Position numbers and translations under genes: made by a program. Positions 1-64,000 of a stretch of 64,000 bases of DNA are shown one piece after another; the stretch's first letter is position 1; every line of letters begins with the position of its first letter. The stretch covers positions 2,080,001 to 2,144,000 of the forward strand of contig OZ244207.1 of NCBI GenBank assembly GCA_965216875.1. The letters are read 5' to 3'. Origin of the DNA: Rubripirellula sp. Lineage in GTDB: Bacteria; Planctomycetota; Planctomycetia; Pirellulales; Pirellulaceae. The notes beneath the pieces were generated by a model. That model had not been told where the DNA came from. It saw only the letters and a list, made by a program, of their open reading frames with translations, and did no database searches.

Positions 1-518
1 TCGTTACCTTCCGGGCATGGATCGAGTAGCACAAACTGCGGGACGGGACTGTCGAGTTGTCCGAGTTGCTCGGCAACGACACTTCCCAACAAAGGTCGCA
101 CGAAGGGAGGCCTGGGCTTGTCGCCACGCGTCAACACATCGATGCCCTGGAAATGCTCTTTCGGCTCCGTCTTCATTGACCGAATGACCGCCAACTTGTC
201 CATGATTTGGGCACATTGCGGCATCAGCGAACTGATCTGCACGCCAGGAAGGTTGGTGCTCGTTGCTGGGAACGGACCGCTGGTTGCTGTGCCCGGTTTC
301 GGATCCCAAGTTTCAAATTGGCTCGGTGCCCCGCAAAGCCACAACAAAATGCATTTCTTGCCACGCTTTTTGGCTTGGTCCGCAAGGGTCGGAATGGAGA
401 ACAACCCGCTGAAGCTTGCAACGGATGCGGTTGCAGCGGACATCGCACCCGAAAGGAACAACCGTCGGTGCACGGTGTGTTCGTCGCTGCCACAATCGTT
501 TCGCTTTGAGGAACTCAA
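1..518 (-). CDS. DUF1501 domain protein, N-terminal part (runs off window start)
   Basis: Not in the ORF track; translated by hand: (TTG)SSSKRNDCGSDEHTVHRRLFLSG...KKCILLWLCGAPSQFETWDPKP...DKLAVIRSM. Tat-like RRxFL and the DUF1501 N-terminal motif; directly follows the DUF1553 gene. Start uncertain. Confidence 0.8.
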   Translation of the reverse strand, partial: MSSSKRNDCGSDEHTVHRRLFLSGAMSAATASVASFSGLFSIPTLADQAKKRGKKCILLWLCGAPSQFETWDPKPGTATSGPFPATSTNLPGVQISSLMPQCAQIMDKLAVIRSMKTEPKEHFQGIDVLTRGDKPRPPFVRPLLGSVVAEQLGQLDSPVPQFVLLDPCPEGN

Positions 519-530
519 ATTCGGAAAGCT

Positions 531-2120
531 CTAATGGTTGAAACGGAACTCTGCGCTGGTGAGCACGGCCCATACAACTTGGTGGAACCGTTCATCACTG
601 ACGTTCGAACCAAGGTATTCGGCGAGACGTGATCTCTCGATGCTCGAAGGAGCACGCTGAAATGCGGCCATGAACAATGCATCAACTTGTTGTTCTTGGG
701 AGGGCAAATCGCGAAGACGGGGGACAATGTCATTCGCCTGGTTTGCACCGCGAAGGAACCCCTCGATGGCTTGATTGTTGCTCAGGAACAGCGTTTCTTT
801 GATCGTTGTCGTTGACTCATCCGGTAGCACTTCAGCCATCTGTTGTCGAAGTGGCTTGATGATCTTGGCATCATTTTTGAATTCGCCCCTTACAACGATT
901 TGCATCGATCGAGCATATTGTTCTGCGGTAAGTGGCCGTTCCAAATACCAGGCAAAAAGAGACGGATCATCGTGGCCAGCGGAACGGATGCTCGAGAGTT
1001 GGTAGGCGTTGCTGTTTGCGATTGCCTCGATCAAACGGCGAAGATCGAATCCCGAGTCTTGTAGCTCGGATGCGAGAAGATCGAGCAGAGCAGGATGCGA
1101 TGGTTCGTGGACGCTATCCATTTCGTCAAAGGGATGGACGATACCGCGGGCCATCATCATCGCCCAAATACGGTTGGCGAGTGCACGCGCCACGCGCGGG
1201 TGATCGGCAACGACCTGTTCGGCAAAGGCTTCACGGCGTGAAAACTTGGGCTCACGTGGCAGGCCATCTTGTTTGGACGCCAGGTAAAGGTCGTCGCGGT
1301 CTTCTTGCTTGGCTTCCTTTTCGGGTCGCTCTTCTGCGATCACGTCTGCATCGATAAAGCTCAGAAGGTTCGGTCGACTGTCTCCAGTCAAATCAGCAAA
1401 CTCGCTGAAGCCGCCGATGGCAGATTCGCTTACTTGGGGCCCCTTCTTTTCGCTGACGTTCTTGCTGCGATTAAAGAATGCGACCAGTCCCCAGTAATGC
1501 TCTTGCAGGATTTCTGCGGCGATTGGATGGTCATGACATTGAGCACACTCGATGCGAAATCCGAAGATGGCGGGCGCAACCGCCTCGGCGATCTGCTGAT
1601 GCTCATTCTTGCGTTCGTACAGAAACCATTGTGCGCCGTGATCGATTTCATTCGAGGGGCGAGCCAAAACGAGTTCGGTGACGACTTCGTCCCAACGACG
1701 ATTCTCACGGATCATTCGTTCGAGGTAACCGCGCCACCCATGCTTGTTCCGTTCGTCGTAAACACGCGCGTCACCACGTCCCATCAACAGAGCGTCGAAT
1801 AGATCCGCGAAATGCTGGACATAGTCTTCACTTTCCAGAAGCGTCTCGATCAAAGCCGCCCGTTTGTCTTTGCGACCGTCGGCCAAGAAGGTCTCGAGTT
1901 CAGCGGTCGACGGGATGCGACCGGCAAGATCGAGATAGAGGCGGCGACAAAATTCGCGATCGGTCGCACGAGCCGCGGGCTCAATGCCTGACTCTTGCCA
2001 ACGCGTTTCGATTTCTTGATTGATCGATGCCGTCAAGCCTTCCGATGACGTCGTCTGCCCATGCACAACGCAAGGCAAAGTAACCAGCGAAATGAAGAAA
2101 ACGAATCCGACGCGGGACAT
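531..2120 (-). CDS. DUF1549/DUF1553 (PSCyt2/PSD1) planctomycete-type protein
   Basis: Signal peptide; FCRRLYLDLAGRIP, CAQCHDHP (CxxCH), NRIWAMMMARGIVHP.D, PSHPALLDLLA, SAEFRFNH C-terminus. Confidence 0.9.
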   Translation of the reverse strand: MSRVGFVFFISLVTLPCVVHGQTTSSEGLTASINQEIETRWQESGIEPAARATDREFCRRLYLDLAGRIPSTAELETFLADGRKDKRAALIETLLESEDYVQHFADLFDALLMGRGDARVYDERNKHGWRGYLERMIRENRRWDEVVTELVLARPSNEIDHGAQWFLYERKNEHQQIAEAVAPAIFGFRIECAQCHDHPIAAEILQEHYWGLVAFFNRSKNVSEKKGPQVSESAIGGFSEFADLTGDSRPNLLSFIDADVIAEERPEKEAKQEDRDDLYLASKQDGLPREPKFSRREAFAEQVVADHPRVARALANRIWAMMMARGIVHPFDEMDSVHEPSHPALLDLLASELQDSGFDLRRLIEAIANSNAYQLSSIRSAGHDDPSLFAWYLERPLTAEQYARSMQIVVRGEFKNDAKIIKPLRQQMAEVLPDESTTTIKETLFLSNNQAIEGFLRGANQANDIVPRLRDLPSQEQQVDALFMAAFQRAPSSIERSRLAEYLGSNVSDERFHQVVWAVLTSAEFRFNH

Positions 2121-2396
2121 CTGCGGTGGACAAAGAGCGAGGGTGGGGTGGGTGGTGGGCCTGATTGACCAGGACCCGGGTGGGACCTCTACGTTAATCG
2201 ATTTGAGCCGGGGTGTGTTAGTTCGATTCGGCTCTTCCAGGCGTTACGACTGGAATAACCCGACTCGCCGTCGGATTCGTGAAAGACGCGGCAGGGTGAA
2301 CGTTTTGAAAAGGATCAGCGATCCCCCCTGCGGATCTCCGATGACCAATCCCAAGAGACTTTATGGACATTCGACCCCGGCAAGGAGGCATCCGCC

Positions 2397-3383
2397 GTGC
2401 CAACGATCAAAGCCCCCGTTACCGTTTTGGTTATCGCTGCTGCACTTCTCTTGGGCAGCCAACAAAACGCCCAGGCACAACGTGAAGTCGATGTTTATGG
2501 CGGGTTGTGGATTCCATTTCTGCCCGACTACAACGCCGGGTCCATTGTTCCCAACGGTGGTGGATCGGTTCAAACTCCGAACATCTTCAATGACAACCAG
2601 ACCGATGTTGGTGGTCAAATTGGGATTCGGGGTCTCTACCGTTTCTATCCAACCAAGACGATGGTCGAGTTTGACTTGAACATCGCTGGGATCGATTCGA
2701 TGGGCTCCAACGCTTCCGTCGCTGACCCCGATGCCGCGTCGACCGTTTGGCTGGCCAACCTGACAGGTACAGGGTTCCTCGCAACGGCAAACGGCGCGAC
2801 TGCTCATTTCTCGCTCGATAGCGATGTGTTGCACTACAGCGAGTTCATTGGGCTACGAGACCGCTTTGATATCTCGCGTTGGGGAATGGGTACCGTCGAT
2901 CTTGGATGCGGATTTAGCCACCTCGGTTTTCAGCAAGACTTTACGCTGAGCGCGCTGTTTGACGGATCTGGAAACACCGGACGCTACTTCGAGCAGATCG
3001 ACACCAACTACATCGGTGGAGACATTCGAAGCACATTCAACAAGCAGATTCATGGGCGCATGGTCCGCCTCGATTTGAACTTTGGCATCTATGACATGGA
3101 TGGCAAATACGATGGACGCAGCGTGTTTCGAAACGCCGGCGGTGCCGTCCTGAACACTTCGAGCGTGGTCGACGAGATCAAGAAGACAGCATTCACCCTT
3201 GATGTTGGGCTGAGAATGGACACCAACATTCGCGGTGTCTTGGTGCGTCCCGGTATTCACTTCAAGTACTTTACCGACATGGTTTCGATGAACCATCCGC
3301 AAACCATCGTTGCGGCTGATCCGGTAAGGCTGACAACCAAAGACGCCTACGTGCTCGGATTGAACGTCGAAGTGATGCTGTAA
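2397..3383 (+). CDS. Exported protein, probable outer-membrane beta-barrel
   Basis: AGGAGG upstream of GTG; signal peptide ending AQA; alternating hydrophobic strands; C-terminus YVLGLNVEVML. Confidence 0.6.
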   Translation: MPTIKAPVTVLVIAAALLLGSQQNAQAQREVDVYGGLWIPFLPDYNAGSIVPNGGGSVQTPNIFNDNQTDVGGQIGIRGLYRFYPTKTMVEFDLNIAGIDSMGSNASVADPDAASTVWLANLTGTGFLATANGATAHFSLDSDVLHYSEFIGLRDRFDISRWGMGTVDLGCGFSHLGFQQDFTLSALFDGSGNTGRYFEQIDTNYIGGDIRSTFNKQIHGRMVRLDLNFGIYDMDGKYDGRSVFRNAGGAVLNTSSVVDEIKKTAFTLDVGLRMDTNIRGVLVRPGIHFKYFTDMVSMNHPQTIVAADPVRLTTKDAYVLGLNVEVML

Positions 3384-3428
3384 AAGGCTCGCTAAATCTG
3401 TCGAGCGATGAGGGTTTGGGCAGTGCCC

Positions 3429-3521
3429 GTGAGCCGCTGGCCGTCAGGCCTCGGGCCCTTGCCGACGCGCGGCTAGTGTGAAGGCGATTAAGGCCCGGCC
3501 GCTTACGCGATCGCGGCTCAC
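3429..3521. repeat. REP-like inverted pair, GAGCCG family
   Basis: GTGAGCCGC (3429) ... GCGGCTCAC (3521) with internal GCCTCGGGCC/GGCCCGG; related to copies at 32483, 33754, 59178, 59425, 59632. Confidence 0.7.
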
Positions 3522-3797
3522 TTGTGCAGGCAACGGTGCGATCGTCACTCTTGAGACATTCCTGGTTTTTCGAGTGAGAATCCTCGTATTTTCTTCTTCC
3601 CGCAGAGTGCCCCTCGGTTGGTGCGAAACTTTGACGGTTCTAGCGGATTGTTCGGCGACGAATACTCGTACCGATGATCCCGGTTAACTTTGGCAGTGCT
3701 AGTCGTGCGTGTCGTTCCGATTGCTAGGACGAGGCCACATCTTGGTGGCAAACCCGATTGGTGTCCGATCCCGTGACTGGGTGACCACTTTTGCAGA

Positions 3798-5171
3798 GTG
3801 ACGGACATCAACTTTGCCTCGACCCGGAAAAGCAACGTGAAAACCGTCCATCCAGCCCGCCGACGCAAGCTATTGCTAGCAAGTTTGCTTGCGGTATCGG
3901 CCAGCAGCAACGCGATCGCCGCAGATTCGACATCGGGCGCCGCGAAGGTCTCGCCCAAGCGGTTACCGGTTGTGACGCACACGGCGACCGACGAGGAACT
4001 GCTCAACAAAGTGACTCCCGAAGCAGCCAAGCTCTTTCAGGCATTCCAAAAGAAGCGCGCTGCTGAAGTCCAAAAGAAGGCCGAGCAAGCGCGCAAGCAG
4101 TGGTCAGCTCCGGAAACCACGCAGCCCAAAAAGTGGCTGCGATCAAAAAGCTCAGCGGCGTCGGTCGAGGTTTCGCGTCGATTGATCATTCAAGCGACCC
4201 ACGAGCATTCGGTTGGCGCATGGGCATCGGCTGAAGCATCCGCATGGGAAGCATTGCGTTACGCGGCCGAAGGTGTCGAAATCGCTCACCAGGAATCGGG
4301 ACGCACCGTCACGCTTGCAGCACTCGATGACTTGCGCGTCGCTCGAACGGCGATGCGAGAGGCACGTGAGTTTGGCGGCATGTATGGCGACATCGACGGT
4401 GAAGGCATCGGCCGCATGGCAGCCTCGCACCGCACGACCGTCTTGGATGACCAAGAAACGGGATCGCTCAAAGCGGCCGACGCGATTGATCGCTACTTGG
4501 ACGAAGCTCGCGTGCGTCTGGCAGGGATTGCGACCGAAAGTGTCGAAGCAGCACAGGCCATGGATCTATTGGCGGCCATCTACCTTGGCCGTGCTGACGC
4601 GAAAACACTTCCCAGTTCGACCGCTCTGTGTCTGCGTCGCGCCGCGATGCAAGGACAACCCCGCAATGCAAGCCTCGCGATGCGATTGGGCATGCACCTG
4701 GCTGACCTCGGGTTGTACAAAGAAGCTCGTTGGGCACTTCACCATTCGATCAAAATCGATCCAAGTGATGAAGCCGCCCAGGCATTGGTCGCGGTCTTGC
4801 GCCGTACGGGTGAACACGATCAGGCGACGCAGCTTGCCGCGGCTCTTCAGCAGCGCCATCAGGCATTGGCAAATGTCGGGAAAACCCGCGTGCCTCGCGT
4901 CACTGAGCTGACGCCGGAACAATTTGCGGAGGTTTCCAAACCGGTTAACCAGGGCCGCAGTCTTTTTAAAGGCACCCTGGCGAGTGCCAAAAAGAATATC
5001 ACGCGCATGAAGGGCATTCTACCAAGTGACGCGGCAAGCGAAAACGCGCGACAGCCAGAGAAGCCTCGTATCGAAGAGGCGGCAGATTCGTCCGCACCGC
5101 AGAGCGATGAAGCAGACGCAAAGCCCGGCAAGATTCGTCGGTTCTTCAACGCGTTTGTTCCGGCCTGGTAA
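3798..5171 (+). CDS. Exported alpha-helical protein with TPR-like segment
   Basis: 457 aa; signal-like RRRKLLLASLLAVSASSNAIA; TPR-like LGMHLADLGLYKEARWALHHSIKIDP. Confidence 0.65.
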   Translation: MTDINFASTRKSNVKTVHPARRRKLLLASLLAVSASSNAIAADSTSGAAKVSPKRLPVVTHTATDEELLNKVTPEAAKLFQAFQKKRAAEVQKKAEQARKQWSAPETTQPKKWLRSKSSAASVEVSRRLIIQATHEHSVGAWASAEASAWEALRYAAEGVEIAHQESGRTVTLAALDDLRVARTAMREAREFGGMYGDIDGEGIGRMAASHRTTVLDDQETGSLKAADAIDRYLDEARVRLAGIATESVEAAQAMDLLAAIYLGRADAKTLPSSTALCLRRAAMQGQPRNASLAMRLGMHLADLGLYKEARWALHHSIKIDPSDEAAQALVAVLRRTGEHDQATQLAAALQQRHQALANVGKTRVPRVTELTPEQFAEVSKPVNQGRSLFKGTLASAKKNITRMKGILPSDAASENARQPEKPRIEEAADSSAPQSDEADAKPGKIRRFFNAFVPAW

Positions 5172-5231
5172 ATGCTAATTCAAGCCCCGTTAGACCCTGA
5201 AGAAGACTTCAAAGAACGACTCATCTGTCAA

Positions 5232-6458
5232 ATGAACTTGAATTTGACCCACCGCGAACAAACCTTGCAGCGACTAGCACTCGCTCTGCTGTGTGTTGTC
5301 TGTTTCGCGTTCGATGCTCAAGCGCAACAGCCTCAGGCGGTCGATGGTGGTGCTCTGCCAGTGGCAACGAAAGCCGACCCGTGTGGATGCCGGAACACTC
5401 CAGGTGGTTATCCCTGCTTGGGCGGTTGCCAGAACTGCATCATGGGCGTTGATTGCGCCACTTGCGGCGGTGCCGAAGCGCGATGGCAAGACATGCGTCC
5501 GATGCCATTTAGTTCCTACGGTCCCGGTGGATATGCTGGCCCGGCCCGAATGGCTCATCTCAGCGAATACCATCTTCGACCGGGTGACCGCATCGAGATG
5601 TTGTATTTGATCACGCGTCGTCAAAAGGAAGGGCCTTATCGACTCGCGCCTGGTGATGAACTTCTTATCGAATCGGTCGCTGACGCCGACCTGGCACGCG
5701 GGTCGTTGGAAAACGGGCTGGAGATTCAACCCGACGGAACGATCACGTTGCGGCTGCTCGGACAGGTGCACGCCGCCGGCTTGACCGTTGCCCAGCTTCG
5801 TGAGGTCCTCGACAAGCAATACAGCAAGTATTACGAAGAACCTGCCATCGACGTCACGCCCGTTCGTACCAACATCTTGGCAGAAGACATTCGTAGCGCC
5901 GTGGGTGGTCAGAACGGGTTCACTCAGCAGTCGATCGTGGTGACCGTTTTGCCCGACGGAAAGATCCGTCTGCCAAGCATCGGTGAGATTTGCGTTCAGG
6001 GCTTCACGCTCAACCAACTCAAACGAGAAATTAACCTTCGCTACGAAGAGATCGTTGTTGGTTTGGACGTCGAGCCAATCCTCGAGTCGCAGGCCCCCCA
6101 TTTCGTGCATGTGCTTGGTGAGGTGGCGACACCAGAACGCATCGAGCTGCAAGGGCCAACGACAGTGCTTGGTGCGATCGCCGCAGCGGGTGGAGAACTA
6201 CCCGGCGGAAACTTGCGTCAGGTCGTTATCCTGCGTCGCGCCGAAGATTGGCGGTTGATCGCAACCATGCTCGACCTGCAAGGCGCCGTGTTTGGTAAGC
6301 GGCCGACACCAAGCGACGAGATTTGGCTCCGCGACGGTGATGTCGTGATCGTGCCCGCGAAACCGATCCTGCGGTTGAATAACTGGATCCAGCAAATCTT
6401 CACCGACGGCATTTACGGCGTCTATCCTGGCCAGTTCGACTTTACGACCAACAACTAG
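5232..6458 (+). CDS. Polysaccharide export protein (Wza/OPX family, Poly_export + SLBB)
   Basis: YRLAPGDEL, IQPDGTITLRLLGQVHAAGLT, VLPDGKIRLPSIGEI, VHVLGEVATP, LRDGDVVIVP. Alternative start 5172. Confidence 0.85.
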   Translation: MNLNLTHREQTLQRLALALLCVVCFAFDAQAQQPQAVDGGALPVATKADPCGCRNTPGGYPCLGGCQNCIMGVDCATCGGAEARWQDMRPMPFSSYGPGGYAGPARMAHLSEYHLRPGDRIEMLYLITRRQKEGPYRLAPGDELLIESVADADLARGSLENGLEIQPDGTITLRLLGQVHAAGLTVAQLREVLDKQYSKYYEEPAIDVTPVRTNILAEDIRSAVGGQNGFTQQSIVVTVLPDGKIRLPSIGEICVQGFTLNQLKREINLRYEEIVVGLDVEPILESQAPHFVHVLGEVATPERIELQGPTTVLGAIAAAGGELPGGNLRQVVILRRAEDWRLIATMLDLQGAVFGKRPTPSDEIWLRDGDVVIVPAKPILRLNNWIQQIFTDGIYGVYPGQFDFTTNN

Positions 6459-6495
6459 TGCTTGTGGTTGTCGAGACCATCTGTTCTGTCCGTGA

Positions 6496-9400
6496 CTATC
6501 GAGCTTTGATGCGTCCGGAACGTTTGCTCTGTGCAGGCGTTTCACCGGCCGGTCGCAACATTTCGGCGGGCAGGAATGTTAGGCAGAATCCAGATTCAAG
6601 CGAATTGAGCACCTGATCCAATTCGCGTTTGCGAAGGCCTTTTTCGAGATCGATCCGCACCGACGAGGCCGCCATTTCGCGCCCCTTGGTGCTAATCCGC
6701 TGGGCGACGTTGCCGAAGCTCGAATCGTAATCGACGAGCTCTTGCTCTTTGACCAGTTGGCCCCACATCATCGTTGCGCACTGCGCGAAGCTGACGGTGG
6801 TCACGCGTTCGGAGCCCTGGAAGGTGCATTTTTCCATCTCGATGATTTCGGTCATGCAACTCTTCAGCTGGGTGCGTAGCTCTGCCTCATCTGCAGGCCG
6901 ATACAAACGCGTGAGCATCTGTGGTTCGTCGCAGTCGTCATCTAAGTTGAGGAAGTTGTCGCGCAGGGTTTGAACCAGCGAGATGAGTTTGGCGCGCCCG
7001 CCAACTTGGAAAATTGCCTTTGGTCGTCCTTGATGGACTTCGTGACAGGCAACCGCGACAGCTGCCAAATGAGCGGAAAGGAGCTCACGGTCTTTCACGT
7101 CTTCATGATGGCTCTCATCGAGCTGCGATCGCAGCTCGCGAATGCGTTGCCAGAGCTTTGCGCACTCGCTACCAATTTGGTCTTCGATCGGATTGATGTC
7201 GCGCAGTACGGCGTGACGATAGTGTGCTCGAACATCGCCATTGGCTTCATAGGCCCTGAGCCAGTGTTCCGTCAGTGATTCGTAGGGTTCAAGCTTGGGC
7301 AAGAACAGGTGGTCGTGAATCCAACGATCAAAGGAATCGGCGTTGGTCGCTGGTGTCGACCAAATGGCTTCGCTGAAAAGGTCTTCCGTGCTGTAAGATT
7401 GTTCTTGGTGGCACGCAAGTCGATAGCCAGTGAGAACGCGGTCTTTGATGACATCGAACATCGGCTGTGTCCGGGTGTCCTCATCCGAAAACTGGGTGTA
7501 CTCTCGCGCGTCCCAACGCACCAGTTCGCTGCATACACGAGAGGCGATATGGTGGCCAAGGTTTCGGTAGGCAGCCACTTGGTCGTCGGTATAGAACTGG
7601 TTCGTTGTCGGTTCATCGGGGAAGGACGGAAACCGATGGCGGATCTGTTGAATGTCGATCGGATCCGATTGGGTGATCGCCATTTGGCAATAGACCAATA
7701 ATCCCGTCGAACCATCTTCGTAGCGAATCCGCGCGACAATGTAGGGTTGATGGACAACCTTTTCTTCGCTGTTCGACTTGTCAACCGCGAGCCGCCCAAA
7801 GTCGATCGGAGCGTCGTGGTCGAGATCGAGAATCTTGACTCCGTATTGGGATGCGGCGGTGGTGCACATCCGCGCAAGCGGTGCCAGCGGGTTGTTGCCC
7901 AAGTTGGCTCCCGCGTCGCTGACGATGATCAAACGACATTTCCTGCGGAACAATTCGGTGACGCCGAGATAGTCGTAGAAGCCACCATCGGCTACGTGCC
8001 CCATGCTTTCCGTTTGAGCCAGGTTTGCCGCGTAGGCTCGTGGACGCTCGGCTCGTGAGGAGTCGGTGTCGGTGATATCGATTGGCTGAAGGATGGAGCG
8101 CAGGAACTGGCAGATGCCCGACCAATGATTCACGCCAACAAAGTAGGCGACCGCAGTAAGCAGAGCGATCAGGAACAGCGAAAAGGTGATGCCGAACCAA
8201 TACCATCCGAAAAACAGGCTGGCGAACAATCCAGCGCACGCGAACGTTCCAGCGACGGGAGTCGAGCGAATTGCTGCAACGAGGCTGGCTCGCCGTGAGT
8301 CTGCGTCTTTACAGCGAATCAACCATTGCCCAAGTCCGTCCCCAAAGAAACTCAAGATAATCGACAGTGCGCGAGTGTCGGTCATCAGTGGCGTCACGGC
8401 AGCGCCAGAAATCGTCACCGCATCGCTGACCGTCAGTGGTGTTCGGCCGACTCCAGGCAACTGAATCTTGCTGGTCTCGTAAATCGAATCGACATGGTCA
8501 CCGTCGCCGCAGTAAACCGGCGAAAAGACAAACGGACGACTGCGCACATGGTAACTGCCTTGGATCACACAAGGCGTCATTCGCGCCGCAAGATAGAGCG
8601 GATGGGGCAAGCCATCGCGGGTCGGCTCGAACTCGTGAAGCGGCGTCGACCCGTCATACGCCGCAGATCCCGATTGAGTCGAACTCAGGAACAACCGCGC
8701 GATTCGGTCGCGATAGTACGCGTAGATGGTGATCGTTTGATTGCGGACCACACTCAGGCAAACGCCGATGCAAAAGAGGGTCCACCAACCGAGCAACCAA
8801 CGCCAACGCACCGCTTGGTCGTGTGGTGGAACGATCAATGTACTGGCGACGGTGCGATCTTGAATGACGCCTTCAAAATAGGTTTCTAGTTTCGAGCGAC
8901 TCGACTCGGCGATCTTGCGTTTGGCGTCAAAATCGTCGCCGCCAAGGGGCTGACGCAGAATCGGCACCGCCGCAAGATCCGCTTTCGAGCTGTCCTTGGA
9001 TCGATATTGCTCGAGAAAGCCGGGGAAGTCGGGGTGGTGCAGCAGTTCATTGAATGTGTTGAGATAAGCACGATGCAGATTTCGTCTGTGGTGTGCAATC
9101 AAATGGTAGTGGCGAATCGTCTGCGCGTCGTGCTTGTCGACATCTTCAAAATAGTCTTTGGCAACGTCGTCGTCGGGCGTGAATCGTGTTCGAAGGTAGG
9201 CTTCCGAGCATGCCGCCATCCGACGCCAGAAACTCCACGGTTCAACTTGATCTTTGCCTATACGAGCTTGCTCGGCGGCTGAGACTGGCGACGGAGGGTC
9301 CGATTTGGTGTAGGTCGGAACGCCGTCGCGCAGCGGGACCAGCACGTTGACTCGCTGGTGCTGGCTCCAATCATCGCCGTAGTTGATCGGCGCCTTAGCA

Positions 9401-10578
9401 ATGTCGTAATCGACGCTCAGCGTTGGGGCGTCTGGGACACCTGTCGTGTGACTCGCAGCCCAGGCTTCAGGGGCGGCACGATACTGCTCAAATTGGTCCT
9501 CGAGGTGGTAGAGCGTTGGCCAGCTTTGGACGTCACCGACGACAAGGTAGGGGCCGCGTTGATCGGCGTAACCACTGATGTCTTCACGAGCCATCCAATG
9601 CACCATCGCGAAGCACGCAAAGAAGACGACGCCACTGGTCGAAACTTTCTGAAGCGCTTTTTGCCAGTACTGGGACTCGTCCCGCTCAGAGCGAAACAGT
9701 CGGTCACGTCCGACGAAGACGAGCACTTGGATGGTTCCCGCGATAATCGCAAACCACTGCGCGTAGTGGTTTAGTTGGATTTCATCGCCGGTACGTGAGG
9801 TATTGGATTTCCCGTTCCCCAAAAAGACTGCAACCGAAACCAAGAGCGAGACAAGAAAGAGCGTTAGCCCAATGCGGCTGATCGTTAGCTGGCGTGGTGA
9901 TTCGCGGAACCACCCGAAGACGGTTGCCAGCGCCCAGCCAACACCCACAATCAACGGAGGATAGAAAGCGATTGCGAGTTCGCCACCGAAGCGAAAGTCG
10001 AGCACGTTGTGCAGCATGATCCGAAACATCGGATCGTCGAAGGAACGCCAAAAGAGCGCGAGGAGTGTTGCGATGAACCCGGCTAAGCCGATGATCACGA
10101 GCGCACTTAATAATACGGACCACAGAAAGCTGGGAGCAATCGATATTCGGTTTGCCAAGTAGCGTCCGACGCCGTTGAGCCGGCCGCTGTCCACTTTGCC
10201 AGTCTTCGAGCAACGCCCCATCATCCAGCGAGCAAGCGTTCCTTGGCTGGATGTTTCGTCGTCGTGAAAGCCGTCCGACTTGTCACGTGATTCTTGCTTC
10301 GCGCGCGTTGCGAGATGGGCAGCGATGTAGCCGCCGCCGGAAACGCTACAAAGGAAGTCGACGTAGCGAAGCAGCCCCGAGTGAGAAAGGCCCTGCAAAA
10401 ACCCATCATTGAACATGGCGGATCGCAGACCACCGCCAGAAAGCGAGAGTCCCACCAGGTTGTCTGGACGCTGCGTATCGTCCTCGGCCGCTTGCTTTTC
10501 TGGGAACGCGTTTGCTCGGCGTTCGTGGACCCGTTTCCACTCCGCTTCGCGGTATTCGTCGGGCAGAGACTCGGTCAT
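6496..10578 (-). CDS. Large multi-TM patatin/cPLA2-like phospholipase
   Basis: GLSLSGGGLRSA oxyanion loop, SVSGGGY nucleophile motif, ADGGFYDYLG Asp motif, FPDEPTTNQF; several hydrophobic helices. Start may extend to 10632. Confidence 0.75.
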   Translation of the reverse strand: MTESLPDEYREAEWKRVHERRANAFPEKQAAEDDTQRPDNLVGLSLSGGGLRSAMFNDGFLQGLSHSGLLRYVDFLCSVSGGGYIAAHLATRAKQESRDKSDGFHDDETSSQGTLARWMMGRCSKTGKVDSGRLNGVGRYLANRISIAPSFLWSVLLSALVIIGLAGFIATLLALFWRSFDDPMFRIMLHNVLDFRFGGELAIAFYPPLIVGVGWALATVFGWFRESPRQLTISRIGLTLFLVSLLVSVAVFLGNGKSNTSRTGDEIQLNHYAQWFAIIAGTIQVLVFVGRDRLFRSERDESQYWQKALQKVSTSGVVFFACFAMVHWMAREDISGYADQRGPYLVVGDVQSWPTLYHLEDQFEQYRAAPEAWAASHTTGVPDAPTLSVDYDIAKAPINYGDDWSQHQRVNVLVPLRDGVPTYTKSDPPSPVSAAEQARIGKDQVEPWSFWRRMAACSEAYLRTRFTPDDDVAKDYFEDVDKHDAQTIRHYHLIAHHRRNLHRAYLNTFNELLHHPDFPGFLEQYRSKDSSKADLAAVPILRQPLGGDDFDAKRKIAESSRSKLETYFEGVIQDRTVASTLIVPPHDQAVRWRWLLGWWTLFCIGVCLSVVRNQTITIYAYYRDRIARLFLSSTQSGSAAYDGSTPLHEFEPTRDGLPHPLYLAARMTPCVIQGSYHVRSRPFVFSPVYCGDGDHVDSIYETSKIQLPGVGRTPLTVSDAVTISGAAVTPLMTDTRALSIILSFFGDGLGQWLIRCKDADSRRASLVAAIRSTPVAGTFACAGLFASLFFGWYWFGITFSLFLIALLTAVAYFVGVNHWSGICQFLRSILQPIDITDTDSSRAERPRAYAANLAQTESMGHVADGGFYDYLGVTELFRRKCRLIIVSDAGANLGNNPLAPLARMCTTAASQYGVKILDLDHDAPIDFGRLAVDKSNSEEKVVHQPYIVARIRYEDGSTGLLVYCQMAITQSDPIDIQQIRHRFPSFPDEPTTNQFYTDDQVAAYRNLGHHIASRVCSELVRWDAREYTQFSDEDTRTQPMFDVIKDRVLTGYRLACHQEQSYSTEDLFSEAIWSTPATNADSFDRWIHDHLFLPKLEPYESLTEHWLRAYEANGDVRAHYRHAVLRDINPIEDQIGSECAKLWQRIRELRSQLDESHHEDVKDRELLSAHLAAVAVACHEVHQGRPKAIFQVGGRAKLISLVQTLRDNFLNLDDDCDEPQMLTRLYRPADEAELRTQLKSCMTEIIEMEKCTFQGSERVTTVSFAQCATMMWGQLVKEQELVDYDSSFGNVAQRISTKGREMAASSVRIDLEKGLRKRELDQVLNSLESGFCLTFLPAEMLRPAGETPAQSKRSGRIKAR

Positions 10579-10830
10579 GTATTGGCACCCCATCGCGTTG
10601 GTAACGTCGACTACCCCCGATGATAGTGACACGGCGCTGGGGCAACCTAGTGTTCAAACGTATTTGGCGAGATGTGACAATTAGGTGAGCCTTGGCGAAT
10701 AGCGAGTGATGATGCAACCGAAAAGGTTGTGAGCCTCTCGCCGCTGTCGTTTGTAACTCCGGGCATCAGCTGGAATCTTTGCGCAAGCCGCGCAAAGGCT
10801 GGGTGACGATCGGCAAGCACCGAACGCCAC

Positions 10831-11571
10831 TCACCATTCGCCCGTTTGGCCAAACTTCTTATGCGTCGCATCGGAGAACGCCTTTGCGGCCGCATTGAGT
10901 TTGGCGACGGCCTCGGGCGTCGGAAGCCCCGCGCAGCTGCGGGCTGCGGCGATCACGGTGTTGCATTCGTTCTCGTCCATGAACAACGACGCTTCCAGCA
11001 AACGGGCCTCGTCCTCTTCGGGCACAGCGAGGAATCCGTGTTTGTCGGCATGAATCAACTGTCCTGGTTTGATCGTGCGTCCGAAGACTTCGACTTCACA
11101 ATCCCATCGCACTGGAACAACGTGCGCATGGCCAACCGACAAGCGTTGTGCGAGTGCCTTGAATCCGGCATTGGTCATCTCGTCCACATCGCGAATCGAG
11201 CCGTCCGTGATGGTGCCAACACAACCAAGCGCGCGGTGCAAGTTGCTGTTCACTTCACCCCAAAAGGATCCGAGCACTTTGGGTTTGTCCAAATCCTGCA
11301 CAACGACAATCTTGGGGCCAGGGGCGTTTGCGACGTATTCGCGGTAGGCTGCTCCCGGCTTCTTTTCTTTGTGTGCCGCATTGGACGGTTCGATCACGAC
11401 GGTCACGGCATAACCGACCATGGGCCCCATCTGAGGCATGAAATCGTTCGTCTCTTCGAGGTTGAATCCGTCGTGGGCGATGTCGCTTGAAGTGATCTGC
11501 TCCCAACCGTTGTAGATCGTGGGAGTGTTCCAGCGTTTGAGTTTCAAGAGGTCAGAGTGGGACAGTGGCAT
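10831..11571 (-). CDS. RraA family / HMG-CHA aldolase-like protein
   Basis: MVGYAVT, FWGEVN, GTITDGSIRD, PGQLIHADKHG motifs. Confidence 0.85.
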   Translation of the reverse strand: MPLSHSDLLKLKRWNTPTIYNGWEQITSSDIAHDGFNLEETNDFMPQMGPMVGYAVTVVIEPSNAAHKEKKPGAAYREYVANAPGPKIVVVQDLDKPKVLGSFWGEVNSNLHRALGCVGTITDGSIRDVDEMTNAGFKALAQRLSVGHAHVVPVRWDCEVEVFGRTIKPGQLIHADKHGFLAVPEEDEARLLEASLFMDENECNTVIAAARSCAGLPTPEAVAKLNAAAKAFSDATHKKFGQTGEW

Positions 11572-11580
11572 CGGAGAGAC

Positions 11581-12867
11581 TTAGGCGGGTGGGGAAAGGA
11601 GTGATTTGTCGGCGTATGCATCTCGCAGAATCTGCATCGTGTGACGAACGCCAATGGATTGGTTCGAATCGGAGTTGAGATGGTTGCCAATTTGGGTCAA
11701 ACAACCGATGTTTCCGGTCGCAACGAGATCGGCGCTGGTCGCGCGAATGCACTCCGCTTTTTGCTGACCAAGTGAGGCTGCGACTTCGGGTTGGTCGATG
11801 TTGTAAGTGCCAGCGGAGCCACAACAGAGATGCCCCTGGGCGATCTCGACAACCTCTGCGCCAGGAATCGAAGCGAGCAACCCGCGTGGTTCGCTGCGAA
11901 CACCTTGCGCATTGGCCAAGTGGCACGCATCGTGATAGGCAATCCGAACAGCTTGGGACTGGGGCGGGATTTCAACGAGCTCACCCAAACGCGCAAGTAG
12001 TTGCGAAACGTCGCAGACAAGACTTGCGAACTTCGCCGCTTTTGCTTCGTCCGCTGTTCCCTTCAAAACCAAGCCGTATTCATGCATTCCAGACCCGCAA
12101 CCCGCAGCGTTGGTGACGATCGCATCGACGTCGAGTGGAAAGGCTTCCAAGTTCTGTCTTGCGAAGGCCTGCGCCTGCTTGAGGTTACCGACGTGCCAAG
12201 AAAGCGCGCCGCAACAGCCTTGGGTTCTCGGCACGATCACTTCGACACCATTGCGTGTTAGCACGTCGATCGTTGCCGTGTTGATGTCGGGATCGAGCAC
12301 ACTTTGCGCACAACCGGTCAATAGGGCGACTCTAGCGCGACGTTCGCCCTGCGGTGAATAGGTTTCGTTCCAACTTTGCTTGGCAGGAATGGATTCGGGA
12401 AGCAGCGAAAGCATCACTCGCAGTTGCTTGGGCAGCAAACCTGCAAACGGCTTTGCGAGTCTTCCTGACAACGCTGCCATTCGAAAACGGCTTGGGTAGG
12501 GCAGGGTGCTTTGGGCGAGGAACCGAACGACTCTTTGGATCAGTGGGCGACGGCGCTGAGGTTCCTGCAAAGCCCGGAAAGGACTGATTAGATCGCGATA
12601 CGGCACGCCTGAGGGGCAAGCGGGTTCGCACGCCAAGCAGCCGAGGCAGGTGTCGAGGTGGTCCGTCGCTGCGTCGAGCGGCATCGTGCCTTCAAGCACC
12701 TCTTTCATCAAGACGATGCGGCCGCGTGGAGTGTCGGTCTCCTGCCCAAGTTCTTGGTAGGTAGGGCAAGCAGCCAGGCAGAACCCGCAGTGCACACAGG
12801 TGCTGACTGCGGCGGCCATGTCTTCGCCGAGAGGTCCATGATGTTGCGGATCAATGTCGTGTTGCAT
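11581..12867 (-). CDS. glcF: Glycolate dehydrogenase iron-sulfur subunit
   Basis: CVHCGFCLAACP and CLGCLACEPACP 4Fe-4S motifs, two CCG domains, YHDACHL. Confidence 0.92.
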   Translation of the reverse strand: MQHDIDPQHHGPLGEDMAAAVSTCVHCGFCLAACPTYQELGQETDTPRGRIVLMKEVLEGTMPLDAATDHLDTCLGCLACEPACPSGVPYRDLISPFRALQEPQRRRPLIQRVVRFLAQSTLPYPSRFRMAALSGRLAKPFAGLLPKQLRVMLSLLPESIPAKQSWNETYSPQGERRARVALLTGCAQSVLDPDINTATIDVLTRNGVEVIVPRTQGCCGALSWHVGNLKQAQAFARQNLEAFPLDVDAIVTNAAGCGSGMHEYGLVLKGTADEAKAAKFASLVCDVSQLLARLGELVEIPPQSQAVRIAYHDACHLANAQGVRSEPRGLLASIPGAEVVEIAQGHLCCGSAGTYNIDQPEVAASLGQQKAECIRATSADLVATGNIGCLTQIGNHLNSDSNQSIGVRHTMQILRDAYADKSLLSPPA

Positions 12868-12884
12868 CGTATTTTGAATGCTGC

Positions 12885-13973
12885 CTAAATCGGCAAGAAC
12901 TTTGCTTGAGGATCGATCGCGTTCTTAATGCCCTTTGCGATCACGCTCTCATTCCGTTTCCCGAGCCAATGAACGTGAGTGTCGCCACGTACAACCAATC
13001 CTTGAAGGCCTTCGGCGGCAAGCAATGGATCAAGGTCTTGCAGAGCAGATTCCGTTGAAGTCGCCGCCCAAACCACTGCCCCGCCAACACTCACATGCGT
13101 TTGCACGTCACCAAGCGACTCAAGTTTGTCGACAAGCTGCGGAAAACTGGCTGGACTTGACGGAATCTTGACGACGAATGGATCTGCAGCGGCAAAGGAG
13201 AGTTCAATGACTTCGTTCCAATAGGCAGCGGCTTCATCGTCAGCAACGGGCGACAAGGTCAACCCGATCTGTTGCTCGACGTCCGCGGCGATCGGCGCGA
13301 TCGATTCGTGCGGGCCACTGAAGCGCACCATGACCTCTTCGTTGCGGAAGTCGACGGCATCAGGTTCCCAACGGCCGCGTCCGATTTGCTGCATCATGCT
13401 CGCGGCAGTTTTTGCGCTGTCGCACCGAATCTTGAAGCTTCGAGAGGCGGGAGCAACGGGGAAAACTTTGAAGGTCAGATCCACGATCAAACCGTAGCGG
13501 CCAATCGATCCGACGAGCAGTTTGGGAATATCAAAGCCGGCCGCGTTCTTGACGACTTTACCGCCGACACGCACGAGATGGCCATCGCTGGTAAGCAAGT
13601 GTGCACCGAGCAAAAAGTCTCGCAACCCTCCGTATCGAAAGCGACCTGGGCCAGACAATCCAGCGCAAACGGTGCCGGCGAGTGTTGCGCCACCGTCAAC
13701 CAGCATCGGGTCAAAGGGAAGGTATTGTCCTTTGTCCCGAAGTACGTCGATGACTTCACGAAGCGTCGTACCAGCTTTTGCGGTGAAAGTGAACTCGGAG
13801 GGTTCGTATTCGACGATACCTCGGTAGTTACTCGTCGAAACGTAGATCGCGTTGGAATCGCCCGCGTGGCTGAGCGCCGGTTTGGTCCGGTTGCCAACAG
13901 GCACGACGACAGTTGATTCAGCGACGATCGACGTGATCGCATCGAGTGAATCGGGTTCCTGCATTTCACTCAC
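12885..13973 (-). CDS. glcE: Glycolate dehydrogenase FAD-binding subunit
   Basis: [38 protein letters not shown]; lies between glcD and glcF. Confidence 0.9.
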
Positions 13974-15405
13974 GCGAGATCACTCCCGCCTCTTCCAGAG
14001 GATGCAATCCCGTCATCGAAAGTGACGGCGCCTCTTTTCCAGGGAACATTTTGCCCGGATTGCCGATTCGCTTGGGGTCGAATGCCAGACGAAGCCGATC
14101 CATCAGCGCAATCGTCGGCTCATCAAACATCTCTGGCAAATAGTCGCGTTTTTCCATTCCAACGCCATGTTCGCCTGTGATGGAGCCGCCCATTTCGACG
14201 CACATCTTCAGCAACTTGCCAGCGAGCGCTTCGGCGCGATGGAGTGCGCCAGGAATCGTGCCGTCGAACATGATTAACGGGTGCAGGTTTCCATCGCCGG
14301 CATGAAACACGTTCGCTACTCGGATGTCGGCTTCACGAGACATCTGTTCGATTCGCTCGAGCGCTTCACCGAGTCGCTTTCGTGGAACGACACCATCTTG
14401 AACCAGGAAGTCGGGACTCAGTCTGCCGACTGCTGAAAAGGCCGACTTGCGTCCGCGCCAAATCGAAAGGCGATCTTCGGCGTCGACCGCGACACGCTGG
14501 GCAAAGTGGTCGGTTGTGGCAAGGATTTTGGCGAGCTGCTCTTTCTCGTGTTCAATCTTTTCACGTGGACCCTCCAGTTCAACGATCAAGACCGCCGCGG
14601 CGCCGGGCGGGTATCCACACGCAACAGCAGCCTCGGCCGCTTCAATCGCGAGCGCGTCCATGATCTCGAGTGCACCCGGCAGCAGACCAGCGTCGATCAC
14701 TGCCGAGACCGCGTCACCAGCGGCTCGCAAACTCTTATAGCCAACGAGCACCGTGTGGAACATCTCGGGCTTGGGAAGTAGCCGTAGCGTGACTTCGAGG
14801 GCGATCCCGAAAAGACCTTCGCTGCCACAAAACAAGCCGGTGTAGTCGGGACCGATCGATTCGACCGAGTCGCCTCCGAAGTTGACCACTTCGCCACTGG
14901 CGAGAACAGCTTTGATGCCCAAGACATGGTTCGCGGTCATACCGTACTTCAAGCAGTGTGCGCCGCCGGAGTTGAAGGCGACGTTTCCACCAATAGTGCA
15001 GATCGTTTGGCTTGAAGGGTCGGGGGCATAGTACAAACCATGGGGTGACGCCGCATCAGTAACGTGGTTGTTGATCACGCCCGGTTGAACCACGGCGACG
15101 CGATCATCAGGATCGACCCGAAGGATCTTGTTCAGTCGGTTGAGTGCGATGACGATGCCACCAGCGACAGGCAAGGAACCTCCCGAGAGACTCGTTCCGC
15201 TGCCGCGCGCGACAAAGGGGACTGCGTGATCGTGGCACCAACGTACGGCGGCAACGGTTTCGTCAGCGGTTTCGGGGATCACCACGGCAAGTGGCTTTTC
15301 GCGGAACGCCGTTAAACCGTCCGACTCAAATGCAGCACGAAACGCATCGTCTTTGACGAAGCGTTTTGCTGGAAATATCTCGGCCAGACCGCTTAGATCA
15401 GTCAC
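13966..15405 (-). CDS. glcD: Glycolate dehydrogenase FAD-linked subunit
   Basis: [49 protein letters not shown]. Confidence 0.93.
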
Positions 15406-15415
15406 TCGTTTCGCT

Positions 15416-16528
15416 TCAGCTCAAACAATCTTTCAGGGCAGCAAGCAAAGTCGTCACGTTGCGTTTGGTCGCTGAATCGCCCATCAAACCAATCCGCCAT
15501 GCTTTACCAGCGAAGACGCCCAGTCCGCCACCGATTTCAATGTCGTACTCTTCGAGCAATCGACGTCGCACCGCGGCTTCGTCGATTCCTTCAGGAACGG
15601 AGACGCAGTTGAGTGTGCAAAGCGAATTCTTGGGAATGTACTTTAGTCCCAGTTCTTCCAAGCCGGCTCGCAGTAGCTTGTGCATCTCTTCGTGGCGACG
15701 CACACGGTTTTCGATGCCCTCTTCGACAATGATCGAAAGCGCCTCGCGGAGTGCATAAACCATGTTGATCGGCGCGGTGTGGTGGTAAGCCCGTCCACCA
15801 CCGCCGGTGTAATAGTTCTTGAGCATCGAGACGTCCAAGTACCAGCTTTGCACCTTAGTCGTGCGTGCGTCCATCTTTTCGATTGCACGAGGTGAAAAGG
15901 AAACGGGGGATAGACCGGGAGGACATGAGAGGCATTTCTGTGTGCCGGAGTAAACGGCGTCGATGCCCCAATCGTCAACTTTGACTTCGTGACCGCCAAG
16001 CGAAGTGACCGTATCGACCGCAAGCAACATCCCGGCGTCGTGGACAATCTTTCCAACGTTGGTCAGGTCTTGATGTGCCCCGGTTGAGGTTTCAGCGTGA
16101 ACGACCCCCAGCACCTTCGCGTTGGGGTGCTTGCCAACTGCGTCGGCGATCATTTCATCGGTAAAGGTTTCGCCCCAAGGGACTTCGACAACGTGCACGG
16201 TCGCACCGGCTCGCTCCATGTTGTCTTTCATGCGTCCGCCGAAAACGCCGTTGATGCAGACGATGACTTCATCGCCAGGTTCAACGAGGTTCACGACGAT
16301 CGTTTCCATGCCCGCCATGCCGGTGCCCGAGACCGGAAAGGTCAATGCGTTCTCCGTCCCGTAAACCTGCCGCATCAATTGGCAAGCTTCGTCCATGTAT
16401 TCGATGTACTGTGGATCCAGATGTCCCAGTGTTGGCGCGCCGATGGCCCGCAGGATGCGTGCGGGAACGGTACTTGGGCCAGGCCCCATCAAGATGCGCT
16501 GGCGTGGATTGAGCGGAGAAACGGTCAT
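15416..16528 (-). CDS. Alanine/serine-glyoxylate aminotransferase (class V PLP)
   Basis: [36 protein letters not shown] (PLP Lys), YHHTAP, WRIGLMG. Start set at MTVSP to avoid overlap with the permease. Confidence 0.9.
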
Positions 16529-16568
16529 AGCGTCTTCGGGTCGTAAGATAAATGGTTCGCGTGGGCTG

Positions 16569-18251
16569 CTATGCGAGGCAAATCCCCAACAAGCCAGCCA
16601 CAAGAATGTAATACAGAAAGACAAAAAATGTGATCCGTATCACGTCGCCCTCGCGGCCGATCAGCCCGACGACCGCACAGGCGGCAACAACGTTGTGGAC
16701 ACAAATCACGTTTCCAGCGGCACCGCCCACTGCCTGCAGCGCCACGACCCAGCGAGGGTCGGCACCGATATTCTGGGCAACGCCAAACTGAAAACTGCTG
16801 AACAGCATGTTCGAAATCGTGTTGCTGCCTGCGACAAACGCGCCCACACCGCCGATTGCGGGCGACACAGCGGGCCAAGCCTTTCCGACGATTGAGGAGA
16901 CTCCACTGGCCAATTCTTCGGGCATCGAGGCGAGTCCGGCTGCCCCGTCGCCCGAATTCAGGAAGACCTGCACCATCGGGACGGCAAAGATCAGTGCGAC
17001 CGACGCCGAAAGGATCATTCGCCAAGATTTGGTGACCGCTCGGCCAACCGAGGGAGCATCCATTCGATGAAGAAGAACGGTCAGAATACAAACGACGATG
17101 AAGATGGTGCCGGGGAGGAATAGGATCGATACCGGTTTGATTTCGACCGTCGAACCGAACACCGCAACCGTGGTTTGCGGATCGGTCGGCAAGGCAAAAC
17201 TTTTTAGCCAATTGCCAATCTCGAGCTGTGGCAGTCGCGTTAGCACCAACAGGGCGGCAATCAAAACGTAGGGCAGCCAGGCTTGCCAAAGCCGCAGGCT
17301 ACGTTTGGGGGCTTCAAACTTGATCTCGGTTGTACCGCTCCACGAAGCATCCCACTGCGCGGGCTCCGGAAAATCCCAGTGATCATTCTTGGGAAGCAAG
17401 AAGCGATTTTGCGCGGCCGGAATGACGATGGCGAGGCCAACAAGTGAGCCGAGCAGTGAAGGAAATTCAGGGCCAAGAGTGTTTGCGATGATCGCGTAGG
17501 GGATCGTCATGCAGAGCGAAGCAAACAACGCAAACTTCCAGATCGCAAGTCCATCACGAAAACTCCGATTGGCTCCGAAAAAGCGAGTCATCACGCAGAC
17601 AACCAACAGCGGAATGAGCGTTCCGCAGGTCGCATGAAGGATCGCGACTTTTCCTCCGATGATCGGTAGTAGTTCGGTCCAGGAGGCCATCCCCAGTCCC
17701 TCGGCATAGGCCTCGACCGCAGCGCTATCCTCAAGTCCGCCTTTGACTCCAACAAGGATCGGAGTTCCGACGGCGCCAAACGAAACGGGAGTGCATTGGA
17801 TGAGCATTCCAGACACAACAGCCGACTTGGCCGGAAATCCGAGGCCGACGAGAAGAGGCACGCAAACAGCAGCGGGAGTGCCGAAGCCTGCGGACCCTTC
17901 GATGAAAGAACCAAAAAGCCAAGCGATGATGATCACCTGAACCCGCCGGTCGTCACTGATGTTGGTGAAACCCTGACGTATGACCGAGAGCCCGCCACTC
18001 TCGCTGAGCGTGTTCAGCAAAAGGATCGCGCCAAAGATGATGTACAACAGCGTGAAGGTAATGACCAAGCCCTTGACCGAAGCGGCGGCGATTTGGGCAT
18101 AGCTCAATCTCCAATAAAAAAGCCCAACCAGCAGCGCCGTGACGTACGACAGAGGCATCGCCTTGGAGGCTGGAAAACGAAGGATCACCAGAAAGATCGC
18201 AACGACGACGATCGGCGAAAGAGCGACCAATGGAGCGAGCGTTTCGAACAT
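16569..18251 (-). CDS. L-lactate/glycolate permease (LctP family)
   Basis: [40 protein letters not shown]; highly hydrophobic. Confidence 0.92.
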
Positions 18252-18299
18252 AGTGACCCAATTCTTGAAAAGCGGCTTGCCCGATTCAGGCGGCGTTTT

Positions 18300-19280
18300 C
18301 TAGCGATCAAACTCGGGGTTAACGAGGTTGGGTGGGCGTTCACCTCGACAAGCCGCGAGACAATTCGCAACAGCCATGTTGCCCATCTTGGTGCGTGTCC
18401 CGATCGTTGCGCTGCCAAGGTGAGGTGCAACAACCGCGTTTTCTAGCGAATCGAGTTCAGGCTCTAATTGCGGCTCGCGTTCGTACACGTCAAGTCCCGC
18501 GCCTCCGTGTGGGTTGGCCTTGAGCCAATCGACGAGTGCTTTTTCATCGATCACCGGGCCGCGAGCCGTGTTGATGATTCGTGCAGTGGGTTTGAGTCGA
18601 GCCAGTTCCTCGCGTCCAATCAAATGCGTTGTTTCGTTGGTCAGTGCAACGTGGAGCGAAAGGAAGTCGCTCTCGGCAAGCACGTCGTCGAGCGAAGCGT
18701 ACGTTGCGTTGCACTCTTGTTCGACAGCTGCGTCAAGCTTGGATCGGCTCCAGTAAATCACGCGCATGTCAAAACCTGCGGCTCGTCGCGCAACCGCTTG
18801 TCCGATCCGCCCCATGCCGACGATTCCCAGTGTCGCGCCGCTGATATCAAGACCTAGCAATTGAAGCGGCCCCCATCCTTTCCAACTCTGCGACCTCACC
18901 ATCCGGTCGCCTTCGACGACGCGGCGTCCAGAGGCGAGCATCAACGCCAAAGCCATGTCTGCCGTTGAATCCGTCAAGACGCCGGGCGTGTTGGTCACGG
19001 GAATGGAACGCTGGGTGGCAGCGTCGACGTCGATGTTGTTAAAGCCGACAGCGAAATTCGCGATCACCTTGAGCTGAGGAAGTGCGTCCATCACCTCAGC
19101 GTCGATCGTGTCAGTCAATAGGCAAAGCAAGCCATCGGCGTCGCGTGCGCCGTCGATAATCTCTTGCTTTTCAAGGACACGGTCCTCAGCGTTGAATTGC
19201 AGGTCACTCGCCTGCTGCAAGCGTTTCATTGACTCGGGAGGGAGTTCACGAGTCAGAAAGATTCGAGGTCTGTCGGACAT
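18300..19280 (-). CDS. D-2-hydroxyacid dehydrogenase (glyoxylate/hydroxypyruvate reductase type)
   Basis: AVGFNNID, TNTPGVLT, GMGRIG, INTARG, DVYEREP, PHLGSAT. Confidence 0.9.
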   Translation of the reverse strand: MSDRPRIFLTRELPPESMKRLQQASDLQFNAEDRVLEKQEIIDGARDADGLLCLLTDTIDAEVMDALPQLKVIANFAVGFNNIDVDAATQRSIPVTNTPGVLTDSTADMALALMLASGRRVVEGDRMVRSQSWKGWGPLQLLGLDISGATLGIVGMGRIGQAVARRAAGFDMRVIYWSRSKLDAAVEQECNATYASLDDVLAESDFLSLHVALTNETTHLIGREELARLKPTARIINTARGPVIDEKALVDWLKANPHGGAGLDVYEREPQLEPELDSLENAVVAPHLGSATIGTRTKMGNMAVANCLAACRGERPPNLVNPEFDR

Positions 19281-19456
19281 AAAGTGAGACGAATCAGGCC
19301 AGGTGCGGGTCAAACGGACAACATTGTAAGGCTGATCTGGCCGACAATGTTCGGCTGAGCCCGTTTCGAAAGAATCTTCGGCTTCCAGCGCAAGCGGCGC
19401 GCTCCTTCACCTCGATTGAATCAAACCCAAGCGACCCGAGAACACAAGACACATTG

Positions 19457-19849
19457 ATGAGCAACGACCCCGCGAATCCATACGCAGCGCCAACGGCTGC
19501 AATGGCACCGACCGATATCAGCTCACTCGATCCAGTTGCCCGGGCCAAAGCCGAGGCGATCATCAAGGATGCGAGTCAGTTTTGGCTCGCCATCCTCGTG
19601 ACACTCTTGTGCAGCTCGCTCGGTGGCCTGATCATCGGTCCCTGGTACTTGGTCCGACTTCTTCAATGGAACTCATTGAAGAAGAGTGAAGCGGAGCTTG
19701 CCCAAATCAATCCTCCGCCCGGATCGCTCGCGGCCCAGTTTCAGTCTGCCAAGGTGAAGCTGATCGTCGGGCTTTGCTTCGGAGCGATGATGTTGCTGCT
19801 GGGCATCATGGTCTTTTTGCTGATGTTTGTGGGTGCCGTCGTCGCATAA
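19457..19849 (+). CDS. Small membrane protein
   Basis: N-terminal NPYAAP; two hydrophobic segments; divergent from the glc operon. Confidence 0.7.
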   Translation: MSNDPANPYAAPTAAMAPTDISSLDPVARAKAEAIIKDASQFWLAILVTLLCSSLGGLIIGPWYLVRLLQWNSLKKSEAELAQINPPPGSLAAQFQSAKVKLIVGLCFGAMMLLLGIMVFLLMFVGAVVA

Positions 19850-19865
19850 CGACCGGCCCGTCCTT

Positions 19866-19945
19866 CGTAGCTACCTTCGCCAGAAGGTGGTTGTGCGTTG
19901 GATGACCGTCTTCCACTGCCCCACGCTCTGGCGAGCGTAGCTACG
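19866..19945. repeat. REP doublet, GTAGCTAC family
   Basis: CGTAGCTACCTTCGCCAGAAGGTGG (19866-19890) inverted to CCACGCTCTGGCGAGCGTAGCTACG (19921-19945), between convergent genes. Confidence 0.85.
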
Positions 19946-19959
19946 GTAAGTCACGGGCC

Positions 19960-20000
19960 GTAGGCCGGATCAAGGAGCGTCAGCGACGCAGATCCGGCAC
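19960..20000 (+). repeat. GTAG-headed REP-like palindrome
   Basis: GTAGGCCGGATCAAGGAGCGTCAGCGACGCAGATCCGGCAC; partial copy at 48824-48840. Confidence 0.75.
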
Positions 20001-20018
20001 AAACACCTATTTGTCGCA

Positions 20019-22019
20019 CTAGTTGCCTGGGAATCCACCGGGTGCACCGGGAACTTGGAAGTTTGGCAACGTTGGGCCGCCAGCACCGGGCACAGGGCCG
20101 GTTGCACCGGGCTTAGCGAACAGTTCTTCGCGGTCGATGCGGAGCTTCGAATAGGTCTCTTCCGAGATGACGTAGTACCAGTCTGCGAAACGTGCATTCA
20201 GCTCGGCGACACGACGACGGGCATCCGCCAGTTGATCGTTGCGCTCGTCGATCTTGCGTTGGTTCTCCTTCAAGATCTTCTCACGCTCGGCCTCAAGCAA
20301 CTCTTGCTTCTCTTCATCCGACATGCTCGCAAAGTCATTCTCTTCGGATGCTTCCTGGCCAGCCTCGTCAGCTTTCACGACTACCTCGGATTCCGGAGCG
20401 GGGGCTTCGTCGGTGGTTTCAGGCTCAGCCGATGTTTCGGTTTCATCTTCACCAGCGCCTTCGGCCTCTTTTTCTGTATCGTCGGCTGCGTCCTCAGCGG
20501 ACTCGTCTTGGCCACCGCCCGAACCTTCGGCTTCGCCGCTTCCGTCGGATTCAGACTCGCCAGAGGCTTCTTCCGATTCGGTTGTTTCTTGAGCTGGTTC
20601 ACCGCCATCCGCGTCGCCGGCTTCGTCAGTGCTCGCGTCGGTGTTCGCTTCTGCTTCTTCAGTCGTCTCTTCGGATGCTTCCCCCTGACTTTCCTTGGCA
20701 TCGTTAGGTGCTGGATCATCGGAGGTTGCCGCAGCTTCGGTATCCGATGTGGCCGATACTTCGCCGTTAACCTCGGGCTGTGGAGCCATCATTTTTTCGA
20801 GGTCTTCGATCGTCTCTGGTGGCACTTCCAGGGCGGGTGCGGGGAATTTCGATTCGTCAACTTGCGTCATCACCAACAGGTAGCGATTGACGCCGCCTTC
20901 GCTTTCTTCGGCGGATTCGGAGTCTGCTCCGTCCGAGACGCCGGCGATGTTGCCAAACCGAAGGACGTACTGAACGCCGTCCTTCAAGCCAACAGTCAAT
21001 TCACCATTCGCAGACAGTAGTTGGTATTCGGTTCCACGTTGGATGGGATAGAACCCGCGACGGCCAAGTGAACTGATCGCATCTTTGTCAGTCAATAAGT
21101 CTTTGTTGGCGCGAAGCGTCGCACTCATACCGTCGGGTTTGCGGTGCACGTCGGCGATTTTGAGATCGTCGAGCGCATTCTTGATTTCGTTAAGCTTGGT
21201 GGCGTCGAGCTTTTCGCTTGGAAGTGGATCGACTGGAATGGGCGTCAACGGATCGTTGGCCGCATATTCGGCAAGCGACTCGAGGCTCCATTCCGTACCA
21301 TCAAGTTTGACCTTCGCATCGTAGTTGCTGGTCAGACTGAATTGTCCGGTAGCCAGCGAAGCGTTGTGGTCGCGAATCTCCATATCCTCGATATCGATGC
21401 TGCTCAGTTTCAGCAGGTCATCTTCGATCCACTTGGTGAAGCTGGTCGTCAGGGGGGCGTCGTCAAAGTCAACGACGTAAACGAGGTCCTGGCCAGGCAC
21501 GCGAACGAAACGCTTGGCTGCATCGTCGCTTGGGCTGCTGCCGATGATCAGCGACGCGAGCGTCTTTTGTGAGTCGTCTTTGAAGGTGACCATTCGTCCG
21601 ACACCCTCGTCACCGATCTCGAGATCTTCGAGTTTCGGCTCGATCACGCCAAAACCTTCGTGGTCTTCGGCGTTGTCGGATCGAACATCAAGGATCTTCA
21701 AGCCAACAAACGCGTTGGCGGCTTCCTTCATCTGTTCAACGGCGTCAGCTGGATAGCTGGCGCGCGATGGAATCGTCCACAAGCCCGATTCACGGTCTTT
21801 GCGGACTTCAAACGTTTCCAACTCGCCACGTTCGTCATCAAACGTGACGATCTTCAAGCTTGCAGCGGCAAGTGGATCCGAAAAGGTCTCGAAGAGATCA
21901 CGGTTGATCAGCGTATCGTTGCTTTGCTCGGACGTTGACGGCCAAGCGACAAAGGCGGCAATGGCAAGCATCACGACAGCGACGCACCAGAAGACGCCTG
22001 TTTTGGTACCTTCGTTCAT
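20019..22019 (-). CDS. DUF4340 domain protein with long acidic linker
   Basis: N-terminal TM; SYPAD, LIIGS..RFVR; usual position after a GldG-like gene. Confidence 0.8.
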   Translation of the reverse strand: MNEGTKTGVFWCVAVVMLAIAAFVAWPSTSEQSNDTLINRDLFETFSDPLAAASLKIVTFDDERGELETFEVRKDRESGLWTIPSRASYPADAVEQMKEAANAFVGLKILDVRSDNAEDHEGFGVIEPKLEDLEIGDEGVGRMVTFKDDSQKTLASLIIGSSPSDDAAKRFVRVPGQDLVYVVDFDDAPLTTSFTKWIEDDLLKLSSIDIEDMEIRDHNASLATGQFSLTSNYDAKVKLDGTEWSLESLAEYAANDPLTPIPVDPLPSEKLDATKLNEIKNALDDLKIADVHRKPDGMSATLRANKDLLTDKDAISSLGRRGFYPIQRGTEYQLLSANGELTVGLKDGVQYVLRFGNIAGVSDGADSESAEESEGGVNRYLLVMTQVDESKFPAPALEVPPETIEDLEKMMAPQPEVNGEVSATSDTEAAATSDDPAPNDAKESQGEASEETTEEAEANTDASTDEAGDADGGEPAQETTESEEASGESESDGSGEAEGSGGGQDESAEDAADDTEKEAEGAGEDETETSAEPETTDEAPAPESEVVVKADEAGQEASEENDFASMSDEEKQELLEAEREKILKENQRKIDERNDQLADARRRVAELNARFADWYYVISEETYSKLRIDREELFAKPGATGPVPGAGGPTLPNFQVPGAPGGFPGN

Positions 22020-22034
22020 TGGTATGTCCTTTCG

Positions 22035-24926
22035 TTATTTCAGGCGGCTCTTGCTGATGTTCTCGCGTTCTCGCAAGCGGCGCGAGGCGAACACGACAAC
22101 GCCAACAATCAGTGGCGGGATACATGGCAGCGCCACTGCGGCCGCCTTGACTTGATTTTGAATGCGCGTGACCTGCTGGGCTGCGACGCGTTCGATCTCT
22201 TGAATTTGCGAATCACGGTCCGTTTGCAACTTGGTTCGTTTCACGTCCAATTTGCGTTGCTCGCGTTCCTGTTCGACTTGGAAGCGTTGGATCAGGGCGG
22301 TGACCTTGGCTCGGTCAACCTTTCCGCTCTGGCCTTCCTTTTGAAGTTTCTCGATTTGCTCGCGAAGCGACTTCAGCTTTTCGTCCATGCCCTCTTGAGC
22401 TTCGCGAATCGCTTCGTCGTATTGCGTTTGGAATCGTTCACTTTCCGTGCGGACACTTCGACGGGCCTCTTCTTCAACCGTGTCGATCATTCGCAGGCTG
22501 GTGAAGGTTGGTTGGTGCTTGCGGACGTCGATAAACTCGGTCTCGCCAGTCAACCAATCGATGCAGTTCAAGATGAAGGTGACGTTCTGGAATTGGAATC
22601 GAGCTTCTTCGACTTGATTGGGGTCAGCTCGAATCATCAAGAATTCAGGGATCATCAGGTCGGTGTCGGCGACATAGACAGCGCGAATTGCTTTCTTGGT
22701 CGCTGCTTCCTCGGCCGTTTCGCCGTCTTCTGAGCCAGCATCCTTTTCCGAATCCACTTCGCCTTCGATCTGCATCGCAATCGTTTGATTCGGTTTGATG
22801 TTACCGAGCTCGCGTCGAAGCGCCATCGGATCGTTCATCAGGTTGCGAAGCTTATCGCTGCCGATCAAACCGCTTTCGCGAATCGTTGTCAGCAGCGGAG
22901 TGTGTTTGAAGGTCGCATCGTTCAGCGGCTCAACCGCTCCCGAAACGATCGCCAACACTTCCTTCATTCCGGAGGTGATGACACTTTCGTCGCTCAAGCA
23001 TTCGCCCGGTTGTGCGTTTGGAGCATCTGCATCGACAAAGATCCAAAGCTCGTTCGATTGTTGTTCGAGGTTCGGGTAAGGGTTGTGGGCCTGCCAGACC
23101 AAATCAGGCGTGTACATGCCTTGCAGACCTGCTTTGCCTGGGCAGTTGATTTGCAGTGTTTCCCAAAGAGCGCGAATGTCACCTTTGGGTTGAGGGCCAC
23201 CGCCGCCAAACATTCCGCCAGGTGATTGTTTGGGCATGCCGGTGGGCGTGATGTATCCGGTTCCGACGGGTGCCGGGTCTTCAAAGACGACGGTCGGAAC
23301 GCCTGCCTTAACCGCGTCGATGAAGCGTTGGAATTGCGGAGGTGCCAGGGACGAAGGCTGGACCGCGATCAAAGCTTCGTACATGTCGGGCGAAACGGGA
23401 GCACTCATGTCGACTTCTTCGACTTCGTACTGTTTGCTCAGTTCGTCGATCAGCGGGTGCCGAGGAACCGGCTGGAACGACATTCCCTGCATCACGTTCC
23501 CGCCAAACAGGCGTGCGTCGGTGGCGACGATGCCGATTCGTTTGCGAGAACCGGATGCGACCGTGTTGATGGAGCGAACGAGTTCGTACTCGACCGGAAT
23601 CCCATACTCGAAGACGGGGACAACGACTTTCTCGAGACCTGAACGGAATGCCGCTCCCAAGATCAGTTGTTTCTGTTGGGTGGCACCTTTCTCGCGGACC
23701 ATTCGGTTGACAGGTTCGATGCCGAACCGTTGTGCGGCCAAGTTCGCATCTTCGCTGAACAGCTCAATTCCGTCGTAAAGGTTGACCGTAATGTCGCGAC
23801 CTTTCTTCGACGCCTCGCTGCGGAACTCCTTCAAAAGGTTGATCAATTCGTAACGAGTACGTGCGTAGAGCTCGGGGACATCGGCGCTGATGAAGGCGTC
23901 GATCACGATCGGGCGGTCGCTATCGAGATTGCGAATCAGGTTCTTGGTCGCAGGAGCAAGCGAGCTGACTTTTCCTTCAGTTGCGTCGTAGCGAACGATG
24001 TCCATGTTTCGGAAGAGGACGACCGCGCCGGTGGTTGCAACGATGAGCGCCAGTGTTCTGGCGATGTAGTGCCAAGCCATCGTGTTGCCATCTTTGCCAC
24101 CGGTCCAGTGGCGACGTCCGATCAACACCATACAGATGTAAAGTGCGACGGTCGCGACAAGCACAAAGTAAAGGACCGACGAACTACTGATCACACCGCG
24201 ACCGAAGTCGTCAAAGGGACGTGCGATCCCGCTGTTACTAAGCCATTCGGCGAGCTTCCGCCAGGGGCTGACCGAATCGGCAAGCGCGGCAAAGGCAAGC
24301 GGGGCGTTGAAGAGCGAGCCCAGAATGAAGCCGACGGTGAGGTTGCCGGTCAGGAAGGACGCGATCATCCCGATCGCGATCATCGTCAACCCGACAAACC
24401 AGTAGCCAAGGTAGGTTGTGAAGATCAGTCCGACGTCGATGTCGCCTTCTGTCAGAATCGCAAGTGTTGCAAACGTGCTGATTTGCGAGAACAGCAGCGA
24501 AGCGGTGAAAATCGATGCAGCCGCCATGTACTTGCCGATCACGATGTCAAAGTCATCGGCCGGCAGGGTCAACAGAAGTTCGTCCGTTCCCTGTCGCTTT
24601 TCCTCCGCCCAGATACTCATCGTGATCGCTGGGATGAAGACCAGCATGATCAACGGGTACCAGTAGTTGAGCTGGTCGAGCGTCGCGAGGTTTTGGTTGA
24701 AAAACTCGTAAGGCCAGAAGGCGGCCAGCGACGTGAGGAAGACGAAGATACAGAGGAACACGTATCCCGTTGGATTGCCAAAGTAGCCGATGAAGTTTCT
24801 TTTCATCACGGCAAATGCGGCACGTTTGGTGCCGGCGAGCGTGACGACCAGTGCAAGCAGCACAAGCAAAAAGAAGAGGTCAAACAGCAACAGGCTCAGA
24901 ACTGCCGTGACGACGTTATTCAACAT
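22035..24926 (-). CDS. ABC-2 permease fused to GldG-like auxiliary domain
   Basis: PAITMSIWAEEKRQGTDELLLTLP, GKY; DATEGKVSSL, EYEL, NCIDWL; coiled coil and C-terminal TM. Confidence 0.85.
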   Translation of the reverse strand: MLNNVVTAVLSLLLFDLFFLLVLLALVVTLAGTKRAAFAVMKRNFIGYFGNPTGYVFLCIFVFLTSLAAFWPYEFFNQNLATLDQLNYWYPLIMLVFIPAITMSIWAEEKRQGTDELLLTLPADDFDIVIGKYMAAASIFTASLLFSQISTFATLAILTEGDIDVGLIFTTYLGYWFVGLTMIAIGMIASFLTGNLTVGFILGSLFNAPLAFAALADSVSPWRKLAEWLSNSGIARPFDDFGRGVISSSSVLYFVLVATVALYICMVLIGRRHWTGGKDGNTMAWHYIARTLALIVATTGAVVLFRNMDIVRYDATEGKVSSLAPATKNLIRNLDSDRPIVIDAFISADVPELYARTRYELINLLKEFRSEASKKGRDITVNLYDGIELFSEDANLAAQRFGIEPVNRMVREKGATQQKQLILGAAFRSGLEKVVVPVFEYGIPVEYELVRSINTVASGSRKRIGIVATDARLFGGNVMQGMSFQPVPRHPLIDELSKQYEVEEVDMSAPVSPDMYEALIAVQPSSLAPPQFQRFIDAVKAGVPTVVFEDPAPVGTGYITPTGMPKQSPGGMFGGGGPQPKGDIRALWETLQINCPGKAGLQGMYTPDLVWQAHNPYPNLEQQSNELWIFVDADAPNAQPGECLSDESVITSGMKEVLAIVSGAVEPLNDATFKHTPLLTTIRESGLIGSDKLRNLMNDPMALRRELGNIKPNQTIAMQIEGEVDSEKDAGSEDGETAEEAATKKAIRAVYVADTDLMIPEFLMIRADPNQVEEARFQFQNVTFILNCIDWLTGETEFIDVRKHQPTFTSLRMIDTVEEEARRSVRTESERFQTQYDEAIREAQEGMDEKLKSLREQIEKLQKEGQSGKVDRAKVTALIQRFQVEQEREQRKLDVKRTKLQTDRDSQIQEIERVAAQQVTRIQNQVKAAAVALPCIPPLIVGVVVFASRRLRERENISKSRLK

Positions 24927-25004
24927 GGTGGATTGAACGCTTTCGAATAGTCAGATGTCGGACAACAACCGAATGGAATCAACAGAGTTGAAGGTGCGAA
25001 GAAA

Positions 25005-25754
25005 TCAAACGGTTGCACCATGAGTCAGCTTGTGGAACGCCTTGTCGAGGTCACCATTGCCGTGCTCTCGAAGTTCATCAACCGTGCCGTCAAAGACCAA
25101 TCGTCCTTCGTTGATCATGACGACGCGGTCGGCCATCGCTTCCACTTCTTGCAGGATGTGCGTGCTGAGCAGGATCGTTTTCGTCTCGCTCAATCGACGC
25201 ATCGTTTTGCGAACGCCATGAATCTGGTTGGGATCCAAGCCGGCGGTCGGTTCGTCAAGGATCAGCACGTCGGGCTCGTGAAGCAGTGCTTGGCTCATGC
25301 CGACACGTTGCTTGAAACCCTTCGAGAGCTTGCTGATGGACTTGTGCAGCACCGACGAGAGGTCGCAGATGTCGATCACCGCATCGATGCGTTCCTGCTT
25401 CTTGCTGGCGTTCATTCCACGAGCGTCGGCAAAGAAGTCGAGCATCGACGACGGCGTCATCTCGGGATAGAGCGGGCCGTTTTCGGGAAGGTAGCCGAGG
25501 TGGCGACTGCCTTCCAACCGGTCCTCCATCATGTTGTGACCGGCGATCCGGGCCTGACCTTCGCTTGCGGCAATGTAGCCGGTCAGCATTTTCATGGTCG
25601 TGCTTTTGCCTGCACCGTTGGGACCCAGGAAAGCAACCAGCTCTCCCTCGCCCACCGTAAAGGTGACATCTCGTGCAGCTGCGAAGGGGCCATAAAACTT
25701 GCTCAGCCCAATCGCCTCGATCATCGGGCGCGGCGTTTCTTTCTCGGACGTCAT
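25005..25754 (-). CDS. ABC transporter ATP-binding protein (GldA-like)
   Basis: GPNGAGKST, LSKGFKQRVG, ILDEPTAGLDPNQ, STH. Confidence 0.93.
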   Translation of the reverse strand: MTSEKETPRPMIEAIGLSKFYGPFAAARDVTFTVGEGELVAFLGPNGAGKSTTMKMLTGYIAASEGQARIAGHNMMEDRLEGSRHLGYLPENGPLYPEMTPSSMLDFFADARGMNASKKQERIDAVIDICDLSSVLHKSISKLSKGFKQRVGMSQALLHEPDVLILDEPTAGLDPNQIHGVRKTMRRLSETKTILLSTHILQEVEAMADRVVMINEGRLVFDGTVDELREHGNGDLDKAFHKLTHGATV

Positions 25755-26063
25755 AGGCTCGTGGCGTCTGGTCCAGGGAAGGTGGGGTAGGGGGACGAAT
25801 GAGTGGCATCAATAGACACTCACTCGCAACGCGGCGAGATTTTCGCACGCTTGGTCTAGATTTCAAGCTACCGGTACGCCCTGAAACAAAGGGCGGTTCG
25901 CCGGTATCGAGAATTTTTTGAGAGTTTGGGCCCCGAGCATCAGAGGGCTCGGATTCAAGGGTAGTGGACGAGGCAACGAGTCCCGTTTCGTGACATTCCT
26001 GTAAGAGAACGACGAAGCAGTTGTGGCCCCACCCACCACGGGTGGCCCGATGAGTCGGTTTGC

Positions 26064-26240
26064 CTAGGCGAGCTTTTCGCGCTCGATGATGACATCGGCG
26101 CCGGGCGTCAGCTTGCGAAGCTTGCGTACCACTTCGCTCTTGTCCATCGTGCCTTTCTTAGCACGAGCAATCAGGATCGCGGTTTTGCGACGACGAGCGC
26201 GGAGACGACGGATTTCGCGGACGCGTTCAATACCAGCCAT
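26064..26240 (-). CDS. Small basic protein, 58 aa (resembles DUF6800-type proteins)
   Basis: Hand translation: MAGIERVREIRRLRARRRKTAILIARAKKGTMDKSEVVRKLRKLTPGADVIIEREKLA*; below the ORF-track cutoff; co-oriented with neighbours. Confidence 0.75.
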   Translation of the reverse strand: MAGIERVREIRRLRARRRKTAILIARAKKGTMDKSEVVRKLRKLTPGADVIIEREKLA

Positions 26241-26357
26241 GTTCGATTCAAACTTTCTGCAGTTGGGTTTGTTTGTTGATCAAGCGAAAAGCCTATCACA
26301 TTTGCCAGCGACTCGTGTAGGCCATGTTCCCATCGCGTTTTTTGCTCGCTCGCCGTT

Positions 26358-26462
26358 CGTAGTACCGGCTTTAGCCGGAATCTTCTGCCCCCCTGATCCG
26401 ATGGCGGGGTCCAAAAGCGGGAACCTTCACAGCACATCCACCTTCTGGCGAAGGTAGCTACG
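26358..26462. repeat. REP-like elements downstream of topA
   Basis: CGTAGTACCGGCTTTAGCCGGAA (26358-26380); CCACCTTCTGGCGAAGGTAGCTACG (26438-26462) is the exact reverse complement of 19866-19890. Confidence 0.8.
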
Positions 26463-26473
26463 AACAGCACAGC

Positions 26474-29212
26474 CTACGACTTCTTCTCAGGCACGCCTTT
26501 TTTCTTCGCAGTCTTCTTTTTGACGGCTTTCTTCTTTGCGGCCTTCTTTTTGGTTGCCTTTTTCTTAGCCGTCTTTTTCTTCGCAGCCTTCTTTTTGGTT
26601 GCTTTCTTCTTTTTCTTCTTCTTGGTCGGCCCCTTTGCGGCGCGAACGGCAAGCAGGTCGAGGGCAGCTTCGAAGGTCAATTCCTTCGGATCGGACCCGC
26701 GAGGCAGCGATGCATTGGTTTCGCCATCGGTCACGTACGGTCCATAGCGTCCATCAAGAATCTTCACCTCGCCTTCGGTCACCGGCGACTTGCCCTCATA
26801 AACCTTCAGCGGTTCTTTGGGAGCAGCGCGGCCTCGCGTCTTGGGCTGCTTGAGAAGCTCCATCGCTTGTTCGAACGTGACATCAAGCGGAGAGAGATCC
26901 GCTGGGAGGGAACGCGTCTCTTTCTCGCATTTGACGTACGGTCCGTAGCGACCGTCGAACGCCTGGACGGGGTTTCCGTTTTCCGGGTGGTCGCCGAGTG
27001 TTCGTGGCAGCTCGAGAAGCTTGCAAGCCATTTCGACCGTCAAGTCTTCGGGGGTCATACCACGAAGCAGCGACTGGTTACGTTTCTCTTCGTCGTCCGA
27101 TTCGCCAAGTTGAATGTAGGGACCGAATCGGCCGACTTTGACGTAAATGGGTTTGCCGTTGTCGGGGTGCGTGCCGATCGGAGCCTGCTGAATCTCGGCT
27201 TGTTCAAGCAGCTCGATCGCTTTTGGCAGGTCCATCTCATCGGGCGGCAAGCCGTCGGGGATCGAGGCCGTGCGTTCGCCCTGTTGAATGAACGGATTGT
27301 CGCGGCCAACACGCACAAAGACTTCTTCTCGGTGCTCACCCGAGTCGGGAGTGCCAAGGGTGAACTGCGCCGTGGTCCGCGGGTCGATTTCATCAAGTTT
27401 GACTTTGACGCGTTCCTTCAATCCGACATTGTGTTTGTCTTGGGATTGGTCGCCAAAGTAGAACTTCTCGAGGTATTGCCGCGCCCCCACTTCCTGACGA
27501 CTGATCGAGTCAAGGAAATCCTCCATTTCGGCGGTGAACTCGTAGTCAACGAGTGTCGAGAAGTGTTGTTCCATCAAGCGAGTGACACTGAAAGCTCGCC
27601 ATGTCGGAACGAGGGCAGAGCCTTTCTTGATGATGTAGTTCCGCCGCTCGTCGGTGATGGTTCCGATAATCGACGCATACGTACTCGGACGACCAATACC
27701 GCGTTCTTCGAGGGTTCGTGTGAGCGAAGCTTCGGTGTACCGCGCTGGTGGCTGAGTCGTGTGACTCTTTGGCTCAAGCTCTTTGGCGCTAAGCGATTCG
27801 TTCTCTTGAACACTTGGCAGGAGCCGTTCTTTATTGGCCAATTCGGCTTCGGGGTTGTCGCTGCCTTCGACGTAGGCTCGTAGAAAACCTTCGAACAAGA
27901 TGCTTGTTCCGCTAGCCGTGAATTTGGCTCCACCGCCTTCGATCGAGATGCTGATACGTTGCTTTTTCGCATCGGCCATTTGACAGGCGATCGTCCGTTT
28001 CCAAATCAACTCATAGAGGCGGAATTGGTCGGAATCGAGTTCGCCTTTGACAGCGCTCGGTTTTCGGAACGACGTACCGGCCGGACGTACCGCTTCGTGA
28101 GCTTCTTGGGCGTTTTTGACTTTACCCTTGTAGACCCGCACGTCGGGGTGAAGGAAATCGTCGCCGTATTCACTGCGTACCAAATTTCGAGCGGCGCCGA
28201 TCGCTTCCTTGCTGAGCGTCGTGCTGTCGGTACGCATGTAGGTGATGTAACCGTTCTCGTACAGCTTCTGGGCGGCACCCATCGTGCGTTTGGCCGAGAA
28301 ACCGAGTTTGCGGTTGGCTTCCTGTTGCAGCGTACTGGTCGTAAACGGTGCGCGAGGCCTTTCGGTAAAGGGTTTGACTTCGACCGACGTGACCGAGAAA
28401 TCGGCGTTCATCAAGCGGCCGGCCAATTCGGTCGCCTGCTGCTCGTCCATCTGGTACAGGTCGGCATTCTTGAGCTGACCGGTTGCCGAATCAAAGTCTT
28501 TGCCTGAGGGAATCTTGCGCCCGTCGACCGATGCCAGCGTCGCTGTCATCTTTTCCGATTTCTGGGTTTCGAAGATCGCTTCCAGGTCCCAGTAGGTCGA
28601 ATCGACAAAGGCAATTCGCTCGCGTTCGCGCTGAACGATCAGACGCACTGCGACACTTTGCACACGTCCGGCACTGGTGTTTTTGCCGACACGCCGCCAC
28701 AACAGCTGGGACATGTCAAAGCCGTAGAGGCGGTCGATAATTCGACGAGTTTCTTGCGCATTGACAAGACCTTCATCGATTTCCCGCGTCGCCTCGAGAG
28801 CGTTTGCGATCGCCTCTTTGGTGATTTCGTGGAAAACGAGTCGGTGGACCGGCACTTTTGGCTTGAGGATCTCGAGCAGGTGCCAGCTGATCGCCTCTCC
28901 TTCGCGGTCTTCGTCCGTCGCGAGATAGAGCTTGTCACACTCTTTGAGGGCTTTCTTGAGCTTCGTCACCTGCTTTTTCTTTTCATCAGGGACGATGTAG
29001 ACCGGTTTGAACCCGTCGTTGATGTCAACGCCGAGGTAGGCCCACTCTTCTTTCTTGAACTTCTCCGGACAATCTTTTTTGCCCTCGGGCAGATCGCGGA
29101 CGTGACCGATACTCGCCTCGACCTGGTATCCGCTCCCAAGGAATTTGGAGATTGTGCGTGCTTTTGCCGGTGATTCGACGATCACCAAGCTCTTGCCCGT
29201 GCTTTTGGCCAT
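26474..29212 (-). CDS. topA: DNA topoisomerase I (type IA) with C-terminal repeats and Lys-rich tail
   Basis: IVESPAKA, ATDEDREGE, SAGRVQS, ITYMRTDS, AQEAHEAVRP, GIGRPSTY; GRF/YGPY repeats; KKAAK-like tail. Confidence 0.97.
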   Translation of the reverse strand: MAKSTGKSLVIVESPAKARTISKFLGSGYQVEASIGHVRDLPEGKKDCPEKFKKEEWAYLGVDINDGFKPVYIVPDEKKKQVTKLKKALKECDKLYLATDEDREGEAISWHLLEILKPKVPVHRLVFHEITKEAIANALEATREIDEGLVNAQETRRIIDRLYGFDMSQLLWRRVGKNTSAGRVQSVAVRLIVQRERERIAFVDSTYWDLEAIFETQKSEKMTATLASVDGRKIPSGKDFDSATGQLKNADLYQMDEQQATELAGRLMNADFSVTSVEVKPFTERPRAPFTTSTLQQEANRKLGFSAKRTMGAAQKLYENGYITYMRTDSTTLSKEAIGAARNLVRSEYGDDFLHPDVRVYKGKVKNAQEAHEAVRPAGTSFRKPSAVKGELDSDQFRLYELIWKRTIACQMADAKKQRISISIEGGGAKFTASGTSILFEGFLRAYVEGSDNPEAELANKERLLPSVQENESLSAKELEPKSHTTQPPARYTEASLTRTLEERGIGRPSTYASIIGTITDERRNYIIKKGSALVPTWRAFSVTRLMEQHFSTLVDYEFTAEMEDFLDSISRQEVGARQYLEKFYFGDQSQDKHNVGLKERVKVKLDEIDPRTTAQFTLGTPDSGEHREEVFVRVGRDNPFIQQGERTASIPDGLPPDEMDLPKAIELLEQAEIQQAPIGTHPDNGKPIYVKVGRFGPYIQLGESDDEEKRNQSLLRGMTPEDLTVEMACKLLELPRTLGDHPENGNPVQAFDGRYGPYVKCEKETRSLPADLSPLDVTFEQAMELLKQPKTRGRAAPKEPLKVYEGKSPVTEGEVKILDGRYGPYVTDGETNASLPRGSDPKELTFEAALDLLAVRAAKGPTKKKKKKKATKKKAAKKKTAKKKATKKKAAKKKAVKKKTAKKKGVPEKKS

Positions 29213-29761
29213 TCAACGTGCGATGGTTCGAGTCTTGACTTCGGGTCCAGCCGATTTTCCGGCCTTCGAAAAGGATGGTCGGCGCCGACAGTGGTTGTTT
29301 ATCGGATTGGTTCTACCGTTGTGACAGCAATTCGCCTTGACCCTTGAAAAAGGGGGGCGATACGCTTTCTACTTGGTTGGTGAGCAACTCCAGGTCGAAA
29401 GGACGCCCCAGCGGTCGGTCAACTTCCCGAAATGAACACGGGTGGTGACGTTTTGGTCCGCTGTTTGTCCTCAAGCCGCCTAAAGAGGGTTGGGTGATCT
29501 GCCATCATTTGTCAAGATGACTGAGGATGACGTTTTGCCGGCTCTTTCAGAGTGCCACCATGGACGGACCCCAATAATTTCACCAATCCCGCGAAAAGAG
29601 TACGCAGCCAATTTTCCCTGATTGTCGAACTTCTTCCTCCTCAACATTCACCCTCGGGTGCCAATTTTGGGGATTCTTTCCAGGGAGAGGCCCGGCGGAT
29701 ACAGTTTTGCAAACAAAACGACCACGGTCAGGCAGATTTGAGACTCTGAAAGTTTCCTCCT

Positions 29762-32239
29762 ATGAACAACAGTCCTTTCGAGATTTTCCGGCGCAACCTC
29801 AAGCCATTGATGGTGTTGTTGACCGGATTGGCAATGTTCGCATTCGTCGTCCTTCCTGTGATGGACACTTACATGCGGCGTGGAGCGAGTGGCGGCGGTG
29901 AAGCCGTTGTCGCCCAATTCGATGGGATCACCCTGACCCAGGCACGTATGGATTCGTTGACTCGCAACCATGCGGCAACTGTCCGGTTCCTTCGCGAACT
30001 CGCGGAATTGACGATTGCCGATGGTGGTGTGCCCCGAACCGGCGGTTTTTCCTACGACGCCCAAAATCAACGCATCGAACGAATCGGGATCAACGAAACG
30101 GCATCGAACGAATGGACCGTTCGTGCGGTTCAGTGGTCCAACCGAGCCAAGAAAGCTGGCTTCGAGCTTGACGATTTTGCGATCGAAACATGGCTGCAGC
30201 AGTACTCGGATGGTCGATTCACGGAGTCGCAGATCATCGGTCTGCTGATGGAGAGCACCGGCAACTCGATGGGCCGGCCACACCTGTACGAACAGCTTCG
30301 GTACCAATTGCTGGCCAGCATGTATTCCCAGGCCGCCTACGCAGCTGTACCGAGTGGTCAATTCCCACAGCTGACACCTTCCGAACAGTGGGAGTCGTTC
30401 CTGAAGCTCAATCGAAACGCGCGGATCGACGTTTACGGCGTTCCCGTTTCGGAATTCATGGACCAAACCAACGAGAATCCCTCGATGGCTGAAATCCAGA
30501 AGATCTTTGACGAAGGCAAAGATCGAAGCGCGAGCGACCAATCGCCCGAACCTGGTTTCTACAAACGTTCGACTGCAAAGTTTGAATACCTGGTCGCCAA
30601 TTACAAAACATTCCTCGACGCCGAAATCGCAAAGCTGACCGAGGAAGAGTTGCGTGCCGAATACGACAAACGTTTGAGTGGCGGCGAATTCCAATTGCCG
30701 ACCGGCATGTTCTCGCCCGCCGGTGAGGGTGCTGCTGAGGCTGGAGCGGACGCTGGTGCCGCAGACACAAGCCCAGAGGCCGCAGATTCTGGCGATGCAG
30801 CAGCGGAAAAGACGGACGCAGAAGCTTCCGAATCAGCCCCAGGCGACACGGATGCGGCATCGGCAGAGGAGGCTGAAGGCTCGTCAGAAGAAGCAGGTGC
30901 GGATGCTTCCGCAGAAGCGGGCGAAGCAACTGCGGAGGATACCGCTGAAGAAGCAGGCGAATCGACAAGCGAAGAAGGCGAAGCTGGCCGGGCCGATCAA
31001 TCCAGCACCAACGCCGATCGTGCTGTTCGCTTGGTTGCGTTGCAGGACGAATCGCAGTCGACCGAAGAAGCTGCTGCTGAAGCCACCGAAGAGGCTCCAG
31101 CATCCGAAGAGTCGGCCGAGACCGCTGAATCGGCTGACGAAGAGGGTGAAGGCGAAGCTGCCGCCGAGAAAACCGCGGCTGCCGACGATTCCAACGCAGA
31201 ATCAGAAGGTACCGAAGGTTCCGCTGGCGAAGATGCTTCCGCTGAAGCAGCCGCCGAAGAAGCCGAGCCAGCCAAGACGAAAACATTTGAAGAAGTTCGC
31301 GATCAGATCGCCGAGGACCTCGCCGGTCCAGAGGCTCGCCGCAAACTAAACGCGGCAGCCGCTGCGGCAGTGCGTGAGATGAAGAGTTACTTCAACAGCC
31401 GCGCGATTCACGAGAGCAATGTTGCCAACGGCGACAAGGTTGACCCCCTTGAACCGTTCGACATGAAGGCGCTCGCGAAAAAGCTTGGCCTGGAATACCA
31501 AGAGCCGGTTGGTCCCTACGACATTGTTTCGATTGACGATGAGCCGATTGCTCAATCGAGCGAAGAAGGCTTCGAAATGCTACGTCGTGGACCTCCATTT
31601 GCCCTGATGATGTATGGCTTCCCCGGCCAGCTTCAGCCACAACAGTTGTACTACCCGTTGCGAACGGTCGACGACCAAGGTGGCCTAACCTACATCTCGT
31701 GGAAGACCGAAGAAAAAGAGGCTTACACGCCAACGCTTGACGAAGTCAAAGACGAAGTCATCAAGGCAGCACGCACGATTGAAGCTCGTGATCTTGCACT
31801 TGCCGCCGCCCAAGAGATCGCCGAGAAGGTTGATGGCGGATCGTTTGAAGAGGCCATCGGTGAGGACAAGAAGGACTTCCTTGATCTTGGCATCGGTCCC
31901 TTCTCGCACCTTCAAATGCAGGGCCGTGGCGGATCGACGATCGGCAACGTGCCAGAACTTGATTCCGTTGGCGACGACTTCATGAAGTCGGTGTTTGCAA
32001 CCGAGATTGGTGGCGTTGCAGTCGCAATGAACCAGCCCAAGACCGTCGTCTATGTCATCAAACCCGTCGGCTTCGAACCCTCGTTTGAAGAGTTGCAAAC
32101 ACGATTCAAACAGCCAACCGATCGCATGATGGCCGCTTTCTTTGGTGGCAACGACGGCGACGCAATAGTCCAGGGATTCTACGAATCGGTTGACGATCGT
32201 TCGAAGTTCCAAACCGCTCTCGACGAAAGCGGAAACTGA
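29762..32239 (+). CDS. Membrane-anchored PpiD/SurA-like protein with acidic insertion
   Basis: FEIFRRN..LMVLL..LAMFAFVV N-terminus; EEELRAEYD, KTFEEVRDQI, PTLDEVKDEV segments. The family call is tentative. Confidence 0.6.
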   Translation: MNNSPFEIFRRNLKPLMVLLTGLAMFAFVVLPVMDTYMRRGASGGGEAVVAQFDGITLTQARMDSLTRNHAATVRFLRELAELTIADGGVPRTGGFSYDAQNQRIERIGINETASNEWTVRAVQWSNRAKKAGFELDDFAIETWLQQYSDGRFTESQIIGLLMESTGNSMGRPHLYEQLRYQLLASMYSQAAYAAVPSGQFPQLTPSEQWESFLKLNRNARIDVYGVPVSEFMDQTNENPSMAEIQKIFDEGKDRSASDQSPEPGFYKRSTAKFEYLVANYKTFLDAEIAKLTEEELRAEYDKRLSGGEFQLPTGMFSPAGEGAAEAGADAGAADTSPEAADSGDAAAEKTDAEASESAPGDTDAASAEEAEGSSEEAGADASAEAGEATAEDTAEEAGESTSEEGEAGRADQSSTNADRAVRLVALQDESQSTEEAAAEATEEAPASEESAETAESADEEGEGEAAAEKTAAADDSNAESEGTEGSAGEDASAEAAAEEAEPAKTKTFEEVRDQIAEDLAGPEARRKLNAAAAAAVREMKSYFNSRAIHESNVANGDKVDPLEPFDMKALAKKLGLEYQEPVGPYDIVSIDDEPIAQSSEEGFEMLRRGPPFALMMYGFPGQLQPQQLYYPLRTVDDQGGLTYISWKTEEKEAYTPTLDEVKDEVIKAARTIEARDLALAAAQEIAEKVDGGSFEEAIGEDKKDFLDLGIGPFSHLQMQGRGGSTIGNVPELDSVGDDFMKSVFATEIGGVAVAMNQPKTVVYVIKPVGFEPSFEELQTRFKQPTDRMMAAFFGGNDGDAIVQGFYESVDDRSKFQTALDESGN

Positions 32240-32294
32240 GTCGATTGATCCAGTTTGAAGTAGCAAACGCTACTTTGAAGCATCGTTATCGAAT

Positions 32295-32393
32295 CACCCT
32301 CCCTCCGGGAGGGTTTCGAGAAACGAGGGGGTTCACAACTGCATCGGAACCTCCCCGGGCTTTAGCGCCCGACCCTCCTTAGAAAGGAGGGTG
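32295..32393. repeat. REP-like inverted pair, CACCCTCCC family
   Basis: CACCCTCCCTCCGGGAGGGT ... CCCCGGGCTTTAGCGCCCGACCCTCCTTAGAAAGGAGGGTG; related to 47544-47585 and 52178-52197. Confidence 0.75.
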
Positions 32394-32409
32394 TTTTCTC
32401 CCGTCCCTC

Positions 32410-32518
32410 CCTCGTTCCCACGGTCTCCGTGGGAACGCACTCTTCGGACGCTCCGCGTCCCGTTCACTCGTCGGACACACACTCGATCGCGAGGCCTGAC
32501 GCGAGCGCGTTCAGCTCA
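32410..32518 (+). repeat. Composite repeat, copy 1
   Basis: 51-bp block (32410-32460) and 36-bp block (32483-32518), both repeated at 33668-33789. Confidence 0.85.
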
Positions 32519-32653
32519 CAGGGCGGACACGATGATCCGGGTGAGACCTTCGCCAGGGGCTAACGTTGGTTTTGTCATTCCTTTACGATCATGCCTTCGG
32601 ATCGACACGATTGATCCACGTCACGCAACGCAGACCAGTGTGAGCATGCATCG

Positions 32654-33646
32654 ATGAAGGCAGCATTTATTGAGCGAACCGGCGGGCCAGAGGTCATTCA
32701 ATTTGGCGAGCTGCCTGATCCGCAGTTGGCGGACGGTCAAGTTCGGATTCGAGTGCACGCCGTCTCGGTGAACCCGATCGACACCTATGTGCGCGGCGGT
32801 GCTGTCTCATTTGAAACCCCCAAACCGTTCATACCTGGCTGTGATGCGGCCGGCGTAATTGAAGACGTCGCCGACGGGGTGACGCGATGGAAGCCGGGTG
32901 ATCGCGTTTGGTGCACCAACCAGGGATTGCTTGGGCGTCAGGGCACGTTTGCCGAACAAATCTGCATCGATTCGGATTGGTGTTTTCCCTTGCCTGACGA
33001 GGTCGCCTTCGAAGACGCTGCTTCCATCGCACTCGTTGGCGTCACCGCTCACCTTGGCCTTTTCCGCGAAGCCGATTTGCAACCTGGCGAGTCGATCTTG
33101 GTCATCGGTGGCACAGGGGGTGTTGGATCCATGGTTGTGCAGATGGCGCGGGCCAAAGGGGCTCGCGTGATCGCAACGGCGGGCAGCGACGAAAAGTGTC
33201 AGCGGGCGATCGAGCTAGGGGCCGATGAGGCGATCAACTACAAGAATGAGTCGATTGCCGAAGCCGTCGTCGAAAAGGCTCCCAAGGGTGTGAACGTCTT
33301 TTGGGAAACGCGCCGCGAACCTGATTTCGAAACGGCCGTCGAAGTCTTGTCCGAACGCGGGCGAATGGTTTTGATGGCCGGCCGCGATGCGCGACCGGAG
33401 TTTCCAGTTGGCCCCTTTTATGTCAAAGAATGCTCCCTGCATGGCTTTGTCATGTTCAAGGCGAGTCCTGTAGAGATGCGGACAGCTGCCGAGGACATCA
33501 ATCGATGGTTGGCCAGCGGAAAGCTGAAGGCGAACACGGCGACAACGCTGCCATTGGACCAAGCCGCCGAAGCGCATCGCTTGCAAGAAGCGGCGACGTT
33601 GCAATGCGAAGGCTCGCTCGCTGGCAAGATCGTATTGACCGTCTAG
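32654..33646 (+). CDS. NADPH:quinone reductase (zeta-crystallin/MDR family)
   Basis: SVNPIDTYVRGG, PGCDAAG, GGTGGVG, GKIVL. Confidence 0.92.
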   Translation: MKAAFIERTGGPEVIQFGELPDPQLADGQVRIRVHAVSVNPIDTYVRGGAVSFETPKPFIPGCDAAGVIEDVADGVTRWKPGDRVWCTNQGLLGRQGTFAEQICIDSDWCFPLPDEVAFEDAASIALVGVTAHLGLFREADLQPGESILVIGGTGGVGSMVVQMARAKGARVIATAGSDEKCQRAIELGADEAINYKNESIAEAVVEKAPKGVNVFWETRREPDFETAVEVLSERGRMVLMAGRDARPEFPVGPFYVKECSLHGFVMFKASPVEMRTAAEDINRWLASGKLKANTATTLPLDQAAEAHRLQEAATLQCEGSLAGKIVLTV

Positions 33647-33667
33647 TGATCCCGTTTGGCTCACCTT

Positions 33668-33789
33668 CCTCGTTCCCACGGTCCCCGTGGGAACGCACTC
33701 TTCGGACGCTCCGCGTCCTGAGCACTACGGGGATCATTTGGCGGTTTGTACATTCGATCGTGAGGCCCGACGCTAGCGCGTTCGGCTCA
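33668..33789 (+). repeat. Composite repeat, copy 2
   Basis: 33668-33718 matches 32410-32460 at 50/51; 33754-33789 matches 32483-32518 at about 32/36. Confidence 0.85.
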
Positions 33790-33792
33790 GTT

Positions 33793-35205
33793 TTATTTCG
33801 ACTCTCGGCGACGGTTCTTGTCGCCGCCGCCCCAGGGCGATCTCGGGCGTGTGATCTCGTCGAGCATGCGACCAGGCGGCGAAAGATCAAGAGTTTCGCG
33901 ATCGTCGTCTGGCAATTCGGTGTAACGCTCCAGCAGCGTCGAATCGTCTTTCCAAACGGGCATTTTTCGACGGACCGATTCCTCGGCCCAGTTGCGAAGC
34001 ACCAAGTCCTCGACGATCTCGTCGCCTCCAGCAACGACGTCAAGCATGTCGACGGCACTGTTGGGCAAGACCAGGCGGATCATTTCCATTTCGTCGGCAT
34101 CGAGACCGCGTGAATGCTCGATGAAACTTGGTGGTCGCGGTCCACGCCCACGCCCGCCTCGTCGCATCGCGTCGCCCAACAGAATCATTCCAACCTTGAT
34201 TGGTTCGCTGTCGCGACCACCCGAAATCTGCTCGGCGAACTTGACCATCTTTTGCATCGATTCATCACCGTCGCTGAGACGTTGACGCAAGATCCGCCGC
34301 AGCACGTAGTAGATTCGTTCAACGGTTTCCTCATCGATTTGGCTACGCGATCGCTTTGCGGTTTCGTTTTGAACCAACTCGATCCCTTTGTCGATCGCTT
34401 CACGGCGAGTAGGGCCGTCATCCGATTCGATCTCGTCGCGGAGCTGCGGCGGGAGCTGTTCCCGCCAGACCGCGTAGGCCTTCATGGTTTCGAGCAGCAT
34501 ATCGGCGTCGGCTTGCAACTGAACAGCGCTCGCTGTCTTTCGCAATTCCGCGATCTGTTCGGGCTTGAGTCGTGAAAAACGTTCCCAGCGAGAATAGAGG
34601 ACGCTGCGATTGGCGTGTTCGAGTGACTCCAGCGAAGCTTGCCGCTCTTGAACGGGAGTGTTTGCGATTCTTGACGGTTGAACCGCACCAAAGACACCCA
34701 CTTCACTGGCTGCTTCGACCATGTTTGCCCATGCCGTATCCGACGCGAGCGAACGCATGAGTTTGAGGTCTTTCCCGTAAAGATAGGCGTCCAAGTTTTC
34801 TGCGACGACAAGATCTTCGAGCTGTTGTCGATATTGGCGATCCCGCTGATTCTTGACGTAGAACGCGGCCCCGGCGGCAAAGAATAGGCACGCGATCACG
34901 GTCAGCAAGGGCATGCGATAACGGCCCTTGGAGTCCTGTTTGGCGGGAGCCTGTTTGATCACGTCCGCGACGACGAGCTCGAGTGTCGATTCAACGAGCT
35001 TCTCATTTGGCGTCGCGTCAGGCAGTTTATCGAGCCAATCCCAACCTTCCTGCAGACGCTGCAATCGCTCGTTGAGCTCTTCGTCGTCGAGCAGGCGATT
35101 CATCAACTCGCTCTCTTCGCGAGCACTCAGTTCGCCATCGAGGTAAGCGACAAGCAGCTCATCATCTGGATCGATAGGCGTTTGATCGGAAAGTGTCACG
35201 CTCAT
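33793..35205 (-). CDS. Membrane-spanning anti-sigma factor (putative)
   Basis: DELLVAYLDGELS N-terminus; one TM helix; 4-bp overlap with the sigma gene stop. Confidence 0.75.
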   Translation of the reverse strand: MSVTLSDQTPIDPDDELLVAYLDGELSAREESELMNRLLDDEELNERLQRLQEGWDWLDKLPDATPNEKLVESTLELVVADVIKQAPAKQDSKGRYRMPLLTVIACLFFAAGAAFYVKNQRDRQYRQQLEDLVVAENLDAYLYGKDLKLMRSLASDTAWANMVEAASEVGVFGAVQPSRIANTPVQERQASLESLEHANRSVLYSRWERFSRLKPEQIAELRKTASAVQLQADADMLLETMKAYAVWREQLPPQLRDEIESDDGPTRREAIDKGIELVQNETAKRSRSQIDEETVERIYYVLRRILRQRLSDGDESMQKMVKFAEQISGGRDSEPIKVGMILLGDAMRRGGRGRGPRPPSFIEHSRGLDADEMEMIRLVLPNSAVDMLDVVAGGDEIVEDLVLRNWAEESVRRKMPVWKDDSTLLERYTELPDDDRETLDLSPPGRMLDEITRPRSPWGGGDKNRRRESK

Positions 35206-35858
35206 GGTTCGACCTCCCGAGGAATCAGGCCCGAATCGATGTACGGCTGCAGGATCTCGCGGAGGTTGACGCGTGCCCGACTTAAGAGCGATTTGACCGC
35301 CTTGGTCGTCAAATCCATTGTTTCAGCGATCTCGGCGTAACTCATGTTCTCGAAGCGAGACAGCATCAACGCCATTCGCTGCCTTTCACTTAATGCCGAG
35401 ACGGCGGCGCGAACAATTTCTGCACGCTCGACCCCTTCCGCAAGTCGCGTTGGCATCAAGCCGCTCGCTTCCAATGCGGTTGCAGCCAGCAGTTGCGGTT
35501 CGCTTGGCGAATCACCATGTCGCGGCGCGTCGACTTCATTCACCTCGTGTCGTCGCCCAAGCGAACGAGCGGCGTTGCGTGCGACGTTGCCGGCAATGGT
35601 GAACAGCCAGGTCGAGAATTTGGCTCCTGGTTCGTACCGCTGACGAGCTCGATAGACTCGCATAAAGGTCTCTTGCACCAAGTCCTCGGCCATATCCTGT
35701 CGAGGTCCAATCGTCGACATCAGTCGAACAAGTCTCGGCTGATAGCGGCGAACCAATTCCTCGTACGCCCCCATGTCATCCTCTCGCACGCGCAGCATCA
35801 AACGAACGTCCGGGTCGGACTGTTGGTAACGCATTGCGGTTGATTCACTGACGGCCAA
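35202..35858 (-). CDS. ECF RNA polymerase sigma factor
   Basis: AEDLVQETFMRVY, FSTWLFTIA, MSYAEIAETM, VKSLLSRAR. Start 35858 (TTG) or 35834 (ATG). Confidence 0.93.
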   Translation of the reverse strand: MAVSESTAMRYQQSDPDVRLMLRVREDDMGAYEELVRRYQPRLVRLMSTIGPRQDMAEDLVQETFMRVYRARQRYEPGAKFSTWLFTIAGNVARNAARSLGRRHEVNEVDAPRHGDSPSEPQLLAATALEASGLMPTRLAEGVERAEIVRAAVSALSERQRMALMLSRFENMSYAEIAETMDLTTKAVKSLLSRARVNLREILQPYIDSGLIPREVEP

Positions 35859-35989
35859 GCAAGTCTCTCGTGGGGGGACAATGGTGCGACAGAATACGAA
35901 CCACAACCAGTTTACTCTTTTGAAACCTTTGCCAAGACCAAAGGTTTCGCACAGGACGCCCGTGAAGGAGGCGACGAGAACGAAAATGC

Positions 35990-38116
35990 CTATCTTGCGG
36001 CTCTTTCAGGCATCAGCACACCGTAAATCTCGATCGTTTTCCCCTCAGCGTCGAAAATCGGTTGTCCGCGAACCAGCAACGACTTGTAATTGCCTCTGGC
36101 CCCTTTTTGCCGAACGCGGACCTCGTAGGCTGCACCTGAGCTGAGAGCGTTGTCGATGGTGGTCTTCAGTTTGGGGCGGTCCTCGGGATGGATCAGCTCC
36201 ATGAATTCTTCGGGAGTGGGCGGTCCTTGCTCAGGATCGCGATCGGCAAGCAGAAACGCCTCTTCACTCCAACTCACACTCTCGGTCCGCACGTCGTACG
36301 ACCAGGTCGCCAATCCTGCCAGACTTTGCAAGTCACGCAAACGCTGACGGCTCTGATGGAGCTCTGTTTCAGCCTTTTTGCGCTGGGAGATGTCGCGGAT
36401 CGTCGACACGAGCATGTCCTCACCGCGAACATCCACCACTCGTCCACTGATCAAGACGTCGATCGCATGTCCGTCGGTGTGCAAGAACCTCGCTTCGAAG
36501 TTGTCAATTGCTCCGGTTTCTTGAAGCTCTTGGATCATCAGGTTGCGGCGTTCCGGACATGCCCACAGATTCAGCTCCGAGATTTTTCGCCCGGCAACCT
36601 CTTTGGCATCGTAACCAAAAAGCTGTTCGTACATTCGGTTGGCTTCGACAACGATCCCCGTCGTCATTTGGATCAGAAGGCCCGCCTCTGGCGATTGCGT
36701 AAACAGAGCGGAGTACTTCGACGCCTGGCGATGACCCGAATCGCGTTTGTCTCGTTTGACACGCACATCTGCGGCAGCGTCGCTCTCGCCCAAGCCGGCT
36801 GCTTCGTAAATCGAAAGAGCCAAATCCAAGTCGCCACGGCTGGCTGCGGATTCAGCGAACTTCTCTTGCAGCTTTGTGCGAGCGAGGAGCGCGCGTTCGT
36901 TTTCTGGCCAAACCTCAATCGCTTCACTGAGAAGTGCGTCGGCGATGCGAAAGTCTTCGTAGTGATTGTCGGCCGTGGCGGCGGTCATCCGTTTGCACGC
37001 TCGGCGCACCAAGCGTCCACTTTGGTCATGTTGTCGTTGATGTTCGAGCGCATCGATCATCGCCTCGACACTTTCGTATCGATCCTCGGGATGGGTCGCC
37101 ATTGCCTTGACGGCGATGTCCATCAACTCACCCTCAACATCCGTTTCGCGTATCTCGTTGCGCGCGGCAGCGCGAATGCAGGCGAGCAAACTTGTGCCGC
37201 TGTGTGGCGGGTGTCCGGTCAGAACTTGAAACAGGATTGCGCCCAGTAAATAGACGTCCGTCTGGTAGGTGATGTGACCGCTGGTTGCGAGTTCCGGTGC
37301 CATGTACGCCGGCGTGCCGCCAATCGAGTGATGGACCTCTTCGCTCGATTCCGCTTCGCTGTGACTGATCGCAAGTCCCCAGTCCGCGAGCAAAACTTCG
37401 CCGAATTTGCCGAGCATGATGTTCTCGGGCTTGATGTCGCGATGAATCAACCCGCGTGAATGGGCATAACGAATCGCATCGGCCACGCGCAACAGTGTGT
37501 TGACGTTCTCGGATTCACTCATCTCCGCGATTCGTTGGTCCCAGCTCGTTCCATCGATTCGTTTCATCGAATAGAACAAACCGCCTGCTTCGTCGACACA
37601 AACTTCGTGAAGTGCGATGACGTTGGGATGATCGAGACCACCGATTACCCGTGCCTCGGTCAGGAAGCGATCGCGGGAGATTTGGTTTTGGGCGAGTTCG
37701 TTCCTTAACACCTTCAACGCCACTTCGCGATCGATCGCGCGTTGGTGAGCTTGGTAAACCACGCCGGTACCGCCACTTCCGAGTCGTCCGATCAGGCGAT
37801 AGTCGACTTCGTCCTGGCGCCCCTCTCCCAACATCGACACCGAACGTTTGGGAACGAATCCGGCGTCATTGTGGTTGGGAATGAACTCGTGCAGCAATTC
37901 CGGCGGAATCTCGATCGTTTCCGCGTCGTCCGGCTGGTTCGATTCGCTTTTCCAATCAGGGTGCGCAAATCGGTCCGTGCCATCGGCTGAGAGCGCGATG
38001 GTTTTTTCGTCGGGCGGCATCTCGCCGAGTCGACGTCTGAGTTGAGGGTCGTTCAAGACCGCCTGCAACAATCCCCCGGCTGGCTCGACACCGTCATCTG
38101 TTTCGTCGTGCGTCAT
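35990..38116 (-). CDS. Hanks-type Ser/Thr kinase with two C-terminal PAS domains
   Basis: GSGGTG, VALK, HRDIKPEN, DWG, GTPAYMAPE; PAS-like ANRMYEQLFGY..EV.G and IHPEDR; no TM segment evident. Confidence 0.9.
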   Translation of the reverse strand: MTHDETDDGVEPAGGLLQAVLNDPQLRRRLGEMPPDEKTIALSADGTDRFAHPDWKSESNQPDDAETIEIPPELLHEFIPNHNDAGFVPKRSVSMLGEGRQDEVDYRLIGRLGSGGTGVVYQAHQRAIDREVALKVLRNELAQNQISRDRFLTEARVIGGLDHPNVIALHEVCVDEAGGLFYSMKRIDGTSWDQRIAEMSESENVNTLLRVADAIRYAHSRGLIHRDIKPENIMLGKFGEVLLADWGLAISHSEAESSEEVHHSIGGTPAYMAPELATSGHITYQTDVYLLGAILFQVLTGHPPHSGTSLLACIRAAARNEIRETDVEGELMDIAVKAMATHPEDRYESVEAMIDALEHQRQHDQSGRLVRRACKRMTAATADNHYEDFRIADALLSEAIEVWPENERALLARTKLQEKFAESAASRGDLDLALSIYEAAGLGESDAAADVRVKRDKRDSGHRQASKYSALFTQSPEAGLLIQMTTGIVVEANRMYEQLFGYDAKEVAGRKISELNLWACPERRNLMIQELQETGAIDNFEARFLHTDGHAIDVLISGRVVDVRGEDMLVSTIRDISQRKKAETELHQSRQRLRDLQSLAGLATWSYDVRTESVSWSEEAFLLADRDPEQGPPTPEEFMELIHPEDRPKLKTTIDNALSSGAAYEVRVRQKGARGNYKSLLVRGQPIFDAEGKTIEIYGVLMPERAAR

Positions 38117-38149
38117 CTGTTTGCGACAATGCGATTGTCGATCTTTGCG

Positions 38150-41100
38150 TTACGGCTTGACCGCTTTTTCGTAGTGGTTCTTCAAGAAGGAACGGAGTTT
38201 TCTAGATCGGACGTGTTTGGCTTCCGTCAGGTTCAGCGTCACTCGTGCTCTGCGACTGTCAGTCAAGTCGACGGTGCTACCGAGATCAAGGGAGTTAAGT
38301 GATTCGAGGTCGACCGCTTCCGGCGGACCTGCCAAAGTGACCTTCAACGATTCAGGGACCTTGGTCTGCACCTCAGCCCACGGTCCATCAACATTTTCCG
38401 GGCAAACATCGACTTGATCTGGCGACTCGAACGCGAGCGAACCATCGCCGGCAAACTTTTCCAAGACATTCAACACCTGATCGGCGATTTCGAGCGGCCA
38501 ATCAGGCTGAGTGTTATCTGGAAAACCTTTACCTAGAGAATGCCAACGCCGGCCCAAAGCCCGCCAGGGGCCATTGGGAGATTTCGTCTTGCCTGCGCTT
38601 TTCTTGGCCGTGTGCGGGGCATCCAAGATAAGTTGGACATCGGATGCGGACGTTTCGGCTTGCGAGTGAGGCTTGTTTGAAGTCTTCGCCGAGCGTTGGC
38701 TGGACTTCTTCTTTGATCCTGGCTCTATGTCAGATGTTTTTCGAGCCGCTTTCTTCGGCTTGGCTTTGGCGGAAGCGTCCAGAGCTTCCGCGACGAAGGC
38801 TGCGGTCGAGGACACGGGGGGAGCGTTCTTCTTTCGCCTACCGCCCTTTGCCGTTGCCGCAAGGTCTTCGGGCGATCCAGTAAAGACAACCGTTCCGCCC
38901 TCGGCGCCCGCGCCTGGTCCCATGTCGATGATCCAGTCGGCACACTTGATGACGTCCAAGTTGTGTTCGATGGTAATGACCGTGTTCCCGCGATCGACAA
39001 GCTGTTGAATAACGGTCAGCAGTTTGGCGATGTCATCGAAATGCAATCCCGTTGTTGGCTCATCAAGCAAGTAAAGCGTTCGCCCGGTCTGCGGCCGTGC
39101 AAGTTCCGACGCAAGCTTAACCCGTTGCGCCTCGCCGCCCGAAAGCGTCGGCGCGGCTTGTCCGAGAGTGATGTAGTCGAGACCGACATCACAAAGAGTT
39201 TGCAAAACACGGGCGATTCGTTCGTGATCGCCAAAATGAACGAGCGCTTCACCGCACGACATTTCCAGAACATCGGCAATACTGCGGCCGTGGTACTTCA
39301 CCTCAAGAACGTCGTCGTTGTAGCGGCGGCCATGACAATCGTCGCAGTCGACCCAGACATCAGGAAGGAAGTGCATCTCGACACAAAGCTGGCCACTGCC
39401 TTCACAGGTTTCACAGCGTCCGCCCGGAACATTGAAACTGAACGTTCGGGCCGAGTAGCGTCGTTCTTTCGATTCAGGAAGCTCTGCAAAGAGTGTCCGG
39501 ACGGGATCGAAAATTCCAGTGTAGGTCGCGGGATTGCTGCTAGGTGAATTGCCGAGTGGTGATTGGTCCACTCGAATGACCTTGTCCAGGTACTTTGAAC
39601 CGAGCAGTTGTTCGTGTTGTCCCGGACGGGTGCGAGCACGATGGAAGCGACGTGCAAGCACCGGATACAGAATGTCGTCGATGAGCGTGCTTTTGCCGCT
39701 TCCTGAAGGTCCTGTGACCGCGGTAAAAACACCAAGCGGAATGTCGACATCGACCGCTCGCAAGTTGTGTTCGCGTGCGCCCTTGATGCTAAGAAAATCA
39801 ACCAGTGAATTGCCACTTGGGGCCATGACGGGACGTCGCGCATTGGGCACTGCAATGGTTTGTTCGCCATTGATGTAGCCGCCCGTGACCGATGTCGCCT
39901 TGGGCTCGATCTTCTTGGGCGGTCCTTGGGCAACGATCCGACCGCCGTTGCGGCCTGCCAAAGGACCAAAATCGTAAAGGTAGTCGCTGCCAGCAATCAC
40001 ATCGCGATCATGCTCGACGACGAGCAGGGTGTTGCCTTGATCACGGAGTCGATGCAACGCCCCGATCAGTCGTTGGTTGTCGCGAGGATGCAGTCCGATC
40101 GTCGGTTCATCAAGAACGTACAGCACGCCGCACAGGCCGCTACCGAGTTGTGCAGCCAACCGAATGCGTTGTGCCTCGCCTCCCGACAACGTCGCGGCGC
40201 CCCGATGCAAGGTGAGGTAATCCAAACCGACGTCGAGAAGGAAGCTGACCCGAGATTTGATTTCGCGTACCAACTCGCCCGCAATCTTGCGTTCCCGCGC
40301 GTCAAGCTTCCAGGCTTTGACCGTTTCGAACAGTCGTACCAACGGCATGTGGACGAGATCACCGATCGTGCGTTCGCGAAACTTAACGGCCGACGAATCA
40401 TCTCGCAAACGCGATCCATCACAACTCGAGCAATCGATTTCGTCCGTGAACATGTCGAGTTTTCCGCGCAAACTGGGCGACAGACGCGCGGCGGCCTCAA
40501 GTGCTGGATAGAACCCCTTGAATTGATAACGAAAGACAACCTTCTTCGATTTCGAGCGGCTACTCGAATCGGCTTCACGGACTTCGATCCATTGATTGCC
40601 CAGCCCACGGAACAAGATGCGACGCTGCGAGATCGGCAACTCGGCCAGAGGGATGTCGATCGGAATGCCTGTATGCCGCGACAACGCTCGTAGCATCCAC
40701 ATCGAGATGTCGACGTTCACATCGGGCCAAAGCAGCGTCGCCCCTTCGGCCAACGTCAATTCGCTGGAGTGAATCAGTGCCGCGGGGTTTGTTCCCGTTT
40801 GCACGCCAAGCCCTTCGCACTGCGGGCACCATCCGACGGCAGAGTTAAAGGTGAAATGGTGTGGAGTAAGGTCAACGAAGGAACGTCCGCAGTCGCCGCA
40901 CACGAGGTGCTGGCTGTGCGTGATCACTTTCCAGTTGGGCTCGTCCAAGTCGGGGTTCGCAATGGCGACCTGCAGCACACCGACCCCAAGTGACAAGGCT
41001 TGTTCCACGCTATCGCCGATTCGCGAACGCTCGGATTCCTTGACTTCGATTCGGTCCACAACCACCTGGACTTCTTGCCGGCGCCGCGGATCGAGCGACG

Positions 41101-44100
41101 GGGCAGCATCAAGCGCGACCGTGGCTCCGTCGATGCGGACGCGTTGGTAGCCGGTGCTTCGCAACGATTGCCACGTGTCCTTCGAGGCTTCGCCGGCGGC
41201 CACTTCAATTGGCGCGAGCAACAACGCTCGCGTGCCCGATTTCATGGCCATGACTTTGTCGACAATATCGTCTGGCGTTTGAGTGCCGACGCTTGTGTGA
41301 CACTCCGGACAATGCATCGTGCCGAGACGCGCCAGCAGAATCCGCAGGTAGTCGTAGATTTCGGTGACCGTTCCCACGGTACTTCGCGGTGAATGACCGA
41401 GGTTCTTTTGCTCGAGCGCGACTGCAGGCGACAGACCATCGATCCGCTCAACTTGCGGCTTCTGAACTTGGCCGATGAATTGTCGGGCGTAGGAAGAAAG
41501 CGATTCGACGTACCGCCGTTGCCCTTCGGCGTAGATGGTATCCATCGCCAACGAACTCTTTCCGCTCCCTGATGGACCGCAAAAAACGGTCATCTGGTCA
41601 CGCGGAATCGATGCGTCGACCGACTTGAGGTTGTGCTCGCGTGCGGCCTCGACGACCACATGCGTGCGTGCTTTAGGGGGCGATTCGAATGTCTTTGTGG
41701 TAGGTGACTTTGCTTTGCGCGCAGCACGGCGTTTGATCCCAAGAGCCTTGGCGATCGCCGCACCTGTAGAACTCTTTGTGCATTTAGCGACCTCGCGCGG
41801 ACGGCCTGCGATCACGATCTCGCCGCCGCCAACACCGCCCTCGGGACCAAGGTCGATGACCCAGTCGGCGGTTTTGATCACATCGACGTTGTGCTCGACG
41901 ATGACGATCGTGTTGCCACGATCAGCCAAGCCATGAATGACTTTGAGAAGCAATTCGATGTCGGCGAAGTGCAAACCGGTGGTCGGTTCGTCAAGAACGT
42001 AAAGCGTCTTGCCTGTTTCGCGTTTCGAAAGCTCACGGGAAAGCTTGATCCGTTGCGCTTCACCACCAGAGAGCGTCGGTGACGGCTGTCCGAGCTTGAG
42101 GTATTCGAGGCCGACGTCGACCAAGGTCTGTAATTTATCGGCAATCTTCGGAATGTTCTCGAAAAGCTTGTGCGCCTGCGAAATGTCGAGGTCCAACACG
42201 TCGGCAATCGAGTGGCCCTTGAATTCAACGGCAAGCGTTTCTCGGTTGTAGCGTTTTCCCTGGCAAACGGGGCATGTCACCCAAATGTCAGCCAGGAAAT
42301 CCATTTCAAGTTTCGATGCGCCGTTGCCGTCGCAAGCGGAACAGCGGCCACCGTCGACATTAAAACTGAAGCGGCTCGCGGTGTACCCGCGCGTTTTGGC
42401 TTCGGGCATCTGTGCGAACAGATTGCGAATCTCGTCAAACACTTTGACATAGGTTGCCGGGTTGCTTCGCGGCGTGCGGCCGATCGGCGACTGGTCGATC
42501 GCGATCGTTTTGTCGAGGTGTTCGAGCCCTTCGATCAAGTCATGCTCGCCCGGTTCACATTCGGCGCCGTTGAGTTCGTTACGCAGCTTCGGTTCAACGA
42601 TTCCACCAATCAGCGAACTCTTGCCACTTCCCGAAACCCCCGTCACACAAGTGACTGTGCCCAACGGAATCGAGACATCGACGTTTTTTAGGTTGTGGAA
42701 GCGCGCGCCGCGGACGGTCAGCATCGTGTCGTCGTTGATCTCGCGCAATTTCTTGGGCGGATCAATGGATCGCTTCCCCGAAAGGAACTGCCCGGTGACA
42801 CTTTTCTTCGATTTGCAAACCGTCTCCAAGTCACCATTGGCCACGATCTGGCCTCCTTTGACTCCCGGACCGGGGCCAAAGTCGACGATCTTGTCGGCCG
42901 CGCGCATCGTGTCTTCATCGTGCTCGACGACGATCAACGTGTTGCCGGAATCTCGCAGTCGCACCAACGTTTCGATCAACCGATCGTTGTCGCGCGGATG
43001 AAGTCCGATCGATGGTTCATCGAGGATGTAGAGGACGCCCACCAAGCCGCTACCAATTTGCCCGGCAAGGCGAATTCGCTGGGATTCGCCTCCGGAAAGT
43101 GTCGGTGCTGTTCGCCCTAGGGTCAGGTAATTCAATCCGACACCGAGCAGGAAACCGATACGAGTTTGAATCTCCTTGAACGCTTCGCCCGCAATCATCG
43201 CGTCCGTTTCGCTGAGTTTGACAGCGCTGAAAAACTCGGCCAACTCGTCAACTGGCAAATTCGACAATTCGGGCAGCGACATCGATGGCTGCTTGAATCC
43301 CTTTGCAGCGGTTGTGATGGTCACCGCGGAAGCTTGCGGGTTCAGGCGGTCGCCATGACAGTCGGGGCAATCGATGGTTGCCATGTGCTTTTCGAGCTGA
43401 CGCAGTTGCATCTTGTTGCGCGTCGTTCGGTATTTGCCTAGCAGCTCGGGAATGAAGCCCTCGAAGGTTCCAGAGTATTTCTTCGCGCGGCGTCCACCAC
43501 GCCACGTAAACTCCATTGCATCTTCGGTACCCCACAACCAAATGTGTTTGCACTCTTCCGACAGATCACACCATTTGCCTTCGAGCATCGTGCCCGGTTC
43601 AAGCTCGAGTGCTTTGTCGATGGCATCGGCAACGCCGCGATAGATATGGCGTCGATAACGCCCCATGTCTCCCCATTTGCCAAGCAACGAGATCGCACCT
43701 TTGCGAACGGAAAGGCGTTCGTTCGGGATCAGCATTTCGGGCACGAAGGTAAACAAGCGTCCGAGTCCATCGCACGCCTCGCACATTCCCTGTGGGCTAT
43801 TGAAGCTGAACAGTTGTGGCGAAGGAGCGGCAAAACTACGCCCACAGGTTCCGCAAGCGTACTTTGACGAGAAGAGTAGGTCGTCACTCGACGAAGTCGT
43901 TCGTTTTGACTTGCCTTTTCCTTTTGACTTCGTCGTCGCCTCGGCCGGCTTTCCTGCCTGTTGGTCATTCGGTCCCGAGAGGGCAACCATCAGCGACGCA
44001 TCACCAAGTTTCAGTGCAACGTCGACCGCTTCCGAGATGGAACTGCGCTCTCGATCGTCGGGGTGAACTCTTGCAACAACGACTTCGATGTTGTGTCGAT

Positions 44101-44692
44101 GTTGGCGATCAAGATGCGGTGGCTCGGACAGACGGATCGTTTCGCCGTCGACGCGCGCCCGCGTGAAGCCTTGTTTGCGTAGATCTTCGAAGAGGTCTTT
44201 GAATTCGCCTTTTTGTTGGCGAACCAACGGAGCCATGATCCAAAGTGCGGCATCCGATGGCAGCGCCAAGATTCGCGAGGTGATCGCGTCGCGGCTTTGC
44301 GCGGCGATCGGCGTTTTGCATCCCGGGCAATGACCTGTCCCGACTCGCGCATAAAGGACGCGCAAGAAGTCGTGGATTTCAGTGATCGTGCCGACGGTGC
44401 TTCGTGGGTTGGTTCCACTCGATTTTTGGTTGATCGAAATCGATGGGCTTAGCCCGGACACCAAATCGACATCGGGCTTGGGCATCTGCCCCATGAATTG
44501 GCGGGCATAGTTGCTCAAACTTTCGACGTAGCGGCGTTGCCCCTCGGCATAGAGCGTATCGAATGCGAGCGACGATTTACCGCTGCCGGAGACTCCCGAG
44601 AAGCAGATCAGCTCGCCTCGGGGAAGCGTCAGGTCGACGCCCCTCAGATTGTGCTCGCGAGCCCCCTTGACCTTGATTTCGGTCGTCGCCAT
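38150..44692 (-). CDS. uvrA: Excinuclease ABC subunit A, double length
   Basis: Four GAR(E/F)HNL-like motifs, four Walker A (GxSGSGKS), four LSGGE signatures, multiple CxxC fingers. Confidence 0.95.
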   Translation of the reverse strand: MATTEIKVKGAREHNLRGVDLTLPRGELICFSGVSGSGKSSLAFDTLYAEGQRRYVESLSNYARQFMGQMPKPDVDLVSGLSPSISINQKSSGTNPRSTVGTITEIHDFLRVLYARVGTGHCPGCKTPIAAQSRDAITSRILALPSDAALWIMAPLVRQQKGEFKDLFEDLRKQGFTRARVDGETIRLSEPPHLDRQHRHNIEVVVARVHPDDRERSSISEAVDVALKLGDASLMVALSGPNDQQAGKPAEATTKSKGKGKSKRTTSSSDDLLFSSKYACGTCGRSFAAPSPQLFSFNSPQGMCEACDGLGRLFTFVPEMLIPNERLSVRKGAISLLGKWGDMGRYRRHIYRGVADAIDKALELEPGTMLEGKWCDLSEECKHIWLWGTEDAMEFTWRGGRRAKKYSGTFEGFIPELLGKYRTTRNKMQLRQLEKHMATIDCPDCHGDRLNPQASAVTITTAAKGFKQPSMSLPELSNLPVDELAEFFSAVKLSETDAMIAGEAFKEIQTRIGFLLGVGLNYLTLGRTAPTLSGGESQRIRLAGQIGSGLVGVLYILDEPSIGLHPRDNDRLIETLVRLRDSGNTLIVVEHDEDTMRAADKIVDFGPGPGVKGGQIVANGDLETVCKSKKSVTGQFLSGKRSIDPPKKLREINDDTMLTVRGARFHNLKNVDVSIPLGTVTCVTGVSGSGKSSLIGGIVEPKLRNELNGAECEPGEHDLIEGLEHLDKTIAIDQSPIGRTPRSNPATYVKVFDEIRNLFAQMPEAKTRGYTASRFSFNVDGGRCSACDGNGASKLEMDFLADIWVTCPVCQGKRYNRETLAVEFKGHSIADVLDLDISQAHKLFENIPKIADKLQTLVDVGLEYLKLGQPSPTLSGGEAQRIKLSRELSKRETGKTLYVLDEPTTGLHFADIELLLKVIHGLADRGNTIVIVEHNVDVIKTADWVIDLGPEGGVGGGEIVIAGRPREVAKCTKSSTGAAIAKALGIKRRAARKAKSPTTKTFESPPKARTHVVVEAAREHNLKSVDASIPRDQMTVFCGPSGSGKSSLAMDTIYAEGQRRYVESLSSYARQFIGQVQKPQVERIDGLSPAVALEQKNLGHSPRSTVGTVTEIYDYLRILLARLGTMHCPECHTSVGTQTPDDIVDKVMAMKSGTRALLLAPIEVAAGEASKDTWQSLRSTGYQRVRIDGATVALDAAPSLDPRRRQEVQVVVDRIEVKESERSRIGDSVEQALSLGVGVLQVAIANPDLDEPNWKVITHSQHLVCGDCGRSFVDLTPHHFTFNSAVGWCPQCEGLGVQTGTNPAALIHSSELTLAEGATLLWPDVNVDISMWMLRALSRHTGIPIDIPLAELPISQRRILFRGLGNQWIEVREADSSSRSKSKKVVFRYQFKGFYPALEAAARLSPSLRGKLDMFTDEIDCSSCDGSRLRDDSSAVKFRERTIGDLVHMPLVRLFETVKAWKLDARERKIAGELVREIKSRVSFLLDVGLDYLTLHRGAATLSGGEAQRIRLAAQLGSGLCGVLYVLDEPTIGLHPRDNQRLIGALHRLRDQGNTLLVVEHDRDVIAGSDYLYDFGPLAGRNGGRIVAQGPPKKIEPKATSVTGGYINGEQTIAVPNARRPVMAPSGNSLVDFLSIKGAREHNLRAVDVDIPLGVFTAVTGPSGSGKSTLIDDILYPVLARRFHRARTRPGQHEQLLGSKYLDKVIRVDQSPLGNSPSSNPATYTGIFDPVRTLFAELPESKERRYSARTFSFNVPGGRCETCEGSGQLCVEMHFLPDVWVDCDDCHGRRYNDDVLEVKYHGRSIADVLEMSCGEALVHFGDHERIARVLQTLCDVGLDYITLGQAAPTLSGGEAQRVKLASELARPQTGRTLYLLDEPTTGLHFDDIAKLLTVIQQLVDRGNTVITIEHNLDVIKCADWIIDMGPGAGAEGGTVVFTGSPEDLAATAKGGRRKKNAPPVSSTAAFVAEALDASAKAKPKKAARKTSDIEPGSKKKSSQRSAKTSNKPHSQAETSASDVQLILDAPHTAKKSAGKTKSPNGPWRALGRRWHSLGKGFPDNTQPDWPLEIADQVLNVLEKFAGDGSLAFESPDQVDVCPENVDGPWAEVQTKVPESLKVTLAGPPEAVDLESLNSLDLGSTVDLTDSRRARVTLNLTEAKHVRSRKLRSFLKNHYEKAVKP

Positions 44693-44891
44693 CTCATTTG
44701 CCCCGAGCTTTTCCAGCTCGGATCCCATCGAATCAAACCCAATGTTGCATCTGGCAATCCCAGCGGCGCCAATTCCTTGCCCCTCACGCTAAGGGCAAGC
44801 GGCGCGATTCAAAAGGGGGCGCTGGGATTTTGCGATTCGATTTGGATCGATAATCCTCGGACGTGGCGACGAGATCGCCAGCGGGAGCCAC

Positions 44892-46553
44892 TTACCAACG
44901 CAGACCGAAACGTTCACCGCCTGAGTCGCGGTTGTTGCCGCCCTTGAGCGGACCGCTGTGCGTTGCCTTCACGGCAGGCTCACGAGGTGGTTCGACGGTT
45001 TCTTCTTCCGCCGGTTTGCTTTCTTCGCCCGCCGGTGGCGATTGAACGGCTTTCATCGACAAGCCGATCTTTTGCGCATCACGATCAAAGTTCACAACCT
45101 TGACTTCGACTTCCTGGCCCTCGCTGACCATCGTGTCCACGCGAGAAACGCGGTGATGAGCCAGTTCGCTGATGTGAACCAAACCTTCGACACCCGGACC
45201 AAGTTTGACAAAACAACCGAAGGTTGCGATCCGAGTCACCGTTCCTTTGTGAACGCTTCCGATCGCGTATTCGGCTTCGGCCGTATCCCATGGATTGTCC
45301 AGCAAGTCGCGATACGAAAGACCAATCTTGCCGGTCTCTTTGTCGACCGTATCGATTTTGACTTTGACCTTCTGGCCGACTTCCAACACTTCGCTTGGAT
45401 GCTTGACACGTTCCCAGCTCAGCTTGCTGATGTGAATCAAGCCATCGAGCGCTCCAAGGTCGACGAAGGCCCCAAAATCCTTGATGCTTCGGACCGTTCC
45501 TTCGAGTTCAACACCAGGCTCGATTTTCGCAAGTTGCTCAGCTTTCTTTTCCTCGCGCTCGCGTTCCAATACCGCACGGCGACTGAGCACGAGGTTGCCT
45601 CGATTCATGTTTGCTTCGGTGACGACGCAAACAAACTTCTGGTCAACAAATTCGCTCAGGTCTTCAACGCGGTATTCACTCACTTGGCTGATTGGAATGA
45701 ATCCACGAACTCCGCCCGCTTTGCATTCCAAACCACCGGTGTTGTGTCCCGTGACGGTGACTTCGATCACCGAACCTTCTTCGAGGTCTTCCCAATCGCT
45801 GACATCGACCGTACCGCCTGGAAGCGAAAGCACGTACAAACCATCGTCGGAACTGATGCCTCGAACGATGACTTCGACCGACGAGCCGATTTGAGGTTCT
45901 TCTTTGAATTGTTCGAAGGGCACAAAGCCTTCATCAGGCCCGCCCAGACCAAGGAAGACGTTGTCGTCGTGAATCTTTAGAACTTGGGCGTGAACACGAG
46001 CACCGTCGGCCAGCGGTTCGCTTCGATCCGCCATCCCAACATTGCCAGACATCATTTGGTCAAAGTCGGCCGCGGCGAGCTCGGCATCCAATTCCGCTTG
46101 CAGGTCATCCGCAAGACCGCCACGTCGATTTGGAACCGGGACACGCGGCTTGGGCGCGGGTTTGATCTGAACGCCACGTTTGATTGGGCGATCCTCCGAC
46201 TCGGCCGATTCCTTGCGCGGCTTGCCTTTGCCACCCTCTTTCTTCTTTTTGGGCTTCGCTCCCTGATCCGCGCCTGGCGAAATTCCAGGTGACGCTGGCT
46301 TTGCGACTCCGAGACCACGTGCTGCGAGAGGTCCGCTCGTGCGACCGATCTTGGGGGCAGGTTTGGCAGCGGGCGCGGCTTCTGTCTGCGAAGCTTCCGC
46401 TGTCACAGCTTCGGAGCCAGCGGCTTGCGACGCGTCGGAACCGGCATCTTGAGCGGCGGTCGCCTCAGGAGTGGCAGCCGCGTCGGGTGTGGCCGTGTTT
46501 TCGGGGGTGGTTGGAGCAGGTTGCTCAGGTTGAGTTTCGTCGCCGACGGTCAT
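44892..46553 (-). CDS. rpsA: 30S ribosomal protein S1-like protein (about 4 S1 domains, disordered N-terminus)
   Basis: GFIPISQV, FGAFVDLGALDGLIHISKLSW, GVEGLVHISELA. Possibly a paralog of the main rpsA. Confidence 0.8.
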   Translation of the reverse strand: MTVGDETQPEQPAPTTPENTATPDAAATPEATAAQDAGSDASQAAGSEAVTAEASQTEAAPAAKPAPKIGRTSGPLAARGLGVAKPASPGISPGADQGAKPKKKKEGGKGKPRKESAESEDRPIKRGVQIKPAPKPRVPVPNRRGGLADDLQAELDAELAAADFDQMMSGNVGMADRSEPLADGARVHAQVLKIHDDNVFLGLGGPDEGFVPFEQFKEEPQIGSSVEVIVRGISSDDGLYVLSLPGGTVDVSDWEDLEEGSVIEVTVTGHNTGGLECKAGGVRGFIPISQVSEYRVEDLSEFVDQKFVCVVTEANMNRGNLVLSRRAVLEREREEKKAEQLAKIEPGVELEGTVRSIKDFGAFVDLGALDGLIHISKLSWERVKHPSEVLEVGQKVKVKIDTVDKETGKIGLSYRDLLDNPWDTAEAEYAIGSVHKGTVTRIATFGCFVKLGPGVEGLVHISELAHHRVSRVDTMVSEGQEVEVKVVNFDRDAQKIGLSMKAVQSPPAGEESKPAEEETVEPPREPAVKATHSGPLKGGNNRDSGGERFGLRW

Positions 46554-46773
46554 CGAAGCAGTTCGTAAATCGCGAGAGGGTGGTTTGCCGGTCAGGGCAG
46601 GAGGTGAACACGGGTCTGCCGCAGCAAAGGGGCGGCTATTTGGGACCGGTTCGCAAGTGGGGCAGTCTAGCAATTTGGCACCGCAATCGGTAGCCTTCGC
46701 TCCCCAAACAGTAGTCCGAGATTGGCCGACTTAAACTTCCTAAATTGCACGATTTCACCAGGAGAACCCTTCG

Positions 46774-47286
46774 ATGCCTAAGTTGGACGCAGCTCACGCC
46801 GATTCCTTCAGCTGCCTGCCCACCGAATTGATCGAGGCGATCGAGGCCGCTCCGATGCCCGGTCTGGGCGAGGGACCGCAGGATTCGGGGATGGCTGACT
46901 ACCTCTCTTCGGGTTCGGTCCAGCAGGCGCTTTCGGACGCCAGCCGGCCAAACGAATCACTCAGCGGCCTTTGGCTGCTCGCGGGCGATTTGGAGCGGAG
47001 CCACTCGATCAGCCAAAGCATCCACAATGCCGAAGGGAGTTTCTGGCACGGCATCATGCACCGCCGAGAAGGAGACTTTGGAAACGCCAAATACTGGTTT
47101 CGAAACGTCGGCGATCATCCAGTGGTCGACCAGCTCGCCGACAGCGTCGATGGCTACTCGGACGCGTTTGATTTTGTCGATGACTGCAGCCGCGCGGTTC
47201 GTAGCGGAGGTACCGCCTATGAGGACTGCCAACTCACCCAATGGACCGAGTGGCAACTCTTGATGGCGAAGTGTCTTTGCGGTTAG
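46774..47286 (+). CDS. Hypothetical helical protein
   Basis: AGGAG upstream; SHSISQ..FWHGIMHRREGDFGNAKYW segment. Confidence 0.75.
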   Translation: MPKLDAAHADSFSCLPTELIEAIEAAPMPGLGEGPQDSGMADYLSSGSVQQALSDASRPNESLSGLWLLAGDLERSHSISQSIHNAEGSFWHGIMHRREGDFGNAKYWFRNVGDHPVVDQLADSVDGYSDAFDFVDDCSRAVRSGGTAYEDCQLTQWTEWQLLMAKCLCG

Positions 47287-47403
47287 TCGCAAAGTTGGCA
47301 GCTTGTTTCATCATTGGCGGAGGTGTGGCCGATATTTTCTCATGTACCGGGGACGAAGGACGCGACGTTGTGTGGGGCAATTGGTTCTTCGATCCTGGAA
47401 CAT

Positions 47404-47474
47404 ACGACCCGGGTTTTCCCAATGATCAATTCGCCTGATCGCTGGGGCAATGAAGATCCGGGTCGTTTTTTTTT
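47404..47474 (+). terminator. Intrinsic terminator-like hairpin
   Basis: ACGACCCGG...CCGGGTCGT stem running into a T9 tract. Confidence 0.65.
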
Positions 47475-47543
47475 GCGCGCACGGAGAATCACAAACGCAT
47501 TCACCGGTTCTCTTGAAACCGGCAGTGATCGAGCGCGTCTCGA

Positions 47544-47585
47544 CACTCTCCCTTGGGAGAGTCGGGCTCTCAGGCCCGGAGAGGG
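47544..47585 (+). repeat. REP-like double hairpin
   Basis: CACTCTCCCTTGGGAGAGTCGGGCTCTCAGGCCCGGAGAGGG. Confidence 0.75.
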
Positions 47586-47836
47586 TCTTTACGAACTGCC
47601 TCATCAGACTGCCCGTCTGCCCCTCTCGCAAGCGGGAGGGCCTAATGGCCAGCGGCTCAACCGGTGATTGTGGTCCCGCGCCATTGCCGCTGAAGTGTTG
47701 CCAAGTTTCACCGGAAGATTGTTGAAAAAAAGCAACAGTGGCGGCGAAGGCTGCGGTGGCTTCGACGCTCCCCAGGCCCAAAAAGGATCGTGATTCACGG
47801 GCATTTCTGGCGATTGGCCAAACGGGCCCTTTCTGT

Positions 47837-47852
47837 TGGCACAGCGAGTGCA
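47837..47852 (+). promoter_or_regulatory. Putative sigma-54 promoter
   Basis: TGGCAC-AGCGA-GTGCA keeps the GG-N10-GC spacing; ends 55 nt upstream of ATG 47908. Confidence 0.55.
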
Positions 47853-47907
47853 AAAAGGTTCGAGACATCTTCTCAGCTTGTTGTCTCGTTGTTGATGCCC
47901 TCTGCCG

Positions 47908-48786
47908 ATGCATTCTGTCCTTCTTGCCGACATCGCCGCGTTAGTTTCACAACACGGTCCTGCGATTCTGTACCGCCGCGAAGCGATCCCCCCTCAAGCG
48001 GTCACGAAGTATTGGGCCAGCTCGCGAACGCGGTTTGATCTTTGGCATCAGACACTCGGACGATACCGCGACGCGGAAAAATCGGGCGACTCTCTCAAGC
48101 TTCGGCGTTGGTGGCAAGCGAACGTGGTCGTGCTCGAGGAAGTGCTTGTTTCCGAGATCTTGACTCGGGTCATCGCAGCGCTCGCCGCGGGTCTCGATGA
48201 CGCTGGTGAAACGGATGAAGTTTCACCGGTCACTCACGCGGTCTACCTCACCCATCTCGAGGCGCGCAACCGCGTTCAGCAAATGATGTTGTTTGGACGT
48301 GGCAATTCCGTCCAAGACGCCGTTCGACTCAACCGTCTTCGTCAGGGTGTCGAACGCTGGACCGACGCCTTGATCGGCCGCATGTCGGTTCAAAACCCCG
48401 ACAACATCTCCTACGCGATTAATCATGATCGGGCGACCGAATACATGGATGAAAGCCGTGGTCACGGCCTCGGCGCTGCTCGCGACACAGCGACCTGGTT
48501 GATGAACGCTGCGATGCACGACATGCTGCGACGCCGAACTTCCAACTTGACCGCCCTTCCTGATGCCAACCGCAACGTCGCCCAAAGCGTGATGTTGATG
48601 CTTCGCCCCGATCTTTTCGACAGCGTCGGCGCGCTCAAGTCGCTTTGGCTTCACCGTTTGCAAGTCGGAACGGATCAAACCGACCGTGTGCTCAACGAGC
48701 TCAGTGACAAAGATATCGACAACGCCGAAACGGCCAGCGGGATCGAAATGACCCACGATTCCAATTTCGAACGCTGGTACATGTAA
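47908..48786 (+). CDS. Hypothetical protein
   Basis: 292-aa helical ORF that fills the gap; no motif recognised. Confidence 0.75.
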   Translation: MHSVLLADIAALVSQHGPAILYRREAIPPQAVTKYWASSRTRFDLWHQTLGRYRDAEKSGDSLKLRRWWQANVVVLEEVLVSEILTRVIAALAAGLDDAGETDEVSPVTHAVYLTHLEARNRVQQMMLFGRGNSVQDAVRLNRLRQGVERWTDALIGRMSVQNPDNISYAINHDRATEYMDESRGHGLGAARDTATWLMNAAMHDMLRRRTSNLTALPDANRNVAQSVMLMLRPDLFDSVGALKSLWLHRLQVGTDQTDRVLNELSDKDIDNAETASGIEMTHDSNFERWYM

Positions 48787-48795
48787 GCTCCAGCG

Positions 48796-48840
48796 GCCAA
48801 TCGCCAATCGCCAATCGCCAGTCGGCCGGATCAAGGAGCG
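48796..48840 (+). repeat. 7-bp tandem repeat plus REP fragment
   Basis: (GCCAATC)x3, GCCAGTC, then GGCCGGATCAAGGAGCG. Confidence 0.7.
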
Positions 48841-48906
48841 ACGCCGATCAGGAACGACGATCAAAAGGTTTTGGCGGGCGATCGAGCTAAGGCAAAACCG
48901 CATCGC

Positions 48907-49290
48907 CTACGAAAGAATCTCGCCAATTCGGTCGACCGACGTTCTCAACGACCGGGCAGCCATCTCAAAATTGGTGTGGCCGCTAACCTCCGGTTGAATC
49001 TCTTCATAGAGCTCGGTTGCTTTACGAAGCTTTGAGAGTTTCTTCTTGGCCATCTTGAGGTAGGTCTTGGCAACGTCTACTTCATTGATGGGGCCAACCG
49101 CCAAGATGAAATCGTAGATGTCACGGACGACATCGCGGAGGTCCTCGTCGTCCTCGGCTTCGTCACAGTGTTTCAAGAACGTCCGCACCATCCAGAGATG
49201 CGTGACCTCTTGATCGATCGCACGAACCAAATCCATCGGATCTGGTTCGTCCGTCGTGTGATCGTCGGAAGTCTGCGATTCGCTCGCCAT
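48907..49290 (-). CDS. Hypothetical small helical protein
   Basis: HLWMVRTFLKH, SGHTNFEMA; TGATG 1-bp overlap with the upstream gene. Confidence 0.75.
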   Translation of the reverse strand: MASESQTSDDHTTDEPDPMDLVRAIDQEVTHLWMVRTFLKHCDEAEDDEDLRDVVRDIYDFILAVGPINEVDVAKTYLKMAKKKLSKLRKATELYEEIQPEVSGHTNFEMAARSLRTSVDRIGEILS

Positions 49291-49913
49291 CAGCCTGCGG
49301 AATCCGGATCCGTGGGGTTGGGGGTCTCGGCCCCCGAGTTTTCAGCCGGACTCTCGACACTTGCACTCGGTTTGGGTGGTCCGTGCCCATGCGGCGTGTT
49401 CATGGCAACAATCACCACGCCGACGACGGTAAGTCCCATGCCGACCCACAGCAAAGGGTTGATGGTGGTGTGACCGTGCAATTTCAGGACGGAAACAAGC
49501 GCCGTCACCGACACAGCGCCGCCAAACACGATTGGCATCACGAGCAGCGCGTTGCCGCGACTGGTCATCATGGCCGTGGTCAGGCAGAGCGCCCCAGCGG
49601 CACCGAGCGTTCCGGCGAGGAAGCCCCACTTGGCTGGAAGAAAGTGCGTGATTCCAGGCGCGCCGGGTACAGCAGCGCTATAGGAAAAACTGTCACCTTT
49701 GACTTTCATCATGACCAAGCCACCAGCCACGGCGATCACCAGATAGGCGATCCCGATAAAGACATAAGGCTTGAAAGGGGTCCAGCCATCGGGTGGCAGC
49801 AGCGGTTTGCCGTCGACACGTGGTGTTTGCGCGTTACCGATCGTTGGCCCGTAACACCCCCAAAAGATCGCCGTTCCGATGGCAAAGAGAATTGGGATCA
49901 ACATTTTGTTCAT
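49290..49913 (-). CDS. Multi-TM membrane protein (DMT/EamA-like, tentative)
   Basis: About 5 hydrophobic helices; FWGCYGP, VMPIVFGGA. Confidence 0.7.
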   Translation of the reverse strand: MNKMLIPILFAIGTAIFWGCYGPTIGNAQTPRVDGKPLLPPDGWTPFKPYVFIGIAYLVIAVAGGLVMMKVKGDSFSYSAAVPGAPGITHFLPAKWGFLAGTLGAAGALCLTTAMMTSRGNALLVMPIVFGGAVSVTALVSVLKLHGHTTINPLLWVGMGLTVVGVVIVAMNTPHGHGPPKPSASVESPAENSGAETPNPTDPDSAG

Positions 49914-50012
49914 GGATACCTCAAAGCGGGGGCGGGATAGTCGATAGCGGTGGCTCGGATTTGCGAAACTGCATCAATGCTGGTGGACGGTCGATCGAAC
50001 GAGTTGTCCGGG

Positions 50013-51104
50013 CTAGGCGTCATGCCGAAAGTGGCAGATGTCGCCGTCTTGAACCAAGTAGTTTTTGCCTTCCACTCGCAGTTTACCGGCTTGGCGAATC
50101 TCTTTCTCACTGCCGTGCGTTTCGAGATCTTCCAGCGTATAAACCTCGACGCGAATAAAACGGCTCTCGAAATCACTATGGATCACTCCAGCCGCCTCAG
50201 GACCGGTTGCACCGATCTTGACCGGCCAAGCACGGACTTCCTTTTCGCCAGCCGTGAAATAACTCTGCAAACCGAGTGTACGGTAGGCTTCACGAGCGAT
50301 CTGAGCCAAAGCGGGCTCTTCGAGTCCAATGTCGGCGAGCATCTCGCCGCGATCTTCTTCGTCAAGTTCCGCGATTTCGGCTTCGATCTTGGCACAAACG
50401 CAGACGACGCCGGCGCCCGATTTCGACGCATGCTCGCGAACTTTGCCGACCAACTCATGCTCGCCGGTTAAGTCGTCTTCGCCAACGTTGGCGACATAGA
50501 GTACGGGTTTGGCGGTCAGCAGTCCGTAGCTCGAAATGCACTTCTCTTCTGGCTCGGTCAACGAAAGCGTGCGAAGCGGTTTTTCAGCTTCGAGATGTTG
50601 GTTGCACTTATCAATTGTTGCCACGCGAAGCTTGGCTTCTTTGTCGCCACTGCGAGCGGTCCGCTGTGCCTTACTCAATGCGTTTTCAAGTGTTTGCAAA
50701 TCCGCAAACATCAGTTCCGCTTCGATCGTCTCAATATCGGCGATGGGGTCAACTGCTCCGGCGACGTGAATCACGTCGGGGTCTTCAAAGCAACGAACCA
50801 CCTGCACGATCGCGTCGACTTCACGGATGTGGCTGAGGAATTTGTTGCCCAATCCTTCGCCGTCACTCGCGCCTTTGACGATGCCAGCGATGTCGACCAA
50901 TTTGATCGCAGCGGGAATGACCTTCTGAGGCTGGATGTATTTGGTGATCCGCTCCAGCCGTGGATCGGGCACGTTGACGATTCCTTCGTTCGGCTCAATC
51001 GTGCAGAAAGGATAGTTTTCGCTCTGCGCCGATTGAGAGCTGGTCAATGCATTGAACAGCGTGCTCTTGCCGACGTTGGGCAAACCGACGATTCCGGCTT
51101 CCAT
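50013..51104 (-). CDS. ychF: Redox-regulated ATPase YchF
   Basis: [58 protein letters not shown]. Confidence 0.97.
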
Positions 51105-51509
51105 GGTCTTTGTCAGATTCAAATCGTGAGGGGGAGATAACTTTCAAGCCTCTTCAAACACGTTGGACCGCGGCCGAGGAGGGGAGAAGATCGTATCAGC
51201 AACCCGCTTTTCATCGAAGGTGGCTTCCTAAGCCGCGTTTCCCCCATCAAGCCCCACGATCATGAACGCCGACGATTCGGTTGCGCCGGTTGCGGAAGCT
51301 TTCCGGCGAGCTTGAGCGAGAATTCGCAGAAACCACAGAAAATCTCGCGGTTTCCCTCGTTTCGGACGGGCGGCCTGCCGATTTCCAGCTCTTGCAAGAC
51401 GCATTTTTACGTGAATGTTTCAAGGACGAAGCTGGTAGTCGCTCTTTCACCCAGCTTTTCGACCCTGGGTGGAGCGAAGTTCTGATCCTTCCAGCTCCGG
51501 GCCCCTCTT

Positions 51510-52160
51510 TTGAGAACTCTTACCCTTGGCGTGTTGATTGTCACTGGCGGCAGCCTCGCAGCGCTCCCGTTTCGTAAATACCAATCGAGCGTCCCAGAAA
51601 CCTCCGGCCCTGTTCAAGCAACCGGTCCGACCGAAAGGTCATTGCAACAAACGAAGATTGAATTCCTCGCTCAGGAGCAATCGTCGCCCGATCAAACTGC
51701 GCCGCCAGCCGAATTCGGCAAACATCCCCTGCCGCCTTGGCAAGCCGAACCGGTTGTACAAACCCGGCGCCGTCTGCCCGATCAACCACTGACCTACGAA
51801 GACCTTGCCGTTCCCATCGCGCAACCCGAGCATCTCCGCGAACGCTTTTCGGCGAGCGTCGCCCAGCAAGAGCAGCGCCAGGCTCAACATCGCGCCACTG
51901 GTTTGGTGATGCCCGAAATGGAATCGCTTGCGCTCTCCGAGCGAAATCAGATTGAGGCAATGAGCATCGCGAGACAACCGACTGTCCAGCAACGTACCGT
52001 CGTGCAACCTGACGCCCAGCAGAACGACTATCGCGCTGCACTGGTGAGCACGCCCGTTCCCGGCTCGCAAACCGAGCCGTTGCCAGCACCCAGCGTCGTC
52101 AGTGTCACTCCCGAGCCGATTGCGCAGCCGCGCCCGAAGCATTGGATCCGCCAACCGTAG
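51510..52160 (+). CDS. Hypothetical membrane-anchored Pro/Gln-rich protein
   Basis: N-terminal hydrophobic segment ending ALPFR; C-terminus HWIRQP. Confidence 0.7.
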   Translation: MRTLTLGVLIVTGGSLAALPFRKYQSSVPETSGPVQATGPTERSLQQTKIEFLAQEQSSPDQTAPPAEFGKHPLPPWQAEPVVQTRRRLPDQPLTYEDLAVPIAQPEHLRERFSASVAQQEQRQAQHRATGLVMPEMESLALSERNQIEAMSIARQPTVQQRTVVQPDAQQNDYRAALVSTPVPGSQTEPLPAPSVVSVTPEPIAQPRPKHWIRQP

Positions 52161-52177
52161 GTTTGCGGATGGAAAAA

Positions 52178-52197
52178 CACTCTCCCTTGGGAGAGTG
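52178..52197. repeat. REP-like hairpin between convergent genes
   Basis: CACTCTCCC-TT-GGGAGAGTG perfect stem. Confidence 0.75.
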
Positions 52198-52204
52198 ATT
52201 GTTG

Positions 52205-53158
52205 CTAACGACGCCTGATCAAATCATCGCGTTCGATCTTTTCGGACTCGATGATCGGGGCGATCTGACTTAGGAAACGATCCGCATCGACGGGATAACC
52301 GGCCGTCGCTTTGAGTGGATCATCGCCTTGATGACGAGCCTGAAAGAACGCATTGAACGATTCCATCGCCCGCTCGCGCAGGTACTTTGCGATCATCGAC
52401 GAGAACGCCACGGGCGTGAACGAATCGCCTTTGACCGTAAAGTGGACGCGAACAATTCGATCGCCAAGGCCTTGCATCTCATAAACGCTCTGCATCTTCG
52501 ATTCACTGACCACTCGCACGATCGAGTCGGGAAAATGATGTTGAAGCAGTCCCGCGTAATACCTCCGACCGCCGTGACGGTCACAAAAGACGGTTGCATC
52601 TTGTGATCGAGAAGATTGAGCTTCAAGCAGGTCCGCAACAAGCTTGATGGTGGACGCCGAGAGCACTTCCGCCTTGTTCCCATGTTGGCAAAGCGCGTTG
52701 AAACGCTTTGCCGGTACGATGTCGACCTGAGTTTGGCACAACGTTGCCCCCTGGCGGTTCCACTCCTTGATGAGGGAGTCGGTTTGCTCGTCGCCAAGCA
52801 ACGGGGCGGAGTCGGAATCGCGCAGCCAGGGAGTCGCCTTGAGTGTCTGAGCGGCGTTCGAATCAATCGTGTCGATCCAGTCCGAAAGAGATTGTGATTG
52901 TGGACTCGACCACCGCGCCGCCGCGCTGGCCACCGCGTGAAGAATCTCGAGCCCACCACCAGGCTTATAGACCGCTTTGGAGTCATTTACCACGACCATT
53001 GAATTGCCGCACGCGAGTTTTTGCCGCAGCGGTTCAAAGAAGTGATCGAGTTCATCTTGGGTGAAACCGCTCGAGGGCAACTCCCAGGCGGTTGCAGCGA
53101 CGACCAATGGCCCAAGTTTTGGTCCGTAGCCCGCTTCGTCTGTCGCAATCAATCGCAT
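52205..53158 (-). CDS. RNase HII-like protein (divergent)
   Basis: TDEAGYGPKLGPLVV, NDSK, FCDR, KGDS..VAFSSMIAK, GYP. Confidence 0.75.
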   Translation of the reverse strand: MRLIATDEAGYGPKLGPLVVAATAWELPSSGFTQDELDHFFEPLRQKLACGNSMVVVNDSKAVYKPGGGLEILHAVASAAARWSSPQSQSLSDWIDTIDSNAAQTLKATPWLRDSDSAPLLGDEQTDSLIKEWNRQGATLCQTQVDIVPAKRFNALCQHGNKAEVLSASTIKLVADLLEAQSSRSQDATVFCDRHGGRRYYAGLLQHHFPDSIVRVVSESKMQSVYEMQGLGDRIVRVHFTVKGDSFTPVAFSSMIAKYLRERAMESFNAFFQARHQGDDPLKATAGYPVDADRFLSQIAPIIESEKIERDDLIRRR

Positions 53159-53450
53159 CCTTCACCCGTCTCGCTGTGCTGGTCGTAGGGATGATACCGA
53201 AGCAAGCTCGACTTGCCACCAGCATGGTGCCGTCTGTGCTCAGTCAATCGCACTCGTTTTCCCGTAGGGCGGGCCGGCATGATCGTGACAACCGGACCAG
53301 CTTGAACGTGGAAGTTGCCTGAGGTCCTCGGATGCTCGTGGGCAGTGAATTTTGTCCAGCACACCCCGATAGCGGGACGTAAAGTTTGGCTGATTCTGTG
53401 TGCGCAGTCTTCGCAAACACAGGGACTCACGCACTTGCATCGATGCGATC

Positions 53451-54659
53451 ATGTCAACAGATAACAACACTGTCAGTGCAGCTGCCGCATGGCTCGTTCC
53501 CGATTCGGCCAGCGAGCACTTAAACGGTGAGGTTGAGCGCCTCGCTGAAGCATTGACCGTCAAATTCGAAGAACTGACGCTGATTCACCAACTCAGTGAA
53601 CGGCTAACGCTCGACGAAGACTCGGACGTGATCTGCGAAGCCCTCTTGCATGAGCTCGGTCCCTGCATCAATGCCGACACCTTGGCGATCGATCTGGTCT
53701 CGGACGACGACTCGCAACAAGCCGCGAAGCTGTATCAAACCGGCGAATCTCGACAGCTCGATTGGTTGCAACGGGTTGCGAGCGAAGCCGTGATCGCGGC
53801 GTTCAACGGTGATCACGAATCCGAGAACCGGCGGATCGCAATCTCGAACGATCCCGGAGCGAACGATGTCAAGGTTCGCGCCGTGATCGTACCGATCGAG
53901 CGACAGGGCATGCTGCTTGGACGCATGATCGCTGTTCGAACCATCGATCAAGCTGAATTCGGTACCGTCGAAGCCGACTTGATGAAGTCCACCTCGATGA
54001 TGCTTGGCGCTCACCTGATCAATCAGCGCCAGTACCGCGAAATGCAAAGCATGTTCGAGGGCACGATCCAATCGCTTGTTTCGGCTCTGGATGCAAAAGA
54101 TGCCTACACATGTGGCCATAGCTCACGCGTCGCGGACCTCGCAGTCGAACTCGCTCAACGTCTCGGGTTTGATGAAGACCACGTTGCCACGATTCGGATG
54201 GCGGGCATCCTGCATGACATCGGGAAGATTGGCGTTGAGGATTCCGTGCTTCGCAAGCCGGGACGATTGACCGACGAAGAATTCGAACAGATCAAGCAGC
54301 ACCCAGTGCTCGGCTACGAAATCCTGCAAGGGATTCGTCAATTCCGCAAGATTCTGCCGGCGGTGCGTCACCATCACGAATCTTGGGATGGCACCGGCTA
54401 CCCTGATGGTCTGTGCGGCGAATCGATTCCGAGAGACGCACAAGTCCTTGCCGTTGCCGATGCGTTCGACGCCATGACAAGCGACCGTCCCTACCGAACG
54501 GGAATGCCGCTCGATAAGGTCATTTCAATCTTCGAGAAGGGACGCGGGACGCAGTGGGCCGCCGATGTGGTTGACGTTTTGCTCTCGTGCCCTGAAGTCA
54601 TGCACGCCTACGCAAATCACCAATCCGTCGAAAGCGGAAGTGACGGGACGGCTGCTTAA
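53451..54659 (+). CDS. HD-GYP phosphodiesterase with GAF-like N-terminus
   Basis: GHSSRV, LHDIGK, HHHESWDGTGYPDGL, ADAFDAMTSDRPYR. Confidence 0.92.
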   Translation: MSTDNNTVSAAAAWLVPDSASEHLNGEVERLAEALTVKFEELTLIHQLSERLTLDEDSDVICEALLHELGPCINADTLAIDLVSDDDSQQAAKLYQTGESRQLDWLQRVASEAVIAAFNGDHESENRRIAISNDPGANDVKVRAVIVPIERQGMLLGRMIAVRTIDQAEFGTVEADLMKSTSMMLGAHLINQRQYREMQSMFEGTIQSLVSALDAKDAYTCGHSSRVADLAVELAQRLGFDEDHVATIRMAGILHDIGKIGVEDSVLRKPGRLTDEEFEQIKQHPVLGYEILQGIRQFRKILPAVRHHHESWDGTGYPDGLCGESIPRDAQVLAVADAFDAMTSDRPYRTGMPLDKVISIFEKGRGTQWAADVVDVLLSCPEVMHAYANHQSVESGSDGTAA

Positions 54660-54673
54660 GTGCACCCAGCCAC

Positions 54674-55915
54674 TCACTCTTCGCCACGTTCCTTTCGCAG
54701 CGATTGACTCACTCGACCGAGAATCTCTCGGTCTTCTTCACTAAGTGATTCATGTCCCTCTTCGTGAATCCGTGTCAGGATTGCATCCAGCCGCGCGACA
54801 TCATCTGCCTCGCGCCGCTCTTGCTCCATCGCATGGACCACGCGCCGGCGTTCACCGCGAACCGACATCGCTCGCTTCGCTTTTGCAATCCATCCGATCG
54901 GTTCTGCTGGCTGGTCAAGCATCACCGTGGCAAGGCGATCATCTTCGTCTTCCGGGCGAACCTTCCAGACCTGATGGCCCAACATCCATTCACCCAAGTC
55001 AGGCGATCGGCACGATGTCCAAAGCAGAATGGCAAGCACGAAAAACATTGGCCACCGTGGTATCGGTGCCGCCGCATCCAGACTGACCAGCGCCGCGGCA
55101 CCAACCATCGTGACCGCCGCAAGTGCGAACAGCAGTCGTCGAAAAATATCAACTTGTTGAACGGTATCGAGCTTCGGTGAACTGAAGCTGACAATCGATG
55201 CCATGATCTGGCGACCGAACGTGCGCTGGAGCGGAAACAGGTGACACAAGACTTGGACCCACAACAACCACGCGCCCACTTTGAGTGTCGAGTCGACAGC
55301 GGCAAGTTCGACATTCGGCGCCGAAAGGATGGGCGACTTCGTCGTCTGCTCAACGACCGGCTTTTGAAAATCGCCGGCCGCCCACCAAAGAAACATCCCG
55401 CCCAACACGAGCGCCAAGATCGGGAAGACCGCCGTGAAGAAGGAAAGCCCAGCAGGAATTCGCCGAGGCGTCGTGCGAATGCCGATCAGGTTAATCGTTA
55501 GCTGCGGAAACCAAATGCCGCAAGCCGAGCCAGCAACCAGCTTGGTCGCCAATTGGATCAACCACCCCATCACCCAGAATCCCAGTCCCATCAGCCCAAC
55601 GACGGGAAGGTCGGCGTTGGTTTGATTGTCGCTCACCAGCAGGACCACCACGGCGACGACCAAAACGATCGGCATCACCGCCGGCGAAAGATTCAAGCGT
55701 GTTCGCCCCAGTCTTCCCAGCGAAAAAGCAAGCGCAGAAGTGATCGGCCTCTCGACCACCGGGGCTGCACAGACCTTGTTGGATCCTGACTTGCCGGGAC
55801 CAGGTTGCCCAGCCCCAGAATCCATCGTGTTGGCGGCAGGCATCGGAAGCATCAGGGGTGGTGGGATCGATGGGGGACAAAGGGCAAGGAAGGCACTTCC
55901 CCCGTTTCGTGCCAC
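54674..55915 (-). CDS. Membrane protein resembling a degenerate M50 site-2 protease (start uncertain, likely downstream of 55915)
   Basis: About 6 TM helices; C-terminal LDAILTRIHEEGHESLSEEDREIL; no HExxH. Confidence 0.55.
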   Translation of the reverse strand: MARNGGSAFLALCPPSIPPPLMLPMPAANTMDSGAGQPGPGKSGSNKVCAAPVVERPITSALAFSLGRLGRTRLNLSPAVMPIVLVVAVVVLLVSDNQTNADLPVVGLMGLGFWVMGWLIQLATKLVAGSACGIWFPQLTINLIGIRTTPRRIPAGLSFFTAVFPILALVLGGMFLWWAAGDFQKPVVEQTTKSPILSAPNVELAAVDSTLKVGAWLLWVQVLCHLFPLQRTFGRQIMASIVSFSSPKLDTVQQVDIFRRLLFALAAVTMVGAAALVSLDAAAPIPRWPMFFVLAILLWTSCRSPDLGEWMLGHQVWKVRPEDEDDRLATVMLDQPAEPIGWIAKAKRAMSVRGERRRVVHAMEQERREADDVARLDAILTRIHEEGHESLSEEDREILGRVSQSLRKERGEE

Positions 55916-55965
55916 TACGGATCAAGGCGTCACAGGGTTCTCGATTTGAACGCGATCCAGGAAAG

Positions 55966-56044
55966 TCGAATTCTTTCGATTTCGAGGTTGACTCCTTAAG
56001 CAAGTCGCGTATCTAATGATTTCGATGTTCGAATTCTTTCGATT
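55966..56044 (+). promoter_or_regulatory. Promoter and putative operator of the BlaI-like operon
   Basis: TCGAATTCTTTCGATT at 55966 and 56029; -35 TTGACT (55988), 18 nt, -10 TCTAAT (56012); GGAGG at 56049. Confidence 0.65.
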
Positions 56045-56059
56045 CGCTGGAGGCATGTT

Positions 56060-56449
56060 TTGGCACGGCACACGACGCGGCACCCAACCGACCTGGAACT
56101 CGAAATCCTCAAGCGGCTTTGGCAAAGCGAACCGCTCAGCGGAAGGCAGATCCGCGATGCTCTGAATCCGGAACGTGAGTTGACCTACCAGTCGGTCATG
56201 ACCGTGCTGGGGATCATGGAGGAAAAGGGATACGTCAAGCGGAAGAAGGAAGGCAGCTCGTACCTTTATCGGGCTCGGGTCACCGAACAGGCGACCTCCA
56301 AAAACATGCTGGCCGATCTCGTCCAGCGTTTGTTCAACGGATCGGCGACAGCCGCAATGTTGAACCTGCTTGAAACTTCGGACTTGAGCGATGAAGAGCT
56401 TTCGAAGTTACGTGATTCGGTCAATCGCAAACACGACCAGGGGGAGTGA
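56060..56449 (+). CDS. BlaI/MecI/CopY family repressor
   Basis: TDLELEILKRLW, YQSVMTVL..MEEKGYV, LFNGS, EELSKLR. Confidence 0.93.
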   Translation: MARHTTRHPTDLELEILKRLWQSEPLSGRQIRDALNPERELTYQSVMTVLGIMEEKGYVKRKKEGSSYLYRARVTEQATSKNMLADLVQRLFNGSATAAMLNLLETSDLSDEELSKLRDSVNRKHDQGE

Positions 56450-56453
56450 TCCG

Positions 56454-59177
56454 ATGCAATGGGATTTAGAGTTCTGCACGACGTTGATCAAAGCGTTCGG
56501 GCACTTCGTTTGGCAAGCGACCCTAATTGGCGGTTTGTTCGTTGTCGCGATGAACGCACTCCGCCGTTCATCTCCGAGCGCGCGATACAACCTCGGTTTA
56601 ATGACGCTCGTGCTTCTGGCCCTTTGTGTCCCTGTGACGTTCGTCTACTTGGCCCAAGACACGACGGATGCGGCGCTGCCTGTGGCCGCGGTTGTCACAG
56701 ATCCGAGTCCCGATCCAACTTTGATGATGCAAAACGCCGATGCTTCAGTTGGCAGTACGCTCGTTCAACAAGCAGACCCCCAACGTGTCTCCGTCCCCGG
56801 CGGAATCCTTACACCCAGCGTGAACGCATCGGCCGAGACGGCGAGCTTTGAAATTGTGCATTGGTCGCCTTGGATCATGCTGGTTTACCTTTGCGGGGTC
56901 GCATTCTTTGCGCTCCGATTGGCCGTGGGTGTGAGCATCGGTCGACGGCTCCGTCGAGCAGGCGAAGAGGTCAGCGACGCGCGTTTCTTGTCGACAATCG
57001 ATCGTGCTTGCAGCGCCGTGCGTTTGCGCAGCCGTCCATCGATTCTGTGGTGCAAACGAGCCGTCGTTCCTGCGGTGGTGGGGATCCTCCGTCCTGTCGT
57101 TTTATTGCCGATGGCATGCCGCAACGGTTTGACCGCCGAACAACTCGAGCAGATTCTGATTCACGAACTGAATCACATTCGGCGGTTCGACCACATCGTG
57201 AACCTTCTTCAAACAACACTTGAGGCGATCCTTTTCTTTCACCCCGTGGTTTGGCTGGTCTCGCGCCGAGTGCGGCTTGAACGCGAGTTTTGTTGCGACG
57301 CGGCGGTGCTGAAGTCGGGCGTGCCGACGGTTGACTACGTGAATCTGTTGATTGATGTTGCCGAGCAATGTCGCAACAACGAGAACGCTAAAGTGGTGCT
57401 GCAAGTTCCTGCGACCGACAAACAATCAGAACTCGCACTTCGCGTTGAACGCATGTTGGGCAATCATGCGGGTCGCCGCTCGACAGTGGGTGGCGCGAGC
57501 TTGTTTACGATCCTTGCGACACTCATCGCATTCCTGACCCTGGCCGTCCAACAGCCTGCAGCGGCCGATCCCGCGATTCCGCAAGAAGCGACTGCGCAAC
57601 CGGCCGACGACTCCAAACAAGCAAGCGACACGACTCCAAACAACGCGGTGAATACCGAGAAACCTGCGGCTGAAGGCGAGATCGTTGGTGTGGTCATCGA
57701 TCGCGAGGGCAAGCCGATCGAAGGTGTACTGATCGATGCCTGGACTTGGGCACCTGGATCGGAAACCAAAACCGACAGTCGCGGTCGATTTCGGTTGGAT
57801 GGTCAGGCGGACAATCGAGAGAAACTGGAGGTCCGTTTCAGCAAGCAGGGCTATTCACCTCACTACATCGTCCAGCAGCCGACCGGTGGGCCAAGTTTGA
57901 CGATCACCCTCGGACGCCAAACTTACATCGAAGGTCGCGTGCTTGATCCCGACGGCAAACCTGTCGCTGGTGCAACGGTGATCGGTGAGCAGGGGGCGAA
58001 ACAAGGTGATGGCGTCCATATCAGCAGCGTCAAGACAACCACGCGATCTGGTCAGGACGGCAAGTACCGAATGTACGTCTTTCCCGATGTCTACGAGATG
58101 AAGGTTGCGGTCCCTGGATCGGGAGTCGCGCGAATCTCGGACGTGTCGGTCTCCCCCGACGAAGCCAAGACGCTCGACATTCAGCTTGCCAGAGGTGTGC
58201 GTTTCGAGGCGAATGTGATTGATGCCGACACGCGTGAGCCGGTCGAAGGGTTCGTACTTTGGTCGTGGCGTCATCGCAATTTCATCGGCAAGTCGGATCC
58301 CCGCGGGACGATTGTCATTGACGGGATGTTGCCAGGGAAATTTGAATTCAATGTGGGACATGGCGAACCTCGCAAATACCAAGACATGACCTATTACGAC
58401 CACGGGGATCTCGGACGGTGGTGGTCGAATGACGCGATCGGCCATGACGAGACACTGACGCTCGAAGAAAGCGGTTGGCAACGCAACTTTGATGATTTGA
58501 CCTTTGATCTTTCCGTTGGCATGCCGCCCGTCACGATCGAGGTCGAAAAGGGTGTTGTCTTTAAGGGCCGAGTGCTCGATCCAAATGGCAAGCCCGTCGC
58601 TGGCGCCACCGTGGCTCCAGCCCACACCGGGACGGGCAACTCATTGACCGGCGACACTCGCTATAGCGTGACGACCCAAGAGGACGGAACCTATCGGGCG
58701 GTGATGCCCGCCGGAAACGCTGTCGCGTACAACTTGGTCGCGCACGACGGTAAATACCAACAGTGGCGAAACTGGGCCAACGGCGTCACCCAACCGCGAC
58801 ACACGTCCCCCGGCGAAACGATCGATGGATACGACCTCCAACTCGTGAGGCCGTGCAGTGTGATCGGTAAGGTTGTTGCTAAGGGCGGAAAGCCAGTGAA
58901 AGGGTTGCGCGTTCGAGCCCATGCCACCGATCTGTTTGGGAATCGCTATTACGATCCGACGACGCGCACTGATGCGGATGGCAACTTTGAGCTCAAGTTC
59001 ATCCGCCCAGGTGAACACCATATTCAAGTCGAGCCATTTTGGTTGTCCGGTGGCGATGCCCCTGGAGCGTCGTCAGTCCGAGTGCGACTCGGCGCTGGCG
59101 AGGTGCAACAAGGAATCGAGTTGCAGCAGCCCGACGAGCAACCTCAGTTCTTCATTCCAGCGCCCGCCGCGCCCTAA
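56454..59177 (+). CDS. BlaR1-like M56 metallopeptidase with carboxypeptidase-regulatory-like repeats
   Basis: PAVVGILRP, HELNHIRRFD, FFHP.VW, REFCCD; repeated G.V.D..GKPV.GA.V. Confidence 0.9.
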   Translation: MQWDLEFCTTLIKAFGHFVWQATLIGGLFVVAMNALRRSSPSARYNLGLMTLVLLALCVPVTFVYLAQDTTDAALPVAAVVTDPSPDPTLMMQNADASVGSTLVQQADPQRVSVPGGILTPSVNASAETASFEIVHWSPWIMLVYLCGVAFFALRLAVGVSIGRRLRRAGEEVSDARFLSTIDRACSAVRLRSRPSILWCKRAVVPAVVGILRPVVLLPMACRNGLTAEQLEQILIHELNHIRRFDHIVNLLQTTLEAILFFHPVVWLVSRRVRLEREFCCDAAVLKSGVPTVDYVNLLIDVAEQCRNNENAKVVLQVPATDKQSELALRVERMLGNHAGRRSTVGGASLFTILATLIAFLTLAVQQPAAADPAIPQEATAQPADDSKQASDTTPNNAVNTEKPAAEGEIVGVVIDREGKPIEGVLIDAWTWAPGSETKTDSRGRFRLDGQADNREKLEVRFSKQGYSPHYIVQQPTGGPSLTITLGRQTYIEGRVLDPDGKPVAGATVIGEQGAKQGDGVHISSVKTTTRSGQDGKYRMYVFPDVYEMKVAVPGSGVARISDVSVSPDEAKTLDIQLARGVRFEANVIDADTREPVEGFVLWSWRHRNFIGKSDPRGTIVIDGMLPGKFEFNVGHGEPRKYQDMTYYDHGDLGRWWSNDAIGHDETLTLEESGWQRNFDDLTFDLSVGMPPVTIEVEKGVVFKGRVLDPNGKPVAGATVAPAHTGTGNSLTGDTRYSVTTQEDGTYRAVMPAGNAVAYNLVAHDGKYQQWRNWANGVTQPRHTSPGETIDGYDLQLVRPCSVIGKVVAKGGKPVKGLRVRAHATDLFGNRYYDPTTRTDADGNFELKFIRPGEHHIQVEPFWLSGGDAPGASSVRVRLGAGEVQQGIELQQPDEQPQFFIPAPAAP

Positions 59178-59779
59178 ACTGAGCCGAAGGCGCTAGCCTC
59201 GGGCCCTACACAGAATCAAGCAACTCTCTGCTCTTTCCAAAACCAAACCACAATCGAAGATCGAAACCGCAAATGAACGTAAATGAACGTAAATGAACGT
59301 AAATGAACGTAAATGAACGTAAATGAACGCAGATAACTCAAAACCAATCTGCGTTCATCGGCGTCCATCTGTGGTTGCCTTTCTAGCGCATCCAAACGCC
59401 CCGATTCTGAACAACGATTTGCATACTGAGGCGAAGGCGCTAGCCTCGGGCCCTACACAGCCCCAAGCAACTCCCCGCTCTTTCCAAAGTCAATCCGCAA
59501 TCGAAGATCGAAACCGCGGATAAACGCAAATGAACGCAGATGATCTAAGCCCAATCAGCGTTCATCTGCGTCCATCTGTGGTTGCCTTTCTAGCGCATCC
59601 AAACGCCCCGTTCCTGAACAACGATTTGGAAACTGAGCCGAAGACGCTAGCCTCGGGCCCTCCGCAGCCTCAAGCAACTCCCCGCTCATTCCGGAGCCAA
59701 ATCAAAATCGAAGATCAGAACCGCAGATAAACGCAAATGAACGCAGATAACCCAAAACCAATCTGCGTCCATCTGTGGT
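59178..59779 (+). repeat. Tandem array of 3 composite units (247, 207 and about 148 bp) with an internal 10-bp VNTR
   Basis: Units start at 59178, 59425 and 59632 with ACTGAGSCGAAGRCGCTAGCCTCGGGCCCT; AAATGAACGY x6 at 59271-59330. Confidence 0.92.
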
Positions 59780-59933
59780 CGACGTTCTGCCGAATCAAAA
59801 CGACAGCTTGCAAGTCCGTAGTACCGCGATTTATCCGGAATCTAATTCCTTTCCGCCTAATGGCGCTACGACAAACGTAGTTATTCGTAAGGAATGAGAA
59901 TGACGTCCGGGCGCGTGCCGTACACAGCAATCG

Positions 59934-60641
59934 CTACTCTTCGCTCGCCAGAATGTAGCCGACACCGCGGACCGATTTGATCCGCTGCGGCTTGTTCGGA
60001 TCATCACCGATCTTCTTGCGAAGACGTGAGATTCGCAGGTCAATGGAGCGGTCGAGACCATCGTAACGCACGTCCAACAGATCTTGATAGATCTGATCGC
60101 GTGGCACGACTCGACCGGCATGTTCAGCCAACAGCCATAGCAGGTCAAACTCTGCCGTTGTCAGGTCAACATCGCTGCCAGCAAGGACGACTCGACGGCT
60201 TGCCGAGTCGATGGTCAATTCCCCAACCGAAATGCGCGTCGTTTGGCTGGATGACGGCGTCGTGTCGACGCGCCGCAGGTGCATTCGAAGCCTCGCCAGT
60301 AGCGCGCGGGGCCGAACCGGTTTGGCCATGTAATCGTCGGCGCCCACTTCCAACGCGACCACTTCATCAATCTCGTCACCACGTGCCGTCAGCATCACGA
60401 TGGGGCCGAGAAAATCATTGCGCACGGCGCGGCAAATCTCGATGCCGTCCATTCCTGGCAATCCAATGTCCAGAACGAGTCCTTCGAACTCTTCGTCTTG
60501 AACTCGTTTGACCGCCGAGACGCCGTTAGCTTCCACCGTCACGACAAACCCGTGTTCACCCAGAAAATCCGCAACCATCGAAGCAAGTTGAGAGTCATCT
60601 TCGACCAACAGGAGACGGTAGGGGGCGTTCGATTCGACCAA
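59934..60641 (-). CDS. OmpR/PhoB-family response regulator (RstA-like)
   Basis: LLVEDD, LDIGLPG, MLTA, GADDYMAKP, DRSIDLRISRLRKK, KSVRGVGY. Confidence 0.93.
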   Translation of the reverse strand: MVESNAPYRLLLVEDDSQLASMVADFLGEHGFVVTVEANGVSAVKRVQDEEFEGLVLDIGLPGMDGIEICRAVRNDFLGPIVMLTARGDEIDEVVALEVGADDYMAKPVRPRALLARLRMHLRRVDTTPSSSQTTRISVGELTIDSASRRVVLAGSDVDLTTAEFDLLWLLAEHAGRVVPRDQIYQDLLDVRYDGLDRSIDLRISRLRKKIGDDPNKPQRIKSVRGVGYILASEE

Positions 60642-60796
60642 CGGAAAGACCAGGGGTTGCGCGACGTTGAATGAGCAAACGCGGCAAGCAGTGTGCCGCT
60701 AGAGAACAAAATACCACTCCTTGGCATCCTTTGCATCATTCAGAAACGAGCCGATACAATCCGCGGCGATCGCAAACGCTAACAAGATAGGGAAAC

Positions 60797-61963
60797 TCAG
60801 GAACCGATCGGTTCAAGCGTTTCCCTTTCGACGTTTTCCACATAGCCGTGCGTTTGACAGAAATCTGCCCATTGGCGTTGGATGTTTTCGCGCTCTTCAT
60901 CGCTCAAGTCGTACCGATTGGTCTGATAACCCTTGGTTAACGACAGATACGATGCGATTCCGTCCCGCGCTTGCTCAAAGTCTTCTAAACTGAGCGTGTC
61001 GTAAACGCGTTTGACCTCGGCCATCGGATCGGCGACGAGGTTCTCGTAGTGCACGCAGCAGAATTGGTTTTCGCCCAACGTTGCTTGATCGCGTTGCACC
61101 AATCGATGCATCTCGTTGAACTCGTTAATCACAACCTCTTCGAGGCCTTGGTGCGTTGGTACCTGGAGCGATTGTGATTCGTGAATGACTTGCCACAAAC
61201 GCACGGTCGACGGAAAGACAACCATCGGGTCGCGAACGATGTACACAAACTTGGCGTTCGGGAAGAGTTCCGCCAGATGTTTGATCCGGCAAGTGTGTTG
61301 GGGAGACTTCAGGACGATGCGTTTGTTTCGTCGGAAAGTGATCGCCTGAAGGAATTGCCGAAACTGCCACTTCCACTGTGCGATCGTGGCATCGCTCTGG
61401 TGATCCAAATCGGGGCTGACCGAATCGTCCCAGTCTTTGTTCGGGAAAGCAAAGCGATGGAACCGCGACGGCATTCCTAAACAACACATCGCCGCCTCAT
61501 CTTCCTGGGGCCGATCCGTGCCTTGAAGCATTCGATCGGCGAGTCGCTGCTTGGGAAGAATCAGGTTCAACCAGCGTGCAAACCACCTCTCGGTCAGAAG
61601 GAAATGGTGCGGCGCAAAGCACTCGTACGTCGTCGGATAAGTGTGTCGCGGGTCGCTGCAGAGAAGTTCTTGAAGCAGGGTGGTGCCGCTTCGATAGTGG
61701 CCGATGACAAAAATGGGACCTTCGTTGACTGGGGTCTGTGCGATCTTGCGTCGATACAACAGCGACTGCAACGAGCCCATCACGGAGTTGTTGATGCTGA
61801 ACAGGGTCACCATCAACGCCATTGGCCAGCGCGACGGCGACACCCGATAGTTGCCCTTGCGCAAGAGCCCAAGCCAAGCACCAAAGTTCATCCCGTGCCA
61901 GAGTTTGGGCACAAGGAAACTTTCTTTTGAGTTGACGTCGACTTCGGTCTTAGGACGTTTCAT
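60797..61963 (-). CDS. PAPS-dependent sulfotransferase
   Basis: PIFVIGHYRSGTT (5'-PSB), VLKSPQH, YIVRDP...S (3'-PB), YENLVADP. Confidence 0.9.
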   Translation of the reverse strand: MKRPKTEVDVNSKESFLVPKLWHGMNFGAWLGLLRKGNYRVSPSRWPMALMVTLFSINNSVMGSLQSLLYRRKIAQTPVNEGPIFVIGHYRSGTTLLQELLCSDPRHTYPTTYECFAPHHFLLTERWFARWLNLILPKQRLADRMLQGTDRPQEDEAAMCCLGMPSRFHRFAFPNKDWDDSVSPDLDHQSDATIAQWKWQFRQFLQAITFRRNKRIVLKSPQHTCRIKHLAELFPNAKFVYIVRDPMVVFPSTVRLWQVIHESQSLQVPTHQGLEEVVINEFNEMHRLVQRDQATLGENQFCCVHYENLVADPMAEVKRVYDTLSLEDFEQARDGIASYLSLTKGYQTNRYDLSDEERENIQRQWADFCQTHGYVENVERETLEPIGS

Positions 61964-61979
61964 GGGACGTGGCTAGCAA

Positions 61980-64000
61980 TCAGGATGCGAGTGGGGCACG
62001 CGCATTTCCGTTGCGTTGCGAGACGGCAGAAGTATCCATCAACGCCTTCAGCTTTGCCGCGAGGGTCGAAACATGCGGTTGCTGCATCATGTTCAAGTGG
62101 CCGCCTGGGACTTCATGCAGCTCGATCGTTTCGCAAGATCGTTTCCAATCCTGGAACGGACTGTATTTGGTCTTGCCGATCTTTTGCTCGGCGACCAGCA
62201 AGTTCATCTGAGTTTGGATCGGCTTCGGTCGGTAGTCGACAGCCGCACGCATCGTCGACGCAAAAAGCCCCAACACGCGTTCGGTGTGTTCGCGGCTAGC
62301 GCCCTTGGTGATCAACATTGCGTCGGTCGCGCCTTTGCGAAACTCTTCGTAGTATTGATCTGCGTGTGATTCGTTGATTCGCGTCAACGCGAGGTTCGAG
62401 TTTGGAAAGACCTCGCGAAGCACGGCGATCGAATAGATCGGGCTGCCATCGATGACTGCGAGCAAGGCGACCTCGTCGCCAGAGCGTTCAAGCTGCGAAG
62501 CGATTTCATAGCTCACAATTGCGCCGAAGGACCAACCGGCGACCTGATAAGGGCCCTGTGGTTGGACCGTTTTCATTAGCCGGATGTACTCGCTTGCCAT
62601 TTCGACGACGCTGTCGAGTGGTGTCTCGTTTGGCTCGACGCCGGGTGCGCGAATCCCGTAAAGCGGTTGGTCACTGCCAAGTTCATCGGCAAGGGGCAGG
62701 TAGCAGACGACATTGCCGCCACCGGGATGGATGCAGAAGAGTGGTGTTCGATTACCGTTCGGCTGAATCGGAACGAGGCACGAGGTCTGTTCGGCCGCGC
62801 CACTGTCGACCAGTTTCGACAGCAGTCGCACCGTCGACGCCGCCAACAACTGACTGACTTCAATTTCGACTCCGAAGCGCTTCTTGACTCCGGTTGTCAG
62901 TTCCATCGCTTGCAACGAATCACCGCCTAGACTGAAGAAGGTTTCGTCGAGACCAACCCGCGGTTGATCCAGGATCTGACGAAACAGGGCAGCAACTTGG
63001 CTTTGAGTTTCCGTTTGGTAGACCTGATTGAACGCGGCGGGCGCGGCGTCGAAACGCTTGGTAGCCGGCTCGGTGATGCGTTCCGCAGAAAGAAGTTTGC
63101 GGTCGATCTTGCCGTTGAGCGTTCGGGGAATCGATTCTCTGGCGACGATCGTATGCGGAATCATGTACGGAGGCAGGCTCTCTGCCGCAAAGGCGCGGAG
63201 CTCGTCTTGCGCAGGGACTTTTCCGTTCGCGGGCACGACGAATCCGACGAGAGAGCGTTTGGTACTCGTGTCGTCGCGGACCACCACAACCGCCTCTTTC
63301 ACCAAGGGATGGCCGCCGATCACGTTCTCGACTTCCTCGACCTCGATGCGATGGCCACGGATCTTGACCTGCCCGTCGCGGCGGCCGAGAAAAATCAAAC
63401 TGCCATCGGGCAAGCGACGAGCGTAATCGCCCGTCCGGTACATCCGGCTCGGGCCTTCGCTGAAGGGGTCGTCGACAAATCGTTCGGCCGTCAACTGTGG
63501 CGCTGCGATGTAGCCCGCAGCGACGCCTGGGCCAGAGACGTAGATTTCACCTTCGTCTCCGTTGTGGACGGGCGAACCATCTTCTTGCAAAACGTGAATC
63601 GTTGCGCCGGGAATCGCTTTTCCGATCGGCACGCTCGCATGCTTGTCTTGCGCGAGCACACGGTGGACGGTACACCAGACCGATCCTTCGGTTGGACCGT
63701 ACTCGTTGTGCAACTGAGTTGTTGGGCAAAGTGAATGGTGTTTGCTCGCCAGACTCGATGTGCACGCTTCACCTGCAACCACCACCGTCTTGAGCGATTC
63801 AAGCTCGCTTGCATGATCGTCATCAAGCAGCAAATTCCAAAGCGATGGAATGCAAAGCAGGTGGCTCACCTTCTCGTCGCGAATCATCCGCCGAAGTGCG
63901 TGGATGTCCTGCCTCGCCTGAGCGTCGGCCAAGCAAAGCGTCCCGCCACAAGTGAGCGTCCAATAGATTCCGGCCACTGAACTATCAAAAGTGAGCGGCG
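61980..64000 (-). CDS. NRPS C-terminal part: adenylation - carrier - thioesterase (5' end outside the window)
   Basis: FDSS, NEYGPTE, YRTGD, QVKIRGHRIE, LPPYMIP, NGKIDR; carrier FFSLGGDSL; TE GWSFG and GGH. Confidence 0.93.
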   Translation of the reverse strand, partial: PLTFDSSVAGIYWTLTCGGTLCLADAQARQDIHALRRMIRDEKVSHLLCIPSLWNLLLDDDHASELESLKTVVVAGEACTSSLASKHHSLCPTTQLHNEYGPTEGSVWCTVHRVLAQDKHASVPIGKAIPGATIHVLQEDGSPVHNGDEGEIYVSGPGVAAGYIAAPQLTAERFVDDPFSEGPSRMYRTGDYARRLPDGSLIFLGRRDGQVKIRGHRIEVEEVENVIGGHPLVKEAVVVVRDDTSTKRSLVGFVVPANGKVPAQDELRAFAAESLPPYMIPHTIVARESIPRTLNGKIDRKLLSAERITEPATKRFDAAPAAFNQVYQTETQSQVAALFRQILDQPRVGLDETFFSLGGDSLQAMELTTGVKKRFGVEIEVSQLLAASTVRLLSKLVDSGAAEQTSCLVPIQPNGNRTPLFCIHPGGGNVVCYLPLADELGSDQPLYGIRAPGVEPNETPLDSVVEMASEYIRLMKTVQPQGPYQVAGWSFGAIVSYEIASQLERSGDEVALLAVIDGSPIYSIAVLREVFPNSNLALTRINESHADQYYEEFRKGATDAMLITKGASREHTERVLGLFASTMRAAVDYRPKPIQTQMNLLVAEQKIGKTKYSPFQDWKRSCETIELHEVPGGHLNMMQQPHVSTLAAKLKALMDTSAVSQRNGNARAPLAS

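What the first reader, a model, noticed from the sequence alone, without database searches (positions are those of the whole stretch)
10831..19280. Seven-gene glycolate/2-hydroxyacid operon with a non-canonical route for glyoxylate
Seen: seven co-oriented genes (dehydrogenase, permease, aminotransferase, glcD, glcE, glcF, RraA-like) with gaps of 48, 40, 10, -8, 17 and 9 nt. Known: glcDEF usually feeds malate synthase (glcB), glyoxylate carboligase/tartronate semialdehyde reductase, or the beta-hydroxyaspartate cycle; none of these, nor glcC/glcG, is in the window. Inference: aminotransferase + hydroxypyruvate reductase + GlcDEF + permease looks like a self-contained photorespiration-like C2 route in a heterotroph, with an added aldolase-fold enzyme that belongs to none of the routes I know. 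It may be an undescribed assimilation pathway for glycolate or lactate, from algal exudate or deoxy-sugar/pentose breakdown.
Basis: partly seen in the sequence, partly recalled or inferred. Interest (0 to 1): 0.85.

Follow-up and report, generated by a model that had tools for sequence, protein, structure and literature searches.

The report
Plant-style glycolate route in planctomycetes
Seven adjacent genes in a planctomycete bacterium likely take up glycolate and convert it through glycine to glycerate, as plant photorespiration does; the core gene set was already noted in related bacteria, and the extra aldolase-like gene is likely a passenger from acid-sugar breakdown.

Summary
The seven genes and their gaps are real. 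All seven recur in order in six other Pirellulaceae-type genomes. The genome lacks malate synthase, carboligase, isocitrate lyase and a bhc cluster, but holds glycine cleavage, SHMT and class II glycerate kinase elsewhere. A C2-type route is therefore genetically complete but not self-contained. One relative puts the same GlcDEF clade beside malate synthase G instead of the aminotransferase, which points to glyoxylate as product. The aminotransferase-glcDEF-permease core without glcB was described in 2017 in Verrucomicrobia (PMC5615132). New here: the added hydroxypyruvate reductase, and family-wide reach (75 of 121 genomes carry GlcD and the aminotransferase; 5 carry malate synthase). The RraA-fold protein keeps the aldolase Arg-Asp pair, but follows glcF in only 7 of its 80 best loci. 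Elsewhere it sits with sialidase-like genes or a different dehydrogenase, and occurs in genomes without GlcD or the aminotransferase, so it is probably not a glyoxylate-route enzyme. The scan had noted RraA relatives in acid-sugar operons on other DNA, not this operon. Nothing is tested biochemically. New variant of a known kind.

The parts
18300..19280 (-). Glyoxylate/hydroxypyruvate reductase-like D-2-hydroxyacid dehydrogenase (HPR), 326 aa
   Evidence: PF00389/PF02826; best NCBIfam PRK13243 glyoxylate reductase 381.7 bits, cut-off 455 (6); best PDB hits are glyoxylate reductases 2dbq, 5aov, 6bii, E 1e-92 to 1e-95 (65); Rossmann and R/E/H motifs present
16569..18251 (-). LctP-family lactate/glycolate permease, 560 aa
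   Evidence: TIGR00795 347.3 bits, over cut-off 341.15; only 25-30% identical to E. coli GlcA/LldP and 24-27% to the permeases of two related operons
15416..16528 (-). Alanine/serine:glyoxylate aminotransferase-like class V PLP enzyme (AGT), 370 aa
   Evidence: PF00266; best PDB hit 1vjo alanine-glyoxylate aminotransferase, E 1.7e-109, then other AGT/serine-pyruvate aminotransferases; BhcA model 216.5 bits against cut-off 650 (6); the only copy in the genome
13966..15405 (-). GlcD, FAD subunit of glycolate dehydrogenase, 479 aa
   Evidence: 46% identical to E. coli GlcD; TIGR00387 467 bits, under cut-off 567.9 (6); HxGDGNxH and GEHGxG motifs kept
12885..13973 (-). GlcE subunit, 362 aa (GTG start overlapping glcD by 8 nt; alternative ATG at 13964)
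   Evidence: PRK11282 194 bits, under cut-off 284; 29% to E. coli GlcE; starts
11581..12867 (-). GlcF iron-sulfur subunit, 428 aa
   Evidence: PRK11274 345.7 bits, over cut-off 333; two 4Fe-4S motifs and two CCG motifs
10831..11571 (-). RraA/HMG-aldolase-fold protein of an uncharacterised subfamily, 246 aa; likely an accessory addition
   Evidence: PF03737; model pLDDT 95.5 (100); Z 20.1, rmsd 2.7, 199 aligned to HMG/CHA aldolase 3noj; R127/D128 align with R123/D124 (7) and are invariant in 97 of 97 close rows; only RraA-like gene found in the genome

Best explanation
The first six genes likely import glycolate, oxidise it to glyoxylate with GlcDEF and transaminate it to glycine, and the unlinked glycine cleavage system, SHMT and class II glycerate kinase would then carry it through serine, hydroxypyruvate and glycerate to 2-phosphoglycerate, while the RraA-fold gene is likely a later, non-essential addition. 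This is the chemistry of the plant C2 route, used for glycolate from outside or from sugar breakdown rather than from Rubisco. The same aminotransferase would couple serine to hydroxypyruvate with glyoxylate to glycine, and the operon's reductase would make glycerate. Shown: gene content, order, family, conservation, absence of rival sinks. Inferred: every substrate and flux. My odds: glycolate to glycine about 0.8; onward flux to glycerate about 0.55-0.6; RraA dispensable about 0.75.
For: No malate synthase, carboligase, isocitrate lyase, formyl-CoA transferase or BhcC over cut-off (112.8 bits against 690, no bhc neighbours). gcvT/H/P, SHMT and class II glycerate kinase present. Natural swap: in L152 a GlcD of the same clade (74%, tree) lies behind malate synthase G, tartronate semialdehyde reductase and hydroxypyruvate isomerase, all over NCBIfam cut-offs. 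Among 121 family genomes GlcD (40% or more) and AGT co-occur in 75, GlcD alone 7, AGT alone 9, neither 30; malate synthase in 5. AGT lies directly upstream in 18 of 24 distinct loci with GlcD of 70% or more, with 2 more cut by contig ends. Two distinct LctP subclades were recruited to such operons. The five Verrucomicrobia tested have the AGT-glcDEF operon and gcvP but no HPR in the locus and no class II glycerate kinase; one of them, Chthoniobacter flavus, is reported not to grow on glycolate alone. Separate L-lactate dehydrogenases exist in this genome. RraA follows glcF in 7 of 80 loci and occurs in 15 of 50 genomes with neither GlcD nor AGT.
Against: No enzyme assay, growth or expression data. 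GlcD, GlcE and HPR score below their curated cut-offs. gcvP (121 of 121) and glycerate kinase (114 of 121) are near-universal in the family, so their presence says little. HPR is in the operon in only 8 of 24 clade loci, and its close orthologues also occur in 4 genomes lacking close GlcD and AGT matches (G025, G053, G057, G059). An SdaA-like serine deaminase could bypass HPR. HPR-type enzymes also reduce glyoxylate back to glycolate (PMC11032457). In Cupriavidus necator the C2 route did not support glycolate salvage although its genes are present (PMC7486775). RraA stays directly behind glcF in 9 other genomes with 33-398 nt spacers, which may reflect selection. Kin are not independent, so the co-occurrence counts overstate.
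Confidence: 0.55

Rival explanations
1. The operon only turns glycolate into glycine (amino-acid and one-carbon supply, glyoxylate removal); the reductase mops up glyoxylate or hydroxypyruvate, and glycolate alone does not support growth.
For: This is the reading in PMC5615132 Text S1, with C. flavus unable to grow on glycolate alone. HPR is absent from most clade loci. The C2 route did not work in C. necator. No regulator gene lies beside the operon.
Against: Unlike the five Verrucomicrobia tested, this lineage has class II glycerate kinase and co-locates HPR and a permease with AGT-glcDEF in at least 8 genomes including this one (108). An AGT next to an HPR-like gene also appears in G060 (read from coordinates).
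Confidence: 0.25
2. It is mainly a D-lactate (or mixed lactate/glycolate) utilisation operon, for example for products of deoxy-sugar or methylglyoxal metabolism; the aminotransferase then turns pyruvate into alanine.
For: LctP-family permease. GlcDEF-type enzymes also oxidising D-lactate is recalled, not from a call. The genome has a fucose/rhamnose-type microcompartment locus and no LutC/LUD lactate dehydrogenase.
Against: The swap to malate synthase G in L152 (131) and family-wide coupling to a glyoxylate aminotransferase make sense only for a glyoxylate product. An LldD-like enzyme (38%), an NAD-dependent LDH/MDH and a fused 993-aa FAD/Fe-S dehydrogenase are encoded elsewhere.
Confidence: 0.1
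3. The RraA-fold protein is a working member: a metal-dependent aldolase that joins or splits pyruvate and glyoxylate (4-hydroxy-2-oxoglutarate), either as a new glyoxylate sink, as repair of spontaneous aldol adducts, or feeding C2/C3 fragments of acid sugars into the operon.
For: Fold and catalytic Arg-Asp pair of HMG/CHA aldolase are kept. It stays behind glcF in 9 other genomes. All 9 in-operon copies fall in one 19-row group (SH-aLRT 92) that also holds copies outside the operon. RraA folds can act on 2-keto-3-deoxy-aldarates (FlDet, PMC8563752).
Against: 6 of 6 Bacteroidota with the orthologue lack GlcD and AGT matches. 67 of 82 GlcD-bearing family genomes lack it. Its steadier partner is another dehydrogenase: adjacent in 9 distinct loci, and all 11 family genomes with that gene at 66% or more carry the RraA orthologue. 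In G169 it lies 13.3 kb past glcF with 3' neighbours shared with L045, which suggests capture by deletion. An Eda-like KHG/KDPG aldolase already exists.
Confidence: 0.1

Closest known systems
AGXT-glcDEF(-permease) operon of Verrucomicrobia TE4605 and Chthoniobacter flavus (He et al. 2017, PMC5615132, Text S1 and Fig. S5; in silico)
   Same: Same order AGT-glcD-glcE-glcF, no glcB, LctP-family permease; GlcD 71-74% identical and sister clade in the tree
   Different: Here the permease is of another subclade and lies upstream; HPR and an RraA-fold gene are added; class II glycerate kinase is present but not found in 5 of 5 Verrucomicrobia tested
Photorespiratory C2 pathway of plants and cyanobacteria (enzyme list from PMC11032457 and PMC7486775, passages)
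   Same: Homologues for each step from glycolate to phosphoglycerate are in the genome; the aminotransferase's best solved relative is an alanine-glyoxylate aminotransferase
   Different: Heterotroph with an importer; class II kinase predicted to give 2-phosphoglycerate; partly operon-encoded. Rubisco was not searched for
E. coli glc operon (glcC, glcDEFGB, glcA)
   Same: GlcD 46%, GlcE 29%, GlcF 38%; LctP-family permease
   Different: No glcB, glcC or linked glcG; the sink is an aminotransferase
Beta-hydroxyaspartate cycle (BhcABCD)
   Same: Class V glyoxylate aminotransferase as first step
   Different: BhcA and BhcC models far below cut-off; no bhc cluster (6, 86, 88)
HMG/CHA aldolase (P. 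putida, 3noj), yeast YER010c, and FlDet KDGR dehydratase/decarboxylase
   Same: RraA fold, Z 20-21; Arg-Asp pair (7, 107)
   Different: 18-24% identity; Glu in place of Asp102; a separate tight subfamily with acid-sugar neighbours; substrate untested. The FlDet sequence could not be fetched, so that relation is untested

Membership tests
GlcDEF glycolate dehydrogenase | Three adjacent subunits D, E, F with FAD-oxidase and 4Fe-4S/CCG motifs | tested here: met
GlcDEF glycolate dehydrogenase | Each subunit over its curated NCBIfam cut-off | tested here: not met
   GlcF over; GlcD 467 against 567.9 and GlcE 194 against 284. The GlcD beside malate synthase G in L152 scores the same (469.7), so the cut-off is narrower than the function
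GlcDEF glycolate dehydrogenase | Oxidises glycolate to glyoxylate | not testable with these tools
   inferred from context
E. coli-type glc operon | Malate synthase G and GlcC regulator | tested here: not met
Glycerate (carboligase) pathway | Glyoxylate carboligase | tested here: not met
   best 316.8 bits against cut-off 711.2; 33% to E. coli Gcl
Beta-hydroxyaspartate cycle | BhcA and BhcC over cut-off, clustered with BhcB/D | tested here: not met
   216.5 against 650; 112.8 against 690; neighbours unrelated. BhcB and BhcD were not searched on their own
AGXT-glcDEF operon (He et al. 2017) | AGT directly upstream of glcDEF, no malate synthase in the genome | tested here: met
C2 (photorespiratory-type) pathway | Genes for glycolate oxidation, glyoxylate transamination, GCS, SHMT, HPR and glycerate kinase | tested here: met
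C2 (photorespiratory-type) pathway | Flux from glycolate through glycine and serine to glycerate | not testable with these tools
   needs 13C tracing
C2 (photorespiratory-type) pathway | Rubisco-derived 2-phosphoglycolate as source | not tested
   Rubisco not searched; only weak gph-like matches of 28-29%
HMG/CHA aldolase (LigK/GalC) | RraA fold with catalytic Arg and metal-binding Asp | tested here: met
HMG/CHA aldolase (LigK/GalC) | Score over equivalog cut-off | tested here: not met
   TIGR02798 32 bits against 304.5; PRK09262 35.1 against 179
HMG/CHA aldolase (LigK/GalC) | Second metal ligand (Glu199 equivalent) in place | tested here: inconclusive
   conserved E202 lies one position off in the profile alignment; not checked in 3D

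The most novel reading that the evidence does not exclude
Pirellulaceae grow on, or co-assimilate, algal glycolate through a complete plant-type C2 route to glycerate, and the lineage with this operon has completed the Verrucomicrobial AGT-glcDEF module by adding a hydroxypyruvate reductase and an RraA-fold aldolase that feeds or repairs the glyoxylate pool. This would be a further natural route for glycolate assimilation in heterotrophs, beside the glycerate pathway, malate synthase and the beta-hydroxyaspartate cycle.
Probability: 0.3. Interest if true: 0.68.

Novelty: new variant of a known kind. Interest (0 to 1): 0.45.

Why it matters
Glycolate is a major algal exudate, and surveys score its users by glcB and the bhc genes (for example 10.1101/2025.09.29.679071, passages). 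Those markers would miss Pirellulaceae: 75 of 121 sampled genomes carry GlcD plus the aminotransferase and only 5 carry malate synthase. If the route carries flux, a common bacterial family recycles glycolate with loss of one CO2 and one ammonia per two molecules, which changes carbon-fate estimates. The contrast with Verrucomicrobia (no HPR, no class II kinase, one strain reported not to grow on glycolate) gives a direct test. Separately, the RraA subfamily is a widespread, highly conserved, uncharacterised enzyme of acid-sugar clusters.

Tried and rejected
First fold from 24 close sequences failed (pLDDT 47.9) and was replaced by a 146-row alignment. Promoter scan: 0 sites against 3.3 in shuffles; terminator-like sites 15 against 11.1, uninformative. 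No shared upstream motif seen by eye in 8 upstream regions. Idea that a UxaA/GarD-like dehydratase partners RraA: no match in any RraA locus and the gene is in 96 of 121 genomes; rejected. gcvP and glycerate kinase as co-occurrence markers: near-universal. Whether glcF and RraA adjoin in G067: contigs end, no overlap, undecided. The careful GlcD tree did not finish; the quick tree is used, and the E. coli row sits on a long branch. Monophyly of in-operon RraA copies is unresolved (60 rows, a chosen subset of loci; no clade test run). GC content gives no sign of recent transfer: 57% operon, 56% genome. No complex prediction was sent, as no open binding claim is made. Papers PMC2978589 and PMC3993161 were not held; FlDet supplements were not seen. 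Literature searches found no paper on this seven-gene operon, on planctomycete glycolate assimilation, or on this RraA subfamily; the library lacks most subscription journals.
Full report
Observation. The window is G000:C1:2080001-2144000 of an 8.26 Mb single-contig genome, 99% complete. Its only complete genus-mate in the sample, G014, is the same stretch as locus L005, titled Rubripirellula sp., so this is a Pirellulaceae planctomycete. Seven minus-strand ORFs lie at the stated place with gaps 48, 40, 10, -8, 17 and 9 nt. They are a glyoxylate/hydroxypyruvate reductase-like dehydrogenase (HPR), an LctP permease, a class V aminotransferase (AGT), GlcD, GlcE, GlcF and an RraA-like protein. GlcF and the permease pass their NCBIfam cut-offs; GlcD, GlcE and HPR do not. 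GlcD, E and F are 46, 29 and 38% identical to the E. coli proteins. The best solved relatives are glyoxylate reductases for HPR and alanine-glyoxylate aminotransferases for AGT. Such tight runs are rare in this genome: 13 of 3795 runs by a crude count.

What the genome lacks and holds. No malate synthase, isocitrate lyase, carboligase over cut-off, class I glycerate kinase, formyl-CoA transferase or bhc cluster (6, 82, 86, 88) was found. Present elsewhere are gcvT/H/P, SHMT and a class II glycerate kinase. By the enzyme list of the C2 pathway (PMC11032457, passages) every step from glycolate to phosphoglycerate has a candidate, but three steps are unlinked, so the operon is not self-contained. 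An SdaA-like deaminase (35% over 189 aa), an Eda-like aldolase (38%) and an LldD-like lactate dehydrogenase (38%) are also present.

Conservation. All seven genes recur in order in L003, L005 (= L085, G014), L017, L045, L087 and L167; L004, L006 and L007 match as far as their contigs reach. In L167 glcD, glcE and glcF match in several frames, either assembly errors or broken genes. Among 24 distinct loci with GlcD of 70% or more, AGT lies directly upstream in 18, is cut off in 2 and is absent in 4; HPR is in 8; RraA follows glcF in 9, and 2 end too early to tell. Seven of those loci were fetched with RraA as query, so the 9 is inflated. In 121 family genomes GlcD matched in 87; I dropped 5 whose best hit was under 40%, leaving 82. 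AGT matched in 84: both 75, GlcD only 7, AGT only 9, neither 30. Malate synthase matched in 5, and in none of 5 further genomes checked. The two genes are adjacent in 13 genomes that I picked out by eye and checked. Kinship inflates these counts.

Which substrate. L152 holds a GlcD of the same clade (74%) behind malate synthase G, tartronate semialdehyde reductase and hydroxypyruvate isomerase, each over cut-off. A swap of AGT for malate synthase is what one expects if GlcDEF makes glyoxylate. Permeases of two LctP subclades, only about 25% alike, have joined these operons, which suggests that an external 2-hydroxy acid is imported. Both points are inference; no assay exists.

Prior description. 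He et al. 2017 (PMC5615132; main-text passages, Text S1 part 1 of 2, and the text of Fig. S5; one picture-only supplement unread) describe AGXT-glcDEF with an LctP permease and no glcB in Verrucomicrobia TE4605 and Chthoniobacter flavus. They propose glycolate to glyoxylate to glycine and note that C. flavus does not grow on glycolate alone. I recovered that operon in six Verrucomicrobia at 71-72% GlcD identity, sister to the clade of this window. Five of them were tested: all have gcvP, none has a class II glycerate kinase (classes I and III untested), and none has HPR in the locus. The Pirellulaceae version is therefore the same module with the missing C3 steps available. Against over-reading this: gcvP is in 121 and the kinase in 114 of 121 family genomes; close HPR orthologues are in only 11 of 121, four of them in genomes lacking close GlcD and AGT matches; and in C. 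necator the C2 route did not operate (PMC7486775, passages).

The RraA-fold gene. A model from 146 sequences (pLDDT 95.5) matches the RraA/HMG-aldolase fold, with Z 20.1 to HMG/CHA aldolase 3noj at 18% identity and Z 21-22 to three other members. R127 and D128 align with R123 and D124 (7), which PMC5065237 (passages) names as catalytic and metal-binding; both are invariant in 97 of 97 close rows. It is therefore likely an enzyme. It belongs to a tight subfamily, 67-83% identical across many phyla. Of its 80 best loci only 7 carry glcDEF; 29 carry BNR sialidase-like genes, 9 NanM-like, 8 DHDPS/NanA-like and 6 HpcH-like genes. Of 50 such genomes (50 of 72 candidates, MAGs of unstated completeness) 15 have neither GlcD nor AGT, including 6 of 6 Bacteroidota. 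In the family, 17 of 121 genomes carry it, 3 of them in the operon, while 67 of 82 GlcD genomes lack it. Its steadier partner is a second 2-hydroxyacid dehydrogenase: adjacent in 9 distinct loci, in 12 of 17 RraA genomes against 21 of 104 others, and all 11 genomes with that gene at 66% or more carry RraA. In G000, G014 and G068 RraA ends the glc operon while that partner sits behind a UxaA/GarD-like gene. In G169 RraA lies 13.3 kb past glcF with downstream neighbours shared with L045, where it adjoins glcF. This fits capture by rearrangement. Its retention behind glcF in 9 other genomes leaves an auxiliary role open, such as splitting pyruvate-glyoxylate adducts or feeding C2/C3 fragments from acid sugars. 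FlDet shows that the fold can act on a 2-keto-3-deoxy-aldarate (PMC8563752, passages and section 7); its sequence was not seen, and the supplements may bear on the comparison.

Mechanism. Shown: genes, families, order, conservation, absence of rival sinks. Inferred: the permease imports glycolate; GlcDEF passes electrons to the respiratory chain and makes glyoxylate; AGT makes glycine; glycine cleavage and SHMT turn two glycines into serine, CO2 and ammonia; AGT turns serine into hydroxypyruvate; HPR and the class II kinase give 2-phosphoglycerate. I put this at 0.55, glycine supply only at 0.25, lactate use at 0.10 and an integral RraA step at 0.10.

Novelty. Nine literature searches found the core in one paper and nothing on the seven-gene form or on planctomycete glycolate assimilation. 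Other papers seen as passages: 10.1101/2025.09.29.679071 (47) and PMC11323563. The scan's notes held two findings with RraA relatives in acid-sugar loci and none on this operon.

Noticed in passing
L152 (G167:C185), 6200-19700: Same-clade glcDEF flanked by glcG, malate synthase G, tartronate semialdehyde reductase, hydroxypyruvate isomerase, a citrate:cation symporter-family gene and a regulator-like ORF, with no carboligase in the stretch; the genome also has a second AGT-glcDEF operon (L151).
   Followed up: partly
G000:C1:2410696-2413277 (L164): UxaA/GarD-like dehydratase followed by the PGDH-like dehydrogenase that in 9 other loci adjoins the RraA gene; substrate of the RraA plus dehydrogenase pair unknown.
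   Followed up: partly
L029, L030, L047, L054, L060, L063, L077: Clusters of RraA with BNR sialidase-like, NanM-like, DHDPS/NanA-like, HpcH-like and MFS genes across phyla; likely an undescribed acid-sugar pathway.
   Followed up: partly
G000:C1:5939192-5944044: nan-like cluster (DHDPS-type lyase, 867-aa NanM-like kelch protein, further ORF) without an RraA neighbour in this genome.
   Followed up: no
G000:C1:7708170-7716659: Microcompartment locus with shell genes, aldehyde dehydrogenase, class II aldolase and LDH/MDH, resembling the planctomycete fucose/rhamnose type; a possible internal source of lactate or glycolaldehyde.
   Followed up: partly
G000:C1:2815226-2818204: Fused 993-aa FAD/Fe-S dehydrogenase, under the YdiJ cut-off; a candidate second 2-hydroxyacid dehydrogenase.
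   Followed up: partly
window 6496-10632 (-): 1378-aa membrane protein with a weak patatin-like match, 198 nt downstream of the RraA gene on the same strand; not seen as a conserved neighbour.
   Followed up: no
window 38150-44728 (-): 2192-aa UvrA with doubled domains.
   Followed up: no
window 20019-25754 (-): ABC transporter trio: ATPase, fused permease/auxiliary protein and a 666-aa protein with a long acidic low-complexity stretch.
   Followed up: no
G009, G013, G017, G067, G068, G109 and others: Pirellulaceae carry either a split two-gene GcvP (as in G000) or a single chain of about 1000 aa; both types occur among operon-bearing relatives.
   Followed up: no
L153 (G169) 8306-9415 and L167 (G171) 8970-12842: Apparent frameshifts in AGT and in glcD/E/F; may be assembly errors.
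   Followed up: no
L182 (G061:C446) 5778-11853: A distant RraA paralogue (29%) lies 1.4 kb past glcF of a distant glcDEF clade on the opposite strand; a single case, possibly chance.
   Followed up: partly
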